Source: Candidatus Bathyarchaeota archaeon
Lineage (GTDB): Archaea; Thermoproteota; Bathyarchaeia; Bathyarchaeales; DTEX01
DNA: 64,000 nucleotides
Direction: 5' to 3'
Assembly (NCBI GenBank): GCA_963714275.1
Contig: CAVQNT010000006.1
Span: 320,001 to 384,000, forward strand
Shown: one piece after another, positions 1 through 64,000 of the stretch
How the letters are laid out: the number at the start of each line of letters is the position of its first letter
Position numbering within the stretch: the stretch's first letter is position 1
The notes under the pieces: model-generated
What the model saw: the letters and a program-made list of their open reading frames with translations, nothing else
Told to the model about the DNA's origin: nothing
Databases searched by the model: none
Position numbers and translations under genes: made by a program

Positions 1-477
1 TCTTGTTTTTTAGTTCCAAGTTTAGAAGTCTGCATTCCAGACAATGCCTCCTTAATACTCTTTTTTTAACGTTATTCTATGTTAATTTTTTCCTTAATTC
101 ATTATCCATAACAATTTTTGCTTCTTTGCCCAAGCCTTCATTCTTCGATTAAGCGTCTATAACACTTTCTCGATTCAATCAAGGATGAACATTTGAATCC
201 AAGTCATCAGGGTCGACGAGTGTTTTCGAGCCCGTGCAGTTCACCAGTTCGCTAGCTAGCTGTTATGAACTTCTATAAGGGTCTTAAGGGTATCCCTTAA
301 GGGGTCTCCAAAAAACCGTCATAAATTTTTTTACCTTCGTTATACTTTTCATATATCGAGATTTCTAGACCCTTCACATTCTATAGATTTAGACCCATAT
401 AGCCAAAAGCTTTATGAACGGGTCTAAAACCCTTGCTAGCTAGATAATTCTTAGTAAAATCCATCGTAAGAGTACAA

Positions 478-753
478 TCAATCGCGAGACCCTGACATTA
501 ATCCAAGTTTATGTTCTCTCTCATGTAGCGTTGGCTGTTGGGTCCCTTGCTTTATTTCTGGCATTTTCTCTGGCCAGCCTATAGCCTTCAGCTCCATCAA
601 CATTTTATCTGCTTCGGTGAAATTTTTTCTGGCAGCCTTTAGGGAGGCGTAGACTGTTGGCGGATCTATTTCGAGTTCTCGGGCGATGCGATAGGCTGAA
701 TATCCTTTTAAATGAAGCTTAAGAATTGATAGCATCTGATTTGTGAGTCGCAC
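478..753 (-). CDS. HTH transcriptional regulator divergent from the virion operon
   Basis: GYSAYRIARELEIDPPTVYASLK HTH signature; head-to-head with the portal gene. Confidence 0.65.
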   Translation of the reverse strand: MRLTNQMLSILKLHLKGYSAYRIARELEIDPPTVYASLKAARKNFTEADKMLMELKAIGWPEKMPEIKQGTQQPTLHEREHKLGLMSGSRD

Positions 754-857
754 ATTACGTCTATTGTCACTATTGTTTTTATGGCTTATTATTAGTTCAT
801 TTCAATAAAAGGAACTCCTAACAACCTTCTTTTACCGTTTCAACATTATTTTTTAGA

Positions 858-2188
858 TTGATTGATTTGGGTTTAAGAAAGAAATTTGTGGATGGCTTGA
901 AGGTTTTTGTAGGACATAAAATCGCCACAGACGCCACTGAAACCATCGGCATCAGGGGGGCTGGAGCACAGAGCCAAGCAACTTTCGGCGACCCGATAAG
1001 TGACGCTGATCTTCTTTTCGCTGTTAAGAGGGAGCCTGTTGCTCACAGAATCGTCTTTATGGTTGCGCACGACATTTTTGACAACTGGTTCAGCGTTAAC
1101 GTCGTAGGCGAAAAGCAGGACACAAAATTTAATGATCAGATCCAAGCGGTTTTGGAGGATGAGGACCTTAATGCGAAAGCGGTCTTCACGGAGATGGCTG
1201 TTTACGAAAGGCTTTTCGGAGAAGCAATAATCGTCGTTGGATTCTCTGATTATGGGAAAGACCTGTCGAAGCCTGTTAAGGATCCTCAAAGCATCGAGGA
1301 CCTTGTTGCTTACAGTCCCCTCGAGTTCACTGTGCAATCTGCTGATGTAGACCAAGATCCGTAAAAGTCCTCGTTTTGGGCTTCCAGAATTTTACACGCT
1401 TTACCAGGGCAGCCAAAGGGTTAGGGTGCATTACAGCCGTGTGATCCATTTTGCCACAAGACTGTTAGATCATCCTTACAGGGGTCTCAGCGTCCTTGAG
1501 CCCGTGTATGATGACCTCACCGTCTTGCGGAACATCCGCTGGGGTCTTGGGCAAACAATTGTTCGTTATGGTAGCGGTTTCCCAGACATTTTGTTGAAGG
1601 GTAAAGACGCAGACAAGATTGATGAGTTTATTCTCAGTAAACAGATGGAGACCGTTAACGCCAGGACATATTTTGTGCATAACGAAAATCAAGAAGCTTG
1701 AGTTTAAGGGCGTAGGCGGAGTTACGCTTGACCCTGAAAAGTATTATGTGCCCATAATGGAAAGCATCAGCGCAGGCTCAGGGATTCCGCTGGCCATTCT
1801 ACGAGGTGCCCAGGCTGGAGCATTAACGGGGTCAGAGGTTAACGAACGGGAATATTTCAAGATTGTTAGTGACGCTCAAAGCCGTTACGAGCCTGGAGTC
1901 CGAGCCTTAATTGACATGCTTATTGAGTGTGGACAGATCCGCTGGTTCTACAATGTGCCTAAAAAGTATCGGATCAGTTGGGGAGGAGGCTTCGAGGTTA
2001 ACGAGAAGGACCGGGCTGCAACTCAACTCTCAATTGCACAGGCTTTGAGTGTCCGCTCGAACTGGATGACCTTGAACGAGATCAGGGCGTCCATGGATCC
2101 TCCGCTTGAGCCATTACCAGGACCACAGGGAGAAATCGTCCTTGGATTAGAGAAGTTACAGTCACAAAAATTGTTGTCGCCTGCTTGA
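858..2188 (+). CDS. Phage portal protein (DUF1073-like), split by frameshifts
   Basis: Joined ORFs 858-1364, 1426-1701 and 1619-2188; motifs VHYSRVIHF, GLSVLEPVYD, SGIPLAILRG and MTLNEIR are typical of DUF1073 portals; first gene of the head module. Confidence 0.8.
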
Positions 2189-2200
2189 GGAAACCGAAAA

Positions 2201-3055
2201 ATGATGAAGATTGGAACAGTCTCTTGTTGAGTTGGATTCGACAAAGATCCTGAAGGAAGACGAAGACGAATTAGTCCTTCCTGGCATCCTTGCTCGTGAA
2301 GGCGTTTTCCCTTATCCTGAAGGACGAGCGTTTAGGCCTCGGAAAGAGTTGGAGAAAGAGCATGATAACTTTTGAGGGTGCAGAAGTGGTCGGTAAGAAG
2401 CACCCTGAAACCATGATTGTAACCGATCCTGACCTCATCATCGGCAAGGTTTACCATGCAAACATTGACGAGAAGGGTTCGGTTCACGGAGAAGTTCACC
2501 TCTATCAAAAAATTGATTTCTGACGATTTAATAGCGGGGATTAAGTCAGGCGTTTTCTCGAAAAACAGCATGGGATTCCTTTACATGGAAGATGCGACGA
2601 AAGGCGAATTTAACGGTCAAGCGTATGATTATGTGCAGCGGAAGATCAAGGTTGACCATATTGCTGTTGGGGTGCCCTATCCGAGAGACCCGGGCTGCGT
2701 CCTTGGCGTCGACGACTTTTCGAGCGAAATTAAGATTGGGCTGGATCCCTGGGAGGAAACTGAGGACTTTATTCGTAGCGGTCACAAGGAGCCCAGCGAC
2801 ACTTGCAGGACGATTGTTATAAGCGAAGATCAAGGCATCAAGGCTGTTTACTGCAAATACGGGGACAGCTGGGACATTCAGAGCTTCCTTTTCGCTAAGG
2901 CAAAGAACTGGAGTATGGAGAAGGCGAAGGCTTGGTTTAGAGAACATAAAGATGCTGTTGACAGCAAGATCAAGGCTGAAATTTGTGGGATAAATGTGGA
3001 TTGCTGTCTCATCGCCTTTTCAGAGATTGAGAGGTCAAAAGGGCTTGTTTCATAG
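2201..3055 (+). CDS. Prohead protease (DUF2213-like) with C-terminal accessory domain, frameshifted
   Basis: HP motif, SMGF, GQAYDYVQRKIKVDHIAVG...CVLGVD; lies between portal and scaffold. Confidence 0.75.
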
Positions 3056-3154
3056 TCACTAGATTTCAACAATTTAGGGATAGAATTGCATCGAGATGAT
3101 GATGCTGAGACTCACGACGGGTCTTTAAACTAGCAAAAAAATGGAAAAAAGAAA

Positions 3155-3587
3155 ATGTCAAATCAGGACGGGTCAGGTGCGGAACAAAACAAAGCCATAA
3201 AGGTTACTATTGACCAGGTGATGGCGGAAAACCTAAGTTTGAAGCAGATAGTTCAAGATCTGGACCAAACTGTGAAGGATCTTACTTCTCAGCTTAAGGC
3301 TGCGAATGACATGCTTGAAGCGCAAGCGAGGGCGAAGTTGATTGCGGAAATCAAACCCCGCAGCAGATATTCTGATGAGGACTTAACGAAACTTTCGCTT
3401 GACGAACTTAACAAACATCAAGGTTACGCTTGACAACGCTAAGATGCCGAATTTCAAGAACATCCACTTCGGTCCACTTGGGATTGCGGAAGCGAAGGAC
3501 GAGGGACTAACCGTAGGAGACCTATCGGTTGTCGCGGAAGCTAAACGCAAACAGGGAGGAACTAGTTATGCCACAATTTCTCGTTAA
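3155..3587 (+). CDS. Putative capsid scaffolding protein (coiled coil; C-terminal LTVGDLS motif), frameshifted near 3410
   Basis: Heptad-rich N-terminus; ORFs 3155-3433 and 3399-3587 join; canonical position upstream of decoration and capsid genes. Confidence 0.6.
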
Positions 3588-4041
3588 ACCCGCGAACCAA
3601 GTAGTGGTTCAGGGCAACCCCATAAAGGTTGAATATGAAATCGGTGCTAATGCTACTAGTGATTGTGTTCCTGGAGCCCTTGTAATCTATGACACTGTTG
3701 CCCACGCCGTTCAAGAGGCTGGAGCCGAAGCTGACAATGTCTTAGGATTTCTCGACGTCGCAGCGGAATATCTTGAAGCTACACACTACGAGGTAGGCGA
3801 CCAAGTCCTAGTTGTCATGGGTGAATGTATCGCTAAGCTAACTTTGTTAGCAAGCGAAAGCGTCGCCCCTGGAGACTGGCTGGTGGCTGCTGGAGACGGA
3901 AAGGTCAAGAAACGCGCTGTTGGTGCTATGGGAAGCCAGGGAAGTCCGATCGGACAAGCTTTGGAAATTAGCAACGTTACTGTTGACGCTGAGATATTGG
4001 TTCATTGGATTCCGTGCGCTGAGCCTGCTGCTGCAAGTTAA
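3568..4041 (+). CDS. Capsid decoration/cement protein
   Basis: Small Ala/Gly/Val-rich beta protein (PGDWLVAAGDGKV...IGQALE) immediately upstream of the major capsid gene; GGAGG RBS before ATG 3568. Confidence 0.65.
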   Translation: MPQFLVKPANQVVVQGNPIKVEYEIGANATSDCVPGALVIYDTVAHAVQEAGAEADNVLGFLDVAAEYLEATHYEVGDQVLVVMGECIAKLTLLASESVAPGDWLVAAGDGKVKKRAVGAMGSQGSPIGQALEISNVTVDAEILVHWIPCAEPAAAS

Positions 4042-4052
4042 GGTGATATGAA

Positions 4053-4932
4053 ATGAAACCACTTATCAAGAGTTGGGTTAGAAACAGGTTCCTTAACTGA
4101 TGAAGAACTCCGTTACCTTGATAGCAGAGTTGTCCAGACAGTGAGACCTCTGCTTGTTGGTAGGCGGTTGTATCCAGTGTTCAGGCTTCCAAACGCAGGC
4201 GTAAAAACCGTGCGTGGATGGAAAGAAACGGATATGAGCCAAGCGACGATTGACATGAATGGACAAGTTGACGCTTTTGACAGGATTGAACTCGCAGAAT
4301 TCGACATTAAAGTGCCAGTGATCAGTAAAGGCTTCAGGCTTAACTGGAGAGACATTCTTGCTTCCCGCAACGGAGGGATTCCGATTGACGCTCGAAGCAT
4401 GGAGAATGCTGCTCGACAGTGCGCTGAAGAAGAAGATAAACTACTGTTGACAGGAGAAACCGCAGCTTGGAAGGCTCTGGGAATCGAAGGATTAGCTACT
4501 GCTACGGGCAAAGAAACTCAGGGTTCAGGTGGAGCTTGGGGAGCAAGCAGCATCGTTGACGTTAGTGATTGCATTGCTAAGCTCGAGGCAGGTGGACACT
4601 ACGGTCCTTACGCTTTAGTCTTAAGGTCAGCGTGGTATGCGAAGCTGAGAGCATTGATTGCTAACACAGGCATCTTTTATCTTGAAAAGGTGGCTGAGCT
4701 CGTGAAGGCTGGAATCTTCGTGAGCGACAACCTCTATTCAAGCGCTGACGCGACAAACAATCGCTTTAGTTGTTGAGCCCATCAGGAAAACTTTGAGCTC
4801 GTAGTCGGACAAGACATGAACACTTGGACTGTGCAAGACGAAAACATGAACACTAAAGGTAAAGTCTACGAAGTCGTGGCGCCCCGCATCAAAAGACCTG
4901 CATCAATCTGTATTCTTACAGGATTATCTTAG
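4053..4932 (+). CDS. Major capsid protein, HK97 fold, family-1 encapsulin (Linocin_M18)-like; frameshifts near 4068 and 4760-4780
   Basis: Reconstructed ~290 aa: LTDEELRYLDSRVVQTVRPLLVGRRLYP...VPVISKGFRLNWRDI...AARQCAEEEDKLLLTG...GHYGPYALVL...ENFELVVGQD...PASICILT, which matches the encapsulin/linocin pattern. Confidence 0.8.
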
Positions 4933-4956
4933 GGCGCCAGGTAATCCTTCACGTTC

Positions 4957-4976
4957 TTTCCCCCGTTTTTTAGGGG
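4957..4976 (+). terminator. Putative oligo-T terminator/attenuator after the capsid gene
   Basis: TTTCCCCCGTTTTTTAGGGG 25 nt after the stop codon; near-identical copy at 8672-8691. Confidence 0.4.
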
Positions 4977-4999
4977 CAACATCGTAAAAAACAAAAATA

Positions 5000-5332
5000 A
5001 TGGAGAAAAAAGGATTGCCAGAACTAATAGCGTATGCGGGACCGATAGAGACGACAGATGATTACGCAACAGCATTGAAAGTTAAGCTTCCACCACAAAT
5101 CGACAAGGCGATGGTTCACATCAAGGAGCTTGACGTCAACGATATCAAATGGAAGATTCTCGGCAGCATCGACGACAGCATCTATTTCGAGCAGATGGCT
5201 GAGGCAACTGTAAGCCAAGATGATTCTGACGTCGACGAAGTAACAAAAGCGTGGATCTATCTTGACGTTCAAGTGAAGTCTGCTGTATCTAACACTTCAG
5301 GCGAGATTTCGGTTGCAGTTTCAGGAGCCTAG
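5000..5332 (+). CDS. Hypothetical virion protein
   Basis: Intact 110-aa beta-rich ORF directly after the capsid gene. Confidence 0.55.
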   Translation: MEKKGLPELIAYAGPIETTDDYATALKVKLPPQIDKAMVHIKELDVNDIKWKILGSIDDSIYFEQMAEATVSQDDSDVDEVTKAWIYLDVQVKSAVSNTSGEISVAVSGA

Positions 5333-5337
5333 AGCGA

Positions 5338-5576
5338 TGAAGTTCAGGATCTTACCGAAAACTAAAAGCTTCAGTGATGCTCACGGTAACATATTTTATC
5401 CTGGTGACGTCGTGGATCTCCCTGTTTCTTACCTTGGAGAGACATGGCTTGAGCCCGTGGACAAGGTTGACGTCAAAAAGCCTGAGTCCAAGACTGAACC
5501 CTATGTTCGGACATTGGTTGTCCCTTTAGAGACCTCGAAGACGCAGAAGAAGGTAAAAAAAAAGTTAAAGTCCTAA
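5338..5576 (+). CDS. Small head-associated protein (DUF7210/gpFI-like position)
   Basis: FYPGDVVDLP motif and Lys-rich tail, typical of small post-capsid genes. Confidence 0.45.
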
Positions 5577-6169
5577 TCGGCGTTCCATGCCTAAATGATA
5601 AGGACAGGTATGCAGGATACAGGAATCAAAGCTTAAGTGCTGCTTTACTGTCGATCGGAGACGTAGAACACAGCGTTTATGTTTCTCAAAATTCCAGGGC
5701 AATCGAGGTTAACGGGATCGTTGAATGCGACAACGATATTGTCTCTTATTTTTTGAGCAAAGATTTCTCGCATCTCTGGATGGTTGAGCTTGACACCATT
5801 GTCCCCAAGGATGCTTTCCCCAAACTTTTTGGTTTAGACGTTGACATCGCTCTCGGCTTTTACCCTAGCCACCGTGACTTTTATAGGCTGATCGCTGGGT
5901 GGATCGGTGAGGATGCAAAGGTCTATTATCTTCCACGTTTTGCGTTGAAGGGTCAGGTCCTTAAGGGCTGGGTGTTTGCTGGGACCGGATGTATGCTCGT
6001 TAAGAGAAGGGTGTTCGAGAATGGGGGAGTCCGTTTCAAATATAATCCTGACGTCGGAGGACCTGACGTTACCTTCATGTTTGAAAGCCTGAGAAGAGGG
6101 TTTACTGCAGCCCTCCATGGAGACGTTGAATGCGGACACCTGCCTGAGTGGCCATTGAAGGAAGGTTGA
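5560..6169 (+). CDS. GT-A fold glycosyltransferase-like protein (start uncertain)
   Basis: In-frame KVLIGVPC upstream of ORF 5753; HLWMVELD (DxD-like), GTGCMLVKRRVFE, DVTF and CGHL motifs of phage GT2-like proteins. Confidence 0.6.
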
Positions 6170-6173
6170 AGAC

Positions 6174-6449
6174 GTGGGTTCGAATAATGCACAATCTGGA
6201 ACCTCTTCGAAAAAATTAGTTGATAAACATAGAATTGTTGAAAAAAAGATTTTGTTCACTCTTTTGAATGGTCCTGTGAGACTTCGTGACATTTTGAAAC
6301 ATGCTTACAGAGACTCTGCACCCGTTTACAGTGGCACCCAGGTTGTTTATTGGTTAAGAGATAACGGTTACATCCAAAAAACGGGCAAAGGTCATAACGA
6401 CCCTTACATGATCACTGAACGGGGACGGAGATATTATGATTGCACCTGA
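6174..6449 (+). CDS. Winged-helix DNA-binding protein
   Basis: WLRDNGYIQK...YMITERG wing motif. Confidence 0.6.
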   Translation: MGSNNAQSGTSSKKLVDKHRIVEKKILFTLLNGPVRLRDILKHAYRDSAPVYSGTQVVYWLRDNGYIQKTGKGHNDPYMITERGRRYYDCT

Positions 6450-6923
6450 CTCCAATAAAAAAGAAGATTTTAAAAGAGCACTATTGAGTGGGAAACAAAA
6501 CATAGCATACTCGTCGTAAGGGAAGACGGGAAATTCTTTCAAGTTTTTAGGATCCTGAAATTACGAGGGAAAATTAGTCCTTGGACCTGCTGGAAACAAA
6601 ACCGCATCTGCAAAAAGACACTGCACAGACCGCACTTAACCTGCCTCAATTGCAGAATCAGAAAATACGTGAACAGCGAAATACCTCAGACATTACAGGT
6701 TATCCCCTACATCTTGCTAGTTCAAACTAACCGTAAAAGATGGAAAAAAGCAGTCTGCAAGAAGCTGCTTTCAATCATAGAATTTCTAAGTTAAAAGTTA
6801 TGAAAATTTAAGATAAAATCCAAACTTCTCTCCGTAAAAAATAAAGAAAACACACAATGCAATAACATTTTAAATATCAAAAAAGAGTAATTCGGATTAA
6901 TCAAAGTAAAAGAGTGAATTGGA

Positions 6924-7277
6924 ATGTTTATAAATATTGTTAGATGGCGTGTTCCTAAAGCGAATAGTAAAAAGCAATTTGAGGTCTGGCGTGAAATTAT
7001 GGACTATCAGAGGTCTCATCCAGAGAAGGTTTACTACACTAGGTCTCGGTTCTTCACCTTTTCTGAAGAAGGGTCGTCTGAGGAAAACTGGATGTTTCTA
7101 GATGAGTATGAGGACCGTGAAGATTACGACAAATGGATGAAGGCTGTGCGTGAAGACCCAGAACTAATGAAACTCATGGACGATTGGTTCCCCAAATGGG
7201 ACGCTTTGATTGTTCCTGGGTCTAGGAAAGGAGAAGTCTGGACTGAAGTTGAGAAGCTCAGGGTCGAGTTCAAGTAA
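6924..7277 (+). CDS. Dimeric alpha-beta barrel (ABM/DUF1428-like) protein
   Basis: WMFLDEYEDREDYDKW pattern; intact ORF. Confidence 0.5.
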   Translation: MFINIVRWRVPKANSKKQFEVWREIMDYQRSHPEKVYYTRSRFFTFSEEGSSEENWMFLDEYEDREDYDKWMKAVREDPELMKLMDDWFPKWDALIVPGSRKGEVWTEVEKLRVEFK

Positions 7278-7416
7278 GTATGTGCGTTAAAAGTTAGCTG
7301 ACTCCCGAAATTATTAATCATGATTATCTCTTTTTTGCATTAAAGTTGTGTTGCGTGGTAAGTTATTTAGGTTTAGTTCAATAAAATTTTTATTTTTCAA
7401 TACTGAATAAATATTT

Positions 7417-7845
7417 ATGCCTTCAGTTAAGAGGATGTTTCTGGTTTGGCAAGGAAACTATCGTTTCACAGCGAAAAATGAAAAGGGGCTTTCTGTTAAT
7501 TTTGATGCTCCCTTACCAAATGGTGGAGAAGAAACTGCACTATCACCAATGGAGAATGTACTAGCAAGTTTAGCTGCATGCAGCAGTTATCATGTTGTAT
7601 CGATATTGAGAAAGAAGAGGCAAGATTTTTCAGGTTATTCAGTAGAAATGACAGCGGATAGAAGAGATGAACCACCGAGAATATTTACCAACATTCAGCT
7701 CAAGTACATCATTAAAGGAAAAAACATTAGTAAAGAGGCTGTTGAAAGCGCAATAAGACTTTCTGAAGAAAAATATTGCTCAGTCGGTGGAATGTTGAAG
7801 AACGCAGTAAAAATAACATCTTCATATGAGATATCTAAAGAATAA
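7417..7845 (+). CDS. OsmC/YhfA family protein
   Basis: SPMENVLASLAACS and SEEKYCSVG with the two conserved Cys. Confidence 0.9.
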   Translation: MPSVKRMFLVWQGNYRFTAKNEKGLSVNFDAPLPNGGEETALSPMENVLASLAACSSYHVVSILRKKRQDFSGYSVEMTADRRDEPPRIFTNIQLKYIIKGKNISKEAVESAIRLSEEKYCSVGGMLKNAVKITSSYEISKE

Positions 7846-8010
7846 TAAGCCGACTAAAATATTGACTGCGAGAGCTACAGTTTTCCAAATTACAGGAAGT
7901 ATCTAGTTAAACAATAAGAACTTTCTTCCTTTGTACATCTTGTTCTTAAGCTTTGTTTCGAAGATATTCAAGTACATAATTGACATACTGGGTGGGGGAG
8001 TAACAGTTAT

Positions 8011-8031
8011 ATATATAACAATGTTACATAT
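8011..8031. promoter_or_regulatory. Palindromic operator upstream of the PadR gene
   Basis: ATATATAACA-A-TGTTACATAT (9/10 inverted repeat) about 25 nt before the PadR start. Confidence 0.45.
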
Positions 8032-8057
8032 ATGGCAATTAGGAGGAGATTAACAAA

Positions 8058-8453
8058 ATGTGCAGTTCGAATCGTTGCCATTGTTGGCATGATTACCCTG
8101 AACGAGGTTGGATACAGTTTCTCATGCTCAGAATTCTGTATGAGAAGCCGATGCACGGTTATCAGCTCATGGAAGAAATTGTGGAAAAAAGTTGTGGTTG
8201 CCACAAGATAAAAACAGGATCCATTTACACGCTTCTGAGAAGGATGGAAGAAAGAGGTCTGCTTGAGTCCAGATGGGAAAAGGTCGAAGGAGGACCGGAC
8301 AAAAGAGTCTACACTGTAACGGGGAACGGTGTTGAAGCGCTTAGAATGGGTCTCAAGTCGATTGTGAAGAGGAAAATGCTCTTCGACGATTTGGCAAGGT
8401 TCTACGTAGAACATTTCGAGAATAGTGAGGGAGGTGAAAAACCAGATGTGTAG
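8058..8453 (+). CDS. PadR family transcriptional regulator
   Basis: PMHGYQLMEEI, GSIYTLLRRMEERGLL and KRVYTVT motifs. Confidence 0.9.
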   Translation: MCSSNRCHCWHDYPERGWIQFLMLRILYEKPMHGYQLMEEIVEKSCGCHKIKTGSIYTLLRRMEERGLLESRWEKVEGGPDKRVYTVTGNGVEALRMGLKSIVKRKMLFDDLARFYVEHFENSEGGEKPDV

Positions 8454-8655
8454 AGAAGAAGAAGATTGTTGTTGCGGTGGGGAAGCCCATGAGGGCCATC
8501 ACGGAGGGTTCAGCGGTCATCACGGTCGTCACATGGGCTACGGCTTTCCTTTGATGAGCATTGAGGAAGAGGTTAAGGTTCTGGAAAAGATGAAGACGAC
8601 CTTTGAGGAACGCTTGGATATCGTGAACAAGCGGCTAGAGATTCTGAAGCGCTAA
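8447..8655 (+). CDS. Small Cys/His-rich coiled-coil protein (DUF5320-like)
   Basis: CCCGG/HHG-rich N-terminus and EEEVKVLE...VNKRLEIL coiled coil. Confidence 0.6.
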
Positions 8656-8710
8656 AACTTAACGCTTCAAATTTCCCCCGTTTTTTTGGGGATTAGCATA
8701 AGATCAGGAA

Positions 8711-9735
8711 GTGATGGTAAAGGTGCAAACAGAATATGCTGTTGAGGTTTCGAACTTAACAAAGAAGTATGGTGATCTAGTAGCTGTCGATCACGTAAAT
8801 TTCAGTGTAAGGAAGGGAGAGATTTTTGGGTTCCTAGGTCCAAATGGAGCAGGAAAGACGACTACGATACGGATGTTGACGGGAGTTTCAATCCCGACAG
8901 AGGGGACAGCAATAATCATGGGATATGACATCCAACGTCAACCCATTGAGGCCAAGGAGCAGATGGGAATAGTCCCCGATATCAGCAATGTCTATAATGA
9001 GCTCTCCGCTTGGGACAATCTCGTTTTCACTGGCAAACTCTACGACATGCCCAAGACATATCGGGAGAGTCGCGCCGAAGAACTACTCAAAATGTTCGGC
9101 CTTTATGAACGGAGGACAGAAAAAGTGCAAGGCTTTTCAAGAGGAATGAAGAGACGAATCTGCATTGCTATGGCTCTTATGAATAAGGCAAGCATCCTCT
9201 TCTTAGACGAGCCTACATCGGGCCTTGATGTACAGAGCGTCCTAATAATTCGAGATTTGATTAGAAGCTAAACCAGAAGGGGCTAGCAATCTTTGTCACA
9301 ACTCATAATATTGAGGAGGCAAACCAGATGTGCGACCGCGTAGCAATCATCAACCACGGTAAAATAGCAGCCATCGACACTCCTGAGAAGCTTAAAAGGA
9401 CGATGGAAAGCCTTCAGTCTGTTGAAGTCGCCTTCGAAACCACACCGCCAAGTGCCTTGAAGGAACTTGGTGAACTACAAAAAGTCAGCGAGGTGATGAA
9501 GGAAGGCGACAAGTTCAGACTCTTCACCCAAGAACCACCTAGCGTTCTGACCGAAATATGGCAATACTCCCAAAGTAACAACCTTAAGCTCGTTACCCTC
9601 AATACTCTCGGTCCGAGTTTGGAAGACGTTTTCGTGAAGCTAACAGGTATTGGACCTGCGACGGCAAAAGAGGAAACGGAAAAAACGGGTCCGAGCGACA
9701 TACAAAGAAAGACTCAGAGAAGGGGAGATCAATAA
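8711..9735 (+). CDS. ABC-2 exporter ATP-binding subunit (frameshift near 9268)
   Basis: GPNGAGKTT, FSRGMKRR, LFLDEP, THN and PSLEDVF motifs. Confidence 0.9.
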
Positions 9736-10493
9736 TGGACAGACATTCAAGCCACTATGGCAGGGAGATACGAGTAGCATGGGCAATCACTGTCAAGGAC
9801 ATGCGTACCTACTACACGCGGCCACCATCCCTTATGTTCGGGATACTTTTTCCATTCAGCCTTTTCCTGTCGTTCAGCATCGGAAGGAACGTGCCTTTAG
9901 CTGCACAGATACCGATCCTTATTTCTCAGACACTCTTCTTTGCTTCATCTTCCATAGGTCCCGTGGTAATACCCAGCGAACGTGCCAACCAGACCTTTGA
10001 CAGGTTCTTAACCTCGCCAGTTTCCCTTCTCTCCATCCTAATTGGAAAGACTCTTGCTGGAATCATCTACGGCGCTGGAATATCCGTCATTCCCGTCTTA
10101 GTTGGTATAGTCTTCTTCGGATCTCAGATAACCAACTTTGGAGCCTTGATTGCTTGCTTTGCGCTGTCCTCTCTCGCCTTCTCAGCATTAGGAATCATGT
10201 TTGCCTCAATTCCAGGTCAAACTCCAGGTCAGGTGATGATGCCTCTCAACTTCGTTCGCATACCCCTACTCTTCATAAGCGGTGTCTACTCACCTATCCG
10301 AGAGCTGCCAACATGGATGCAGGTGGTCTCTATGCTTTCGCCTCTGACTCACACCGTTGAACTCGCGAGATATGCCTCAGGCGGAGAGACCTTCTTCGGT
10401 CCAATCCTCAACACAGTAATTCTAACAATATATGCTGCGGCTTTCCTCTTCATAGGTATTCGTTTCCACATTATGAATCAGCGTAAGGAGTAA
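9735..10493 (+). CDS. ABC-2 exporter permease
   Basis: Six TM segments; FISGVYSPIRELPTW...SPLTH. Confidence 0.9.
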   Translation: MDRHSSHYGREIRVAWAITVKDMRTYYTRPPSLMFGILFPFSLFLSFSIGRNVPLAAQIPILISQTLFFASSSIGPVVIPSERANQTFDRFLTSPVSLLSILIGKTLAGIIYGAGISVIPVLVGIVFFGSQITNFGALIACFALSSLAFSALGIMFASIPGQTPGQVMMPLNFVRIPLLFISGVYSPIRELPTWMQVVSMLSPLTHTVELARYASGGETFFGPILNTVILTIYAAAFLFIGIRFHIMNQRKE

Positions 10494-10525
10494 CGTGAAA
10501 ATCTGTAGGAAGGTGGAGAAGGCAT

Positions 10526-10837
10526 TTGGGATTAGAGGTCTGGGATTTAATTAAATTAGCAGAATTTTCAAAGACTCAAAGAGTTAAGAAAGAACTTTGT
10601 AAGACAAAGTGGTTCAATATTGTCCTTGTTTGTCTTGAAACTGGTCAGGAGATTCCTCCTCGTCCAGAACCTTATGAGGTTTGCTTCTATGTTATAGAAG
10701 GCCAAGGCACTTTTACGGTAGGCGACAAACAAGCAGAACTGAACGCAGGTTCAATGATTTTTGCTCCTGCCAATGTTGCACGCGGAATAAAAAGCGCAAA
10801 ACGTTTAAGCGTCCTTGGAATACAGCAGGCACACTAA
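10526..10837 (+). CDS. Cupin domain protein
   Basis: FYVIEGQGTFTVG...IFAPANVARG; metal-binding His positions appear replaced by Arg. Confidence 0.8.
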   Translation: MGLEVWDLIKLAEFSKTQRVKKELCKTKWFNIVLVCLETGQEIPPRPEPYEVCFYVIEGQGTFTVGDKQAELNAGSMIFAPANVARGIKSAKRLSVLGIQQAH

Positions 10838-10925
10838 TCTCTGGATTGTGGAAAAATAAATAGAAAGACATCCACAACTCTAATGTAACCTCGAATATGT
10901 TACGCTTGGGCATTATATCTTTTAG

Positions 10926-11249
10926 TTAGATGGTCCAGTAAGAATGAAGCTTCAAGTCTTTACTTTTCACTTCGGCTCTCACAAATTCCACGACGTCTTC
11001 GTCCCTTATGTAAAGGTTTCCTGACTTGTCAGTGTGCAACGGTATGCCTGTCTTTCTAAGGCGATTCCCAACTGCGTTATCAATAAAAACATATTGTTTT
11101 TCGACAGCTGGCAAGATAAGCCTGAGACCTGTAAGGTGTCTAGCTGATACTCCCCGTTCAATATTGTAAGCAATGCTTTTGGGAGCATGCTCGATAATTA
11201 GTCGCTTGAACTCATCCCACGAATTCACCCTAACAACTCTATCGTTCAA
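10926..11249 (-). CDS. Conserved hypothetical archaeal protein
   Basis: Intact ORF with RBS-like sequence upstream. Confidence 0.55.
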   Translation of the reverse strand: MNDRVVRVNSWDEFKRLIIEHAPKSIAYNIERGVSARHLTGLRLILPAVEKQYVFIDNAVGNRLRKTGIPLHTDKSGNLYIRDEDVVEFVRAEVKSKDLKLHSYWTI

Positions 11250-11324
11250 ACACGTGATTCCCTCATTCTATCGCAATCACAGACCGTATACAAGTCAGGT
11301 ATGACTGTAAGTCGAGTCAACTAG

Positions 11325-11582
11325 CTAGACCCTTAAAATAGCATCTTCGAGATTTTTCTCGTCAAAATCTGAAGGTATCTTGATTTTTCCATTTACAACC
11401 ACGCACGTGTCTTGTACTCCGTATTTCGACGCTTCAGATGACTTGATTGACTTTGTTTGAACTTCTACCGAATCTTTGAACTTCAACGTTACATGTACCA
11501 CTTTTTCCATGAGCGGCGCGAAATTGCAGACACAAGAGCCTAGAGGCACAAAGACTTCGACCTTGATTTTATTATTCTTCAT
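11325..11582 (-). CDS. Thioredoxin-fold protein (CVC motif)
   Basis: SCVCNF...ASKYGV...VVVNG. Confidence 0.65.
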   Translation of the reverse strand: MKNNKIKVEVFVPLGSCVCNFAPLMEKVVHVTLKFKDSVEVQTKSIKSSEASKYGVQDTCVVVNGKIKIPSDFDEKNLEDAILRV

Positions 11583-11585
11583 CTT

Positions 11586-12281
11586 TCACCATCCTTCCAA
11601 CATATAAACAATCATGATTATGCCAATTAAAATAAAGGCTATTCCAAAAATCTTTGTTAACCATTCACCTGCTTCAGAAATTTTTTGGCTTACTGCCTTG
11701 CGTGCAGTCGCCATCAAGACACTTAAGAAGACAACTGGTAAGGCATGACCCAGCCCAAACATCAAGAGTAGCAGACCACCGTGAAAGGGTGTCGGTGCAC
11801 TGAACATGGTTAATAATATGGCAGGCAAAACCAGTGATAGGGAACATGGACCTAAAGCGAAGGAGATGACTACCCCGAAAAGAAATGAACCCATTACATA
11901 GTTATATCTGGAAAATCGCGTCAACGAATTCCACCTCAAAGTATTTACTCGCTCAGTCAAAGAACTAGATTTTGAATGACGAATTTTTTTAAGTAAACCC
12001 AGATTGTTAATTCCAAAAAGAACAAGAAAAGCCCCTGAAATGCCAAGAAAAGTCGGTAGTTGGCTGCGTTTATTGGAATAAGAGAAGACACAGCGTAACC
12101 GAGAAAAAAGAAAACTAGACACATGGCTAAGGCAAGCTGACAGCCAACCACAAATCCCTTCCTTATATTCTTACTCATTCCAGTGGCATAGGTCAGATAC
12201 ACGGAAATGAGAGCGATGGAACAGGGTGAAAGAAAAGTTGTAATGCCTAAAAGGAACAAACCCGCATATTCACCTAACATA
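11586..12281 (-). CDS. ccdA: CcdA/DsbD-type cytochrome c biogenesis / disulfide reductase membrane protein, frameshifted
   Basis: TFLSPCS and LGPCS conserved Pro-Cys motifs in the two joined ORFs; FGLGHALP. Confidence 0.75.
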
Positions 12282-12897
12282 TTTATCAAACTCCAGAAGT
12301 TTATAGATTTTCGACGACAATGTCTCAGCTGCTGTTTCGTCGGTATACACCTGTACCACATTGAATTCTTTATCTATAAGAACAATGGTTCCATCATAGA
12401 TCGAGTATATTACATAAGCATCGATGATGTCCAATGTTCTCATCAGCATAGTCATTTCCCAAGTACCAAGTGATACCGTAATCTGTCGCGAATGAGTGCA
12501 AGGTCGGTAGTTGGGCATGTTGACACCACGACGGTTACTATAGTAACAGAATTATTCCACAATAAGTATTACATACAGTTTTTAATTGCTTAAGTTGATT
12601 GTAATTTATAACTTGATATTGTCCATAGCAGCCTAAAGTCATGAAATGAATCAGCGATTACATTTCCACTATATTGATTGAGCGAAAATTGAGTTCCGTT
12701 TATGTCTTTCAGAGAGAAGTTTGGAGCCGAGCCTGTTAGCGAGGATTGCTATTCGTTTCACCTCCAATTATTGGAGGAAGCTGAACTTGGTATTGCCAGT
12801 ACTCATACGCCTATGAATATTAAGGCTAAACAGACAAATTCCGACAATTATTTTGCCTTTAGGCCAACTTTTCGGTTTTTTCTTCTTTGATATTTTT
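12270..12897 (-). CDS. Membrane-anchored TlpA/redoxin-like protein, heavily frameshifted
   Basis: Manual minus-strand reading gives APNFSLKDINGTQFSLNQYSG and TIVLIDKE; upstream of ccdA. Confidence 0.55.
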
Positions 12898-13057
12898 CTT
12901 TTAAGCATAATTTTTGTTCCTCAGCTATTAGCGCGCGCCCTAAGCCTTCTCGTCGTTATCTCCATTCATGTCATTACTTTTCGAACAATCGATTTTCCTA
13001 TATTCATCCCAGTTATTGATTCGATAAATACCCAAGGCTCATATCACATAATTCGAT

Positions 13058-13479
13058 TTATATGACTCGTATCTCAGGTTCAATTACTAATTCAGCTTTG
13101 ATTGATTGGGCTACAAGACTGAACTTTTCTGCTAACTTTAAAGCACGTCTAACCGCCTCTTCTCTGCAGTTACGAACTTTTATCTTTGGTCTAAGCATCA
13201 TCTTTTTGAAAACTGAAGTGCGGTCCAGTAGATCCTCAACAAGCCTTCAGCCTCACACTCGTAGGAAACCAAGTCAATCTTCAATTTCTCAACACTCCAG
13301 ATGAACATCAACTGGAAACACATATTCAAAGCACCTACAAAGGCATCCTCAGGGGTAAGCACATTGGGTTGGCCATATAATGCTGCTGGAGCTGAGAAAT
13401 CCATTCGTGCGCCGTTGCTACACGTTATCTCCCCTATGTGACCTCCCTTCCAAATGGCTGTCGTCTTGTATGATGGCAT
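13058..13479 (-). CDS. OsmC family protein (SACOL1771-like), frameshifted
   Basis: TPEDAFVGALNMCFQL motif; C-terminus SLVAQSIKAELVIEPEI in another frame. Confidence 0.75.
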
Positions 13480-13507
13480 GTCTCCTCATCTACCTCTTGT
13501 GAAGATA

Positions 13508-13894
13508 TCATCCATAGCAGTCAGCAATCTCTTCAGCCACTTTTGAGGCTGCTTCTATTCCCTCTTCGTTTAGTTCTCGCCTTGGACTAGGATTCTTCAC
13601 ACCCCATTTTTTCAGCAGATCGGAAACCACTATTGAACATGCTGTCTTCCCACTGTATTTCTCGATGGCTTTCTTAGCACATCTCTTCTCGCAGCCATCA
13701 ACCGCTATGGTTGGGAAGTACTTGGCGAACATCCTCTCGCCCTTCTCTCCAATTGAGAAGAGAGGAAGACAGATCGTTACAGTATTATCAGGTCTCAATT
13801 TTTCTAAGACAAAGCGGGTGGCTATCCTAGAGATAGTTCCCTCGACACAGCATTCGCCACTGCAGGAGACAACTCCAATCTTAGGTGTGCTCAT
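13508..13894 (-). CDS. DGC-domain putative zinc-binding protein
   Basis: VVSCSG, TICL and IAVDGCEKRCA motifs. Confidence 0.85.
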   Translation of the reverse strand: MSTPKIGVVSCSGECCVEGTISRIATRFVLEKLRPDNTVTICLPLFSIGEKGERMFAKYFPTIAVDGCEKRCAKKAIEKYSGKTACSIVVSDLLKKWGVKNPSPRRELNEEGIEAASKVAEEIADCYG

Positions 13895-14301
13895 GAAACA
13901 ACACCTTTATGGTTCAATTCATCTACCTTCAATGCAATCTTCTCAGCCAATATTCTAGATAATTTTCGTCCATCCTCGTCAAGAAAGGTTACACCATTAG
14001 GTTTTAGGTTTCTGTTTTCCCTAAGAATGTCGACAACTCTGAAACTTGCGACTAATTTGGCGTCTGAGAGTTCAAGGTTTTTCTTTGCGCATTCATTAGG
14101 ACAGCCGTCCACGGCGATGCATCGATGAGATTTAACTGAGCGTCTGGCATCTTCATCGCCCATTACGAGTAGGGAGAGACAGAGGGTGTCTGTTTCATCT
14201 TTCTTCAGGTCTTCGACAACACAGTATGTTGCATCTCTACTGATGGTACCGAAGGACTTCCCTATGCCGCTGCAGGGAATAATTAAGACTGGATCAGACA
14301 T
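13891..14301 (-). CDS. DGC-domain putative zinc-binding protein (paralog)
   Basis: IPCSG, TLCL and IAVDGCPNECA motifs. Confidence 0.85.
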   Translation of the reverse strand: MSDPVLIIPCSGIGKSFGTISRDATYCVVEDLKKDETDTLCLSLLVMGDEDARRSVKSHRCIAVDGCPNECAKKNLELSDAKLVASFRVVDILRENRNLKPNGVTFLDEDGRKLSRILAEKIALKVDELNHKGVVS

Positions 14302-14304
14302 GTT

Positions 14305-14773
14305 CTATACCTCCTTCTTACTACTCTTCCTCAGTTCATCCTTAATCTTTGATTTCATCAACTCAAAGTATTTCTCTGCTGTCATGAGATGCTGCTTATC
14401 TTCTTCAAGATTGGAGGGAGAGATTAGGACAAGCCAGCCTTCTCCATAGGGATCCTCGTTAATTAATTCAGGCTTATCATTCAGTGTTGCATTGACTTCT
14501 GTAATGGTGCCGTCGAAAGGAGAGACTATTGACACGACTGCCTTTATTGTTTCGAAACTCGAAATTTCATCTCCTCGTCTTACAGTCTTTCCTTTTTGTG
14601 GAAGTTCCACGAATACGGCGTCTCCTCCTCGTCTTTGGAGAAAGTCAGTTATGCCGATTTTGGCTTTGCCATTTCTCAATCTCAATCCAGACATCATTCT
14701 CCGTGTAGAGAAGACCTTTTTTTACCGTGAAGATGAACTTGTCAGCTACTTCCTGATAAAAATCATCACTCAT
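14305..14773 (-). CDS. Glycine cleavage H-like lipoyl-carrier protein (frameshifts in 5' part)
   Basis: IGITDF, FETIKAV (lipoyl Lys), INEDPYGEGWL; N-terminus MSDDFYQEVADKFIF read manually from ATG 14773. Confidence 0.85.
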
Positions 14774-14801
14774 ACTGGTCACTTCAAAACATTATTTGGG
14801 A

Positions 14802-14989
14802 TTAAGACTGTTTTTTCTTTGCTTGACAATCGAAGCAGTAATCACTGTCAGAGTTTGTCCAGAAGACTTTACCGCAGTCTGGGCAGGTTGCTTTTCTTAG
14901 TAAGTCGTTCTTTGGAGGACAGCTGCTCGAAGTAGGTCTTGTAGGTTTTGTGTGCAGGCGCATCCTTTTTGTGTCTCGTTTTTAGACAT
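14802..14989 (-). CDS. Small Cys-rich protein (CAC plus CPDC/CFDC), not in the ORF track
   Basis: Manual reading across frameshifts: GCACTQNLQDLLRAA...LLRKATCPDCGKVFWTNSDSDYCFDCQAKKKQS*. Confidence 0.5.
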
Positions 14990-15138
14990 CTCTCTTAGCC
15001 TCTTTGGCGTTAGGAGATTATAGATATTAATATATTTAAATTTATCGAATTATTGCATTGAATCAAAATATTTAAATATATTGTACAAGGCAAGATAGTA
15101 TTGAAGAATTTTACTGATGTGCAACGAAATGCAGACTA

Positions 15139-15550
15139 ATGGAGAAGCAAAAGGAGCACTAAAAGGCTTGAGAGGCTTGTCTGCTCAGGTTTACGACCAG
15201 AAGAGGACCTGGAGAAATACGCGATTGAACTGAAGACTATGGCTGATGAAGCAACAGATGAGAAAACGATTGATACTAAGACACGACTCTTAAAGGCGCT
15301 GGCCAATGAAACGAGACTGAAGATGTTGAAACTCCTCAGCAAGAGGGAAATGTGCGTCTGTGAGTTGACAGTCGCCTTAGACTTAACCCAGCCAACTGCA
15401 TCCCATCATCTCAATATACTGGAAAATATGGGGTTGATAAAGGACAAGAAGAAGGGAAAGTGGGTATTCTACAGTGTTACCAACCCTGAATTAACCCAAC
15501 ACTTCTTCGACTTCCTAGGATTAAAAAGTAAATCCAAAAAAAGATTCTAG
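15139..15550 (+). CDS. arsR: ArsR/SmtB family As(III)-responsive repressor
   Basis: ALANETRLKML, EMCVCEL metal-binding box, SHHLNIL and GKWVFYS; upstream of acr3 (start uncertain). Confidence 0.85.
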
Positions 15551-15643
15551 TTTTTCATAGCTCAATAGTAGAAATCAATAGATTTAAATATTTAGATATG
15601 ATAAGTCTAGCTAAATCCATGATTGTAAGAGGAATCTTAGTGA

Positions 15644-16679
15644 ATGGCATCCGCAACTCAAGAAACTGAAGAAGTAACTCTCGGTATTTTCGAAAAATAT
15701 CTCACGCTATGGATAGCAATATGCATCGTCGTTGGTCTACTCTTAGGCAGGTTCTTACCCCAGTTTGGTCAGTACTTAGACTCTCTGAAGTTCGGTCAGA
15801 TATCGATCCCCATCGGCATACTTCTCTTCCTCATGATGTATCCGACCGTTGTCGGCATCAGCTTCAGCGACGTCAAGAAGGCGACCAAGTTCCCAAAGCC
15901 CATGCTAATCACAATAATCGCCAACTGGGTTATAGCCCCACCACTAATGGCACTCTACGCAAACTTTTTCCTCAAAGGAAACCCACAATTCATCGCAGGC
16001 GCAATTCTTCTAGGGATTTCGCCATGCACCGCCATGGTCCTCTGGTGGATAAAGATGGCTCGAGGCGACCTCGGCCAAGGCCTAGTAAACACGGCAATCA
16101 ACGCCCTTCTTATGATTGCACTCTACGGCACCGAAGCTGCCTTCTACTTGGGGGTCAGCAGTATACCTGTCCCTTGGGACCTTATCGTTTGGAGCGTCAT
16201 ACTCTTCATAGCTGTCCCAGTAAGCCTCGCAGCACTCACCAGAAGGACTCTTCTACTTAGCAAAGGCGAGGCTTGGTTCGAAGGACGATTCAGACCAATA
16301 CTTAGGAAAAATCTCGATCATAGCCCTACTCACAACCCTCATAGTCATGTTTTCACTGCAAGGAGAGATAATTCTCACCCAACCTCTCACAGTCGCTCTA
16401 ATCGCCGTTCCCCTCCTGGTCCACTACGCATCGATGATAGCTATCACTTATGGTGCATGCTGGTTTACGAATCTTGACTATAAATCCGCAGCACCCACCG
16501 TTCTCATTGGCTCAAGCAGCCATTTTGAGGTTGCGATCGCTGTCGCTACAACCCTCTTCGGTCTAGGATCTGGTGCTGCTCTAGCCACCGTAATAGGCCC
16601 TTTGATGGAGGTACCCCTTATGATTTCACTAACGAAGTTCTCTGGCATACCAGAGGCAAATTTCCCAAATCTAAACTAG
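15644..16679 (+). CDS. acr3: Acr3 arsenite efflux transporter (frameshift near 16310)
   Basis: FEKYLTLW, LMMYP, SPCTAMV, SHFEVAIAVA and GPLMEVP motifs. Confidence 0.9.
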
Positions 16680-16725
16680 GAAAATAATTAAAATTTAAAT
16701 AGAAGGGAGAAAAAGGTGAGAATTT

Positions 16726-17484
16726 ATGGATAAAAAGAAAACAAAAAATGTTGTTAAAGAGAGATATGCATCAATTGCTCAAACTAAAGGTTCCTGTTGC
16801 TCATCCTCCTGCTGCGATACTAGAGATCTCACTGAAATCGGGAAAAAAGTAGGATACACTGAAGCCGATTTGAGAAACGTGCCTGAGGCTGCGAACATGG
16901 GTCTTGGCTGTGGTAACCCAGTTGCATTGCGTCTCTTAAGAAAGGAGAAGACTGTCCTAGACCTGGGTTCTGGAGGCGGAATCGATGTCTTTCTTGCAGC
17001 CAAGAAAGTCGGGTCCAAGGGAAAGGTCATCGGTGTGGACATGACGGATGCGATGGTTAAACGAGCTAAATTGAATGCTGTCAAGAACGGTTATAAAAAC
17101 GTCGAGTTCAGACTGGGCGAGATTGAGAAGCTTCCCATTGACGATGAATCAATAGATGTTATCATCAGCAACTGCGTCATCAACCTCTCAACAGATAAAG
17201 ATCAGGTATTCAGAGAAGCTTATCGCGTCCTGAAGACGGGTGGTAGGCTCATGGTCTCAGATTTGGTGACTGAGGGTGAGCTTCCAGAAGAGGTACGGAA
17301 AAGCTTCGACGCATGGGCATGCTGCATCGGTGGCGCCCTAGAGAAGCAACAGTATCTGGAAAGTATCAGGAAAGCAGGTTTCAAAGACGTTCAAATACTC
17401 TCAGAGGTAGCCTACGATATTGATGTATCTAGAGAGTTGAATGGAAAGATAACGAGCGTTCATGTTGAAGCCTACAAGAAGTAG
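16726..17484 (+). CDS. arsM: Arsenite S-adenosylmethionine methyltransferase
   Basis: SCC..CC, GLGCGNP, LDLGSGGGID, ISNCVINL and WACCIGGA motifs. Confidence 0.92.
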   Translation: MDKKKTKNVVKERYASIAQTKGSCCSSSCCDTRDLTEIGKKVGYTEADLRNVPEAANMGLGCGNPVALRLLRKEKTVLDLGSGGGIDVFLAAKKVGSKGKVIGVDMTDAMVKRAKLNAVKNGYKNVEFRLGEIEKLPIDDESIDVIISNCVINLSTDKDQVFREAYRVLKTGGRLMVSDLVTEGELPEEVRKSFDAWACCIGGALEKQQYLESIRKAGFKDVQILSEVAYDIDVSRELNGKITSVHVEAYKK

Positions 17485-17702
17485 ATGGCAACAAAAAACG
17501 TGCGTAATAGACGAGTTATACGCTACTAACATCGTCTTTCACAATAGCTTGCTAACCGTTAATTGAGCCTTTTTACTAGCTCACTACAGATTTTATGACT
17601 CTTACTTTAAGATAAAGACTTTAAGATGCAGAATCATAGAGTCCTGATTATAGATTATTTCGCCAAAATAAGTTAAATATAGTCTTATTTACATAGTTTG
17701 TT

Positions 17703-18053
17703 ATGCCCTACTGCGACAGTGACGATGTCCGCCTAGTTTGTGGCGTCGCAGAGAACGTTATCAGCAGCGGAGACATCGGTGGACTGATTGTTTACAGCGA
17801 TCAGGAAATCGATGACATTATAGGCAGTAGTTTCGGGGAGTCTGTGCCTACACGGATTAACCGTTTGTCGGCTCTTTTGACGTCTATCCAGATTTATAGT
17901 CGCCCTGACCTTCGTTTCCGTCTTGGACAAGCTGGCATAAACGAGCAGCAATTAGAGAAGAATCTTGAACGTTGGCAGGCTGAAGCTGACGAGATTTTCG
18001 AGTTTTACAGTGATGATGAAGGTTCTGGAGAGTTCAGGGTGGCTCAGGCATGA
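17703..18053 (+). CDS. Head-tail adaptor (gp6/gp15-like)
   Basis: MPYCDSDDV N-terminal motif; virion operon resumes here. Confidence 0.6.
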   Translation: MPYCDSDDVRLVCGVAENVISSGDIGGLIVYSDQEIDDIIGSSFGESVPTRINRLSALLTSIQIYSRPDLRFRLGQAGINEQQLEKNLERWQAEADEIFEFYSDDEGSGEFRVAQA

Positions 18054-18502
18054 CGGACCTTTCAGAGGTAAAACAGAAAATCGTCGACATCCTCCTGGAA
18101 GATGATACTCTCAGCACACTTCTCAGCGTGGATCCTGCTGGAGACGTGCCTATCTATTACGGTTGGCAGCAGGGCAAACACCCCGTTGTTCCAAGCGTAA
18201 CCGTGACTGACATTGCTGAGTCTGGAGAGGTCTCAGGCCTTAATGATGGTTTTGACGGGACAACCCGTTATGAATGGTCTTACGTGGTAGTCCAGATTGA
18301 CGTCTGGGCGCCTGATGAAGCCTCGAGAGACGCTTTATCAGCTCAGGTCCGTAAGGCTATGCTTTTAGCGGTCGTCGAATTCACAGGCCTAGGAATGTCT
18401 TTTCTTTCTTCAGGCATCGCTGTCTTGAATGAGCCTAACGAGCTTGTTTTCCGTCATAGTATCCGCTACACTATTTTTTATCAATTGGAGGCTTCAGTTT
18501 GA
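18050..18502 (+). CDS. Tail terminator/completion protein (gp17-like)
   Basis: VQIDVWA motif; position before the tail tube. Confidence 0.65.
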   Translation: MTDLSEVKQKIVDILLEDDTLSTLLSVDPAGDVPIYYGWQQGKHPVVPSVTVTDIAESGEVSGLNDGFDGTTRYEWSYVVVQIDVWAPDEASRDALSAQVRKAMLLAVVEFTGLGMSFLSSGIAVLNEPNELVFRHSIRYTIFYQLEASV

Positions 18503-18622
18503 GAAGACTTATTCGAGCTTCACTGCTTGGCGGTTTGATTCTTTTGGACGCTCGAGTTGCTTTAATCGCAACAGTCGGCGTGTCGTCAGGGTTATTGATT
18601 AAAAAATGGAGGAGGGAGATAC

Positions 18623-19073
18623 GTGCAAACAAAAAATAAAGTTGTGACTACACTTGTCTTAATTGCTTTATGCTCTTGTGTTGCGGTAGGCGTTTATGCT
18701 GCAGTTCAATATCAAATTTCGATTACTGGAACAGGCAAAATAGTTTCATTAAGTATCGAAATTTACAGCGACCAAGCCTGCACCACGAAGCTATCAACAA
18801 TTGATTGGGGAAGCTTCACTCCTGGACAAACAAAAACTGTAACCTGTTATTTGAAAAGCACGTCGACAATTGATTCTACTCTTTCAATGTCGACAGGAAG
18901 TTGGAGTCCGTCTTCTGCAGTCGAGTTACATCACTCTTTCGTGGAACCGTGCTAGTTACAAGATTACGTCAGGCGAGGTTGTTTCTGCAACTTTGACCCT
19001 AACAGTTAGCCAGTCAATCACGGGCATCTCGAGCTTCAGTTTCACAATCACAATCACGGCGACGGAGGCATGA
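18623..19073 (+). CDS. Secreted Ser/Thr-rich Ig-like protein (frameshifted)
   Basis: Signal-like N-terminus; IDWGSFTPGQTKT...FSFTITITAT. Confidence 0.55.
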
Positions 19074-19077
19074 TGAA

Positions 19078-19458
19078 GTGTTAGCATCCTTAGAATCTCC
19101 TCAGACTATTGCTGCGATCCTTGGCTTCAGCTTCGGCTTCCTTTACGGAGAAGCCTTCAGCAAGTTTGACCAGGCAGTCAAATACGAGAACACTTGGTAT
19201 GAGAACCTTAACCCTTTACTCAAGTGGTTCATAGCTAGCCTGCTTGACGCTAACCACCACTTCCAATACGGGCTTGTCTTGATGTTGCTCACCTACCTTT
19301 ACACTTTGCCTCCCTTATGGCCATTGGTTCTGTGGTGGGCTGGAGCCGGTCTCGTAGTCTCTGATTGGAAAGACTACCAGTATGTCCTGAAGCGGATGGG
19401 GGTTAGATTCAAATTCACAGTCATCAAAGTTCAAGATGATCAAGATAAAAAAAATTAA
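19078..19458 (+). CDS. Membrane protein
   Basis: Three hydrophobic segments; HHFQYG motif. Confidence 0.55.
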   Translation: MLASLESPQTIAAILGFSFGFLYGEAFSKFDQAVKYENTWYENLNPLLKWFIASLLDANHHFQYGLVLMLLTYLYTLPPLWPLVLWWAGAGLVVSDWKDYQYVLKRMGVRFKFTVIKVQDDQDKKN

Positions 19459-19948
19459 TGGAGGAAAAAAAGAAAATGCCAGTCTATGTCGGAAAAAACG
19501 TTGCGGTATACATAACTGAAGACAGTAGCGGAGACATGGGCGCCTTCGTTGCTCAGGAAGTAACGATTGAGCCTAAACAGGCAGTTGAAGGCCTGGATGC
19601 TCTCGGAAGCGACACAATCGAAGAGTGGGCTGCTGGACTCAAAACCTACGAAGGAACAATCAAAGAGCCATTGATGAAGTCGGAGAAGACGGAGAAACTC
19701 AGTTCGAAAGAATGTCAGCCTTGCAGGAAGACCTCGTGGAATATGAGATGCAGCTGAAATTCAGTAACCCAAGCGGAGACATCAGCATCAGCTTCACAGG
19801 CGTAATCTTCCCAGACGTGTCTGTTTCAAGTCCTAAGAACAAGCCCGCAATGGTTACGACAAGGTTCAGAGCGAAAACCGCAGCGGTCGACGAGCAGCTT
19901 AGGAGAATTCTCTCTTGGAGAAACAACTATCCTTCACTGACGTCTTAG
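19458..19948 (+). CDS. Major tail tube protein (frameshifted; probable start 19476)
   Basis: VYVGKNV...GLKTYEGTI...FTGVIF...FRAK; position before the chaperone. Confidence 0.6.
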
Positions 19949-20459
19949 CCAAAACTGAAGTTATGCGGAAACATAGCGTCTATGTTGAGGAGCTAGGCGG
20001 ATCCATCCCCTACTGCGACCTGACAGTTGAGGACTTCGTGGAAATCGCTAAAAACAAAAATGAGGATCCGCTTGAACTAACAATAAAACTCTTCTTTAAA
20101 GCTTGGCATCACGCAGACCCTAAAGTTACTTTGGAAGCTGTGAGAACCAAGATTCCCTTACCAGTCATCCTGAAAATCGTTAAGGAAATTGTGCCAGGAC
20201 TCGTTCAAACAGTCCCTTTAGGGAATTCGCCCGCTCCGAAGTAGGAAGACGAATCTACCAACTGAAGCGTCTCGGCTTCACCGTCCCCCAGATCCTAAAG
20301 ATGCCGTGGAGTCAAGCGACGTTCTGGATGGAAGCAATAGCCTACGAAAACGAACTTTGGACTTCCAGAGACGTCTCTGGAAGCCAAGAGAATTCTGAAG
20401 AAGGCTACGATCTAAACAGCTTCGCAAGGACTTTACGGAAAACAAAGGTGAAAAAATGA
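19915..20459 (+). CDS. Tail assembly chaperone G (to 20244) and GT via -1 frameshift (to 20459)
   Basis: In-frame slippery heptamer C CCT TTA at 20214-20220; the -1 frame is open for 81 codons to TGA 20457-20459. Confidence 0.65.
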
Positions 20460-20815
20460 GCTTGAAACTCGAGATAACAGGTGTCGACAAACTGGTTGAA
20501 GCTCTTAATCAGATGCAAGACTTGAAAGAACCCGTAGCTGACGCTATGGAGCTGTATCTCGAAAAGGTAGTTTCTGACGCTAAGTCCATTGTGCCCGTGA
20601 GAACTGGCACCCTTCAGCGAAGCATCATGTTCTCAGGCGGACGAGGAGAATACACTGTCGGCAGCCGAGTTAACTATGCGTCTTACGTTGAGTATGGGAC
20701 TTCGAGGATGCGTCCTCAACCCTTCCTTACTCCTGCTCTTTTATGGAATATTCCAGCGTTGAAAGATGCCCTGATGAATATTGTTAGCGAGTGGTTAAGG
20801 AGGAGGGGCGAATGA
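20456..20815 (+). CDS. HK97 gp10-like neck protein
   Basis: PVRTGTLQRSI, YASYVEYGTSRMRPQPFLTPA. Confidence 0.85.
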   Translation: MSLKLEITGVDKLVEALNQMQDLKEPVADAMELYLEKVVSDAKSIVPVRTGTLQRSIMFSGGRGEYTVGSRVNYASYVEYGTSRMRPQPFLTPALLWNIPALKDALMNIVSEWLRRRGE

Positions 20816-22574
20816 GCGTCCAACTTCCAGAACTTGTTACTGTCGCTCGTTGTCTCGATGAAGCTTCAGGCGTTTTGAAGCAGATTGCTTCTAACGCACA
20901 GGGTTCTATGGGTGAGGTTCAAACTGCTGCTAATAAGGTTGAAGACGCCCACAAAAAGATGAATTCTGGGCTTAAAGACGTAGTCACGGGGTTCAGTGGA
21001 GTTGCGACGTCAGACTTTTGCCCTTTACAACGCTTATGATCGTGTCCAAGATATGCAGGTCTCTGTCGACAAAGCGAACCTTTCTGTTAAGGTGAGCCTG
21101 AATTCCGTTGAGGATGCTCAGACAAGGCTTAACACAGCAGTTGAAAAATATGGTCCTGACAGCGCTCAAGCTCAGTCAGCAACTAAGGATCTTGCTCTTG
21201 CTCAGGAACGTTATCAGGTGGCGACTGAACGTGCTGAGATGGTTCAGGGTAACATGAACGAGACGATGGTTTCATCTGCATTATCTGTCATGCCGATCGC
21301 TATAACCATGATTACGAGTGTAAGCACAGCTATCTCAGGAATGAGCGCTGCAACTGGAGACTTTAAGTGGCGCAATGACTTTTCTCTCAGCTAATCCGAT
21401 TGTGTTAGTTATCGCTGCAATTGCAGCGTTAGTCGTTGGTTTGATCTGGGCATATAATAATGTTAAGCCTTTTCACGATGCTGTTAACCAGCTCGGCGAA
21501 GCTTTAAGCAACGCCCTTAAGCCTGCGATTGACGCTGTGATGAATGCTCTTACATGGCTGTGGAACAACGTAATATCTCCCCTTATCGGAGTCTTCAAGA
21601 CTCTATGGGACACAATCACGAATAACCCGATTTTAGCGGTGTTGTTCGGTCCAATAACGACAATTACATTTCTACTTACGCATTGGGCGGAAGTAACTCA
21701 GGTTCTCGGTCAAGTCTGGAACTCAATCTGCAGCGGGTTGAAGACTGTTTGGGATAGCACCGCTGGCTTCATAATTAATAGCTTAACAACTTTTGTTAAC
21801 TCTATTCAAAGCATATTCAACTTCTTGTTTGGATGGCTTGTTGGCGGAAGCCTTTGGACAAACCTTTGTAACAGCCTTTCCTCTGTCTGGACGAATGCTC
21901 TTCAGGGCATCCTGAATTTTGGACAAACCATAACAAGCGGTTTGATGAGTGCTTTTCAAGGTTTAGCGTCTGGGCTTAGCGGTGTCTGGAGTTCGATTGT
22001 CGGCGGAGCGCAGAGTGCGGTAAGCAGCATAGGGACTGCTTTGTCAAACATCGGCTCCTCTGTTAACTCTGCTTGGAATAGTCTGCAAAGCTTGGCGTCT
22101 AATGCGGTCTCAACAGTTAGTAGCACGATCTCTAACGCTGTTTCCACGGTTTCTAATGCAGTTTCATCCTTAATTAATCCAGCCAAGACTCCAACCGTGA
22201 CGACAACGACGTCTCCCGCTGTTGTGGTGAACACGATGTCGACGACGTCGCCTATATCGTCTATTATTGCTCAAGGCGGAGGCATAGCGAAGGGCGCTCT
22301 TATGGTGATGCAGGAAGGTGGCTACGGCGTTGTCGATAGGCCTACCCTGTTTTTGGCTGGAGAACATGAGCCTGAAGCTTACTCTTTCCGTCCCGCAAGT
22401 AAAGGTTCTGAGCCTGTTGAAAGGTCTTTAACGATTAATTTTAGTCCAAACATTCAGGCAGGTCCCGTTTACGGTGTCAGGGGAGTCCGTGAGCTTGCAG
22501 ACCTCTTGTATGAAGAATTCAACAAGAGGATCCGTAACGAACTGAAAAGCAGAACATTGTATTTGGAGAGGTAG
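20812..22574 (+). CDS. Tail tape measure protein (frameshifted)
   Basis: Ala/Ser-rich helical repeats with periodic Trp, NPIVLVIAAIAAL, and C-terminal GG.V.RPTLFLAGE.EPEA. Confidence 0.8.
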
Positions 22575-22579
22575 AAAAG

Positions 22580-23404
22580 TTGACTGTAACCCTAAAGGCT
22601 GGAGCGAATAGTCTCGAGTTAGGTGTTGTCCGAGGGCTTCCCTTCACTCATGTAGGCCGTATTGCAGAGGTTGACCTTCCTGGCGCACGTGGATCAGGCA
22701 GGCAGGACCTTGGCAAAGAACCTATGAGAATAACGCTTTCAGGCGCCTTGACTGGTGATGACCGCTACGAAAACTTTGATCAGCTCGAAAGGTATAGAGG
22801 CCTTGGTTACGGCTTAAAGCTTAAAAGTCCATATCTCAACACGGTTGCTTTTTTGGATAGCGTTAACCTTGCGGGCATCAGGAAAACGGTATTGGACTAT
22901 AGTCTCAGGTTAACTGAAAGCAAGTTTAAAAGTCTTGACACCTGCGACACAAAGGATCAGTGGCATTCGGACGACGGTGGAGATCAGACTATTGAGAACG
23001 CTGATCCCTTGCCGAAGGAAGGCGAATACTGCTTCAAACACACGGAGACCGCTGACCAGTTCTGGATTTACGATGATTTCGACATTGTAGATTTATCGAA
23101 TTATGATTACGTTGCGTTCTGGTTCTACGTGAACCGCATAGACATGACTTCTCTCGAATTACGGCTTTATAATGACGAGAATAACACTTGGCTGAGTTAC
23201 GATTTTCTGCCTTTAATCACGGAAGCTAACAAGTGGTATCGAATCCTTCTTCACAAGTCCGAATTCACGGTTCATTATGGTGGAGAACCTCCAGAAGAGG
23301 TCCCGTTCGACTGGAGCGCCCTAGAGGAATTCTTTTTTGAGTTTACTAGAGCGGGTTCTCAAGAGATGGTTTTCTGTTTTGACGATTTGGGAGCGTATGA
23401 GTAG
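22580..23404 (+). CDS. Distal tail-like protein with C-terminal carbohydrate-binding-like domain
   Basis: QDLGKEPMRITLSG N-terminus; DLSNYDYVAFWFY...FDWS...FCFDDL jelly-roll pattern. Confidence 0.55.
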   Translation: MTVTLKAGANSLELGVVRGLPFTHVGRIAEVDLPGARGSGRQDLGKEPMRITLSGALTGDDRYENFDQLERYRGLGYGLKLKSPYLNTVAFLDSVNLAGIRKTVLDYSLRLTESKFKSLDTCDTKDQWHSDDGGDQTIENADPLPKEGEYCFKHTETADQFWIYDDFDIVDLSNYDYVAFWFYVNRIDMTSLELRLYNDENNTWLSYDFLPLITEANKWYRILLHKSEFTVHYGGEPPEEVPFDWSALEEFFFEFTRAGSQEMVFCFDDLGAYE

Positions 23405-23422
23405 GTTTCATGGTGATTAAAA

Positions 23423-24141
23423 ATGACAAGATATGTAAATGAAGATGCTGAAACGAAGGTTCAAGTTCTGGATAGTAATGGAAACCCAGCGACTGGAGCA
23501 ACGGTTCTCTACAAAATATATGATGAGGCAGACGTGCTTTTCGATTCTGGTTCGATGAGCCATATTGCAGACGGCATTTTTACTTTACAGTGGACACCCG
23601 ATGCTGTTGGCGAGTGGACTTTCGAAGCTTACAGTAATAATCCTAAGTTCAGAGATTCAAAGGTTTACAAGATTGAGTCTATCTTAGCTTTCAAGCATAA
23701 ACCAGACATCTGGGACACTCACGAACCACCAGACCAAAATACATGGTATACCCCGCTCGACGTTAGTGGCGGAGCAAGAGTTAAACTGATAGCGATGGAG
23801 CAAACAAACGATGAATCCAGCGACCAAAAATATTGAGTGGGAGTTTACAATAGACGGCGTGGTTGTCACTGACACTTTAGCATCGGAACATGGCAAGTAT
23901 TACTCGTTTGTTACAACTTATCACGGTGGCATAGAGCCTATTGAGGGATATGAACAAGTGGCTGACGTTCGGAGTTCAAAAAAGAGATTGGGTATCTTCT
24001 GAACCCTACGAAATTGAGTCTTCAGAAGGATTTTCAGAAATGCACGCATTCAAATTTAGATACCGTATGACTTCAGCACCAGGCACAAACCAAGAGATGC
24101 ACTGCGTAATTGTCTATGATAAATTGGAGAGGGAAAGCTAA
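23423..24141 (+). CDS. Tail-tip/receptor-binding protein, paralog 1 (frameshifted)
   Basis: Ig-like N-terminus ending GEWTFEAYSNNPKF, shared with the next gene. Confidence 0.5.
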
Positions 24142-24909
24142 ATGGTGAGATATGCACACGCCGATATTACTACAAAGATTCAAGTCTTAGATTCTGATGG
24201 AACCCCAGCTAACGATGCAACGGTGAACTGGAAAATTTACGATCCAAGTAACGAACTGTGGGACGATGGCGCAATGACATACATCACGGGTTCTAACGGG
24301 TTATATAGGCAATTATGGCATCCTAACTCGGCAGGAGAATGGATTTTCGAAGCTTACAGTAATAACCCAAAATTCCACCAAAGCTTCGCTTACCACGTAA
24401 CAAATTTTGACGCTCTCGTATGGACATTCCACAAAAACGAAGAATGGGAAGTCCAGATGTGGCCACCACCGAGCAATTGGGCGAACCTTTTGGAAGGCGA
24501 AGGAGGCATTAGACCTTACATCATTCAATTCTGGTGGGACAATGATGAACACGGTCCAGCCCGAACTTTCAGCATTAGCGTCATCATTGACGGCATAGAA
24601 CAGGGGAATCAGCAAGACCTTGAAACAAACACTCCACAACACACTTATTACCTGAAATTGAACGCTAACTTTCAGCCCCAGTTTGTATGTGACGCTGACG
24701 ACGAATTCACGACATTTGGTCCAACAGCGGGATACGGTAGTCCAGGCGGCGGCATACACGTTTCTGATAACCCGTTTGAATGCCATACTATTGTAATCAA
24801 AATTTGCTTTGACGACCCTGAAGGCGCTGGAACTAATCCTGTTGCTTATGCAAGTGTCTTCTATCAAACTTTAGACCCCGTTACCTATGGCGAAGGTTAT
24901 CAAGATTAA
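24142..24909 (+). CDS. Tail-tip/receptor-binding protein, paralog 2
   Basis: N-terminal ~85 aa homologous to the previous gene; divergent C-terminus. Confidence 0.55.
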   Translation: MVRYAHADITTKIQVLDSDGTPANDATVNWKIYDPSNELWDDGAMTYITGSNGLYRQLWHPNSAGEWIFEAYSNNPKFHQSFAYHVTNFDALVWTFHKNEEWEVQMWPPPSNWANLLEGEGGIRPYIIQFWWDNDEHGPARTFSISVIIDGIEQGNQQDLETNTPQHTYYLKLNANFQPQFVCDADDEFTTFGPTAGYGSPGGGIHVSDNPFECHTIVIKICFDDPEGAGTNPVAYASVFYQTLDPVTYGEGYQD

Positions 24910-27186
24910 TGTCGCACATAACCGCTATCGAAGAAGATGAAGCGGACATTACTGTCCAAGCGTTAACCAAGTTTACGACCTCTTTAGTTGTGCCGAGAGG
25001 AATCTTCACTGACAACTTTGAGGGCGAAAACGATCATCCGCCTGACCACGGAAAATGGATCAGGTTCATTTCTGGCGACCAGTTAAGCGGACAGGGTTAC
25101 GGAGAGAAACGCTGCGACATCCAAGGTGGAAGGCTTCGGATGGCAATGAACGGTGACGGAGAAGGAGAAGGGTATTTCTGGCTTAACTGCATGACCCGTG
25201 CGGAGTTTAAGACGCCTTTTAGCCTTTCATTTCAGGTAACGATTGAGCATAACGAGGGTCAATGCGGAAACCACTTTATGTTTTCTTTCGTGGATCCAGA
25301 CCCAAACCGTGGATTCTTGTTAATAAGCAAACTTTACGGAGAAGTCGCAACTGCACTGTGGGCTTTCGACGAATATGACGGGACTGATTACTGCTGGGTG
25401 CTTAATTGTTCTGGTGGCATGATTATTAGCGGAGAGAACGCTTGGGAGCCTGACCGCGTTTACAACGTTTCCCTCGTTCCCGACCCTACTGATTCTCATT
25501 CGACAATTCTCACTATTACAGACAACGAAACTGGCGACGTGAAGTTTTCGACAAATCAAAACTTGGTGGATCCGCAAGTCAAATATTTACGGGCGATGTT
25601 CAGCGTTTACGAGTGGGCTGAAACCTTCACGGCGTTCACAGTGTTTTATGTTGACAATTTTAGCGTTGTGAGAGCAACAAGCAAAAAGGCGAAGGCTGTT
25701 GTCAGCATCTCGCATTCTGTCCCGGAAGGCGGTGGAGACGTTGGAAACATTCAGGAAAATAATGATGAGCTTGCAGCTATTTCGTTTTATGGTCAAAGGT
25801 TCACTCAGCCAGAGGATGGAAATTTTGTTTCAATCAATTTTTGGTCTACTGGCGGTCAGGATGTTCGTGTTGCATTGTATAGTAGCGCTGGAAACATACC
25901 TGGTTCTGCCTTAACTGACGTTTATGAAATTGAAGGCACAGCTGTAGGTTGGAACCAGCTTGTAATTGACGGGGTTGGATTAGATGAAGGCATTGATTAC
26001 TGGATTGTTTTTGATATGAGTGCTGGAGGCGGAGTCTGCTTTAGTGGTGATGGTGGAAATCGGGCTTTCATTGAGGACGGCTGGCATTATGGTGATCCGT
26101 TTCCTGACCCTTGGGCTGGAGGAGACTTTGACACTGGCTATCAAGCTGAGGTTTTCTGGAGTTACGAGATTGAAGCTCACACGGACACTTTCATTGGAAG
26201 TGATGATGTTAACGATATTACCGTGAATCTTCGGGATGGCTGTTATCCCTCAGCTTCAGTTGTCTTGGATAACAAACACGGGCAATACGACGACGTCAAT
26301 ATCATGGACGAGATTGAGATCCGAGCTGGCTGGGATCATATTTTGTGGCTGCTTTTCAGGGGCTACGTTGACATTCCAGAATTCAGTTTTCCTCCTGCAA
26401 CCATAGAGATCTCGAGCAGCAAAGGGTATGCTTCAGTCTCTCGAGTTTAGGGAAACAGATGAGGAATCTTGGCCAGATACTAACTCTGCGTCTATCGTGC
26501 GGAACCTGATAGATTATTATAGTAGTTCTCATTTTTCGCCTGACTGGATTAATGAAGGTATAGAGATCAGCCTTGACAGCGACGATGAGCCAGTCAGCGA
26601 TGTCTTGAAGAAAGTTGCGGAAATGAATGGCTACATCGTTTACGTGGACTTTAACAAAGCAGTCAATTTTGTTGACCCTAACGATGATACTACACAGAGT
26701 AATCTCCGAATTTCTAAAGCAGAGGACATTGTGAGCATAAAGAACAGGCTTGTTGACTCAATTGTGAACAGGGTTACGGTGAAGGGCGCAGAAGACAATG
26801 TTACGGTTGATGATGAGGATAGTGAAGATACTTATTGGCGCCGGGATAGGACCTTCACTGATGAGAAGCTAACAAGCCAAGCAGCAGTCAACGCAAGGGC
26901 TGATGAGCTTCTCGACAAAATGAAAGACCCATACAGAGAAGTCCCGATTGTTCTCCCCGAATTCTATCTGCTGGAACTGAACGATATTTTGACTGTTTAT
27001 TGTGATGCAGTCGGCTTCACCGACCCTGATGAAGGCGAACTGATAACGGTGAAGGGTGTAACCTACAATTATAATCCTTCTGGGCTTCGGACACAGATTA
27101 ATGGGTTAAACAGGGGCTTCGTTGTCTCTGATGTTCTTAGTGATCATGACAAAAAATTGAGAGGGGATCTCCTAAATGGTTGGTAG
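24909..27186 (+). CDS. Large baseplate hub/tail protein with lectin-like N-terminal domains (frameshift near 26440)
   Basis: C-terminal ASVVLDN...LFRGYVD...YVDFNKAVNF...NRVTVKG hub pattern; acidic beta-rich N-terminus. Confidence 0.6.
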
Positions 27187-27911
27187 GATGCAGCACGGGA
27201 CGATTCATTACACGGCGACGGAGATCCAAGCGATGGCTGGAGGAGGTCCAGGCGGTGGAGCTGTGCCGATCGGCGCGATTTTCATGTGGAGCGGGACTTT
27301 GCTTACAATTCCGTCAGGTTATCAACTGTGCGACGGCACAAATAGCACTCCTGACCTGAGAAGCAAGTTTGTTAAGGGAGCTGCTGCAGCCCAGAACCCA
27401 GGAGGGACAGGGGGAGGCACAACTTACGGTCATTCTAACGGAGCAGTCACAAGGGGGACGGCTGGAGTAACCGTCAACAATGAATCTTCTCACACTCACA
27501 GTATGCCCGCTAACACGGGCGCTGGGACTGCTCATACTCACGCAAAAGGAACGAGCTGCTGTAACGCCTACTACGCATAGCAGCCAGGGCGGACATACCC
27601 ATGATAACCACACGGGAACTTCAAGCAAGCTTGGTTCGTCCTCAGGGACTCCTTGGACAGCTCCAACGACCCACAACAATCAGGGGAGCTCACACTCACG
27701 ACAACCACGGTTTAACTTGGGGACCTGCTGACGAATCTTCTCACACGCACCCAATAGGCGGAAGCACGTGGCGCAGGATCCGCTCACAGTCACGGTGTAA
27801 CTGAGCCTAACGCTGGACGCTGGGCATGATCACGGTTTTACTCAGCCAAGCGACCATACGGGCGTTGAGCCTTCGTATTATGCTGTCGCATTCATTATGA
27901 GGTTGACCTAA
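27176..27911 (+). CDS. Tail fibre with collar domain and His-x-His repeats (frameshifted)
   Basis: VPIGAIFMWSG..IPSGYQLCDGTNSTPDLRSKFV collar motif; multiple HTH; ends PSYYAVAFIMRLT. Confidence 0.8.
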
Positions 27912-28085
27912 AAATGTCTGAGACGATTGAGGAACATGAAGCTGAAATTATCAGGGGATTCTTAGAGGAAGCTCGGGAGATTCAAAGGAAATACGGGGTT
28001 AACAAGTCTGAAGCCTTAGAAATAATGATCATTTTTGAGCTCGAAAAAGATTCATAGCCACCTTGACGATTCGGAGGGTTCTAAA

Positions 28086-28350
28086 ATGACTGCTTGGGGA
28101 AGCAAGAGAAGCAGGCTTGAAATTTACTTGGACATCCTGAAGGTTTTGCGGAAGGGAGAATCAAGGCCTACGCGGATAATGTATCAGTCAAACTTATCAT
28201 GGAAGCCATTGATGAAGATTCTGGACAGTTTAATAAAGCAGGAAATTGTCGAAGCAACTCAAGATCAACTTTCACAATGTTTACCGCTTAACCAAAAAAG
28301 GCTTTGACGTTCTCGAATATTTCAAAAATGCAGAACTGGAGACTAACTGA
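28086..28350 (+). CDS. Winged-helix regulator (RSRLEIYLDIL family)
   Basis: KRSRLEIYLDIL...PTRIMYQSNLSW; paralog at 43112-43381. Confidence 0.75.
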
Positions 28351-28352
28351 AA

Positions 28353-28713
28353 ATGAAACATATTGACCTCAGTGAACTCGTGAAGGGAGACCTTATCAGT
28401 GTTGACTGGTTTGACGCAAGCAGGGGACAGGCTCTTAACGATCCGTGGAAGGCTGGATATCCCCGTTTACAGTTGGGGAATCTATCTTGGAATCCTTGGA
28501 CAAAAAAGAAGGCATATTGTTCTCGCTCAAAACAGCTTCAAACTTAACAACGAATTCTACGATGTCGATTACACCTGCATTCCTGTGAGCTTCCTTGACG
28601 GTGTAACGGTAATCCACAAAGCTGAGATTACGCCTGACGTCGCTGAGCTGCTGTTGTTGAGTTTCACTTCTGGCCGTAGGCGCATAATCAAGAGGAGAAC
28701 CCTAAATGCCTAA
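28353..28713 (+). CDS. Hypothetical phage protein (frameshifted)
   Basis: GDLISVDWFDAS joined to DIPVYSWGIYLGILG. Confidence 0.55.
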
Positions 28714-28915
28714 ACCTGAGAAAGAGCCACGGATAACAATTAAGAATCTCGGCATCAAGGTAGGGACTGCTGACTACCGTTTCCTTATTGCCCTGATCCT
28801 TGTGTTAGGCCTTGTAATTGTTCTCGTTAGGGGAGACGTGCAAAGCGCTCAAGTCCTTGTGCCCTTGGTTCTTCTTGCGGTTGAATGGTATTTCAAGGAC
28901 AAACTGAAAAGGTGA
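28706..28915 (+). CDS. Two-TM small membrane protein, holin-like
   Basis: Two hydrophobic helices, WYF plus basic C-terminus. Confidence 0.45.
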   Translation: MPKPEKEPRITIKNLGIKVGTADYRFLIALILVLGLVIVLVRGDVQSAQVLVPLVLLAVEWYFKDKLKR

Positions 28916-28922
28916 TTGATGT

Positions 28923-29414
28923 ATGCCGAAGGGTAAGCCTTGGACTAATGAGGAAGAAAAGCACTTCGGGAATTAGTTGAACAAGGTAAGTCTATTAATG
29001 TAATTGCTGGAGTTCTGGAAAATCGAAAGATAGCTATCAGGGTGAAACTGAATCGATTAGGTTAATAAAAGTAGTAGATCACACCGAATTCACGCAAGAT
29101 CAACTACTTCTCGTTTAAGTATCCCTGATGACCTGCCAAGCGTTGAGGAAGCTTTACAGACTTTGTGTGATGCTTTAGACGCTCTTGACAGCCAGGGTCT
29201 TGACCAAACTGAAGTTTTACGGTTACGAACTATCATTCAAGGCATTAAGATCTACAAGGAGCTTTTTGCGGACTACGTCAACTACCGTGAGATTGAAGCG
29301 AAAATTGATGAAGATGGAGGAAGATTATGAGCGTCTCGCAGCCGCAAGCCAAAAGCTTGGCGCCAAAACCAGCTGTTCCAAGGTGGTTCAAGGCTTCAAA
29401 CAAAGCGGACAATG
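28923..29414 (+). CDS. Putative terminase small subunit / HTH protein (frameshifted; absent from the ORF track in this frame)
   Basis: Manual reading MPKGKPWTNEEEK...LPSVEEALQTL...LRTIIQGIKIYKELFADYVNY; directly upstream of the large subunit. Confidence 0.5.
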
Positions 29415-30780
29415 TTGAAGAATCTAAGATCGCACAGGCTGAAGAAGCTCAGCAACGACCCTATAATCTTTTTTGAGCAAGTCGTGGGATTCAAACCCAC
29501 GTCTTACCAGGTTGACTTCATTAAGATGTTTCAAGAGAAACAGTTTATTGCAGCCCGGTGGTGTCGACAGTCAGGCAAAAGCTGGATAATCTCAGCGTTG
29601 CTTTTGTGGTATGCTCTTACTCATGATGATAGTTACATCGCTGTTGTTGGTCCTTCGTGGAGACAGACGAAGCTCATCATCAGGCGCATAACCTATTTTC
29701 TGCGTAAAGTCCCTCCTGGAATGTTCACGAAGCCCCTGAAGACAGTGATCAGGTTCACGAATGGAAGCTGCATAGAAGCTTTCCCGAATAACCCTGACAC
29801 TATCAGAGGTCCTACGCTTCAAATCGTGTATTGCGATGAAATGAATTTTATCCGTGATGATGAAGAGCTCTATGATGCTTGCCTGTTTACTCTTGGCACG
29901 ACTAACGGAAAGTTTGTGTGCAGCAGCACACCATGGAACACTGACAGCATTTTTTACAAGATTTTTAACCACAAAGACTACGAAGACTTTGCTAAAAGCC
30001 ATGTTACCTGGCATGATGCTGAGGAGCCTAATGGACCTTTAAAGAAGAACATTCTGGACAAGATCCGTAAACAGTTCGCTGAGGATCCTTGGCGTTGGAA
30101 GCGAGAGATGGAGGCAGATTGGGCTGAAGACGAAAATGTTTGGCTACCTCAATCTTTGATAACAAAATGTATAGGCACAGAACGGTCTTGCGGTGAAGAT
30201 CTTGACCTTGCTAATCCTGACGTCGGGTTACAAGGGGACGGTATTACGGTGGGCTGGACTTCGGTAAACATGGAGACTACACAGCCTTCACAGTTATCGA
30301 TAGCGTAGGCGACAAATTCTTGCTTAGATTTCTGAAGATATGGCCACTTGAGACGCCTTACGCTTCAGTCATCGGCTTCGTTAAGCAGATTCAGGACCGC
30401 TGGAGCAACTTCATAACGATTCGTGCAGACCAAACAGGAATAGGCGACTACATCGTTGAGGACATGAAGAACGGCGGAATCCAGAATGTTGAAGGAGTCA
30501 CCTTTAGCCTTCCACGTAAACAGGAGATGGCGAGCCTTCTCAAACAGAGGATGATGGACGCAAATTCTATTATCCCTATTTCACTTGGGACAAGCCTTAC
30601 CGCAGCGAATATGTTGCGGAGTTGAATGTTGAAAGGTTCAGCCTAAGGAAAGACGGAACTATCGTTCTTAATCATCCTCAAGGCACCCATGACGACGTCT
30701 TTTGGTCGACAGCTCTCGCTTTGTATGCTACTGTTGAGATGAAGCCTATTGATCCTGACGGTTTCAGGTTCGGAGGATAA
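29412..30780 (+). CDS. terL: Terminase large subunit (frameshifted)
   Basis: RQSGKS Walker A, IRG, YCDE Walker B, SSTP, nuclease DFG and DQTGIG, terminal HDDVFWS. Confidence 0.9.
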
Positions 30781-30802
30781 CGGTAAAGGAGTATAACGGT
30801 AG

Positions 30803-31290
30803 ATGGTTGAGCGACTTCACAATTACGAGATTCAAAATGTTATCACGGGTTTCTGGGCGCTTGAGAGACCTCACGGCAAATACCGCTGGGTTTACCCTAA
30901 CAGTTTACTGCAACGTCTTTCAAGCCTCATAGACTTCGATGACAAACAGATCTTGCACCTTTTTTGTGGGTCCTCAACTTTCGGAACCGTTAGAGTAGAC
31001 ATTAATCCTGATGTGAAGCCTGATCTCAATCGTTAGATTTAAGCAAAGAAGAACTACCTTTCTCAGATGATTCATTCGACGTCGTAATTGCGGATCCTCC
31101 CTACGTGGATTTTAAGCCTTACTGTTTTGTTGATGAAGCAGTCCGAGTTTTGAAACCACAAGGATTCCTAATTATCCTGCATTGGCTTGCCTACAAGACA
31201 CCTGATAAGACGTGAAACGGTGGGCTTGCATCGGCATATCTTCAGGTCCTAACATGCGAGTTCGCTGCTGCAACATTTTCCGCAAAATGA
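30803..31290 (+). CDS. Small SAM-dependent amino-methyltransferase (DPPY), frameshifted
   Basis: LHLFCGSS motif I; FDVVIADPPY in a downstream frame. Confidence 0.7.
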
Positions 31291-31293
31291 AGG

Positions 31294-32739
31294 GTGAAGA
31301 TGAAAGATCTAAGAATCCACAAATTCAGGCGCCTTTATGACAGGTCAACGGGCAAGTTTACGGTTGACATCAGATATTCAACACGAGCTGACATCACTCC
31401 TAGGACTATCGGGGTTGCTGAAGCCTTCGGACTGGGCATTGACGAAGCAAAACTGCACGTCATCTACGATAACGCCGAATTCCAGATTAGAACATCAGAC
31501 ATCGTTTACATCACTGGCGAAAGCGGATCTGGAAAGTCTGTTCTGCTTAGAGCTTTTGAAAAGGACCTGGGAGACGAAGCTCTTAACATTGACAGCCTCA
31601 CGGTGGATCCTGACAAGCCCCTTATTGAAACGGTTGGCAGGGACCTGAATGAAGGTCTCGAGCTTTTGAGCCGAGTAGGACTTAACGACGCTTACCTGTT
31701 TCTCAGGAAATACCGTGAGGCTCAGCGATGGACAGAGATACCGTTACCGAATTGCTAAGCTCATCGAGTCAGAAAAACAGTTCTGGATAATGGACGAGTT
31801 CTGTGCAACCTTAGACCGTGAGACTGCGAAGATCGTAGCCTTCAACGTTCAGAAACAAGCCAGGAAGACAGGAAAGGCTGTTATTGTGGCAACTACGCAC
31901 ACGGATCTCTTTGAGGACCTTGCACCTTCCGTTCACATTCATAAGGGCTGGGGGAAACGTCTCGAAGTCAACTATTATCCTAACAAGATTAACGCTGTCT
32001 GCAGTGTCACGAAAAACCTTAGAATAGAACAGGGGTCCATGGAAGATTACAAGGCCTTAGCGGAATTCCATTACCGCAACGTAACCGCTCATCCGGCGCC
32101 AATCAAGATTTTCGCTTTGAAACGGACTGATGATGAGCTTGCTGGAGTCATCGTTTATTCTTATGCTCCTCCTCAAGTTTTCGGGCGTAGATTAGCTCTT
32201 GGTAAAGTCCTTTCTATTTACGAGCTGAACAAGGAAGTTGCGAACATCAGCAGGGTTGTCTTGCATCCGAAATATCGTAGCATAGGCCTGGGTGCATATC
32301 TTGTCAGGGAAACTCTGCCTCTTTGTGGAAGACATTACGTTGAGACTATGGCAGTTATGGCGCAATACAACCCGTTCTTTGAGAAGGCTGGAATGAAGAA
32401 GATCACGGAAAGGCAACCTGATGAATCAGTCCTCGAGGCGATACGAAGCCTTGAGCAGCTAGGCTTCAAACCCTACCTCTTATCCAGCCAACAAGCAAAC
32501 CTCAACAAACTGAGAAACATTAAGCGAAGCTGAATTGCGGAAAGTGCAAGAAATAATCTTGCAAATCAAGACGGTTTACATCAAAAGGTTGCGGTCAACA
32601 GCTGATAATGTTCCTTAAAAAAGAAGAATTCAAAAAATGGATACAAACAGCCCCAAATGACATTCTTGCTAAAGTTCTAGCACGGATAGCAGTTCTCGCT
32701 GAAACAAAAATTTATCTTTTCTGGGAAATCAAAATATAA
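31294..32739 (+). CDS. ABC-type ATPase fused to GNAT acetyltransferase (frameshifted)
   Basis: GESGSGKS, LSDGQRYR, IMDEF and ATTH; then FHYR...ISRVVLHPKYRSIGLG acetyl-CoA loop. Confidence 0.85.
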
Positions 32740-32774
32740 AAAATATCTCAAAATGAATAGCGTCAATAAATTCG

Positions 32775-34106
32775 TTAGATGGAGTGGGTAAAATAATTGA
32801 CAACACCGGAAGAAGATTCATGACGATTGATCCTCAAGAAGCTTATTCAGAGAAGCACGAAGCGCTTCTGGACTGCGATTAATATCCATCACTCCGATTC
32901 TCGATACTGTACTCCCATATTTTCTCAGCAATTCTCAATGTAAAGAGAGTCCAGTCTACAGACTCTTTTCCAACTTTCGAGCTCCTCTATTCTCATACTT
33001 GGAACATTGTTGAAGTCGAAGCACAATCCAAAGGTTTTATTTTCATGCTTAAAATTCCAGAGAACTGAAGGTTTTCTGGCAATTTCGCACGCCCAGAATA
33101 TCTTTTCTTTATGAAGGCGACGATCTTTTCCTGTTCTTCTTTTTCTTCACGTTTTCTGGCAACTTCAGGATCAACTATATTTGGTGGATATTCTGGATCA
33201 GTAAATTTTTCTTCATCTATCCTAAAGGCAAAGCACATAAGTACTTTTCCAACTTTACTTTTAGAGCTAAGTGCATCTTGGAGTAAGTACCATGGCATAC
33301 TCATCAAATTTACCTGTGCCGCTTGTTTTATATATATCGCCTGTCCATGCTCTCTCTTTTAGTCCCGGCTCATACAACATTAGTCTATTGTAAACCAAAA
33401 GATCCTCATCTGATGGATATTCGGCAGGCTTTAGAAGTCCTTTGTTAAGTTCTTTGATAAGGATGACAAGGTTGTCATAGTCTTTATACTTTCCGACTTA
33501 CGTGAAATAAGTCTCATCATTATATTGACAGTTCCAGCTGCGGGTTCTTCGCCCATTTCTTTACAAAGAGACTTGACTAATGCTATGACTGTGTTCTCAA
33601 CTTCACTTTCTACAAGGTCGCTTAAAGCCTCATCTTTTGCCTTATCAACTCACCCTCCCACAAGAGTATTAGATTGAGGATCTTATTTCCACTTATTGAA
33701 GAGATGATTAGTTCTTGCAGAAGAATGGATCCTCACTATCCTCTCTTTTGTTAAACCCTTATGTGCGATAAAGCCACATAATGGAATATCATATGTCTTC
33801 TCATAGGCTGATTTCAGAATGTCAGGATCATCTTCTTCGAAATTGGTGCCAATATGATGACAATGAATGGTCCCGGAATCTTATGCAAAGCCTCCACAGC
33901 AAGATCATAAGTTTTGGTTCAAGACCAGCTAAGTCCAAATCGAGTATGACAACTCTAATGTTGCACATTATGTCCGGCGGGTCTCCCTTGGCGTCCCAGT
34001 ACTGTACTGGTATGCCCTTTTCTACAAGTTTAATAAGGGCCCTTTGGATGTCATCATCATATTTGTCATCAACAAACAATATTCTTCCAGTGCATGATAT
34101 TGCCAT
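32775..34106 (-). CDS. Response-regulator receiver-domain protein with long C-terminal region (frameshifted)
   Basis: ILFVDD and VILDLDL receiver motifs; downstream of the kinase. Confidence 0.65.
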
Positions 34107-34109
34107 ATA

Positions 34110-36237
34110 GAATCACCTCCCAGCAATTGGTAAGATTACAGCAATATTGGCTCCTGACAAAAGACTGGGATTGCTGTCTTGGCTAAGTAGTTTCAATTTG
34201 CCTCCATTCATTCTTGCAATCCGGTCAGCTATCTACAGACCTAAACCCATACCATTTGGCTTTCTCGTGAAAAATGGTAAAGTCAAAACATTAATATCAT
34301 TGTCTTGAAATCCTGGACCACTATCACTAACTGCAATCATTGAGTTCTTATCATCAAATGGGGATATAACAATCTTGATCTCTCGGTTTTCTGCTCTTGC
34401 GAAGAAGCCAATAGAAGCTATTGTCAAGAAAATTTAGCAACATTATAATAATGAGTCTTTCAGAACCTTTTACATTTATCGAATCAGGTCCTTCTATTCC
34501 AAATCTGATATTATTACGTTCAAATTTGAAGCGCATAAGATCAAGTGCCCTTTCTGCCGCCCTTTTAAGTTCAAATGTCTCTTCTTCACGAGTTTGTCGC
34601 ATCAATCTTCCTATGCCGCCAACTACAGAATATGCCTGATTGAGGAGTTGAACTACAGAATTGATTTTTACTAAATCTACCTCCTCCGATTTACGCATTT
34701 GCCCAAGAATCTTTAGGGATTCATGTATGTCTCGTTGTACCTCATGGGTGGGCATCATATATGTAATGCCGAAAGAAGCCTGCAACAAGAAGCGGTTGCT
34801 CCTTTTCTGTGAGTATGCTTTCCAGAGCTTCACGTGCTTCTGAGATTAACTTACTGATTTGATATTTGGTCTCGCCATCTATGCTGGCCTGATCCATAAC
34901 CATCTTTGACAAAGCTGCAAGATTACGAGTAAAAACAGCTTTGTCAGTTACCTCAGGTCTGATTTGCCCGGTTGCCTCTTTTAGTGGCTGCCGATCTCTG
35001 ATTCTCTCTGCTTCGAATTGTATGATAGCACTTTTAACCAGACTCCAAAAATCCCGGAAAGCATCATTATCAATCAATCCTTCCCGTCAGTCTTGTCAAG
35101 GAGGTTAGGATTTGTCACGGAGGATATTTCTATCGCACCTATAATCTGATTTCTGCTTAAGTGCAGTTCGAATCTTCTGACTCTTTCTAAATCCATGCTT
35201 AACCAATCATTATCAGGATTTCCATACGGTAGAACACGAAATCCATCTCTAAAAACCTTTACACCACTATTTGGTCGTATCATAACTTTATAAGTTGACA
35301 TATCACCAAAAACTGCCCTTTGATCTTGTACACTTAGATCCCAAGAATAAAATCTCAAATCAAAGGGTCCACAAACTGGTTCTCTGTCACCACTGAATTC
35401 CTCAGGATCTCGAATGTCAAATTCCTTATTTGAACTCTGATTCAAATCAGGCAGATCTGGTCTTTTGAATCTATAATGGTATTTCATCTTTCCTGAGCGA
35501 TTAATTTCACCAGTAAAAGTGTACGTTGCTTTGTTAATTATTTCATTCCAATCTGGAATGGAGACTGGAGGAGAAACTTCATCTTCGATTTTCATCTGTA
35601 TATCAAAGTCTGAAAGGTCCTTAAACGGCGATTTCAAGGCTAAAATGTTTCTTTGGATACTTTCGATCATTTTAGGACTCCATGCCCTTTGCAGTTTCTT
35701 CACAATAATCATAGTTCCGCTTAAGTTAGTCCCGATAAAACTCGAGGCTCTGTTACTTCCCATTCGACCGGAACATCTTCCAAGAAACCTTCTTGTCTGA
35801 AAGCAGTCCAATCAAGAATAAGTCTTATCTCCTGGTTCGTGTTGGCACATCTTACGACGCCAGTTAAATAACCGAGTTTGTGAACTGCAAGGCGCCCAAG
35901 TCCTTTCTCACCTAAGCATATTCTCCTCCCACTTTGAGTCAATCGAGGTTTGAGATCTGGTCCTCGAGTGTTCAGATAGTGTTCCTAACTCAAGCCAGGA
36001 AGAAAGGACAGTCTCAAGGGACATGCCATGACCATTGTCCTTCACTGTTATGTAGCCAATTGAAGGCTCGCTTATATGAAACAGAGTCACGATTGCTTCT
36101 GTAGCATCCGCATCATAGGCGTTTTTTACCAGCTCTAAAACAGCTGCGACTTCGTCAGTAATTAGTTGTTCGCCTAACAAAAGCATTAATCTGGCACGCG
36201 TAGCGACTCTCGCTTGACCCTTCTTTAGAACGCTCAT
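34110..36237 (-). CDS. MORC/GHKL ATPase fused to histidine kinase (frameshifted)
   Basis: ELVKNAYDADA, DNGHGM, GEKGLGRLA and FRDGFRVLPYG; C-terminal HEV, NFLDNS, DSGPG and FFTRKPNGMGLGL. Confidence 0.8.
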
Positions 36238-36239
36238 TA

Positions 36240-37292
36240 AACCTGCTTCCTTACCGATTTCATAGTCTGCAAAATATTAGGACAATACGAATCTGAATTG
36301 TCATTCGGGAAGAAGCTACTTCGCAGCCTAATACCTTAAGACGTTCGAGCGAGCATTTGCACGCGTTCATTGATATATCTGAACCTATCCATTTTCGAGA
36401 TGATTTGAAACACACGACTCCCGATGTTCCCGAACCTGCAAATGGATCATAGATAACCTGACCAGGGTAGAAGAACAAGTCACAATCCTATCTAACAGTG
36501 CTTCGGGTTTTTGCGTCGGATACACCATTTTCTTACTGTGGACTGGTTTTATATCGATCCAAATATCTTGAAGTTGTTTTCCACTCATCTCATCGAGATA
36601 ACGCTTGAGATATGGAAGTTCTCCTTTCTTTTGCTCAATCCTACCATTTTTGAGTAATTCGAGCATCTTGGGTTTGTTATAACGCCAGTACCGTTCTACG
36701 CCAAAGAATTCATATATTGGGTTGCCTTTGACTGATGCTTCCGGCCTGTTAATCTCCCAAAGCATACCTACGTTTCGTAAAAGACTCTACGTATCGATAT
36801 GCTCCTTCAATATAATATTCGTCATATGGAACATACTGTTGATTCGACATAATCTGATGATTTGGTATAGATTAAAATCGTGTCATGGATACGCCCAAAA
36901 TGACGGCTTCCTTGTCCCGAATCATTGTGAGAACTCTGGCGTTTCCAAATCTATTCATTTAGGAAGTTGCTTCTTTCAAATATATCGTAGGCTAAAACCT
37001 TCAGGTTGTGGGAACTATGCCAGTCACAGTGAATATATATCGACGCAGTATACTTCATTATTCTTTTGAATTCCAGCAATCGTTGCTCAATCCAATCAAG
37101 ATATTCACATAATCCGTTCCATTTGTCCTCATAGTGATAGTTGCCTATTTGATATGTTCGATTTGAAAAGAATGGAGGATCAACATATATTAAGTCCACA
37201 GAGGAATCAGGAAGCCTTCTACATGTTTCCAAACAATCCTCATGAAAGAGGGAGTACTCTCCTAATTCTGTAACACGTGTGATTTTTTCCAT
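36240..37292 (-). CDS. N6A/N4C DNA methyltransferase (beta class), frameshifted
   Basis: LIYVDPPF, YPTQKPEALL and DPFAGSGT. Confidence 0.85.
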
Positions 37293-37349
37293 TTTCGAGC
37301 GCCTTGAGTTGAAAAATGGTATATTATATATCGCCAAAAGACAGTTGAG

Positions 37350-38630
37350 GAAATCCGCATACTTATAACATATGTAAGCTGCACTAGCAATGTCTGCTGA
37401 GACTGCTCAGTTTCTGGCATATCACGAACCAGCACTCCCTGGAATGCTTTGGACATTAGAGAATTAAATAGTTTAGTAATTTCTTGAGTAGATTGTTTTT
37501 GTCTATTTCTAAGAGCTTCAACTTGTTCTACAATAGAAGCAAATTTCTCTTGAAGCTCTTTGGGTGGAATTGGAACTTGAATCCGCTTTACATCTTTCAC
37601 GATAATCCTTCTTATTGCGCTGCCTGACTTCATGTCAGTTGCTTGTTTCAAAATGGACTTATTCTTAAGAAGGTATTCAAGAAACTTTTGGTTGATTGCT
37701 CTTGGATCGGGACGTATAATTGCAAGTGAAGATAGGACAATAAATTCCTTATTGAAATCGATTGAAACAACTTTTCCGACAGTGCCATCTTTCGAAAATA
37801 ATACATCCCCTGGTTTTGGATTACAATTCTTTTTTAGTCTTTCATAGTCATCATTCGAAATGAAACTGCAATCACTGAAATCAATCCCGTCATCTTTAAC
37901 ATGTTTCACAGTGATAAACGGAAGCCCAGTTTCAAAGAAGGGAGGAGTAAAATGGCTACCATCGGACAGATATAGACAGACATTCTCAAGAGAGCGTATG
38001 GGATAATTGTTAGGATTAACCGAAGGATCTCCAAACATCTGCAAAAAAACAACTTGAAGAATCCTGTTAGTCATCTGATTTGCTTGATCTCGTTTTTGTC
38101 GTAAACCTGTAGTTCTATTTAGAATGTTTACGATGTTTTTCTGAACCACCAAAGGCGGAAGAGCCACCTTGAATTTATTCAGACTTGAGATTGTAATATG
38201 TGGGAATGATGTCTTGCCAGCAATTTTCTCTAATTACTCTTTGTGAGCAAGCAAATAATATGCCAGATAATCAGGGATGACATCAACTAAACATTTGAAG
38301 GAATTGAACTGTTGATTGGTACAAAGTTTAATTCTATTTATTGCAACTTTGCCAACCGTGGCGGTACATGTCAATAAAACAGAATTAGTCGGAATCAGGA
38401 TAGCAGAACTTTTTCGAAGACCTTCCTCTGTAATTTTTCGTTCAGTATTCTAAAACATAGTTTATATAATTCTCTTGAAGTTCGGAATTTGAAAGCCAGT
38501 GTATCGTACCTTGCTCCCAATACTCACGCTTTGCCTTGCTCGGGGTACCACCACTAAATCTTTGAAAATATTTAGTATCCCCAAGTTCGACTATTTTCCA
38601 ATTTTGTGGAGAATTTATATCTTCAATCAT
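37350..38630 (-). CDS. hsdS: Type I R-M specificity subunit (frameshifted)
   Basis: GGTPSK, TNQQFN, LPPL..Q, FLQMFGDP and IPPKELQEKF: two TRDs with conserved spacers. Confidence 0.88.
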
Positions 38631-40115
38631 TCTAAAAATTCTCTCAGATTCTTCAATTCTCCAGAGATTTGTTCCTCTAACTCCATGATGTTATTGATCA
38701 ATATCTTTGGATCTTCGTATTCAACATCTTCTCGTTCAACATTTCTTGTATCTTGAAATGGATAGATTGTAATCATTCTGCTTTATCTTCTCAAAAGGCA
38801 CCAAGACACTTTGGTTTGATTCCTCTCGTTTCTCGAAATTTTTGAATGATGTCGGGGATGTCACCTTTGCCATCGATGAATTCACGTTTTTGGTCAAGGC
38901 TGTATCCGTCTTTTCGCATTTCATAGAACCAAACTTTGTCAGTCTTACCACCTTTCACGAAAACAAGGACTGCAGTACCAACACCGGAGTAGGGTTGGAA
39001 AACTCCTGAAGGCATGGATATTACTGCTTCAAGTTGACAATTTTCTAACAGAAGTTTTCTGGCTTTGACATGAGCATTTGATGAACCAAATAAGACACCA
39101 TTTGGAACGATAACTGCAGCTCTTCCACCGATTCTTAGTAAGTTGTAGAACAGTTCCAGAAATAGAAGTTCAGTCTTTGTGGTGTCTATTTTGAAAGCGT
39201 CATTAATGTCGCTCTTATCGATTGACCCAGCAAATGGTGGATTAGCAAAGACAATATCATATCGTGCTTTTTGTTCAAATCTTCTTTGAGAGTGTATCAG
39301 CATAACGAATGTTTGGTCTTTCAATTCCGTGGAGAATCATGTTCATAAGCCCAATGCGAACCATCGTTGTGTCAAAATCAAATCCGTAGAATGTTTCTCG
39401 TTTCAGAAGGTTCCAATGAGATTTTTCAACTATTTTATCTCCAATCAAGATTGTGCAGTGAACCATCTTCATGGATATTTATGATATCATCACTTGTGTA
39501 TTTTCTCAAAATATGTTCATAGGCAGCAATCAGAAAGCCAGCTGTGCCACAAGCAGGGTCACAAATAGTCTGCCCAATATCTGGATCAACAAGTTCAATC
39601 ATCATCCGAATGATATGTCTTGGCGTTCTGAATTGTCCATTCTTCCCAGCAGTCTTCAGCTCAGCAAGTAGATGCTCATAGATGTCTCCTTGAGTGTCTT
39701 GATTCCGTTCAGTAATGTTCATCTCATCGATAATTGCTACTGCTTCTTGCAGAAGCGAAGCCTTTGGAATAACAAACACGGCATCCTTCATGTACTGCGA
39801 ATACAGAACATCATCGCCATTTGTCAGATTCTTGATGAAGGGAAAAACGACTTCTTGAACATGCTTCAGCATCGCTTCAGCGTTTAGATGCTTCCACTGT
39901 GACCATCTACAATTTTCATGTCCTTCAAAAATGGATATGTGTTTCTCGTTTCTCGCTGCTGCCCTTCTTGCATGAATACTATCCAGATCTTCCAGTCGTT
40001 TCATGAAAATCAGATAAGACATCTGCTCAATTGCAGTGAGTGGATTGGCTATTCCACCAGACCAAAACCTATCCCAGAGTTTGTTAATCTGCGATTTTAA
40101 TTCAGGCGCTAGCAC
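38627..40115 (-). CDS. hsdm: Type I R-M methyltransferase (frameshifted)
   Basis: [33 protein letters not shown]. Confidence 0.92.
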
Positions 40116-42916
40116 GAATAACTTCTACCTCCAATTTGTCGCATAGCTGAATCACTTCTTTAAGTTCATCGTTATTGAAAAGTGGAATAGGGGCGTTAAC
40201 ACCGAAGTTAGTGAATGGCGGCTCAAACAGATCACTATACTCTATATGATGTTTTTTTAAGAATACGGTTTGAATTGTGCGGAGGAAATTCACTTGGTCA
40301 GAGTTAAGGTAGTTCTTCTCTATTATAAAGGCTTTGAATGCTTCCTCAATTCTCTTCTTTGCATCGGGAAATTCGTAGAGACCTAGAATTTTCTTGATAA
40401 ACTGGACGAGAGTTCCCTTGTGTTGTCTGTATGCTTTCTGCAGAATTTCTTCAGTGATGTAGAGTTCTGGGCCATTCAAGGTCTTCTCCAAGTTTTTCAG
40501 ATCTTCTTCTGTGAGAACTCTCGTCATGTTTAATTTTCTTAATCGTGGGATGCTGTTCAGCGAGTTGTTTGATTCTCTTCTCAACCTTGTCAATGTATGT
40601 CGTAGCATATTCTTGAGTTGGAACAGGCCCATACTCAATAAACTCTCTCTTCTGTACAACATCATCAATGTCAAGGATTATCGTAGGTCTAGGTTCTGGC
40701 TGTTTATATTTCATTAACGGTGTGAACTCTTTGAGAAGAATTTGGGCATCATCGAAGGACACGTTTTTCCAGTATTGTGGGCGTAAGACTTTATCAAGCA
40801 GTTCCTGTTTATCCTTCACTTCATTAATTGTAGTCGGTAATGCGTAAAGCCACTCACCTATGTCATCCTTCAACCTATCAATCTCGTCTCTATTATTCCG
40901 TAAAATCGCAAGATTCAACTGTTCAATTTTCAAAGCCCAAGACGCTTCATTTGGGTTAACATCCTTCTGGTAACGCATCAAAGGCGCAATCTTCGTCTTC
41001 AAAAAGACTGGAGCATCTATTCCAACTGTGTCCCACAACCTCGGCGAGACCGCCTTCTCAATATCCCGTTCATGTTCCCTTATCGTAATAGAATCATAAG
41101 GCAACAATTTGATGTCTTGAATAAGTTTCTCCTTTACAAGTTCAGCTCGGTTGTCCTTTGTTTCAAGTAAATAATTCAATTGTTGAAGTCTAGTTAGGAA
41201 GATTCTTGTAGGAACAGCTTCACTCGGTTTAGCTTCCTTGCCCTCGGGGTGCATGTTATGCCATTCGAAGTTATTCCAAAAATCAAAAATCAGGAAATTC
41301 TCTTTCCTTCCATCCGGTAACCAATCCCTATGTTCACATATTCTATCGTGCCTTGTTCCCCGCCCTATCATCTGCCAAAATCGTATTTTGGAAAATACAG
41401 GTTTCGCGAAGACAAGATTGCAGACTTCTGGAATGTCCACACCAGTATCAAGCATACCAACAGAAATAGCAACACGTGGAAAGCTCTCTTTCTTGAATTC
41501 TTTGAGAAGCTCGTCCGCTCTCTGATCCTCTGAGACTATTCGTCTCGCTATTCGCCCTTTATACTCAGGATATAATTTTTCAAATGCTTCCCATAACCGT
41601 GTTGCATGCTTCTGCGAGACTGCAAAAATAATTGTTTTCGCTGGCAGTGTTCCCGTAAAATCCATTAGACATTCATCCATAAACTCCTTGACGATCGCCT
41701 CATTTGTTCCCAGTACAGCGACTTTCTTCTCGATATCTGTCCCTTCAAAATTGATCTCTTCCTCTGAAATTGCCTGCTCCTCAAGCAATTTCTTTTTTAT
41801 CGCGTCTGGAACATCACTTGGCCTAATACCTTCAATTTGAAAATGAGTTTGAGCCACATATATTTGGTAGTCAGCGAGCCAACCGTCCTTAACCGCTTCT
41901 TCATAAGTGTAGAGATAAGTTGGAATACTATTCTCACAATTGAAGAATCTAAAAGTGTCACGTTCGATTAGGTCCGACGGTGTTGCTGTGAGTCCTATCT
42001 CAATTGCATCAAAATACGTGAAAACTTCCTTCCACTTATTGTAGATAGAACGATGGGCTTCATCAGAAATGATTACATCAAAATCTCCTGGGGAGAATTC
42101 TTGATAACATTCCATAAAAGTCTGAATTGTAGAGGCGTAAAGCCGCGGTGTCTTGTCAACTTTTCCCGAGAACACTTTAACTTTCGATTCGTTAGGGAAG
42201 AAAGTTTTGAACCCGTTATCTCCGTATGCTTGGTCTCTCAACTCCTTTCTATCAGCCAGAAATAGAATCCTTTGGGCGCGATTCGCTCTCAACAGAACAT
42301 CAATAAGCGCCATTGCGACGCGAGTCTTTCCTGATCCCGTTGCTTGAACGATCAAGAATTTCCTTTTACCCTTATCTATTCCCTCAAGTACTCTTTTAAC
42401 TGATTCAATTTGATATGGTCGGTCAATGATGTCTTTGCTGATAGGAACCTCTGAGAAATCCTTCTTCGAATAATTCTGGAATCGAATGCGCTCAAGTGAG
42501 GCTCTATCATGATAACCGCTAACCGCTCGTGGTGCTTCGAAGGGTTTATTACAAAACCATATTTCATAACCGTTCGTCAGGAAAATGAAAACATCCTTCC
42601 CAGTCTGCTTCTTGATATCATTGGCATAATCTTCAGCCTGTTTTTGTCCAGAGAGATAATCTTTTTCTGTTCGTTTTGCTTCGATAACAGCCAAGGGTAA
42701 TCCATATGAATCTAGTAGAAGATAATCTGCGTACGCCTTTTCTTCTGGGCTCTTTAGAGTTTGAGCCACTGTCTTGTAGTTTCCAGCTTTGAAATCCGAT
42801 TGTTTAGTATCAACTTCTTGGATGACTTTGCTTCTATCATTAACGTCCCAACCCGTTTTCTTCAATAAAACATCTATTTTTTCTCTGCGTGTTCTGTACT
42901 CGGATGCTTTAGCCAT
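40102..42916 (-). CDS. hsdR: Type I R-M restriction subunit, EcoEI-like (frameshift near 40520)
   Basis: ADY...IEAK nuclease motif, ATGSGKT, DEAH, LTATP, QMIGRGTR. Confidence 0.93.
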
Positions 42917-43111
42917 AATTATCCCACTGATCTCCCCTTTCTTCTGACTAGATCATTATACTTCCTAAAAGATAGTATATTATATTCTATATAACTTAAT
43001 CCTAGATTCTCTTTTTATCTCCTCCAAGTATATTACGAAATCTCTTATAGATGTTCCAAAGAATTTAAAGGAAAAAATTACTTATAAGATCTTATATTGT
43101 AAAATTTTCAT

Positions 43112-43381
43112 TTATTTAATTTCGATGAGTTGCATGGCTTCGTGGAAGTAGTTGAGCACGTTCAAGCCTTTCTCTGTGATCTTGTAGGTTATGTGGCATC
43201 CCAACTCTTCAGAAGTAATCCACTTTTGCTCCATCATTGTGTCGAGAACCTGCATAAGAGGCTTCCAGGAAAGGTTAGTACTGTACATGATTCGTGTAGG
43301 CTTGTTGACGCCTTTCTTTATTGCCTGTAAGATGTCGAGGTAAATTTCGATCCGTGAACGTTTAGAGCTCAATTTAAACAC
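43112..43381 (-). CDS. Winged-helix regulator, paralog of 28086
   Basis: KRSRIEIYLDIL...PTRIMYSTNLSW...YKITEKG. Confidence 0.8.
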   Translation of the reverse strand: MFKLSSKRSRIEIYLDILQAIKKGVNKPTRIMYSTNLSWKPLMQVLDTMMEQKWITSEELGCHITYKITEKGLNVLNYFHEAMQLIEIK

Positions 43382-43959
43382 CTAAGAGATACAAATATTA
43401 AAAATACATAATAAAAGACAATGTGCGTCTCTCAACCCAACACAAAAAACATTCTTTTTCTTCAGTTACGAATTATACAGCTGCTCACTGGAGTAGAAAA
43501 AACGTACTAAACATTTAAATATTATGGCGTTATGTTGGGGGAGTCCATGTGGTGATTGAAACAATGAAAAGTGAAACAAAAGATTATTTGGAGATGGCTG
43601 TGTTAACTGTCTTCGGTAATACTGCTGCATACGCCATTATTCTATACCTGCTTAGGGTAATCTGAAAGCCTAAGCGCGTATACTATTAATTAAAAACTTA
43701 TTATAACATTGATTATCAGTATAGGTCGTTCTGCGACCAATCTCTTTTTGGATCTCTTCTGCTTTTCCATTCTTATTTAACTCACTGCCAGCATAGTATC
43801 TTCGATTTTTAGGACTTAATGACTTTAAAGAGAGGTTTTTTGGTTTAAAAATCTCAATTTGGTTTCTTTAACATGTTATGTTTTCTTCTGTACAATTATT
43901 TCTCAAGCTTTTTTATACTATATCTTCAATTTTGTTTGGTGTTTTGGGTTGGTGGACCC

Positions 43960-44157
43960 TTGATTGAAGAGGTTATTAGGCTACTCGAGGATAGAGCATG
44001 GCATAGTTTTTCAGAAATTCAAGAGAAACTAAATCTACCCAAGGATTTGTTTTATAAAAGTGTACAATTCTTTAAAGAGTTCGATTTAGCGGAAATAGAT
44101 GAAAAACAGGAAAGAGTAAAAATGTCATCCTCTTTTTTAAACCTCACAGTTTCATAG
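43960..44157 (+). CDS. Small winged-helix protein
   Basis: WHSFSEIQEKLNL...FFKEFDLAEID. Confidence 0.5.
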   Translation: MIEEVIRLLEDRAWHSFSEIQEKLNLPKDLFYKSVQFFKEFDLAEIDEKQERVKMSSSFLNLTVS

Positions 44158-44227
44158 GTTTAACCATTAATTATAAAAGAATGCTTGGCACAGCGATGGA
44201 ACTGTTGCGGAATAAGGATGGATAAAG

Positions 44228-44425
44228 ATGGACTTAAAAAATGAGAAAGTGTTGACTGATGAGGAATTAATGAACCTGATCCAGGAATATTTGGAGAAGG
44301 ATTTTGACGAGTTGTGGTTTGATTTAACTTCGAAAGAAAGAAAAAAAGTGTTCTCGAAACTCCTCACTGAATACATGGTCTCATTGATTAAGAGGAAGGC
44401 TAAAGAGTACAATAAACAAGGATGA
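44228..44425 (+). CDS. Hypothetical protein
   Basis: Intact 65-aa ORF with a plausible RBS. Confidence 0.4.
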   Translation: MDLKNEKVLTDEELMNLIQEYLEKDFDELWFDLTSKERKKVFSKLLTEYMVSLIKRKAKEYNKQG

Positions 44426-44847
44426 ATAGTCAAGATTTAACTGAGCTTTTATTATGGTAAGATGTGTCTTTAAATGTTTATTTAGGGTGCGGATTTTCCC
44501 GCCCAACTTTTAGATGGCTTTCATAGTTAACTCGGAGCGGAAAACCAGTTTTGAATGGCTTTTTGGTTAATTATGGGAATCGGGATCCGCACTCTAAATT
44601 TATGAAGAGGTTTAAAGCCTCTCAGCTAGAACCAGTTAAGACTCAAGTTGAATAGGCTCTAAACCTTTCCAGAGAAAGGAAGGGTCCTCTTTTCTTTATA
44701 TAATTTTCCAAAGTTAAAAGCGAGTGCATTAAATTTTAACCCCCCAACCCTAAACTAACTTTTCCGTTCCTTCTCTTTTCCTATTAGCAATGTATCTAAT
44801 GCAAGAGAGTAAGCTTCTTAACTAGCCTTTTTTTTGTCTTAATACTT

Positions 44848-45171
44848 CTATTTTCGCTCTAGCTTGAAGATTACTGGTCTTAATCCGTCTGGGCAACATG
44901 CTACTGCAACTCCAGGTTCCTCATACCACTCAGGATACCAGGGATTGCCACCAAACCTGAGCGTCATAATCATCGCGAACATTGCCTCCCAAGCCCAGGT
45001 GCAAAACTCGCTTGGCCTACAACAGTATTCATCAACCTGGAATACCTGTCCTTCTTTGAAGACGGGACATGGACCACTATACTTTGCCTTGATTGGAAGA
45101 TCTTTGAATACCTCTTTGGTGTCAAAACGCTTGAGCACTGTAATCTCTAAGTAACTTGCCTTCCTCTCCAA
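44848..45171 (-). CDS. TIGR04076 family protein
   Basis: CPVFKEGQ, FCTWAW, CCPDGLRPVIFKLER. Confidence 0.85.
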   Translation of the reverse strand: MERKASYLEITVLKRFDTKEVFKDLPIKAKYSGPCPVFKEGQVFQVDEYCCRPSEFCTWAWEAMFAMIMTLRFGGNPWYPEWYEEPGVAVACCPDGLRPVIFKLERK

Positions 45172-45363
45172 ATAAACACCTCACCCATTGTCTAACCCGC
45201 GCACTTTTATGGCTTATGGAAGGACCTTCGTTTGGGTTTGGTGTTAAATTTTAATTAAAAAATAATAATAAGCCTTACGAAATAATGCCCTCTCTCCCCT
45301 TAGCTTCACGGATTCTTTAAGTAGGTTTTGAGCTAGCTAAAGCCCTTAAGGGATGGGTGTGTT

Positions 45364-45642
45364 TTGGGTAAGACTGTTCCTTCTTTCCATATGATGCTTG
45401 AGTCGGAGATTGCTAAGTGGAAAGAATTCGTGAAGGCTCTTCCAGGCAATTCAGACAAAAAAGCGTTTGAAGAGTTGATGAACCACTGCCGCAGGCACAC
45501 CATGGCTGCAGGAGCCTCCGTTAGACCAATCGTATCAGATGCCATGTTCATGTCCATTCTTCTAGCTCACGAAAAAGAACTGAGAGAAATCAAGGCTTCA
45601 CTAAAAAAACTTAACGGTGCCACGAGTAATGACGAACGATAG
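45364..45642 (+). CDS. Small helical protein of the family usually linked to archaeal PolB2 operons (arCOG07300-like)
   Basis: MGKTVPSF...WKEFVKAL...FMSILL pattern recalled for this family. Confidence 0.55.
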   Translation: MGKTVPSFHMMLESEIAKWKEFVKALPGNSDKKAFEELMNHCRRHTMAAGASVRPIVSDAMFMSILLAHEKELREIKASLKKLNGATSNDER

Positions 45643-46046
45643 TTACCACTAGTCTACTCTCCTTTCTATTTTCAAATTGCATTTCCTAAGCGCGCACCTG
45701 AAGCTCAAGCCAAGGAAATCAAGTTTAAAGTCACTAGTAAAAAGAATAAAACAGCATAAAATTTATTACGTGGAAAAGGAGATGATAACTCTCTGGGAGA
45801 TCCAACCTGTCTAAACATATATTTTCTCATCTCCCCGGCAGTTTGGGTTTCCCAGAAATCCTTTGAAGATGGAGTAGTGAAGATAGTAAGTTACAATATA
45901 ATTCTGAAGTAAACTTGAAACTTTCATAGGGACGGTTTGCGTAGATTAAATAATATTCAGAGAATAGAAAATTCTAAGATAAGATCCCCCTCTCCCTCTG
46001 TCTTCACAGACTGCTTAAATGGATTTAGTAGTGTCTCTAAATTGTT

Positions 46047-46358
46047 ATGTTGATAACTGACCAAAGGCGACCAAGGACCATCTGGGGTGAACTTGAGGCT
46101 GGGTTAGGAACCGGACCCAGGTTCAGAGTGTTGCTGCATTTAGCGTTGCATCCGGAGGAATCCTTCACAAAATACGCATTAGTCAAAGCAACTGGGCTGA
46201 GGACTCCAGCTGTAACGGAGCAGATAGAAAGGCTTTCAGAGCTTGGGTGGATCAAAAGGCATGAGTTATTTCCAGCCAAGCATCAAATATGCCTAAACAA
46301 CATAGTTGCCAGACTCGTTCATGACCTTTTTTGCAGTTTTAGAGGTGTCAAAGCATAA
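46047..46358 (+). CDS. Winged-helix-like protein
   Basis: FTKYALVKATGL...LSELGWI. Confidence 0.55.
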   Translation: MLITDQRRPRTIWGELEAGLGTGPRFRVLLHLALHPEESFTKYALVKATGLRTPAVTEQIERLSELGWIKRHELFPAKHQICLNNIVARLVHDLFCSFRGVKA

Positions 46359-46373
46359 CAAGCCAGAAAGAAA

Positions 46374-46601
46374 ATGGAGGAAGTGTGTTTGAGGATTTAT
46401 CACCGTGTTTTGAAGCAGCAGTACCGTAAGAAAGGATTTTATGAGTATGAACTGGTCGCTGTGCCCATTCCAAAAAAGTATAATGAATTCATGAAGCCCT
46501 TTCTTGACAAGAACCTCGAAATATCCGTCCAAGTTCTCCCGCCCCCACAAGAAGGATTCATGATGGTTTTGAAGCCCAAAAAGAGCTCTAAACCCCCGTA
46601 A
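46374..46601 (+). CDS. Hypothetical protein (AbrB-like pattern)
   Basis: YEYELVAVPIPKK; intact ORF. Confidence 0.45.
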   Translation: MEEVCLRIYHRVLKQQYRKKGFYEYELVAVPIPKKYNEFMKPFLDKNLEISVQVLPPPQEGFMMVLKPKKSSKPP

Positions 46602-46606
46602 AAACG

Positions 46607-46768
46607 TTTCTACATGTAGAAAAATGCCCTTCTAAAACCAGAAAAAACCATGCCTTGCAAGCTGGAACAGCAACAGTTTAAACATAAAAATGATTAATCT
46701 CCTTATATAGCTGGAATTTTCTACATGTAGAAAAAGTTTGCCTTATAGTGTTTTTCTACGCGTAGAAA
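46607..46768. repeat. Three 16-bp perfect palindromes TTTCTAC(AT/GC)GTAGAAA
   Basis: Copies at 46607-46622, 46718-46733 and 46753-46768. Confidence 0.85.
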
Positions 46769-46894
46769 CGAATTCACCGCAGCTTGCACGAAAAATATGA
46801 TACATAAACCTGTGTAAAAAGCTCAAAAACCCCAAGCCAGAGAATTCCTCACTCAGGCAGCCTTGATGTCTTAAGACAGTCTGCTTAAGGGCTT

Positions 46895-47290
46895 GTGGGG
46901 GACATGACAGGAAATGGGAAACCACGACTATCCGTCTTCAAGGGTATAGAAGCAAGACTGAACAGAATTATCCTTCTTATTCTTGGCAGGGAATGTTGTT
47001 TGAACATCTGGCAAGTTTACAAGAGAGTAAGAGAAACCCGAGGTTTTCGGCACCTCAGATACCATGTTATTAACAGACGCATAAGGGATCTGGAGCAGGA
47101 AGGATTCATAGAAGTAACGATGGTAAAAGAGACACCGCAAGGACAAAAAGTAAAATATTATCAGCCAACCACGAAAACCTACCTTGCTTTCCTCCTGGAT
47201 GCCATTAACCTTGACCAACTCATACAATCAGCAAACAACACAGACATCATCACATTACTCGCAGCCCTATCAGCCACAGCAATGTCTTAG
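46895..47290 (+). CDS. Winged-helix regulator
   Basis: INRRIRDLEQEGFI...KYYQPT. Confidence 0.65.
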   Translation: MGDMTGNGKPRLSVFKGIEARLNRIILLILGRECCLNIWQVYKRVRETRGFRHLRYHVINRRIRDLEQEGFIEVTMVKETPQGQKVKYYQPTTKTYLAFLLDAINLDQLIQSANNTDIITLLAALSATAMS

Positions 47291-47421
47291 CGAGCTCAGC
47301 TATTGGATTAAATCGATTTTTCACAAGTTTTTTGGATTGAATCGAGTAAGGCATTATTAGTGAGCTAGCGATAATTTCTTATTTCTAACCAAACATACAA
47401 TTAATAGAGGAATGAATTATA

Positions 47422-48231
47422 ATGGTTAAATGTTCGAAGTGTGGGTTTGACATCTTCGCTAAGAGTGCAGCTTTCTGCGTTAATTGTGGGGCACCCATTG
47501 AAAGGAAGACGACTGATGCTGATGTATCGAAGCTTAGCGCGCTACCGAATAAGCAGGGAAAAAATGCAAAATCTAGGATTATTGAAGAGTTATCAAATAA
47601 TCTAATCTCCTATAACAAAGAAATTGCTGAAATTGAGAAGTTTTCTGGAGAGAGTCTGAAAATATTCGCAAAAAATATTGAAGGAGACAAGAAGGATCAA
47701 AAAGAGCTTAAGCAATTCCAGCCACAATGCAAAGATTATAAGGACCCAGAAGGATATGAGCGGGATTACAGGAAATACAAACTTATGATAGAAGAGTTCA
47801 TCAAAGATGCAGAAAAATTAGAGCAAGAATTGAAAACAGAAGTTAAAAAGGCTAATGTGTCCGCAGAGAATTATAAAAAACTTTACAACAATATCTCGGA
47901 TGATAAAAAATTACTAGATTGGGTAAAGAAGTTAGAGCCAACAAGCATACTTCAAGACCTAGAAGGGAACTATACTAATCTAGTGCAAGAAGCGAATAGG
48001 AAAAAGGAAAAACCTTGTGAACTCTGCGACGAAGCAAACAAATTGATGGAAGACTTAAAAAAATGTATAGAAGATTTTCAGCTATTGAGCAATGATACCC
48101 ATGAATGGCGCGAGGATACCCAAATGGTGGAGAAAAAAGGAATGATACCAGACACACCGAGAAGAGAGGAAGTAAGAACAGGCCGGTATAGATGTGAAAA
48201 CTGTGGTCAGGTTAGTTTCAAGCCAGATTGA
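47422..48231 (+). CDS. Zinc-ribbon coiled-coil protein
   Basis: N-terminal CSKC/CVNC, long coiled coil, CELC and C-terminal CENC; AT-rich. Confidence 0.65.
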   Translation: MVKCSKCGFDIFAKSAAFCVNCGAPIERKTTDADVSKLSALPNKQGKNAKSRIIEELSNNLISYNKEIAEIEKFSGESLKIFAKNIEGDKKDQKELKQFQPQCKDYKDPEGYERDYRKYKLMIEEFIKDAEKLEQELKTEVKKANVSAENYKKLYNNISDDKKLLDWVKKLEPTSILQDLEGNYTNLVQEANRKKEKPCELCDEANKLMEDLKKCIEDFQLLSNDTHEWREDTQMVEKKGMIPDTPRREEVRTGRYRCENCGQVSFKPD

Positions 48232-48718
48232 ATACCGTTAGATATTTTTAGGTCGCGCGCTAATCGATTGAGTTAATGTTTCATTTCCTTTTCTTAAGTC
48301 AGTGTAGAAGAAGAGAAACAAAAATCCATTTGAAGGGATATTTGAGGAAAAAGCCAATGTAACTAATCCTTAGACATTGGATTAGTATCTGTTTAAACCT
48401 AAGAATCTGTCTTGGAATCAGAACATTAAAACCCGATGTACACATCAAAAAAGCATTGGAAGAACTAGGACATGGAAAGAACGTCGAAGTATGTGAACTA
48501 ATTTCCGAGTTAATCGGGTATTCTCCTCTGGAATTGGATCAGATATTCTGGTAAACGTGCCTACTCTATGATGAAAACGTGAACGATGAAAACCTTCTTT
48601 TTCTTCGAAGGTTTCCAGAATGTAGTATATTATCAAATTGTAAATTTTCTGTGTTGGATGTTAATTTTCAATGTGGACTTTCATTGTTCTTCCTAATAGT
48701 AAAGTTGTAACTTGATAC

Positions 48719-48757
48719 TGTCCTTTGCAGACCCCGACAAAGGACAGTGTCCTTTGT
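48719..48757. promoter_or_regulatory. Palindromic operator upstream of the integrase unit
   Basis: ACAAAGGACA-G-TGTCCTTTGT (48737-48757) plus a third half-site TGTCCTTTG (48719-48727). Confidence 0.5.
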
Positions 48758-48811
48758 TGGCGCCAGAAATGTCTTATAGTTTTGTTTCAACAAACATTCA
48801 AGGTGACATAA

Positions 48812-49072
48812 TTGGTCAGTTTAGTGGAGTCATGGGAAGACCTAGAAGAATACGCAAAGTGGTGCAGAACCGGCGCCTACCAGACACGGGAAACCGTTGA
48901 AGGCATCGAGCTTCGGGTCTTCACTGGCAGGTTTGGCTTTGTAAAATGTTTCAGGGAAACACAGGATCCCCTGTTCAATCACATCCTGGAGTTCTGCAAA
49001 ACGGAAGGCTTCATAAAAGTCCTGGGCAACGTGCCAGACGACCTCTTCTTTTCGGTGCACAGAGAATCTTAA
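48812..49072 (+). CDS. Conserved hypothetical protein upstream of the integrase
   Basis: AGGTGA RBS; intact 86-aa ORF. Confidence 0.55.
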   Translation: MVSLVESWEDLEEYAKWCRTGAYQTRETVEGIELRVFTGRFGFVKCFRETQDPLFNHILEFCKTEGFIKVLGNVPDDLFFSVHRES

Positions 49073-49087
49073 GTCTTTCAGTAATGA

Positions 49088-50308
49088 ATGGGCAGGGGAG
49101 TGGCTGGCTTCCACAGCTCCGTCAACGCATTCTTTTCACCAAAGCAGGTTCAAACCCCAGATGGGAAGTCCGACATGCATAGCGTCGGCCTGCACCAGCC
49201 CCCCATATGCCCAGAATGTGGCTCATCCAAAGCCTGGAAAGATGGGTTTAGACATGCAGATCAAGGTCTAGTGCAAAGATGGCTCTGCAGAAGCTGCGGA
49301 AAAAGGTTTAGCCAATCAAGCCTAACCAATAAAAAGGAGGACCAGCACACTTTAATGTACCAAGTATGCGTTGCTGACGGAGCTACGAAAAACTTGGACA
49401 CAGTAGAAACCCGAGAAGATGAGGCTAAGCGGGAAGCCACACCAACTTTAGAATTTGCATGGAAACAAAAGAAACGTGGATTATCTGATTCGACTATAAT
49501 GACAAGAACATATAGACTTAAAGTGTTAATGCAAAAAGGAGCAGACCTTTACAATCCTGATAGTGTAGAAACAGTTTTAGCGACGAGCTCATGGACACAA
49601 GCAAATAAACAATTCTTCATCATGGCTTATCATTCGTTCTGTAAAACTATGAACATATCTTGGATACCTGTTAAAGTCAAATATGAACCGAAACAGCCAT
49701 TCATACCTTTAGAAACAGAGATAGATCAATTAATAGCAGGTTGCGGAAAGAGAACAGCCACATTCTTACAAACATTGAAAGAAACAGGTGCAAGAAGCGG
49801 AGAGGTCGCTAAGCTCAAGTGGACTGACGTAAACGAAAAAAACAACACCATAGCCATAAACGATCCAGAGAAAAACAGTAACTCCAGAACCCTAAAAGTT
49901 TCAAGTAAATTAATAGCCATGTTAAACGCCATGCCAAAAAGCAGTATCTTCGTATTCTGCACACACGTAAGATCAATTTACGGCGCATTCTCAAGACAGA
50001 GAAATAAACTGTCAAGAACCCTTCAGAATCCAAGAATCAAGCAAATACACTTTCATACCTTAAGGCATTGGAAAGCCACAATGGAATACCACAGAACCCG
50101 AGACATACTTTACGTGAAACATCTATTAGGACATAAACGATTAGAGAACACAGAAGGTTATACACACTTAATAGACTTTGAATCTGATGAATATTGCGTA
50201 TCACACGCTAAAACCTTAAAAGAAGAAAATACACTCTTAGAAACAGGCTTTGAGTTTATACGATATTCTCAAGAGGATAAAGTAGCCATATACCGAAAGA
50301 GAAAGTAG
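49088..50308 (+). CDS. int: Tyrosine recombinase/integrase with N-terminal zinc ribbon
   Basis: CPECG...WLCRSCG; catalytic TGAR, K, HTLRH, LGH and Y residues. Confidence 0.92.
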   Translation: MGRGVAGFHSSVNAFFSPKQVQTPDGKSDMHSVGLHQPPICPECGSSKAWKDGFRHADQGLVQRWLCRSCGKRFSQSSLTNKKEDQHTLMYQVCVADGATKNLDTVETREDEAKREATPTLEFAWKQKKRGLSDSTIMTRTYRLKVLMQKGADLYNPDSVETVLATSSWTQANKQFFIMAYHSFCKTMNISWIPVKVKYEPKQPFIPLETEIDQLIAGCGKRTATFLQTLKETGARSGEVAKLKWTDVNEKNNTIAINDPEKNSNSRTLKVSSKLIAMLNAMPKSSIFVFCTHVRSIYGAFSRQRNKLSRTLQNPRIKQIHFHTLRHWKATMEYHRTRDILYVKHLLGHKRLENTEGYTHLIDFESDEYCVSHAKTLKEENTLLETGFEFIRYSQEDKVAIYRKRK

Positions 50309-50367
50309 GAAAAGACGTGTTGATAACGAAAAAAGCATGCTACAAGAGCATTCATGCGTGATGAGAC

Positions 50368-51526
50368 ATGGCGTTGATTGATTTACGAAGCCAAAAAGTG
50401 GCAAAAACCAAGGATGAAATGATTAAACATCTGAAAAGTTTCCGTCTGGAACCCCGTTTCTCAGCAGGAGTGTGGTTCTTTTTTCCGGGAGGAAGCAGGT
50501 TCCACGAAGCATTCATAGAGAAAGGCTCAATCCAAGACATACTAGATAAAGTTGCAGCTCTCTACGACCGTGGCGTGGTTGATTCCAGCTTTGGTCTGGA
50601 AGCCCATTTCCCAAACGAAGTAAACGATGAGCTCATTGACAAGTACAAGAGTCTCCAGAAAGAAACGGGCATAAAGCTCGATTACCATAGTTCCCAACCT
50701 TTTCTATGAGAAGACGTTTGAGTTTGGTTCCCTCTCCAACCCGAACCCGAAGGTCAGAAGGAAAGCCATCGACAGAACCATCAAGTCTCTTGAACTCAAC
50801 AAAGAACTGAATACAGAATTCAGTATTGTTTGGCCTGGCGGGGATGGCTATGAAAATCCAGCGGGAACCGAGTTCTACCTCATGTGGGACAACTTCGAAA
50901 AAGGATTAGCGGAAGCCATGGACGCCGTTCCTGGTGTAAGGGTCGCCATTGAACCTAAGCCCTACGAACCCAGAGGAAACAACATCTACCGAAACACGGC
51001 GAACGGAATCCTCATGACCAGAAACGTCGAAGCCCTATTTTCATCCAAGGAAAATAAAAGATTACTCAGTGAAGGTCATGCATTAGTTGGATTGAATCCG
51101 GAAGTCGGTCACGTCCTGATGGGGCACGAGGAACTGGCGTATTCCTTCGCGTCCATCCTCCGGGAAGGCAGACTAGCCCACACGCACTGGAACAGCCAGC
51201 CTTTAGGCAATTACGATCAGGACTTAAACGTCGGAGTCTTAGGGCTTGACCAAATGTTTGCCACGTTGTTTGTCCTGAGAATGTACGGGTATAGGTGCAG
51301 GTTTGGAATAGACATCAATCCGGAAAGGATGCCTGTGGAAAAGGCTTTGGTCCTGAACATCAATGCGCTTAGAGCTGCCTGCGACCGTGTGAACGAGGTG
51401 GACTGCGACAGACTCGTTGAAGCCATGCATAGTCCTGAACAGAACAGAGGCGTAGTTGAAGACGTGATGACGAGAGCCCTAGCTCCGCAGTCGACGCGCC
51501 TCATTAACCTCGACAATGTAGACTAG
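50368..51526 (+). CDS. Xylose isomerase-like TIM-barrel sugar isomerase (frameshift near 50680)
   Basis: WPG.DG, IEPKPYEPR, GLNPEVGH, YDQDL. Confidence 0.85.
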
Positions 51527-52494
51527 CTAAGACTTTTTCTGCAACCTGAAAATCATTCTTTGCTTCATCCACGGAGCCAACTCCGACCATGCAGGCGTCC
51601 ACTTCGACTTTTTTGAAAACGTAGGTTAGTGCTTCCTCAGGCGGGATTCTGCCCCCAGCAAACGGTTTGATGGCGACTACGAGTTTTCCCTGTTTTTTCG
51701 CATCTTTAATGGACGTTTCCGCTATTTTCTGCGTTGGAAACATCATGGCGCCAAGTTTGTTAACTGGCGTAATGAATCCATCATACCCCTTAACGAATCT
51801 TTTAGAGATTAATTGATGGGACGCTCCAATATGGTGTGAACCTAATAAGACGTGATGTCCCGTTTGACTGGTCTTATCAAGGAGCTCCTCAAGTAAGTCT
51901 ATCCGCGAGATTGCTAGGAAATCGGTTCCTGAGCCGGGTTCAATCCAGCCTACATTGTAGTCATTGAATTCATTAATCGATGCTTCCCAAACTTTCCAGT
52001 TGACCTTCAAATCATTTACGAGCTTATCGTGTTTATACGATTTTGCTGAATTGAGTCCTTCCTTCCATCCTTGTCGGTAGTTCAGGATTGGGTCTTCGAG
52101 GTATCTTTGCGTAATTATATTTCCGTATTGCCTAGCCTCATGTTCCAAATGGGTTTTCCATCTTCGGTAGTCGTCTACTCTTTTTCCTTTGAACCTGAAC
52201 GGCACGTCGATGCATGGTATGAGCCAAATCTGCTTTTCGTCCTCAGCCTCGATTTCTTTTACTGCGTCAAGGTAGTTTGGGGCAAGAGGGTTGAAGGTTC
52301 GGCTTGAGGCAGCAAAGAACTTCACGTCGTGGTTCAGGGCGGTTCTGATGACTTTCTTCGTTTCAGCCTTGTTTCGGAATCTTTCATTGTATTCGCTGTC
52401 TTTAGTTGTGCCTTGGTAGCCTGACTCCAAGCATAGGAAGGTTGCCTAGAATTATCCTGTGCTTCCTCAGAATTTCGGTGGATGCTAAGGTCAT
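51504..52494 (-). CDS. Aldo/keto-reductase-like TIM-barrel protein
   Basis: PVNKLG, VAIKPFAGGRI and MVGVGSVDE; start reconstructed. Confidence 0.6.
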
Positions 52495-52589
52495 GTTTCT
52501 TCAACCTGTTAGCTTATGGTTCTTTAGGCGTTCGTAACAACATCTATGTATAACGTAAAATGTAGGAAGACGTTTTTTTTATGCCAGCC

Positions 52590-52904
52590 TTATTTGTTGT
52601 TTGCTTGTTTGGGGAGAACCTTGAAGTGCGGTTGAAGCCTGTCGGAGCTCAGCAACGCGTTCATGGAAAAGTAGGTGTCAGAGAACTTTTGTTTAACCAT
52701 TTCTTCGAGGTCCTGCGCGGAATAGATTTTTCCGACTTCCAGCTTCAGCTGCTCATCGATCATCGCGTCCACGATGCTGGTTTGTTCGATCACGGTGCCG
52801 CAGTCGCCGCAGAAGGTTGCCTCAGTGTCTCTCAGGATGGTCCCTGAACCGCATTTAGGGCATTTTATGCCTTTAACTTGAAAAAGGTCTTTTTCGACCA
52901 TCAC
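52590..52904 (-). CDS. Zinc-ribbon protein (TFIIB-type ribbon)
   Basis: CPKCGS...FCGDCGTVI. Confidence 0.6.
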   Translation of the reverse strand: MMVEKDLFQVKGIKCPKCGSGTILRDTEATFCGDCGTVIEQTSIVDAMIDEQLKLEVGKIYSAQDLEEMVKQKFSDTYFSMNALLSSDRLQPHFKVLPKQANNK

Positions 52905-53064
52905 CGCCCACGAATATAGAATGTGCAGACAAGATTAATACAACTTTCTATCATTGTTGAGAAAGTGATGTTAGAGTTATATGAGTGCCCTCTAGAAATG
53001 ACTAATATAATTGAAGATGTTTATTGCAGTAAACCAAGACAAAAATGGAAGGAGAAAACAAGCA

Positions 53065-53938
53065 GTGAAGAAAGTTAAGTATGAAGAAATGTTTCCACAC
53101 GAAATTGAGGAAATAATGCATGAAACACCCATCGCCTACCTCGCTTTAGGAACCTTGGAATGGCATGGACCGCATCTCGCACTGGGAAATGACGCCGTCA
53201 AAGCCTACGAGTCTGTGCCTACGCATAGCCACGAAAACGGGTGGCATCGTTGTGCCGCCTACGTTCTGGGCGATTGGCGGAATGCCCCAGCCGTGGACGA
53301 CAAGGTTTACTGAAGAATTGATTGGACAGCTATTTTACGGAATTTTTGAACAACTGTCACATGTCGGCTTCAAAGTAATCGTTGCTGTAACTGGGCATTA
53401 TGGGCATGAACAAGTGCTGACACTAAAGCAGGAAGCCCTCAAGTTCATGTTGAGAAACAACACAGTGATTTTTCCCATAGCTGAATACGAAGTCACGACG
53501 GACAAGGGCTACCGTGGGGACCACGCCGCGAGATGGGAGACCTCTATTTTGTGGTATCTTCGCCCAGAACTTGTTGACATAAACCGACTACCCAAGACCG
53601 AAAAGATCCTGAACGTTTACGACCACGGAATAATGGGGGAAGACCCGAGAGCCAACGCGTCGCAGGAACTGGGAAAAGATATAGTCACCATAATAGTTAA
53701 TCGCCTTGCTGAAACGTCGTTGCAGCTGTTAAAAAATACCTCGCAGTTCCAGCGTTCAATGTACATTACAGCCCTCTCTAGGCAAGTGCAAATATTGAAC
53801 AAGAACATTCTAGCGAAGTTAAGGAAGGAGGGAGACGAAGCGAAGCTTGAAACTTATTATCAGTTCCTTGACCTCGTCTGGAAAGGAAACTATATTGAAG
53901 CAATAAAGACAGCAGATATTCTACTTGCAGAAGAGTAG
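53065..53938 (+). CDS. Creatininase family amidohydrolase (frameshifted)
   Basis: GTLEWHGPHL, TGHYG, DHAARWETS. Confidence 0.88.
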
Positions 53939-53959
53939 AAATGCCCAAAATTAAAAGAA

Positions 53960-54931
53960 TTAACGATACGGGTATCTTCCGTATTTTTGCCCCGTTTTCG
54001 ACAAGGTTACCGCGTTGACGGGCGGGACTCCCTTGTAGATGCAGTTGCTTGTGGTCAGAAAGTATCCTCCTCCGGGAGATGCATCTCTTATGCATTGTTT
54101 TGCTTCTTCCGCGACCTGTTCAGGTGTCCCGTAAGCCATCGTCGTGGCTGCGTCCACATTTCCGCAGAGAGCCAACTTGTCGCCATAATGTTGTTTAACC
54201 TCAGCCAGCTTCATGCCTGCGCTCGGGTCCACGCTGTGCAGCGCGTCTATTCCGGTTGCCACAAGGTCGTTGATGATGGACCAGATGTAGCCGTCCGTGT
54301 GCTTCACAAAGTAGATGCCTTTACTGTGAGCAGCCTCAACCATCTGCCTAAGGTACGGAAAAACCAAGTCGCGGTAAACCCACAAGGAATAGAAGGGACC
54401 CTCCTTAAGGCAGTAGTCTGTGCAGTCGAACACGAGCTCAACCCCAGCGTCCGCCTGCTCCTTAATGTTTTCGACTGACACTTTGATCATCTCGTCCATC
54501 ATCTTCCTTAACTCGGTGGATTTCGAATAAATTTGGTGCACGAGGCTAGCCATGTTTTTGCCATCTGGAATGCCAATGGTTCCCGAGGCTGACCCAGCGA
54601 TCATGTGGTCAGGCGCGATTTTCCTGAGAATTTTAACCGCCTTGATTGGATCTGGAACGAACCCGACTCTTATGATGTCATAGCCCATTTTTTTGCAGGT
54701 TTCAGCCAAAACGTGCGCGTTGTGTTCTGTGATATCTAAGCCTTTTCCCCGTTCGGTCATTTCTGCGTCTTGTTTAAGGAAGTCTTTGAAAACCGTTTTT
54801 GTCCATTCGTCCGGTTCCGAGCTGATGGCGTAGCCTTCGCCGATTATTTCCTCGGGATACTGGAACTCGAGCTCAAACATCGGCACACGGTCAGGCTCTT
54901 CGAGACTCCAAGGCGCAAATTGCCCTTTCAC
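53960..54931 (-). CDS. Uroporphyrinogen decarboxylase / MtaA-CmuA family protein
   Basis: EPDRVP, HTDG, LCGNVD, GGGYFLTTSNC. Confidence 0.85.
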   Translation of the reverse strand: MKGQFAPWSLEEPDRVPMFELEFQYPEEIIGEGYAISSEPDEWTKTVFKDFLKQDAEMTERGKGLDITEHNAHVLAETCKKMGYDIIRVGFVPDPIKAVKILRKIAPDHMIAGSASGTIGIPDGKNMASLVHQIYSKSTELRKMMDEMIKVSVENIKEQADAGVELVFDCTDYCLKEGPFYSLWVYRDLVFPYLRQMVEAAHSKGIYFVKHTDGYIWSIINDLVATGIDALHSVDPSAGMKLAEVKQHYGDKLALCGNVDAATTMAYGTPEQVAEEAKQCIRDASPGGGYFLTTSNCIYKGVPPVNAVTLSKTGQKYGRYPYR

Positions 54932-55071
54932 GCGACTTCATCCAAGACCCTCAAATGTTGAAGACCCAATAATTGAACTCCGACTATTTTAGTGTTAAGC
55001 CATCCAATCAACTATATTGTTAGCTGAAATCCAAAAAAAAGTTTTCTGGGTTCATGACTATATCTTAAACC

Positions 55072-56137
55072 TTAACTGAAAAATCCCTTCAAAATCCTTA
55101 GAGCATTCAATGTGATCCATTTACTTTGTTTACCTCTTTGTTCGAGGTTCGTGCCGAAGTTTTTGTAAAAAGTTCCTTGAGGAGAAGGAAGGCTTTCCTG
55201 TTTCCACCTGCCGTTTTCGTCCTGCTTAGAAATCACTAAATCTATGGCTTCCTGCATACGTTCATCTCTGTAGCCAAGTTCGGTCAATACCAATAGAACC
55301 TCCAACGCATCCGTCTGCCATAAGAGGGGAAAGCCGAATTTCAGCCAGCTTAGGATTAGATATACGACTTAGATCGTGGCTTCTTTTGTGGACGTGATGC
55401 TTGAGCAGGTATTCCGCCCCTTTCTTTATGGTTTTTTTCATGTCCTTGGACCTTTTATTTGGGGGAATTTCTGCCAACGCCTTCAATGCTTTAACTACGC
55501 CCATGTGGCATGTATGTATGGAATGCATCCGAGTGTATCCCCAGCAATGTGGGTGACCTTGCCTGTCGTAAGGCCAACCCTTAAGCTCCTCGTCGATTCC
55601 GTCGTCGAACCGTTGATACGCAACGATCCATTCGATTCCACGTTGAACTCTAGGATCTCCCAAATAACCGAATCTGATTAAGCTCCAAACCATGTTGCCT
55701 GTTAAGCAGGGCAACACTCCATCATGTGATCCACCACCTGTTTTAGACTTAGATTCAGAAAAACCGCCACTTTCTCTGTCTTGAGAATTTTCGAGAATAA
55801 ATTCGCAGGCTTTTCTGATGCGTTCGTCCTTTCCTTCCGCTCCCAATTCTGCAAGAACAATGAGCTGCCAAATTGTCCCCCTGTACTTGGCTGTGTAGAA
55901 GTTTTCAGGAGTTTCCCAATGACTGTCGTTCCGTTGCTTAGCCAAAATTTTGGGCACAACACCTGTTAACATGATTTCCCGTTTTGCTTCTGTTACTTCA
56001 GGATCGTTCTCAGGCTTTTCTAGAATGTTGGTTAAAGCGAAATAACGCACGGACGGATTGTCTCTTTCTAGCAGCCACCCCGTTGAATCTCCCTTCAACG
56101 CAGACCTCCATTCGCCCATGTTTTTTGGCACATCCAA
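55072..56137 (-). CDS. Prenyltransferase/squalene-cyclase-repeat protein (frameshifted)
   Basis: WLLE..NPSVRY, QRFDDG, KQDENGRW, SKWITLNAL. Confidence 0.8.
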
Positions 56138-56400
56138 GCCTTAGACCACGACAAATAAATGGACACTATTAAATATAGAATAAATAGTTATACACGATTT
56201 CTCGCCGAGAAAATTTTTTTTTCAATCATTTGACAAGAACTGTAATCTTGAGGATACCATAAACGTTTCAGAAAAGAATTTTGTTCAAGATTTTTGATTT
56301 TTTTGATGAACTAGATTTCGTTTTTTATATCTAGAGTGCTTAAGATTCAGGATTAGTTTGGTATGAAACCAATGCATAATGAGAATAGCAATTGCATCTA

Positions 56401-56583
56401 TTATTTTATTTGAACAACATTTTTGATGCCTTCAAAGTGGGGGTCTCCTGTCAGGATTTTTGACTCAGTAATTTTTGACACAGCTGATACGTAAGCGTAC
56501 GACAGTCCGAAATCCTTCTTGGTCTTCCCCACATTAGCATGTAATGTACCTGCATCCCCTGAGACTTCGATGTCAATATCCAC
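56401..56583 (-). pseudogene. PIN/VapC toxin C-terminal remnant
   Basis: FGLS.AY......KILTGDPHF; N-terminus missing. Confidence 0.55.
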
Positions 56584-56669
56584 GATAACCGAGTTGCCTG
56601 TTTGAATATTATAGGCTGTTTCAGCGTTCCGCCCTTCTCGAATGGTCTAGCTCGACTGCTGGCTAGCAA

Positions 56670-56969
56670 ATGATCCTAAAAAAACAGGTTGAGCTAACGG
56701 TGGGCGATTTGTCAATCGCGAAAGAAAGACAACGCCATAGAGACCTCGAATGGATCAAGAAGCCAATTAACAATGATTCAGACGTCACTATCGGAGACCT
56801 CTCTATCGCACAAAAAGATAACAGGGGCTTAGACGAGTCTCACGAGGATCCAAAAGCAAGCGACATAAAACCGTGTACGTCGGAATCTCAGAGACTTCAA
56901 TGGGAACTTAATAAAGATTGGCGAGAGAAGCAACAAAAAGTTCAAGGGATAAAAGTCGGCAACAGATAG
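56670..56969 (+). CDS. Orphan protein with two (L/V)T(V/I)GDLSI motifs
   Basis: LTVGDLSIA at 56694 and VTIGDLSIA at 56784. Confidence 0.55.
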   Translation: MILKKQVELTVGDLSIAKERQRHRDLEWIKKPINNDSDVTIGDLSIAQKDNRGLDESHEDPKASDIKPCTSESQRLQWELNKDWREKQQKVQGIKVGNR

Positions 56970-57130
56970 ACCCTTGAAATCCTGATTAACGAAGACTCTC
57001 TTATCCGCTAAATACCTTAGAGGCGAACGACAGACTTGGATTCTTAGAATAGTAGAGCCTTTTGCTAGTGTTAGAAATAAACTAATAAATCATAATATAT
57101 AGTCAATTCAAATTTATAATAGGGAAGATT

Positions 57131-58513
57131 ATGTTAAAAAATACCTCCATCTACAATTTTAAAAGCATACAAAAAATAGAAACCTTGGAGCTTAAACCTT
57201 TAACTATACTAACGGGTGTCAACTCGTCAGGAAAAAGCAACATATTAGAAGCTTTATCTTTTTTTGCTCAAGCATCGCGATTTCGTGAAGTTTTTCCCGA
57301 TCGTAGACCAACCATGGAAGCTGTTTTTGTGGATAGTGAAATGAAAAGGTATCCGATCGAGATAGGAAAATTCATTGTCTTCAAGGGGAATGCAAATAAC
57401 TCGGTGACACTGGAAATTTCCACTGGATTGATTGATCCACTTGCTGACTATATTGGAGAGAAATTAGAAACAATCAAGAAAGCAGTTATTGTTTTCCCTA
57501 AAGGAATTACTAGAATAATTCAAAAATCATTACTCGAGACAGTCGGCTATTCTATCTCATTTAAACTATCTACCCCAATATCTTATTCACAAAGAATTTT
57601 AATTAATGGAGATACATTAATCGAAATAAATCAAATCTTGGGGGAAACTCCTGCCAGAGTAATTTTTCCTAAGGGTTTTGAGCAAACACAAGTTTTGTCT
57701 CAATTGAATGAGGTTTTCAATACTGAAGTATTTAGGCTACAAAAAGCTGATCCTCAAATTGATTTATTTGAGCTCACTGTTCTTTTTGATATTGCTCGTT
57801 CAATCCTTGAATATATCAAAAGTATTGCAGAAAAAATCTATTTCATATCTGGAGAAAGAGGTCAAATAAACGCAGAGGAGCGTATTAGGGATGACCAACG
57901 AGGGTTTCCACCATCTTGGATAGGTTTTAAAGGTCAACACTTAATGGAAATTCTATCTCGTTGTCATATACGCGACCCTGAGAAGTTCAGAAGAATTCAA
58001 GAATGGGGAGAGAAATTTCAGCTCTCTAATATCAGAGCAGGCTATACGGAAAGGAACATACTCGAATCCCAGTTTCTTGACGATACTATAGGAGTTAGCT
58101 TAAATTCTGCTTTGGCAGGACTTGGCTCTAGACAAATTTTATCAGTAATCACTCAGATCTTTTGGTCTGAACCAGATAGTCTTATCATGATAGAAGAACC
58201 CGAAATTAGTCTTCATCCGAAGAACCAAGTATTGCTACACGAATTGTTTGCTGAAGCAATCTCAGAAGGAAAACAGATCATTTGTTCAACACATAGCCCA
58301 TTCTTTATACTAGCCTTATCGAAGATAATTAAGAAAAAGCTACTGAATCTTGATGACGTTGCTGTATATCATATAAAGAAGGATTCCAAAGGAACATGTG
58401 TCGAACCAATGTCATTAAACAAACATGGATTCATAAAAAAGGGAGTACCTAACTTCATGGAAGTTGAAGAGGATTTATTCAAGGATTGGTCTGAAACTCT
58501 AGAGGAAAAGTAA
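57131..58513 (+). CDS. AAA_15/AAA_21 (ABC-class) ATPase, defence-associated type
   Basis: NFKSI, GVNSSGKS, GLGSRQ, IEEPEISLHP, STHS. Confidence 0.88.
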   Translation: MLKNTSIYNFKSIQKIETLELKPLTILTGVNSSGKSNILEALSFFAQASRFREVFPDRRPTMEAVFVDSEMKRYPIEIGKFIVFKGNANNSVTLEISTGLIDPLADYIGEKLETIKKAVIVFPKGITRIIQKSLLETVGYSISFKLSTPISYSQRILINGDTLIEINQILGETPARVIFPKGFEQTQVLSQLNEVFNTEVFRLQKADPQIDLFELTVLFDIARSILEYIKSIAEKIYFISGERGQINAEERIRDDQRGFPPSWIGFKGQHLMEILSRCHIRDPEKFRRIQEWGEKFQLSNIRAGYTERNILESQFLDDTIGVSLNSALAGLGSRQILSVITQIFWSEPDSLIMIEEPEISLHPKNQVLLHELFAEAISEGKQIICSTHSPFFILALSKIIKKKLLNLDDVAVYHIKKDSKGTCVEPMSLNKHGFIKKGVPNFMEVEEDLFKDWSETLEEK

Positions 58514-58514
58514 C

Positions 58515-58890
58515 TTGTCCTATATTCTAATTGATACTTGTGTCTTCCTAAGATTGCCAGCTGATTATAGACAAGCGTTCGAATGTTTCATGGTAACTTC
58601 CGATGTGATTGCTATAACGAAGGGGATTCTTAATGAGTATAAGTCTCGAGCATATACAAGCAAAATAATCCTACAAGCGTTTTTTCAAGCATTGGAGGCA
58701 AAGGACAAACTGAAATTCTTCAATCGAAGCTATATTGAATCTCGTATAAATCGATATCATAGAACCGTAAATTATCCTGTCCATAAACGCGATAAAAAAT
58801 GGATCAATGTAGCCATTGCAATTAAAAGCTACTTACATCATAAGTACTAACAGTCATCTACTAGATATTTCTCCAATTAAGATTAATGAA
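58515..58890 (+). CDS. PIN-domain nuclease partner of the ATPase
   Basis: ILIDTCVF...EY...DKKWINVA; end probably frameshifted. Confidence 0.6.
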
Positions 58891-59292
58891 AAATTCGTGG
58901 AGACAGTTTTGCCTTCTCAATATACTGAAATACGTTGTCCTAGCTCCTAACTTGTCTACATACACAAAGTTGGGTATCTTATATTCTCGTGTATGTGTCT
59001 GTCTCTCTCTGTGTGCACTGTGTGTCACTCTGTATAGTGTGAGAGAGAGCGCGATAGCGCGTGAGAACGTTATTGCGTGCGTGTGCGGGAGCAAGGGGAA
59101 AAAGGTTAAAATTTAATCCCTAAGCCTAAACTCTCTACAAAACCAGCGAAGCATAAATCATGTGATTTTACGGTTGTATGTCCATCAGCTATAAAAATCT
59201 AAAAACACAAAATTCTCTTCAGTCATTTTTATGGGTCAAACATTCTGAACCTATTTGAAGAGTTCATATGTTGAAATTAAATAGTTTCCAGA

Positions 59293-59583
59293 TTGTATAT
59301 ACACTGTATATACAGTTTAAGGAGAAACAAAAAAATAAGGCAGGTTTTCAGCATAAGAATCAACCCGGAAGTGTGGATGGCAGCCCATAAAAAAGGCTTA
59401 AATATCAGCCAGATTTGTGAACAGACCCTGAAAACAGCAGTTCAAAAGGGAGGAAACCTCGGAACCGTAGGTTCTGGATGGTGGACTGGGGGGGATTTGA
59501 ACCCCCGACCTCCTGAGTGCAAGTCAGGCGTTCATGCCAGGCTGAACTACCAGCCCAGTGCGTGTAACAGTTTCTGTCATTAA
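59293..59583 (+). CDS. RHH/CcdA-antitoxin-like ORF running antisense into tRNA-Ala (possible Int(N) fragment)
   Basis: FSIRINPEVWMAAHKKGLNISQICEQTL; 3' part is the antisense translation of the tRNA. Confidence 0.45.
   Translation: MYIHCIYSLRRNKKIRQVFSIRINPEVWMAAHKKGLNISQICEQTLKTAVQKGGNLGTVGSGWWTGGDLNPRPPECKSGVHARLNYQPSACNSFCH
59479..59556 (-). tRNA. tRNA-Ala(TGC), CCA encoded
   Basis: GGGCTGG/CCAGTCC acceptor with G-U, anticodon arm CCTGA-CTTGCAC-TCAGG, GTTCAAATC T-loop. Confidence 0.95.
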
Positions 59584-59660
59584 AGGCTGAAACGGGCTAT
59601 TTTAGGTTTTATGATGGTGTGCGCGAAAAGTTTTTTATGCTACATTAGACAGTCTCGTTC

Positions 59661-60728
59661 TTGGTGTTTAGTGTGAAGGCGAAGAAGATTTTTTTCCCAC
59701 AGCCCCAACGGGCGGAAATCGTTGAGTACGAACTGGACGAGGCTCCGGGCGAGTATGAGCTGCTTGTGCAAACCTTGTATTCGATTGTGAGCTCTGGAAC
59801 GGAAGGAGCAAACTTCGCTAGATACGACCTTGAAAGCATAGACAGCAACTCGTGGATGAAGAATCCTGGCTACGGAAACGTGGGCAAAGTCTTAGCCATC
59901 GGAAAAAAAGTTAAGGATTTCAAGGTAGGCGACCTCGTGTTCAGCACCGAAAGACACTGTTCCAACTACATGATTGACACGCGATACGATCCTTCGAGGT
60001 ATTCACTTTTCATGACAAAGGTTCCCGAACAGTTGGACCCCCTGAAGGCTGTTTTTGCCCGTATCGTGGATGTTTCCATGAGTGCAATCCGCCAAGCAGA
60101 CCTCGGGATGGGAGACACCGTTCTCGTAATAGGACTCGGTATGGTCGGGAACTTCGCCACCCAACTGTTTCAGCTGGCTGGAGCAGACGTTTTAGCCGTT
60201 GACCTCGTTGATTTTCGCATTGAATGTGCAAAACAGTGCAGCATAAAAAAGACCATGAATTCGCGGAATTGGGACGATCTGAAAAAGGCGGTGATGGAGT
60301 GGACGGACGGTAAGGGAGCCCAAATCGTGGTCGAAGCCATAGGCTACTCGCCTGTTATCGCTAAGGCAGTGGGTTTCGCACGTTCTCATGGTGAAGTCAT
60401 ACTTCTCGGCAGCCCACGAGGCGAAGCGGTGATGGATGTGACTCCAATGCTTTCCGACGTTCACCTTCGGCACGTGACGATTAAGGGCGGGTTGGAGTGG
60501 CTGTGGTCGGTTCCTGAAAGTCCGCTTTATCATCCAAGCCGATTTACGAAAATGGGCAACTTGAAGCTGATTTTCTCTTACCTCAAGTCTGGAGCTCTCG
60601 TCACGGAACCTCTTTTGACCCACATTGTTCCACCTGAAAAGTGCCAAGAAGTCTATGAAGGATTAGCGGGAGGCATAAAAGGAACCCTGAAAACCACGTA
60701 CCTAGGCGTGGTCTACGATTGGACTTAG
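59661..60728 (+). CDS. MDR-family (zinc-binding type) alcohol dehydrogenase
   Basis: SSGTE, PGYGNVG, GLGMVG, EAIG. Confidence 0.88.
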   Translation: MVFSVKAKKIFFPQPQRAEIVEYELDEAPGEYELLVQTLYSIVSSGTEGANFARYDLESIDSNSWMKNPGYGNVGKVLAIGKKVKDFKVGDLVFSTERHCSNYMIDTRYDPSRYSLFMTKVPEQLDPLKAVFARIVDVSMSAIRQADLGMGDTVLVIGLGMVGNFATQLFQLAGADVLAVDLVDFRIECAKQCSIKKTMNSRNWDDLKKAVMEWTDGKGAQIVVEAIGYSPVIAKAVGFARSHGEVILLGSPRGEAVMDVTPMLSDVHLRHVTIKGGLEWLWSVPESPLYHPSRFTKMGNLKLIFSYLKSGALVTEPLLTHIVPPEKCQEVYEGLAGGIKGTLKTTYLGVVYDWT

Positions 60729-60774
60729 GTTTCAACTCATTGCCCACATTTTTTTTGGAGAAAACAAGCTGAAA

Positions 60775-61630
60775 ATGTCGCAAAGTTCAACAGACAAAGA
60801 GCTAACAGCTTGTCTGAAAAAGGTTTTTTCGAGCATCAATTGGGACATGGATAGTTTAGAGCCTTTCCTCAAAGCCGTAGGCATAATGAATCCAAACGGA
60901 AAGCTGTATGCGGAACGGGAAAAAAAGTTATACGAAGTCATCTACTTTTCAAGCCACATTGCCTTATGCGTTGACAAAATTTCGCGAAAGCGAGACACGG
61001 TTATGTTGGACTGCGGCTGCGGACGCTCATACCTTCCGTTCTTCCTGAATTATGTTCTAAAGGAAAAACGGAGAAACGTATCGTACATGGGTGTCGACGC
61101 AAACGCAAAGCTTGTTGAAAAGTCGGTTCAAACAGCAAAAGTCCTAGGCTATATAAATATGGAATTTTTTAAAAGCAGCATAATCGGGTTCGAACCGAAA
61201 CAAGAACCAAACATCGTGTGTGCACTTCACGCGTGCGACACTGCTACTGACGAAGCTATAACTAAAGGCGTAGAACTGAACGCAAGGTTCATCGTCGCCG
61301 CGCCTTGTTGTCAACGCCAAATCGTTAGGCAGCTGAAATAATGTCTCAGAAAAGGTTCCGCAAATAAAACCGTTTGTCGACTCAAAGATTTCTAAAGAGT
61401 ACGTTGGCGTCGCTCTCACCGAAACATTAAGGAAACTCGCGCTTGAAGGCTTCGGCTACAAAGTGGACATGTTCGAATTCGTGTCCATGCAGTACACTCC
61501 CAAAAATATCATGCTTCGCGCAGAAAAAATCCGAGGATGGAACGCTGCAGTTTTAAAAGAATTCCAAGACCTTAGAGACTACTTCAACCTTAAACCAAAA
61601 ATCCAAGAATATCTGCCCCAACTAAAATAA
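60775..61630 (+). CDS. SAM-dependent methyltransferase (Methyltransf_32-like), frameshifted
   Basis: DCGCGRSYL, ALHACDTATD and APCC; HTPKN-like motif in a downstream frame. Confidence 0.85.
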
Positions 61631-61650
61631 ATAGAGACCATTTCGATGGA

Positions 61651-61753
61651 GGCCGCTGCTGGGATTTGAACCCAGCCTCCAGGCTCCACAGGCCTGTTCG
61701 CTACCAGGTTCCGTGGAATTTTGCTTAAGATTTTCCTCTACGTTACAGCGGCC
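61651..61753 (-). tRNA. tRNA-His(GTG) with encoded G-1 and a 29-nt intron at 15/16 (61709-61737)
   Basis: GCCGCTG/CAGCGGC acceptor, C73, anticodon arm CAGGC-CTGTGGA-GCCTG; removing the intron restores the D-loop AGCCTGGTA. Confidence 0.9.
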
Positions 61754-61840
61754 ACATACTACTTTCAGTTTAACTTGGTTGTGTATTCCAGATGTTAGCC
61801 TTTAATATCAATGTTGATTATATAGGTTTGGCGGTTTTGG

Positions 61841-62299
61841 ATGAGCGAGGTTTCCGAGGCTGAGATTGAGTCCCAGCTTAAGGGAAAAACCCTTCTAGTC
61901 TACTGGTTTCTGCTTAAATCTCATGAGTCGCCGGTCGGCGTCCGCGAGATTCAGCGTGGACTTGGGTTTTCGAGCCCCAGCGTTTCCGCTCATCATTTGA
62001 ACAAGCTTCATTCTTTAGGATTGGTCGAAAAGACGATTCAGGGAGAGTACATTCTGGCACGCGAGGTAAAAGTCGGCGTGTTAAGATTTTTTACGAGATT
62101 TGGGAAGTTCATGGTTCCCCGTTACCTTTTCTACTCAGTGTGGTTCTCCACGATGTTTCTGGTTTATCTGATTCTCTGTTTCACATTGTACGGTTACAGC
62201 GGCAGCATACATAACCTCGTAGCCATCATTTTCGGATTTGCTGCGTGCGCTATATTGTGGTACGAGACGGTCAGGCTGTGGAAAGAAAAACCTGCGTAA
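61841..62299 (+). CDS. HTH protein with two C-terminal TM helices
   Basis: GVREIQRGLGFSSPSVSAHHLNKL plus hydrophobic C-terminus. Confidence 0.8.
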   Translation: MSEVSEAEIESQLKGKTLLVYWFLLKSHESPVGVREIQRGLGFSSPSVSAHHLNKLHSLGLVEKTIQGEYILAREVKVGVLRFFTRFGKFMVPRYLFYSVWFSTMFLVYLILCFTLYGYSGSIHNLVAIIFGFAACAILWYETVRLWKEKPA

Positions 62300-62367
62300 A
62301 ACTAATCCGAAACATTATATCTTTAGATTCCCATTTTGCTGTCAGAACGAAAAGAAGGTTGATTTGA

Positions 62368-63153
62368 ATGAAGTTGTCTGTTCAAGAAAACCTTGTTCCC
62401 GGAAAAACCATTCCTGAAAAACTCCGCAGCATCGAAAAGTATGGATACGAAGGAGTCGAAGTTAGCTGCGGCGTGATGCCCCAAAAATTCGATGAAATAA
62501 AAAAATCGTTGCCTTCCTCAAAGATTAAGTTCTCAACTGTGTGCGGAACACCAAACGGTCTCCTCGGACCGGACAGAAAAACGCGTGAAGCAGCGATAGA
62601 AGGAACGAAAAGTCTGCTAAAAATGTGCGCTGACCTTGACGGCGTAGGTGTCATATGCGCCCCGATTTTTGGAGGTCCCCAAATATCGGACTTGTATCCT
62701 TGGCAGCCCGATGTTAGGCAGCTCGAGAAAAACATTCTCGTGGAAGAGTTCAAGATTCTAGGCAAGACCGCTGACGACTTAGGCGTCTACTTGATGTTGG
62801 AGCCGCTCAACCGTTACGAAACCCACCTCGTCAACAGGCTTGAACAGGCAGTCGAAATAATCGGAGAAGTTAACAGGGAACATGTCCAGATTATGGCGGA
62901 CTTCTTTCACATGAGCATCGAGGAAGCGGACATCACCTCCAGCATAGAAGCAACCTCAAACCACATTATCCACATTCACCTCGCGGACAGCAACAGGCTG
63001 CTTCCAGGACACGGACATACAGATTTCGAAAAACCGTTTCAAGCCCTCAAGAAGGCTGAATTCAAATATTATATGGCTTTGGAATGCGGTGTCCCCGGAG
63101 ACCCTAATATAACTTTGCCTGAATGCACAAAATTCCTTAGGCGCTTCATGTAA
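62368..63153 (+). CDS. Sugar phosphate isomerase/epimerase (AP endonuclease 2 TIM barrel)
   Basis: LEPLNRYE, DFFHMSIEE, HIHLADSNR..PG.GH. Confidence 0.9.
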   Translation: MKLSVQENLVPGKTIPEKLRSIEKYGYEGVEVSCGVMPQKFDEIKKSLPSSKIKFSTVCGTPNGLLGPDRKTREAAIEGTKSLLKMCADLDGVGVICAPIFGGPQISDLYPWQPDVRQLEKNILVEEFKILGKTADDLGVYLMLEPLNRYETHLVNRLEQAVEIIGEVNREHVQIMADFFHMSIEEADITSSIEATSNHIIHIHLADSNRLLPGHGHTDFEKPFQALKKAEFKYYMALECGVPGDPNITLPECTKFLRRFM

Positions 63154-63170
63154 AGTTATGGAGGAATGAC

Positions 63171-64000
63171 GTGGTGGCTGACAAACTTCGAGTCGGATTC
63201 GTGGGTTGCGGAGGAATCGCTGAATCTCATCTCAAAGGACTCGTCAACAACCCGTTTGTGATGCTTTCAGCGTTTTGCGACGTTAACCTTGAACGAGCTA
63301 AAACCGTGGCACAAAAATACGACCAAGGAGCATCAGTCTACAATAACGCAGAAGCCATGTTCAACGCAGTCGAGCTTGATGTTGCATATTTCTGTGTGCC
63401 ACCCTTCGCTCACGGCGTAGAATATAAGGCGATTGAACGCAGCATTCCGTTTTTTGTTGAGAAACCCCTTCACTTGGACCTTAATCAGGCGAAACTCATC
63501 GCTTCCGCGGCAGCAAAAAAAGGGATTCTTACAAGCGTTGGCTACATGAACCGTTACCGAAAAGGCGTGCAGAGAGTCCGAGATGTGCTTAAAGAGGACC
63601 CACCGATTCTTCTGCTCGGGGGCTGGATAAGCGGTTCACCAAAATTCGATTCTTCTGCTCCAATTTTTGGCTGGTGGGTCGAAAAAACCAAAAGCGGAGG
63701 ACAAATTCACGAGCAGGTGACGCACACGTTTGACCTTGCACGTTTCTTCTGCGGAGAAGTCTCGGAGGTTCATGCCTTTCCCGCTAAGGGCTTCAACAAG
63801 GGAACGCCACCAAACTACACAATCGAGGACGCAAGTGTGGTTAACCTGAAATTCCGCAACGGAGCAGTCGGCAACCTTTGGGCTTCATGCTCAACCAACG
63901 CTGGAGACGGCGAAATTAGTTTAAGGATTTTCGCTTTTAGGACGACTGCTTTGTTTACGAAGTGGGAGCACAACCTGAGGCTGCTTCAGGTGGACAAGTG
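63171..64000 (+). CDS. Gfo/Idh/MocA oxidoreductase (runs off the window)
   Basis: Manual translation: LRVGFVGCGGIA, FVEKP, VGYMNRY, SGGQIHEQVTH. Confidence 0.88.
   Translation, partial: MVADKLRVGFVGCGGIAESHLKGLVNNPFVMLSAFCDVNLERAKTVAQKYDQGASVYNNAEAMFNAVELDVAYFCVPPFAHGVEYKAIERSIPFFVEKPLHLDLNQAKLIASAAAKKGILTSVGYMNRYRKGVQRVRDVLKEDPPILLLGGWISGSPKFDSSAPIFGWWVEKTKSGGQIHEQVTHTFDLARFFCGEVSEVHAFPAKGFNKGTPPNYTIEDASVVNLKFRNGAVGNLWASCSTNAGDGEISLRIFAFRTTALFTKWEHNLRLLQVDK

Follow-up and report, generated by a model that had tools for sequence, protein, structure and literature searches.

A conserved LTVGDLS motif of a bathyarchaeal provirus scaffold as a probable anchor into an encapsulin-like capsid

A scaffolding protein encoded next to an encapsulin-like capsid protein carries, close to its C-terminus, the conserved block LTVGDLS, which resembles encapsulin targeting peptides and is likely to be the scaffold's anchor into the targeting-peptide pocket of that capsid. 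Binding, its pose and its role in assembly are proposed here from comparative evidence. The window analysed is a stretch of 64,000 nucleotides from Candidatus Bathyarchaeota archaeon (GenBank assembly GCA_963714275.1, contig CAVQNT010000006.1, positions 320,001 to 384,000). It contains a tailed provirus, whose host is probably a bathyarchaeon; the head, tail and terminase genes described below are all on the forward strand.

The head module and its capsid protein

The head genes are contiguous from portal to capsid (858-4932). The portal protein is encoded at 858..2188 in three frame pieces (858-1364, 1426-1701 and 1619-2188); the pieces match Pfam Phage_portal_3 (E 1.6e-10 and 1.8e-06) and the PHROG 146 portal (E 2.3e-14), and a 444-aa intact homologue is found in locus L006. 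A DUF2213-type head maturation protease follows at 2211..3055, also in frame pieces, and was recognized by Pfam DUF2213 (E 9.2e-08) and by the PHROGs head maturation protease (E 4.5e-08); an EIER[AS]..L motif is conserved at the C-terminal end among the homologues compared. Downstream of the scaffold gene (3155..3587) lies the gene for a 157-aa minor capsid (decoration or cement) protein (3568..4041). Its L006 homologue matches Pfam XM1_gp53_minor_capsid (30.5 bits; cut-off 27), and the gene in the same position in phage K1M is annotated 'capsid stabilizing protein'. The capsid gene (4053..4932) is followed by small conserved head-module genes (5000..6449) for products of 110 aa, 87 aa, a 138-aa piece (with a 201-aa longer form in L006) and 91 aa, the last taken for a putative winged-helix regulator.

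The connector and tail module (17703..27580) encodes a tail terminator, Neck1, a tape measure and distal tail proteins, with matches to PHROG 78 (E 5.3e-06), PHROG 5 (E 2.1e-25) and the PHROG 58 tape measure (E 2.5e-30). The large terminase subunit (29412..30625, two frame pieces) matches Pfam Terminase_6N (51.9 bits), Terminase_6C (20.2 bits, below the cut-off) and PHROG 2 (E 7.7e-33). The capsid gene has the context of a Caudoviricetes major capsid gene, being accompanied by genes for a portal, a maturation protease, a scaffold, a connector, a tail and a large terminase. The first-pass annotation had assigned these genes to a single portal/protease/tail/terminase operon. The tail genes and the terminase are found 13-25 kb downstream of the capsid gene, past an inserted 11-kb island of host-like genes, and because this island separates them from the head genes the whole is not one operon.

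A second copy of the head module (locus L005) lies 256 kb away on the same contig and is collinear with window positions 948-6593 (blastn), all of the small genes at 5000..6449 included. No tail or terminase gene was found within the 18 kb examined around it, and a search for attachment-site repeats there returned short imperfect matches only.

The window copy is interrupted by frame breaks. Three fall in the capsid gene (near 4062, 4757 and 4782), at sites where contigs of other runs also have indels, and one falls in the scaffold gene near 3405, where 1 base is absent in 7 contigs from 4 independent runs. The window copy may be an indel-error-rich assembly or a decaying provirus.

The capsid protein (292 aa, start ATG at 4053) is a member of the Linocin_M18 family: positions 4141-4776 match PF04454 with E 1.3e-24 and 87.3 bits (cut-off 24.3), and the family is precomputed on all 120 of the capsid homologues listed. 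An intact paralogue in the second copy (L005:10864-11739) is also 292 aa long and 91% identical to the window copy. Its residues 12-290 align with residues 10-280 of Myxococcus xanthus EncA, the N-terminal helix region included (E 1.9e-37), which would leave no room for a delta domain. In sequence the capsid is family-1-encapsulin-like and probably free of a long HK97 delta-domain N-terminus, in agreement with the first-pass reading. EncA is its best solved relative together with the T4 shell of Q. thermotolerans (E 1.7e-33); identity to capsids of cultured phages never exceeds 29% (12 records). Cluster names were retrieved for 10 intermediate capsid representatives, and just 3 of the clusters were named. 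The capsid alignment used below was restricted, among the 120 capsids listed, to the 108 with a length of 283-303 aa, and 3 from the loci were added.

The protein shares with the family-1 shells (EncA-like, T3/T4) the Pfam family, a length in the range of about 260-300 aa, and an alignment over the full length that takes in the N-terminal helix region. It differs in its viral context and in the absence of a cargo enzyme; the arrangement of a family-1 encapsulin operon, in which a cargo enzyme with a targeting peptide is encoded and virus genes are absent, is not found here. To hold about 30 kb of DNA, the virus would presumably require a shell larger than T3 or T4.

The scaffold motif and the capsid pocket

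The scaffolding protein is a small coiled-coil protein encoded between the protease and capsid genes, as phage scaffolds are. It is split between two frames (3155-3433 and 3399-3587); its intact homologues P0061 (the closest) and P0075 are 136 aa long. Pfam returned coiled-coil families alone, all under the cut-off (DivIC, E 4e-05), and a sequence search against solved structures gave weak coiled-coil matches only (geminin, Mediator; E 0.055 or worse). The coiled coil (3155 to about 3470) is followed by a variable acidic, glycine-rich linker, PLGIAEAKDEG (3474..3506; positions 107-116 of the scaffold alignment are low in information content), by LTVGDLS (3507..3527) and by a conserved basic tail, VVAEAKRKQGG (3528..3563), whose KRK is present in at least 90% of the homologues. 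In the intact homologues the motif and the coiled coil share one reading frame, as they do in the window once 1 base is removed at 3405. A 1-base loss near 3560 is the probable reason why the window frame extends to 3587. The protein had been described as ending in ...EGLTVGDLSVV; the motif is where it was placed, but it is not terminal, since the intact homologues P0061 and P0075 continue with VV[AT]EAKRK and 4 more residues, 12 residues in total.

LTVGDLS (scaffold residues 118-124) reaches 4.20 of 4.32 bits, more than any other 7-residue block among the 103 scaffolds aligned. T and G do not vary, and each of L, V, D, L and S is conserved in at least 95%. The alignment holds 101 of the 120 listed homologues and 2 sequences translated from loci; the rows left out are 12 near-duplicates and 7 that are truncated or otherwise odd (P0022, P0025, P0036, P0040, P0073, P0100 and P0102), and these conservation figures are slightly raised because the dropped rows include 6 without the motif near the C-terminal end. 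The conservation of the motif in homologous scaffolds, which the first-pass annotation had left to be checked, was confirmed: T[VIL]G.[LIMF] occurs no more than 25 residues from the C-terminal end in 114 of the 120 homologues listed, and the remaining 6 appear to be truncated, frame-shifted or extended. LTVG.L itself occurs 8 times in the 1.63 million six-frame residues of the genome.

The survey of related loci, mostly viral contigs, covered 46, in 41 of which an ORF occupies the position of the scaffold gene. The motif is near the C-terminal end of that ORF in 34 of the 41, counts that overstate independence because the loci are interrelated and several are near-duplicates (L072/73, L085/88, L091/92 and L041/42). 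Two viral clades are represented. Clade B capsids share about 42% identity with that of the window, and the single clade B scaffold that was aligned shares 29%. In clade B a G/S/T/E-rich linker precedes the motif, which is 4-6 residues away from the C-terminal end; in the window's clade 12-15 residues follow it. Brevundimonas StAshley and Citrobacter K1M, two phages in culture whose capsids are distantly Linocin-like, have a protease-scaffold fusion that lacks the TVG motif. Phages with Linocin-like capsids therefore do not all have the motif.

In form the motif agrees with a targeting peptide, being short, conserved, close to the C-terminal end, with hydrophobic anchors around a glycine and a flexible linker before it. 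The known family-1 peptides include LTVGSLRR of M. xanthus (on EncB/C/D) and TVGSLIQ of Q. thermotolerans (on IMEF) (PMC10960027). Common to these and to the scaffold motif are the L-T-V-G-x-L core, in which three hydrophobic anchors are combined with a hinge glycine, basic residues after it, a position near the C-terminal end past a flexible linker, and a closely homologous partner shell in which the equivalents of EncA R34 and D243 are kept. The differences are that the carrier here is a coiled-coil scaffold amid portal, protease and tail genes and not an enzyme, that S is replaced by D (or C/N), and that the equivalents of D38 and D213 are gone. Moreover, the solved encapsulin peptides listed in PMC10960027 stop no more than 2 residues past the last leucine, whereas the window's clade has its 12-15 further residues.

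The M. xanthus LTVGSL peptide has been seen bound in the shell groove, where the EncA side chains R28, R34, D38, D213 and D243 contact it (Kwon et al. preprint). By analogy with the K. pneumoniae shell, our reading is that R34 and D243 would hold the peptide backbone. In the alignment the five residues correspond to R31, R37, P41, A219 and D254 of the provirus capsid; R31, R37 and D254 are kept, and the equivalents of D38 and D213 are lost (P41, A/G219). Read after the fact, this loss fits the missing R/K directly after G.L. R37 and D254 are both present in 34/34 viral capsids whose scaffold bears the motif and in 35/35 encapsulins whose cargo bears it; among distant phage capsids their equivalents are present in 2/7 and 1/7, respectively. 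In a nested viral subclade whose scaffolds have lost the motif (L065, L085 and L088) position D254 is P, a link between motif loss and D254P that comes from one or two events in evolution. The fold by itself might account for the conservation of R37 and D254.

The proposed course of docking is as follows. The N-terminal coiled coil (about 100 residues) would oligomerize the scaffold, and the acidic linker (about 10 residues) would join it to LTVGDLS and the KRK tail. The anchor would dock in the capsid groove between the N-helix (residues 12-40) and the P-domain, which corresponds to the encapsulin targeting-peptide site, with L118, V120 and L123 filling three hydrophobic pockets, G121 acting as a hinge, and capsid residues R37 and D254 holding the backbone of the docked peptide. 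The scaffold oligomer would thereby bridge capsid subunits and cause the procapsid to assemble around the portal; the DUF2213 protease and DNA packaging would remove the scaffold later. Encapsulin cargo loading would be the same docking step, retained without portal, protease or DNA.

The P22 scaffold gp8 has a C-terminal helix-turn-helix by which it docks inside the capsid, next to the N-terminal helix; the encapsulin-type peptide binds in extended form. In phage 80alpha, which offers a precedent, the last 16 scaffold residues bind beside the capsid N-arm helix, as a helix-and-hook with an RIIK element common to SaPI1 CpmB (PMC5644958). These elements resemble the present one in being a short C-terminal capsid-binding part of an oligomeric helical scaffold; they differ in being helical, in showing no sequence likeness and in belonging to capsids that are not Linocin_M18-like.

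Encapsulin relatives and other explanations

The same tail is found outside the viral clades. In a sister clade of cellular encapsulins the upstream ORF ends in it in 35 of the 60 metagenome loci with upstream sequence, as in the cargo ending ILTVGSLFGKK, to be compared with the viral RMTVGSLFGKTRDE. The six motif-bearing cargo ORFs scanned match EncFtn-like, rubrerythrin, ferritin or IMEF_Flp families. Homologues of the portal, protease, minor capsid and scaffold were detected in 0/80 sister-clade loci. On the viral control of 27 loci the same queries found portal, protease and clade-A minor capsid in 23-26, scaffold in 17 and clade-B minor capsid in 13. Since the sister-clade loci carry the motif without portal or protease, its job cannot depend on either.

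The likeness to targeting peptides could be convergent or coincidental, the block acting inside the scaffold (for example, as an oligomer strand) and docking being left to other residues. The motif is short, it varies outside T-V-G (L/M/W/T before, S/D/N/C after), and two of the acidic pocket residues of EncA have no counterpart. Nevertheless, we consider this unlikely: the likeness goes beyond the core, TVGSLFGK being found in both one scaffold and one cargo; the three clades that have the motif form one group in the shell tree; and the motif always lies near the C-terminal end behind a variable linker, with a single occurrence in 1503 other frames of at least 90 aa of the same loci.

Phages that bear a protease usually degrade their scaffolds, and the protease gene here is directly upstream of the scaffold gene. 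The motif could then be a recognition or cleavage site of the DUF2213 protease, or a scaffold exit signal, and not a capsid anchor. The ferritin-like and IMEF cargo proteins that bear the tail in loci devoid of the protease, and the groove-bound M. xanthus peptide, speak against this, and make it quite improbable. A protease-site role and a capsid-anchor role can coexist.

Binding to the portal or to another head protein, such as the minor capsid protein, in place of the major capsid protein would accord with the position of the minor capsid gene between the scaffold and capsid genes, and some phage scaffolds also touch the portal. It is nevertheless very unlikely, as encapsulin loci retain the motif without a portal or minor capsid homologue and the pocket residues R37 and D254 track its presence. 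Finally, NCBI names close homologues of the capsid 'family 1 encapsulin nanocompartment shell protein' and the second head module stands without tail or terminase in the 18 kb examined, but a cellular encapsulin system or domesticated particle with the 136-aa protein as its cargo is most improbable, given portal, protease, minor capsid, connector, tape measure and large terminase on one strand of the window, the absence of an enzyme domain from the 136-aa protein (Pfam), and related IMG/VR contigs that are classed as viral, one provirus among them being rated 100% complete with a terminase.

Docking of LTVGDLS into the targeting-peptide pocket of the capsid is the preferred and likely reading.

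Possible origin and meaning of the proposed docking peptide

Linocin_M18 capsids occur in viruses and in mixed virus-encapsulin groups, and the internal protein (cargo or scaffold) has been proposed to decide what the shell does (Aguilar et al. 2026, PMC13669383). The comparison made in that study is between entire folds of cargo and scaffold proteins, at 4-18% identity, and the terms targeting peptide, loading peptide and CLP do not appear in its main text. An encapsulin of a Sulfolobus 'fossil provirus' has also been described (Heinemann 2011, cited in PMC8346489). A docking peptide linking scaffolds to encapsulins was not found in the open-access literature searched, nor by term searches within the text of PMC13669383 and PMC8346489.

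Shell trees were built with FastTree (131 representatives) and by a quick IQ-TREE run (90 rows, capsids shorter than 270 aa being excluded and 7 rows serving as outgroup). The two viral clades and the encapsulin clade formed an unresolved trichotomy. The outgroup branches were long and 2 of the 7 outgroup rows were placed inside the ingroup; for these reasons the trees give no firm direction, from virus to encapsulin or the reverse. It is a real if tentative possibility that the TVGxL peptide was inherited and is not convergent, so that the ancestor of the two viral clades and the EncA/IMEF-type encapsulins already docked an internal protein by it. If so, cargo loading would be scaffold docking co-opted by enzymes, or the reverse, and viral procapsids and encapsulins would be expected to accept each other's peptides.

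A 99-aa ORF at 56670-56969 contains the anchor motif twice and adjoins a defence-type ATPase. Its product could be a competitor or a capsid sensor, much as SaPI1 CpmB copies the C-terminal end of the helper scaffold, and other genes may exploit the same capsid pocket.

A bathyarchaeotal protein that is annotated as 'family 1 encapsulin' can be a virus capsid, and encapsulin surveys must therefore check the genome context. Encapsulins are widely held to descend from HK97-type virus capsids; we know of no explanation of how a capsid came to load enzymes. A common putative docking peptide and kept pocket residues across three clades offer a concrete molecular bridge, in that encapsulins may load their cargo by what is scaffold docking with another passenger, and viral procapsids of this kind might accept tagged proteins as encapsulins do.

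Provirus layout and a second head module

Within the window, which spans contig positions 320001-384000, a virus head module occupies the first 6.6 kb on the + strand. It consists of a portal gene (858-2188, in three frame pieces; Pfam Phage_portal_3, PHROG 146), a DUF2213 head maturation protease (2211-3055), a small coiled-coil protein, the scaffold (3155-3587, in two frames), a 157-aa protein (3568-4041) and the shell protein (4053-4932, with three frame breaks). A homologue of the 157-aa protein scored above the cut-off for Pfam XM1_gp53_minor_capsid, and in phage K1M the same gene position is annotated 'capsid stabilizing protein'. The DUF2213 proteases have a conserved C-end motif of their own, EIER[AS]RRLLES and variants (about 3020-3055 in the window; loci L006, L039-L042 and L063-L089), which may be a separate targeting signal bringing the protease into the procapsid.

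Connector and tail genes lie at 17703-27580, including a tail terminator, Neck1 (E 2.1e-25) and tape measure (E 2.5e-30), and the large terminase at 29412-30625. Between the head and connector/tail modules is an 11-kb island of host-like genes (6900-17500), which from our reading of the translations appear to be OsmC-like, PadR-like, ABC transporter and thiol-disulfide protein genes and an ArsR/ACR3/methyltransferase (arsenic-resistance) cluster. The first-pass annotation had described a portal/protease/tail/terminase operon; as this island splits the head module from the tail and terminase genes, a provirus is correct and a single operon is not. Unrelated genes are likewise inserted at the island position in a G061 relative. 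Downstream of the provirus are type I restriction-modification-like genes (35900-42916, - strand; identity read from translations), a tyrosine integrase (49088-50308, + strand; Pfam Phage_integrase, E 5.8e-18) and a tRNA-Ala (59479-59556, - strand).

A second head module, 80-87% identical from the portal through a putative winged-helix gene, is located 256 kb away on the same contig (locus L005, contig positions 56001-74000; module at 7644-13425 of the locus), with an intact capsid gene (292 aa). A tRNA-Thr (3429-3504) lies on one side of it and an integrase-like gene (16702-17409) on the other. Reading the ORF translations of the 18 kb around this copy by eye revealed neither tail nor terminase genes, and attachment-site repeats were looked for around it and not found. 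Possibly the copy is a remnant, or else a satellite-like element with a head module only.

The scaffold motif, its frame and its conservation

LTVGDLS is encoded at 3507-3527 in the scaffold gene, as the first-pass annotation had it. It is not at the protein terminus as then proposed, since intact homologues run on with VV[AT]EAKRK and four further residues. Single-base frame breaks split many genes across the window, housekeeping-type genes included: an upstream P-type ATPase is in three pieces (locus L004, 7938-10334), an ABC ATPase is in two (window 8711-9735) and the two scaffold gene copies carry different 1-base indels. Such widespread breaks point to an indel-rich assembly. Contigs of related strains from four independent sediment/wetland sequencing runs (X1-X4) were compared over window positions 3100-5000. 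The base at 3405 was absent from seven contigs (one from X1, one from X2, three from X3 and two from X4), and contigs of these runs also differed from the window by indels at 3560/3566, 4062 and 4757-4782, the sites of the window's frame breaks. In P0061 (136 aa), the closest intact homologue, the coiled coil runs uninterrupted into the motif; this continuous reading and the base missing at 3405 in the other runs therefore place the motif in the right frame. The breaks in the window are either assembly errors or lesions.

Homologues were searched with the intact 148-aa scaffold of a related locus (L006) as query; 195 were found and 120 listed. T[VIL]G.[LIMF] was present at most 25 residues from the C-end in 114 of the 120 listed homologues, 105 of them with exact LTVGDLS; the remaining six appear to be truncated, frame-shifted or extended sequences. 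Alignment of 103 scaffolds showed T119 and G121 to be invariant. No other stretch of seven residues was as well conserved as 118-124 (4.20 of 4.32 bits), and the ten residues just before it rank among the least conserved. Genome-wide, LTVG.L occurs eight times in 1.63 million six-frame residues.

Related loci were taken from one GTDB genome, one genome of the same order and IMG/VR (14 and 30 loci), 46 altogether, several of them near-duplicates, so that the counts do not represent independent events. Two genes upstream of the capsid, 41 loci have an ORF of 90-200 aa, and 34 of these ORFs carry the motif near the C-end; the loci contain 1503 other frames of 90 aa or longer, and only one of those does so. 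The motif is thus conserved in homologous scaffolds, listed proteins and viral-type loci alike. Variants include LTVGSL, MTVGSL, TTVGSL/NL, WTVGDL, LTIGDM and MTLGDL. In a second viral clade (clade B; capsid identity to the window about 42%, and 29% for the one aligned scaffold) the tails read ...NRLTVGCLYHKKEQ and ...GLTVGDLFHKE, with the motif 4-6 residues from the end behind a G/S/T/E-rich linker. The motif is missing where tails read LTVP.KFRFG (L067, L068) or FTMPDLY (L077), in a subclade whose tails are unrelated (L065, L085, L088) and in a single distant locus of phage type (L051).

Elsewhere in the genome an exact LTVGDLS is found only in a 99-aa ORF (56670-56969, + strand), which carries the anchor twice, as ELTVGDLSIAKERQ and as DVTIGDLSIAQKD. 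Both repeats are kept in a rare homologue, P0402 (ELTVGDLSIVTERKRQK and DVTIGDLSITQKD), and in a homologue from a same-genus genome (RLTVGDLSTVTEKRRKE and GLSIGDLYEG); the first repeat in these two resembles the whole scaffold tail, LTVGDLSVVTEAKRK. A further homologue, P0403, has one degenerate repeat only. Genes at 57131-58513 and 58515-58850 are grouped with this ORF, and the gene after it encodes an AAA_15/AAA_21 ATPase matching the PADLOC defence models NsnB (E 8.3e-41) and AriA (E 4.1e-32). Speculatively, the 99-aa product could compete for the capsid pocket or sense it; alternatively, the resemblance could be due to chance.

The shell protein, cellular encapsulins and the peptide pocket

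The encapsulin-like character first ascribed to the capsid was borne out: window 4141-4776 matched Pfam Linocin_M18 with 87.3 bits, and residues 12-290 of the intact L005 paralogue aligned with residues 10-280 of the M. xanthus shell EncA (E 1.9e-37). The paralogue also matched the Q. thermotolerans T4 shell (E 1.7e-33), and the T. maritima encapsulin only at about E 2e-05. Among 50,697 phage records, 12 cultured-phage matches to the capsid were obtained, all at 20-29% identity. Of the genome records with a name, the closest is a Bathyarchaeota MAG. Close homologues (P0130, P0142) are named 'family 1 encapsulin nanocompartment shell protein [Candidatus Bathyarchaeota archaeon]' at NCBI.

A profile-free search of 1.84 billion representatives returned 822 relatives, and a FastTree separated from the viral groups a 52-row clade including a Chloroflexota 'family 1 encapsulin'. 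Four members of this clade were used as queries in a metagenome scan, yielding 80 loci, 60 of them with at least 600 nt upstream. In 35 of the 60 a same-strand ORF ending 0-180 nt before the shell gene has a tail of the same type (VLTVGSLIDSE, ILTVGSMFGKK, FTVGSLIEQK, LTIGSLKEGGEK, GLTVGSLFGRPQWE). Likeness can extend past the core, as in cargo ILTVGSLFGKK and scaffold RMTVGSLFGKTRDE. Six motif-tailed ORFs scanned against Pfam gave EncFtn-like/rubrerythrin, ferritin and IMEF_Flp (E 1.3e-51) matches. The viral portal, protease, scaffold and minor capsid queries matched none of the 80 encapsulin loci (tblastn, E 1e-3 or better); as a control, the portal, protease and minor capsid queries, the last from the window's viral clade (clade A), matched 23-26 of 27 viral loci. 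Encapsulin loci retain the motif with neither partner, which makes two other roles for it, as a protease site and as a portal binder, less likely.

A tree of 90 shells (IQ-TREE quick search, SH-aLRT, rooted on distant phage capsids) gave three well-supported groups in an unresolved trichotomy, with long outgroup branches and two of seven outgroup rows inside the ingroup: viral clade B (9 rows, support 98), the viral clade including the window's paralogue (33 rows, support 98) and an encapsulin clade (43 rows, support 100) of 35 shells with motif-bearing cargo and 8 fused encapsulins from archaea of the host's phylum. On the simplest reading the pairing of peptide and pocket would be older than the split of the three groups, whether evolution ran from virus to encapsulin or the reverse.

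In EncA, the peptide residues L, V and L occupy pockets P1-P3, and R28, R34, D38, D213 and D243 make polar contacts (Kwon et al., preprint); in the shell of K. pneumoniae, the peptide backbone is reported to be bonded by R34 and D229, and the terminal lysine to pair with D38 (PMC10960027). By HMMER alignment the five EncA residues correspond to R31, R37, P41, A219 and D254 of the capsid (expected letters at an offset of one). R37 and D254 are present in all 34 viral capsids with a motif-bearing scaffold and all 35 encapsulins with motif-bearing cargo; among seven distant phage capsids R37 was found in two and D254 in one. Three of the five viral capsids in the tree with other scaffold tails have P at 254; these form one nested viral subclade (L065, L085, L088) that has lost the TVG tail (for example ...TYLHSLYQGRSRRN). 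In the capsid, The acidic residues that pair with the peptide's terminal R/K have not been retained, which, read after the fact, would fit the absence of R/K directly after G.L in the scaffolds.

A proposed link between scaffold docking and encapsulin cargo loading

Comparative evidence supports the first-pass proposal that the anchor serves scaffold docking via the encapsulin targeting-peptide groove. The gene identities, the motif with its frame, conservation and distribution, and the conserved pocket residues are direct results of the analysis; binding, pose and role in assembly we infer. The coiled coil of the scaffold would oligomerise and the linker supply reach, the anchor docking, like an encapsulin targeting peptide, in the groove between the N-helix and P-domain of each capsid subunit. 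Scaffold oligomers would so bridge subunits as the procapsid assembles around the portal, and the protease and DNA packaging would clear the scaffold later.

The scaffold of 80alpha offers the closest precedent among viruses: its last 16 residues are reported to bind beside the capsid N-arm helix, and the satellite protein CpmB, which competes for the site, copies them (PMC5644958). Aguilar et al. 2026 (PMC13669383) described Linocin_M18 capsids in viruses and drew a general parallel between cargo and scaffold; in their main text 'targeting peptide', 'loading peptide' and 'CLP' do not occur; 'scaffold' does not occur in Andreas and Giessen 2021 (PMC8346489). Our literature search found no paper linking scaffold docking with the encapsulin targeting peptide.

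Encapsulin censuses by name or Pfam alone may count provirus capsids as encapsulins, and one such capsid might be the 'archaeal encapsulin from Bathyarchaeota' that Aguilar et al. (PMC13669383) show in their tree. The proposed mechanism would tie together scaffold docking and encapsulin cargo loading, each of them already known.

Follow-up and report, generated by a model that had tools for sequence, protein, structure and literature searches.

Tandem copies of a viral scaffold peptide in a protein family from small tRNA-associated elements of Bathyarchaeia

ORF99 and the islet at tRNA-Ala

The window, i.e. the whole stretch of 64,000 nucleotides that was analysed, belongs to a Candidatus Bathyarchaeota archaeon (contig CAVQNT010000006.1, positions 320,001 to 384,000). 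It contains an islet at the 3' end of a tRNA-Ala gene with the following features:

56401..56583, minus strand: 60-aa ORF of the flank (outside the islet), by eye similar to a C-terminal piece of a PIN protein
56654..59480: islet of 2,827 bp at the tRNA-Ala 3' end, with ORF99, ATPase, PIN-like ORF and ribbon-helix-helix (RHH) gene
56670..56969, plus strand: ORF99, 99 aa, ATG start, a short, 5'-truncated member of the tandem-anchor family
56694..56720, plus strand: anchor copy 1, LTVGDLSIA, from ORF99 residue 9
56784..56810, plus strand: anchor copy 2, VTIGDLSIA, from ORF99 residue 39, 30 residues past copy 1
56817..56900, plus strand: conserved block DNRGLDE..E.PKASDIK..SESQRLQ, invariant in the three closest sequences
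57131..58513, plus strand: AAA_15/AAA_21 (ABC/OLD-type) ATPase (PF13175, 1.6e-28; PF13304, 6.4e-24)
58515..58950, plus strand: PIN-like ORF in two frames (58515..58850 and 58816..58950), PIN by eye
59293..59478, plus strand: small RHH-like gene abutting the tRNA 3' end (CcdA with E 0.0013, below the cut-off)
59479..59556, minus strand: tRNA-Ala(tgc), right border of the islet (ARAGORN)

The location at the tRNA-Ala 3' end, as given in the original prediction, was confirmed by the tRNA gene and by a contig joining across the islet. Contigs of the runs X1-X4 were compared, and only parts with contig cover were interpreted. One X1 contig joins position 56653 to 59481, with 42 letters on the shorter side of this islet-free junction. 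In X2 and X3 contigs, the match ends at 56653 and the flank 56397-56653 is present. A related population is without the islet. Neither the islet nor the provirus of the window showed a clean direct repeat of tRNA or att type, and the islet contains no integrase.

ORF99 had been described as lying upstream of an AAA-ATPase/PIN pair. For the ATPase this holds by its Pfam matches; the PIN assignment was made by eye, and the ORF at 58515..58950 had no match in Pfam, PADLOC or NCBIfam. Its frameshift is likely an assembly or strain artefact, as X1 contigs lack one base at 58824/58825. The ATPase is variable cargo of the islet and matched the PADLOC models of NsnB (8.3e-41) and AriA (4.1e-32). A homologue of the RHH gene (41% over 63 aa) abuts tRNA-Pro in the metagenome locus L001. 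The 60-aa ORF in the flank had no profile match.

ORF99 itself was found as predicted, with LTVGDLSIA at 56694 and VTIGDLSIA at 56784. It is not largely low-complexity, as had been stated, but hydrophilic and charge-rich with a GRAVY of -1.14 and an entropy of 3.05-3.46 bits in 20-residue windows. It shares with the tandem-anchor family described below its two anchors, the SESQ block and, behind the second anchor, a basic tail; the SESQ element of its block is common to the wider family (family consensus). P0002 and P0003 are homologues. Nothing credible was obtained from Pfam, PHROGs, NCBIfam or PADLOC for ORF99 or for the member in G001, a genome of the same genus.

The closest relatives carry 36-48 additional N-terminal residues. 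ORF99 was classified as truncated because the N-terminal part before the first anchor (a helix P..E.L.RS..IL, often with a zinc ribbon) is absent and no remnant of it was detected upstream in the window. The homology begins at 56679, which places the truncation point within ~25 nt of the islet edge at 56653/56654. A downstream partner ORF seen in G001 and L001 is also missing. Given this truncation and the missing ORF, ORF99 may be inert in this genome, a relic consisting of the 3' two-thirds of a family gene that a decayed integrated element left behind, with a fortuitous ATG. An islet without integrase, clean direct repeat or partner ORF would fit such an origin. However, the frame is open for all 99 codons, both anchors and the SESQ block are intact, the C-terminal tail is like that of P0005, and short forms of 103-138 aa occur among the closest relatives. 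An inert ORF99 is regarded as rather unlikely, and it would not contradict a mechanism at the level of the family.

The scaffold peptide and the tandem-anchor family

The peptide of ORF99 recurs in the head module of a provirus in the same window:

3155..3587, plus strand: provirus scaffolding-protein gene, frameshifted near 3408-3433
3507-3533, plus strand: C-terminal scaffold anchor LTVGDLSVV, within the scaffold gene
4093..4878, plus strand: provirus major capsid protein of the EncA/Linocin_M18 type, with one internal stop or frameshift

ORF99 is far from this module, as the original prediction held: the LTVGDLSVV of the scaffold starts at 3507, which is 53,187 nt from the ORF99 copy. Equally accurate was the claim of an exact LTVGDLS match in different codons, with 14 of 21 nucleotides alike and six of seven codons differing between ORF99 and the scaffold gene.

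The scaffold gene of the window is split into a coiled-coil part (3155..3433) and a part in another frame that holds the motif (3387..3587). Intact homologues have 116-170 aa and the same peptide at their ends, and the consensus in scaffolding proteins of Bathyarchaeia head-tailed viruses is GLTVGDLSVVT..KRK. Among the best 120 of 326 homologues, 108 have a single copy of the strict motif, located 16-21 residues before the C-terminus, and the other 12 contain near-variants. Only eight columns are invariant among seven scaffolds down to 28% identity, and these include T, V, G and L of the motif. One viral scaffold has the variant WTVGDL. At all 13 loci checked, a capsid gene for about 292 aa comes after the scaffold gene. 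Brevundimonas phages, whose capsid is distantly similar (26%), have a fused protease-scaffold with no clear motif at its end.

The exact 7-mer match alone was not significant, since 18 exact 7-mers are already shared within the window in six-frame translation, representing some 12 separate pairs of sites. Such recurrence would speak for a chance resemblance. However, LTVGDLS occurred four times in the genome at 5,287,056 six-frame positions, compared to an expectation of 0.02. A profile built from 18 scaffold C-termini, none of them from this genome, was run against 46,859 six-frame genome segments and matched the window scaffold with 7e-9 and ORF99 with 3.5e-5; the sole further match was one weak segment (E 0.5). 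The same profile matched 85 of 93 family proteins at E<=0.01. Reciprocally, the family profile matched scaffold C-termini in eight other genomes (401 genomes of the order) and also nine of ten IMG/VR records. With the motif in excess genome-wide, the profile matches specific in both directions and the motif the most conserved feature of the family, coincidence has a practically negligible probability and the match between ORF99 and the scaffold is real, far beyond chance. The fourth occurrence of LTVGDLS in the genome (contig C5, 30086, minus strand) was itself taken as chance, as it lies in an alternative frame of another small ORF within a 9-codon stretch.

Family members were recognised by the anchor pattern [LIVM][TS][VI]GD[LIV], present at least once and typically twice, 27-31 residues apart. 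The family comprised 32 representatives at E<=1e-3 in a profile search of 1.84 billion entries and 69 clusters in one of 5.8 billion. Many of the roughly 69 family contigs measure 5-12 kb. It is unnamed and had no match in Pfam, PHROG, NCBIfam or PADLOC. Homologues retain the motif, and its columns are the most conserved ones of the family: in the alignment, L9, V11, G12, D13 and L14 of copy 1 as well as G42 and D43 of copy 2 show a conservation of 90% or more. Strict anchor copies were counted in 93 family proteins; 52 have two, 32 have one, seven have three and two have none. Of 66 gaps between copies, 56 measure 27-31 residues and ten measure 58-61. Many members contain a CxxC...CxxC zinc ribbon and a basic tail. 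As judged from these alignments, tandem copies of the scaffold peptide are a trait of the family. As for selection, dN between ORF99 and the L001 homologue is 0.28 and synonymous sites are saturated, hence no dN/dS ratio is given; all six motif codons differ synonymously.

Among PDB sequences, the family profile matched only a coiled coil (E 0.22); among genome contigs, two family profiles matched only the G001 record and, weakly, a zinc ribbon in a bacterium. In samples of the order, class and phylum (401 genomes each), full members occurred only in G000 and G001 and a fragment in G340. Motif strings in the literature gave two matches, both unrelated.

A decayed scaffold fragment of another provirus might look similar to ORF99, as the anchor and the following basic stretch resemble a scaffold tail. 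Nonetheless, the overlap between family and scaffold profiles is confined to the anchor region (profile positions about 62-90), and ORF99 is without the N-terminal coiled-coil region homologous to scaffolds. Its two anchors are internal, 91 and 61 residues from its end, compared to the single C-terminal anchor of the scaffold. Parts of the family's own, namely the second copy, the SESQ block, the basic tail and often a zinc ribbon, are found across 69 clusters, and no head genes lie near ORF99. An origin as a scaffold remnant, which the original prediction had named as evidence against itself, is thus highly unlikely.

Mobile elements, capsid protein and possible function

Four genomic contexts of the family gene were compared (window, G001, G340 and L001). 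In G001, where its product has 191 aa, it is part of a 7,048-bp element at tRNA-Pro that is bounded by direct repeats of 20 nt and contains an integrase and no capsid gene. The genome is 98% complete and has a full member but no Linocin_M18/PF04454 gene, so that a full member and the capsid gene reside together in one of two genomes. In G000, only tRNA-Pro matches (100% over 78 nt), and no empty site of the element was seen. The fragment in G340 adjoins an integrase remnant. In L001, the gene adjoins tRNA-Pro; both contigs, L001 and L002, have a frameshift in the homologue. In G001 and L001, a small ORF of the same orientation overlaps the end of the family gene. This downstream ORF appears 'Sm-like' by eye and matched nothing in Pfam, PHROGs or NCBIfam.

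Ten IMG/VR records were examined in full, and none of them, including two with a completeness rating of 100%, contains a full member; two pattern scans of IMG/VR gave no member either. Among 50,697 phage and 72,556 plasmid records, tblastn gave no match. Small elements associated with tRNA genes carry the family; the viruses examined do not.

These contexts also bear on the suggestion that capsid detection is coupled to the PIN nuclease. ORF99 would then be a bait or sensor of the adjacent pair, and capsid binding to its anchors would release the nuclease. ORF99, the ATPase and the PIN-like ORF share one islet, and the ATPase resembles those of two-gene defence systems (NsnB and AriA in PADLOC). 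However, the coupling is unsupported because in both other complete contexts, the G001 element and L001, the family gene has no such pair next to it. An AT-rich gap of 161 nt separates ORF99 from the ATPase, and the PIN assignment has no profile behind it. A sensor function is therefore considered very unlikely.

The capsid gene of the window matched PF04454 with 1.3e-24, or 8.8e-30 with one TGA. Bathyarchaeia head-tailed viruses of this kind have heads made of an EncA-type (Linocin_M18) protein with the HK97 fold. A profile of 12 relatives had its best PDB match in EncA of M. xanthus over the full length (E 6.4e-55). The genome contains only two PF04454 genes, and both are proviral capsid genes beside portal and scaffold. 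In the encapsulin system, the targeting peptide LTVGSLR of EncB/C/D places L, V and L in a hydrophobic pocket, which lies on the inner face of the shell in solved EncA structures; L is replaced by F/W in some relatives (PMC11126975). The Arg of the targeting peptide pairs with D39 and D214 of EncA. In the viral capsids, D39 and D214 align to Pro and Ala, and the viral peptide has Ser where the targeting peptide has Arg. By this analogy, the scaffold peptide is most likely the capsid anchor of these viruses, and the provirus capsid protein is the presumed docking target of the ORF99-family anchors.

Conservation of a peptide alone does not name its partner. It might be a handle for the prohead protease, the portal or a host chaperone, which the family proteins would titrate. 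This is improbable in view of the near-identical LTVGSLR that the closest solved relative of the capsid binds on its inner face, and in view of variation that fits the encapsulin system, namely the change of L to W and the loss of Arg together with both Asp.

Docking could also serve transport. Family proteins would then be passengers that the anchors load into virions for delivery to the next cell, along with whatever the C-terminal basic helix or the N-terminal zinc ribbon holds, much as encapsulins take up cargo and phages their internal proteins. The motif equals a cargo-loading peptide, many members have the CxxC...CxxC ribbon and basic tail, and the small ORF overlapping the gene's end in G001 and L001 would suit a passenger as well. 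Cargo peptides and scaffold anchors are, however, single and terminal, while the family anchors are internal and in tandem. Such an arrangement with fixed spacing fits the bridging of subunits better than the tethering of a load, and the passenger role appears quite improbable.

The family is preferably read as a multivalent scaffold-anchor mimic that would dock inside procapsids for piracy or interference, which is considered probable. Through several anchors, its proteins would attach to adjacent capsid subunits within the assembling procapsid and compete there with the viral scaffold. In the case of piracy, the element would redirect or enter the capsids of its helper, as SaPI1 CpmB does; alternatively, assembly would be poisoned and the host of the element protected. 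The original view of ORF99 as a scaffold mimic on a satellite-like or defence element is a fair reading, as anchor copies are family-wide and located on mobile elements. Of this view, the motif identity, the family trait and the element context stood in terms of sequence, and the ATPase/PIN coupling did not.

On a broader scale, it is tentatively proposed, with somewhat less than even confidence, that tRNA-integrating elements of Bathyarchaeia use tandem encapsulin-type peptides, equal to the scaffold-to-capsid anchor of their viruses, to seize or wreck procapsid assembly. The family offers a concrete candidate for a system that pirates the capsids of archaeal head-tailed viruses or interferes with their assembly. 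If the proposal is true, a satellite-like or anti-assembly system directed at these viruses would be described for the first time; no satellite mechanism for them was found described in the literature searched. The scaffold anchor would in that case be the same device as the cargo tag of encapsulins, and a route from procapsid to encapsulin would become apparent. In a 2026 paper on virus-encapsulin evolution, a link between scaffold and cargo was sought by global alignment and only low similarity was reported (PMC13669383). The near-identity of the scaffold anchor and the encapsulin targeting peptide in a virus with an EncA-type capsid provides such a link at the level of sequence. Tandem anchors at fixed spacing could moreover be a natural multivalent loading tag for EncA-type shells.

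Comparison with known systems

The ATPase and PIN-like ORF of the islet are similar to PARIS AriA/AriB and Menshen NsnB in that an AAA_15/AAA_21 ATPase is followed by a small putative nuclease. The partner ORF is PIN-like by eye and not Toprim/DUF4435 as in PARIS/Menshen, and it matched no PADLOC model.

P4 Sid is an external scaffold, and PICI Ccm is a homologue of the capsid protein. Together with SaPIpT1028 Rcm, they resemble the ORF99 family as proteins of mobile elements that act on helper capsid assembly; none of the three is known to consist of tandem copies of the anchor peptide from the helper's scaffold. Among archaea, pSSVx and pSSVi are small elements that use helper virus particles, and a 2025 preprint gives them as the only archaeal satellites described before it (bioRxiv 10.1101/2025.02.15.638363). 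Unlike in the case of ORF99, their helpers are spindle-shaped viruses, with no HK97-fold capsid or scaffold. A 2026 preprint on an Asgard satellite also exists.

The peptides of M. xanthus EncB/EncC/EncD share the core L-T-V-G-x-L with the ORF99 anchors, where it occurs twice, and among solved structures the EncA shell is nearest to the viral capsid protein. Encapsulin cargo, however, has one terminal peptide on an enzyme or ferritin-like domain, and its gene is a neighbour of the shell gene. In the present case, portal and scaffold accompany the shell, which is a viral capsid, no non-viral shell gene lies beside ORF99, the peptide has Asp-Leu-Ser in place of Ser-Leu-Arg, and its carrier is a small non-enzymatic protein on a separate element.

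Another counterpart is SaPI1 CpmB, the satellite-encoded internal scaffold of Staphylococcus aureus pathogenicity islands. It is, like the members of the ORF99 family, a small protein from an integrated element without its own capsid gene, and it uses the C-terminal docking motif of the helper scaffold to compete for the same capsid site (PMC5644958). CpmB acts as a dimer and has one C-terminal helix-and-hook (RIIK), whereas the ORF99 family has one to three internal tandem anchors. The two are not related in sequence, and the family differs in its archaeal host and the encapsulin-type capsid. Redirection of capsid size is a trait of CpmB and only a possible one of the family. What the family has in common with CpmB is the docking motif of the scaffold, with a docking role suggested by EncA, and the location on an integrative element without capsid genes in G001; the islet of the window is without integrase.

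The putative anchor peptide in ORF99 and its family

In the window (C6:320001-384000; genome of 2.64 Mb in 10 contigs, 43% G+C), ORF99 carries two copies of the LTVGDLS-type putative anchor peptide that is also present in the scaffolding protein of the proviral head module:

56670..56969, +, ORF99, 99 residues
56694 (start), +, anchor copy 1 in ORF99, LTVGDLSIA
56784 (start), +, anchor copy 2 in ORF99, VTIGDLSIA
3507 (start), +, scaffold copy, LTVGDLSVV

Both copies in ORF99 were confirmed as first noted, as was the coding unlike that of the scaffold: 14 of 21 bases are identical over LTVGDLS and six of seven codons differ. An exact 7-mer match is by itself no proof: translated in six frames, the window has 18 exact 7-mers shared between about 12 pairs of places. 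When the chance expectation was calculated genome-wide, LTVGDLS was observed four times against 0.02 expected, namely in two provirus scaffolds, in ORF99 and in one alternative-frame match. The latter (contig C5:30086, −) is a 9-codon stretch in an alternative frame of a small ORF that starts MADGWRPIVV and was taken as chance. For a further test, 18 C-terminal 32-mers of scaffolds from outside this genome were turned into a profile; against all 46,859 six-frame genome segments, it matched only the window scaffold (7e-9), ORF99 (3.5e-5) and a weak segment (E 0.5). Of the 93 family proteins, it also matched 85 (E ≤ 0.01). Conversely, scaffold C-termini were matched by the family profile in 8 other genomes (401 of the order were searched) and in nine out of ten IMG/VR records. 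The profile matches are specific both ways and, together with the genome-wide count, settle the question against chance.

The first homology search with ORF99 yielded two homologues, both of which kept the motif. When a profile made from these was run on 1.84 billion proteins, 32 representatives emerged; a wider family profile, run on 5.8 billion, gave 69 clusters. No Pfam domain was detected in the 69 clusters, and their named members are all "hypothetical", save one mislabel. Members are usually 150–250 residues long and consist of a variable N-terminus (often a CxxC...CxxC ribbon), a short helix, the anchor array, a SESQ block and a basic tail. Conservation reaches at least 90% in five columns of copy 1 (L, V, G, D, L) and two of copy 2 (G, D); judged from this alignment, the motif defines the family to which ORF99 belongs.

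Strict motif copies per family protein and spacing of successive copies
3 copies: 7/93 proteins
2 copies: 52/93 proteins
1 copy: 32/93 proteins
0 copies: 2/93 proteins
Spacing 27–31 residues: 56/66 gaps
Spacing 58–61 residues: 10/66 gaps

ORF99 lacks the N-terminal part of the family. Its closest relatives are longer by 36–48 residues, homology to them begins at 56679, and comparison with them gave no match to an N-terminal remnant upstream in the window. As a truncated copy, ORF99 may be inert in this genome, which we consider rather unlikely. Relative to its metagenome homologue at locus L001, dN is 0.28 with saturated synonymous sites, and all six motif codons differ synonymously.

The scaffold peptide and the EncA-type capsid

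A frameshift divides the window's scaffold gene into 3155..3433 and 3387..3587. In seven scaffold proteins with identities down to 28%, T, V, G and L of the motif are among only 8 invariant columns. Of 326 scaffold homologues, the best 120 were examined: 108 hold the strict motif exactly once, as GLTVGDLS(V/I/F/W)(V/S/A)T..KRK, at 16–21 residues from the C-terminus, and the remaining 12 hold near-variants such as GDM. A capsid gene of about 292 aa follows the scaffold gene at 13 of 13 loci examined. The viral capsid protein (window 4093-4878) matches Pfam Linocin_M18, and the capsid profile, compared with all PDB chains, had M. xanthus EncA as best match (E 6.4e-55, residues 8-290).

According to passages of PMC11126975, EncB, EncC and EncD dock to EncA via a conserved LTVGSLR, whose Leu, Val and Leu occupy a hydrophobic pocket and whose Arg pairs with Asp39 and Asp214; the first Leu is Phe or Trp in some relatives. 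The viral scaffold peptide retains Leu, Val and Leu; in one viral scaffold the first of these is Trp. Ser stands at the position of the Arg, and the positions of Asp39 and Asp214 align to Pro and Ala in viral capsids. By inference, this C-terminal peptide would anchor the scaffold to the capsid and be homologous to the encapsulin targeting peptide. The likeness links phage scaffolds with encapsulin cargo loading at the sequence level. Within the covered passages of PMC13669383, PMC8346489 and PMC10848311, the equivalence is not mentioned, and a literature search for the motif strings gave no relevant paper.

The near-identity of scaffold GLTVGDLSVVT..KRK and LTVGSLR can be seen in the window (3155-3587, 4093-4878) and at loci L011, L012, L018-L023 and L031-L040. 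A second provirus head module copy lies outside the window at C6:65400-69200 of the same genome (loci L014, L029). Its capsid ORF is intact (292 aa, 93% identical) and its scaffold gene has more frameshifts.

Genomic contexts of the family

The following genes of the window are each split by a single frameshift:

858-2188, portal
3155-3587, scaffold
4141-4878, capsid
8711-9735, ABC ATPase (by eye)
15644-16679, arsenite-carrier-like (by eye)
58515-58950, PIN-like ORF

The assembly appears indel-prone, since several genes are split alike and contigs of another sample have one base fewer at the break of the PIN-like ORF (58824/58825). The one-base difference suggests that indels were introduced during assembly.

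Between provirus and islet lie two further features of a region in which defence genes and mobile-element genes form a mosaic:

37262-42916, type I R-M system with S, M and R subunits (Pfam)
49088..50308, tyrosine integrase

The head module occupies 0.5–6.4 kb and the next virus-like genes start at about 17.7 kb; the intervening 11 kb or so (6900-17500) hold cellular-type genes, by eye an ABC transporter, ArsR, an arsenite carrier and a methyltransferase. Two runs of shared 7-mers with consistent spacing on opposite strands, 28119-28215 (+) and 43273-43368 (−), suggest that a short coding segment was duplicated in inverted orientation; a direct duplication is suggested likewise at 23621-23650 and 24346-24375.

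ORF99 is located in 2,827 bp together with the ATPase, the PIN-like ORF and an RHH gene. One contig of another sample joins 56653 straight to 59481 (90% likeness, shorter side 42 letters) and two further contigs cease matching at 56653, which is good evidence, not proof, that this segment is an islet absent from a ~90% identical relative. The ATPase is of the AAA_15/AAA_21 type with NsnB and AriA as best PADLOC matches; its PIN-like partner gave no profile match. A coupling of ORF99 to this pair had been proposed, but the pair is absent beside the family gene in both other complete contexts (G001, a genome of the same genus, and L001) and is therefore read as variable cargo of the islet, not as the partner of ORF99. 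Such an arrangement resembles defence hotspots in P4-like satellites.

Four contexts were compared (the window, G001, genome G340 and metagenome loci L001/L002). The G001 member (191 aa) lies inside a 7,048-bp element with clear borders (L008 6419-13486, contig C2). Direct repeats of 20 nt flank it, and one of them coincides with the 5' end of tRNA-Pro(cgg). Besides the family protein, it encodes a tyrosine integrase, a 549-aa zinc-ribbon/P-loop protein, two HTH proteins and small ORFs; it holds no capsid genes, and no Linocin_M18 gene was found in the G001 genome. The element may represent a small bathyarchaeial satellite or integrative plasmid. In G340, a decayed family fragment adjoins an integrase C-terminal remnant. 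At L001/L002, the frameshifted family gene is followed by a small ORF and an RHH-like gene abutting tRNA-Pro(tgg). A small ORF overlapping the end of the family gene is kept in two contexts (L008 11615-11917 and L001 2449-2616; 44% over 36 aa) and is missing after ORF99. It looks Sm-like by eye, with no profile match. The RHH-like genes of the window (59293-59478) and L001 (3483-3600) are homologous (41% over 63 aa), and each lies directly at the 3' end of a tRNA, Ala(tgc) in the first case and Pro(tgg) in the second, which suggests a shared element end targeting tRNA genes.

Across three samples of 401 species-representative genomes, full members occur only in the window's genome and G001; the family is rare among them. 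The viruses examined had no member: in ten whole IMG/VR records, of which two are rated 100% complete, the scaffold was the only match, two IMG/VR pattern scans found no members, and named phages and named plasmids gave no match.

Putative capsid docking and its precedent

Proteins of the ORF99 family probably, with some reservation, dock to the capsid. Several internal anchors in one protein, at a fixed spacing of ~30 residues, would lend themselves to linking adjacent subunits on the capsid's inner face, and the outcome could be piracy or interference. The closest functional precedent is CpmB of SaPI1, in which the helper scaffold's motif is likewise placed on a protein of another element. 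As described in passages of PMC5644958, CpmB carries the C-terminal motif of the helper scaffold, competes for the same capsid site and alters capsid size. Unlike CpmB, the ORF99 family has several internal anchors, about 30 residues apart.
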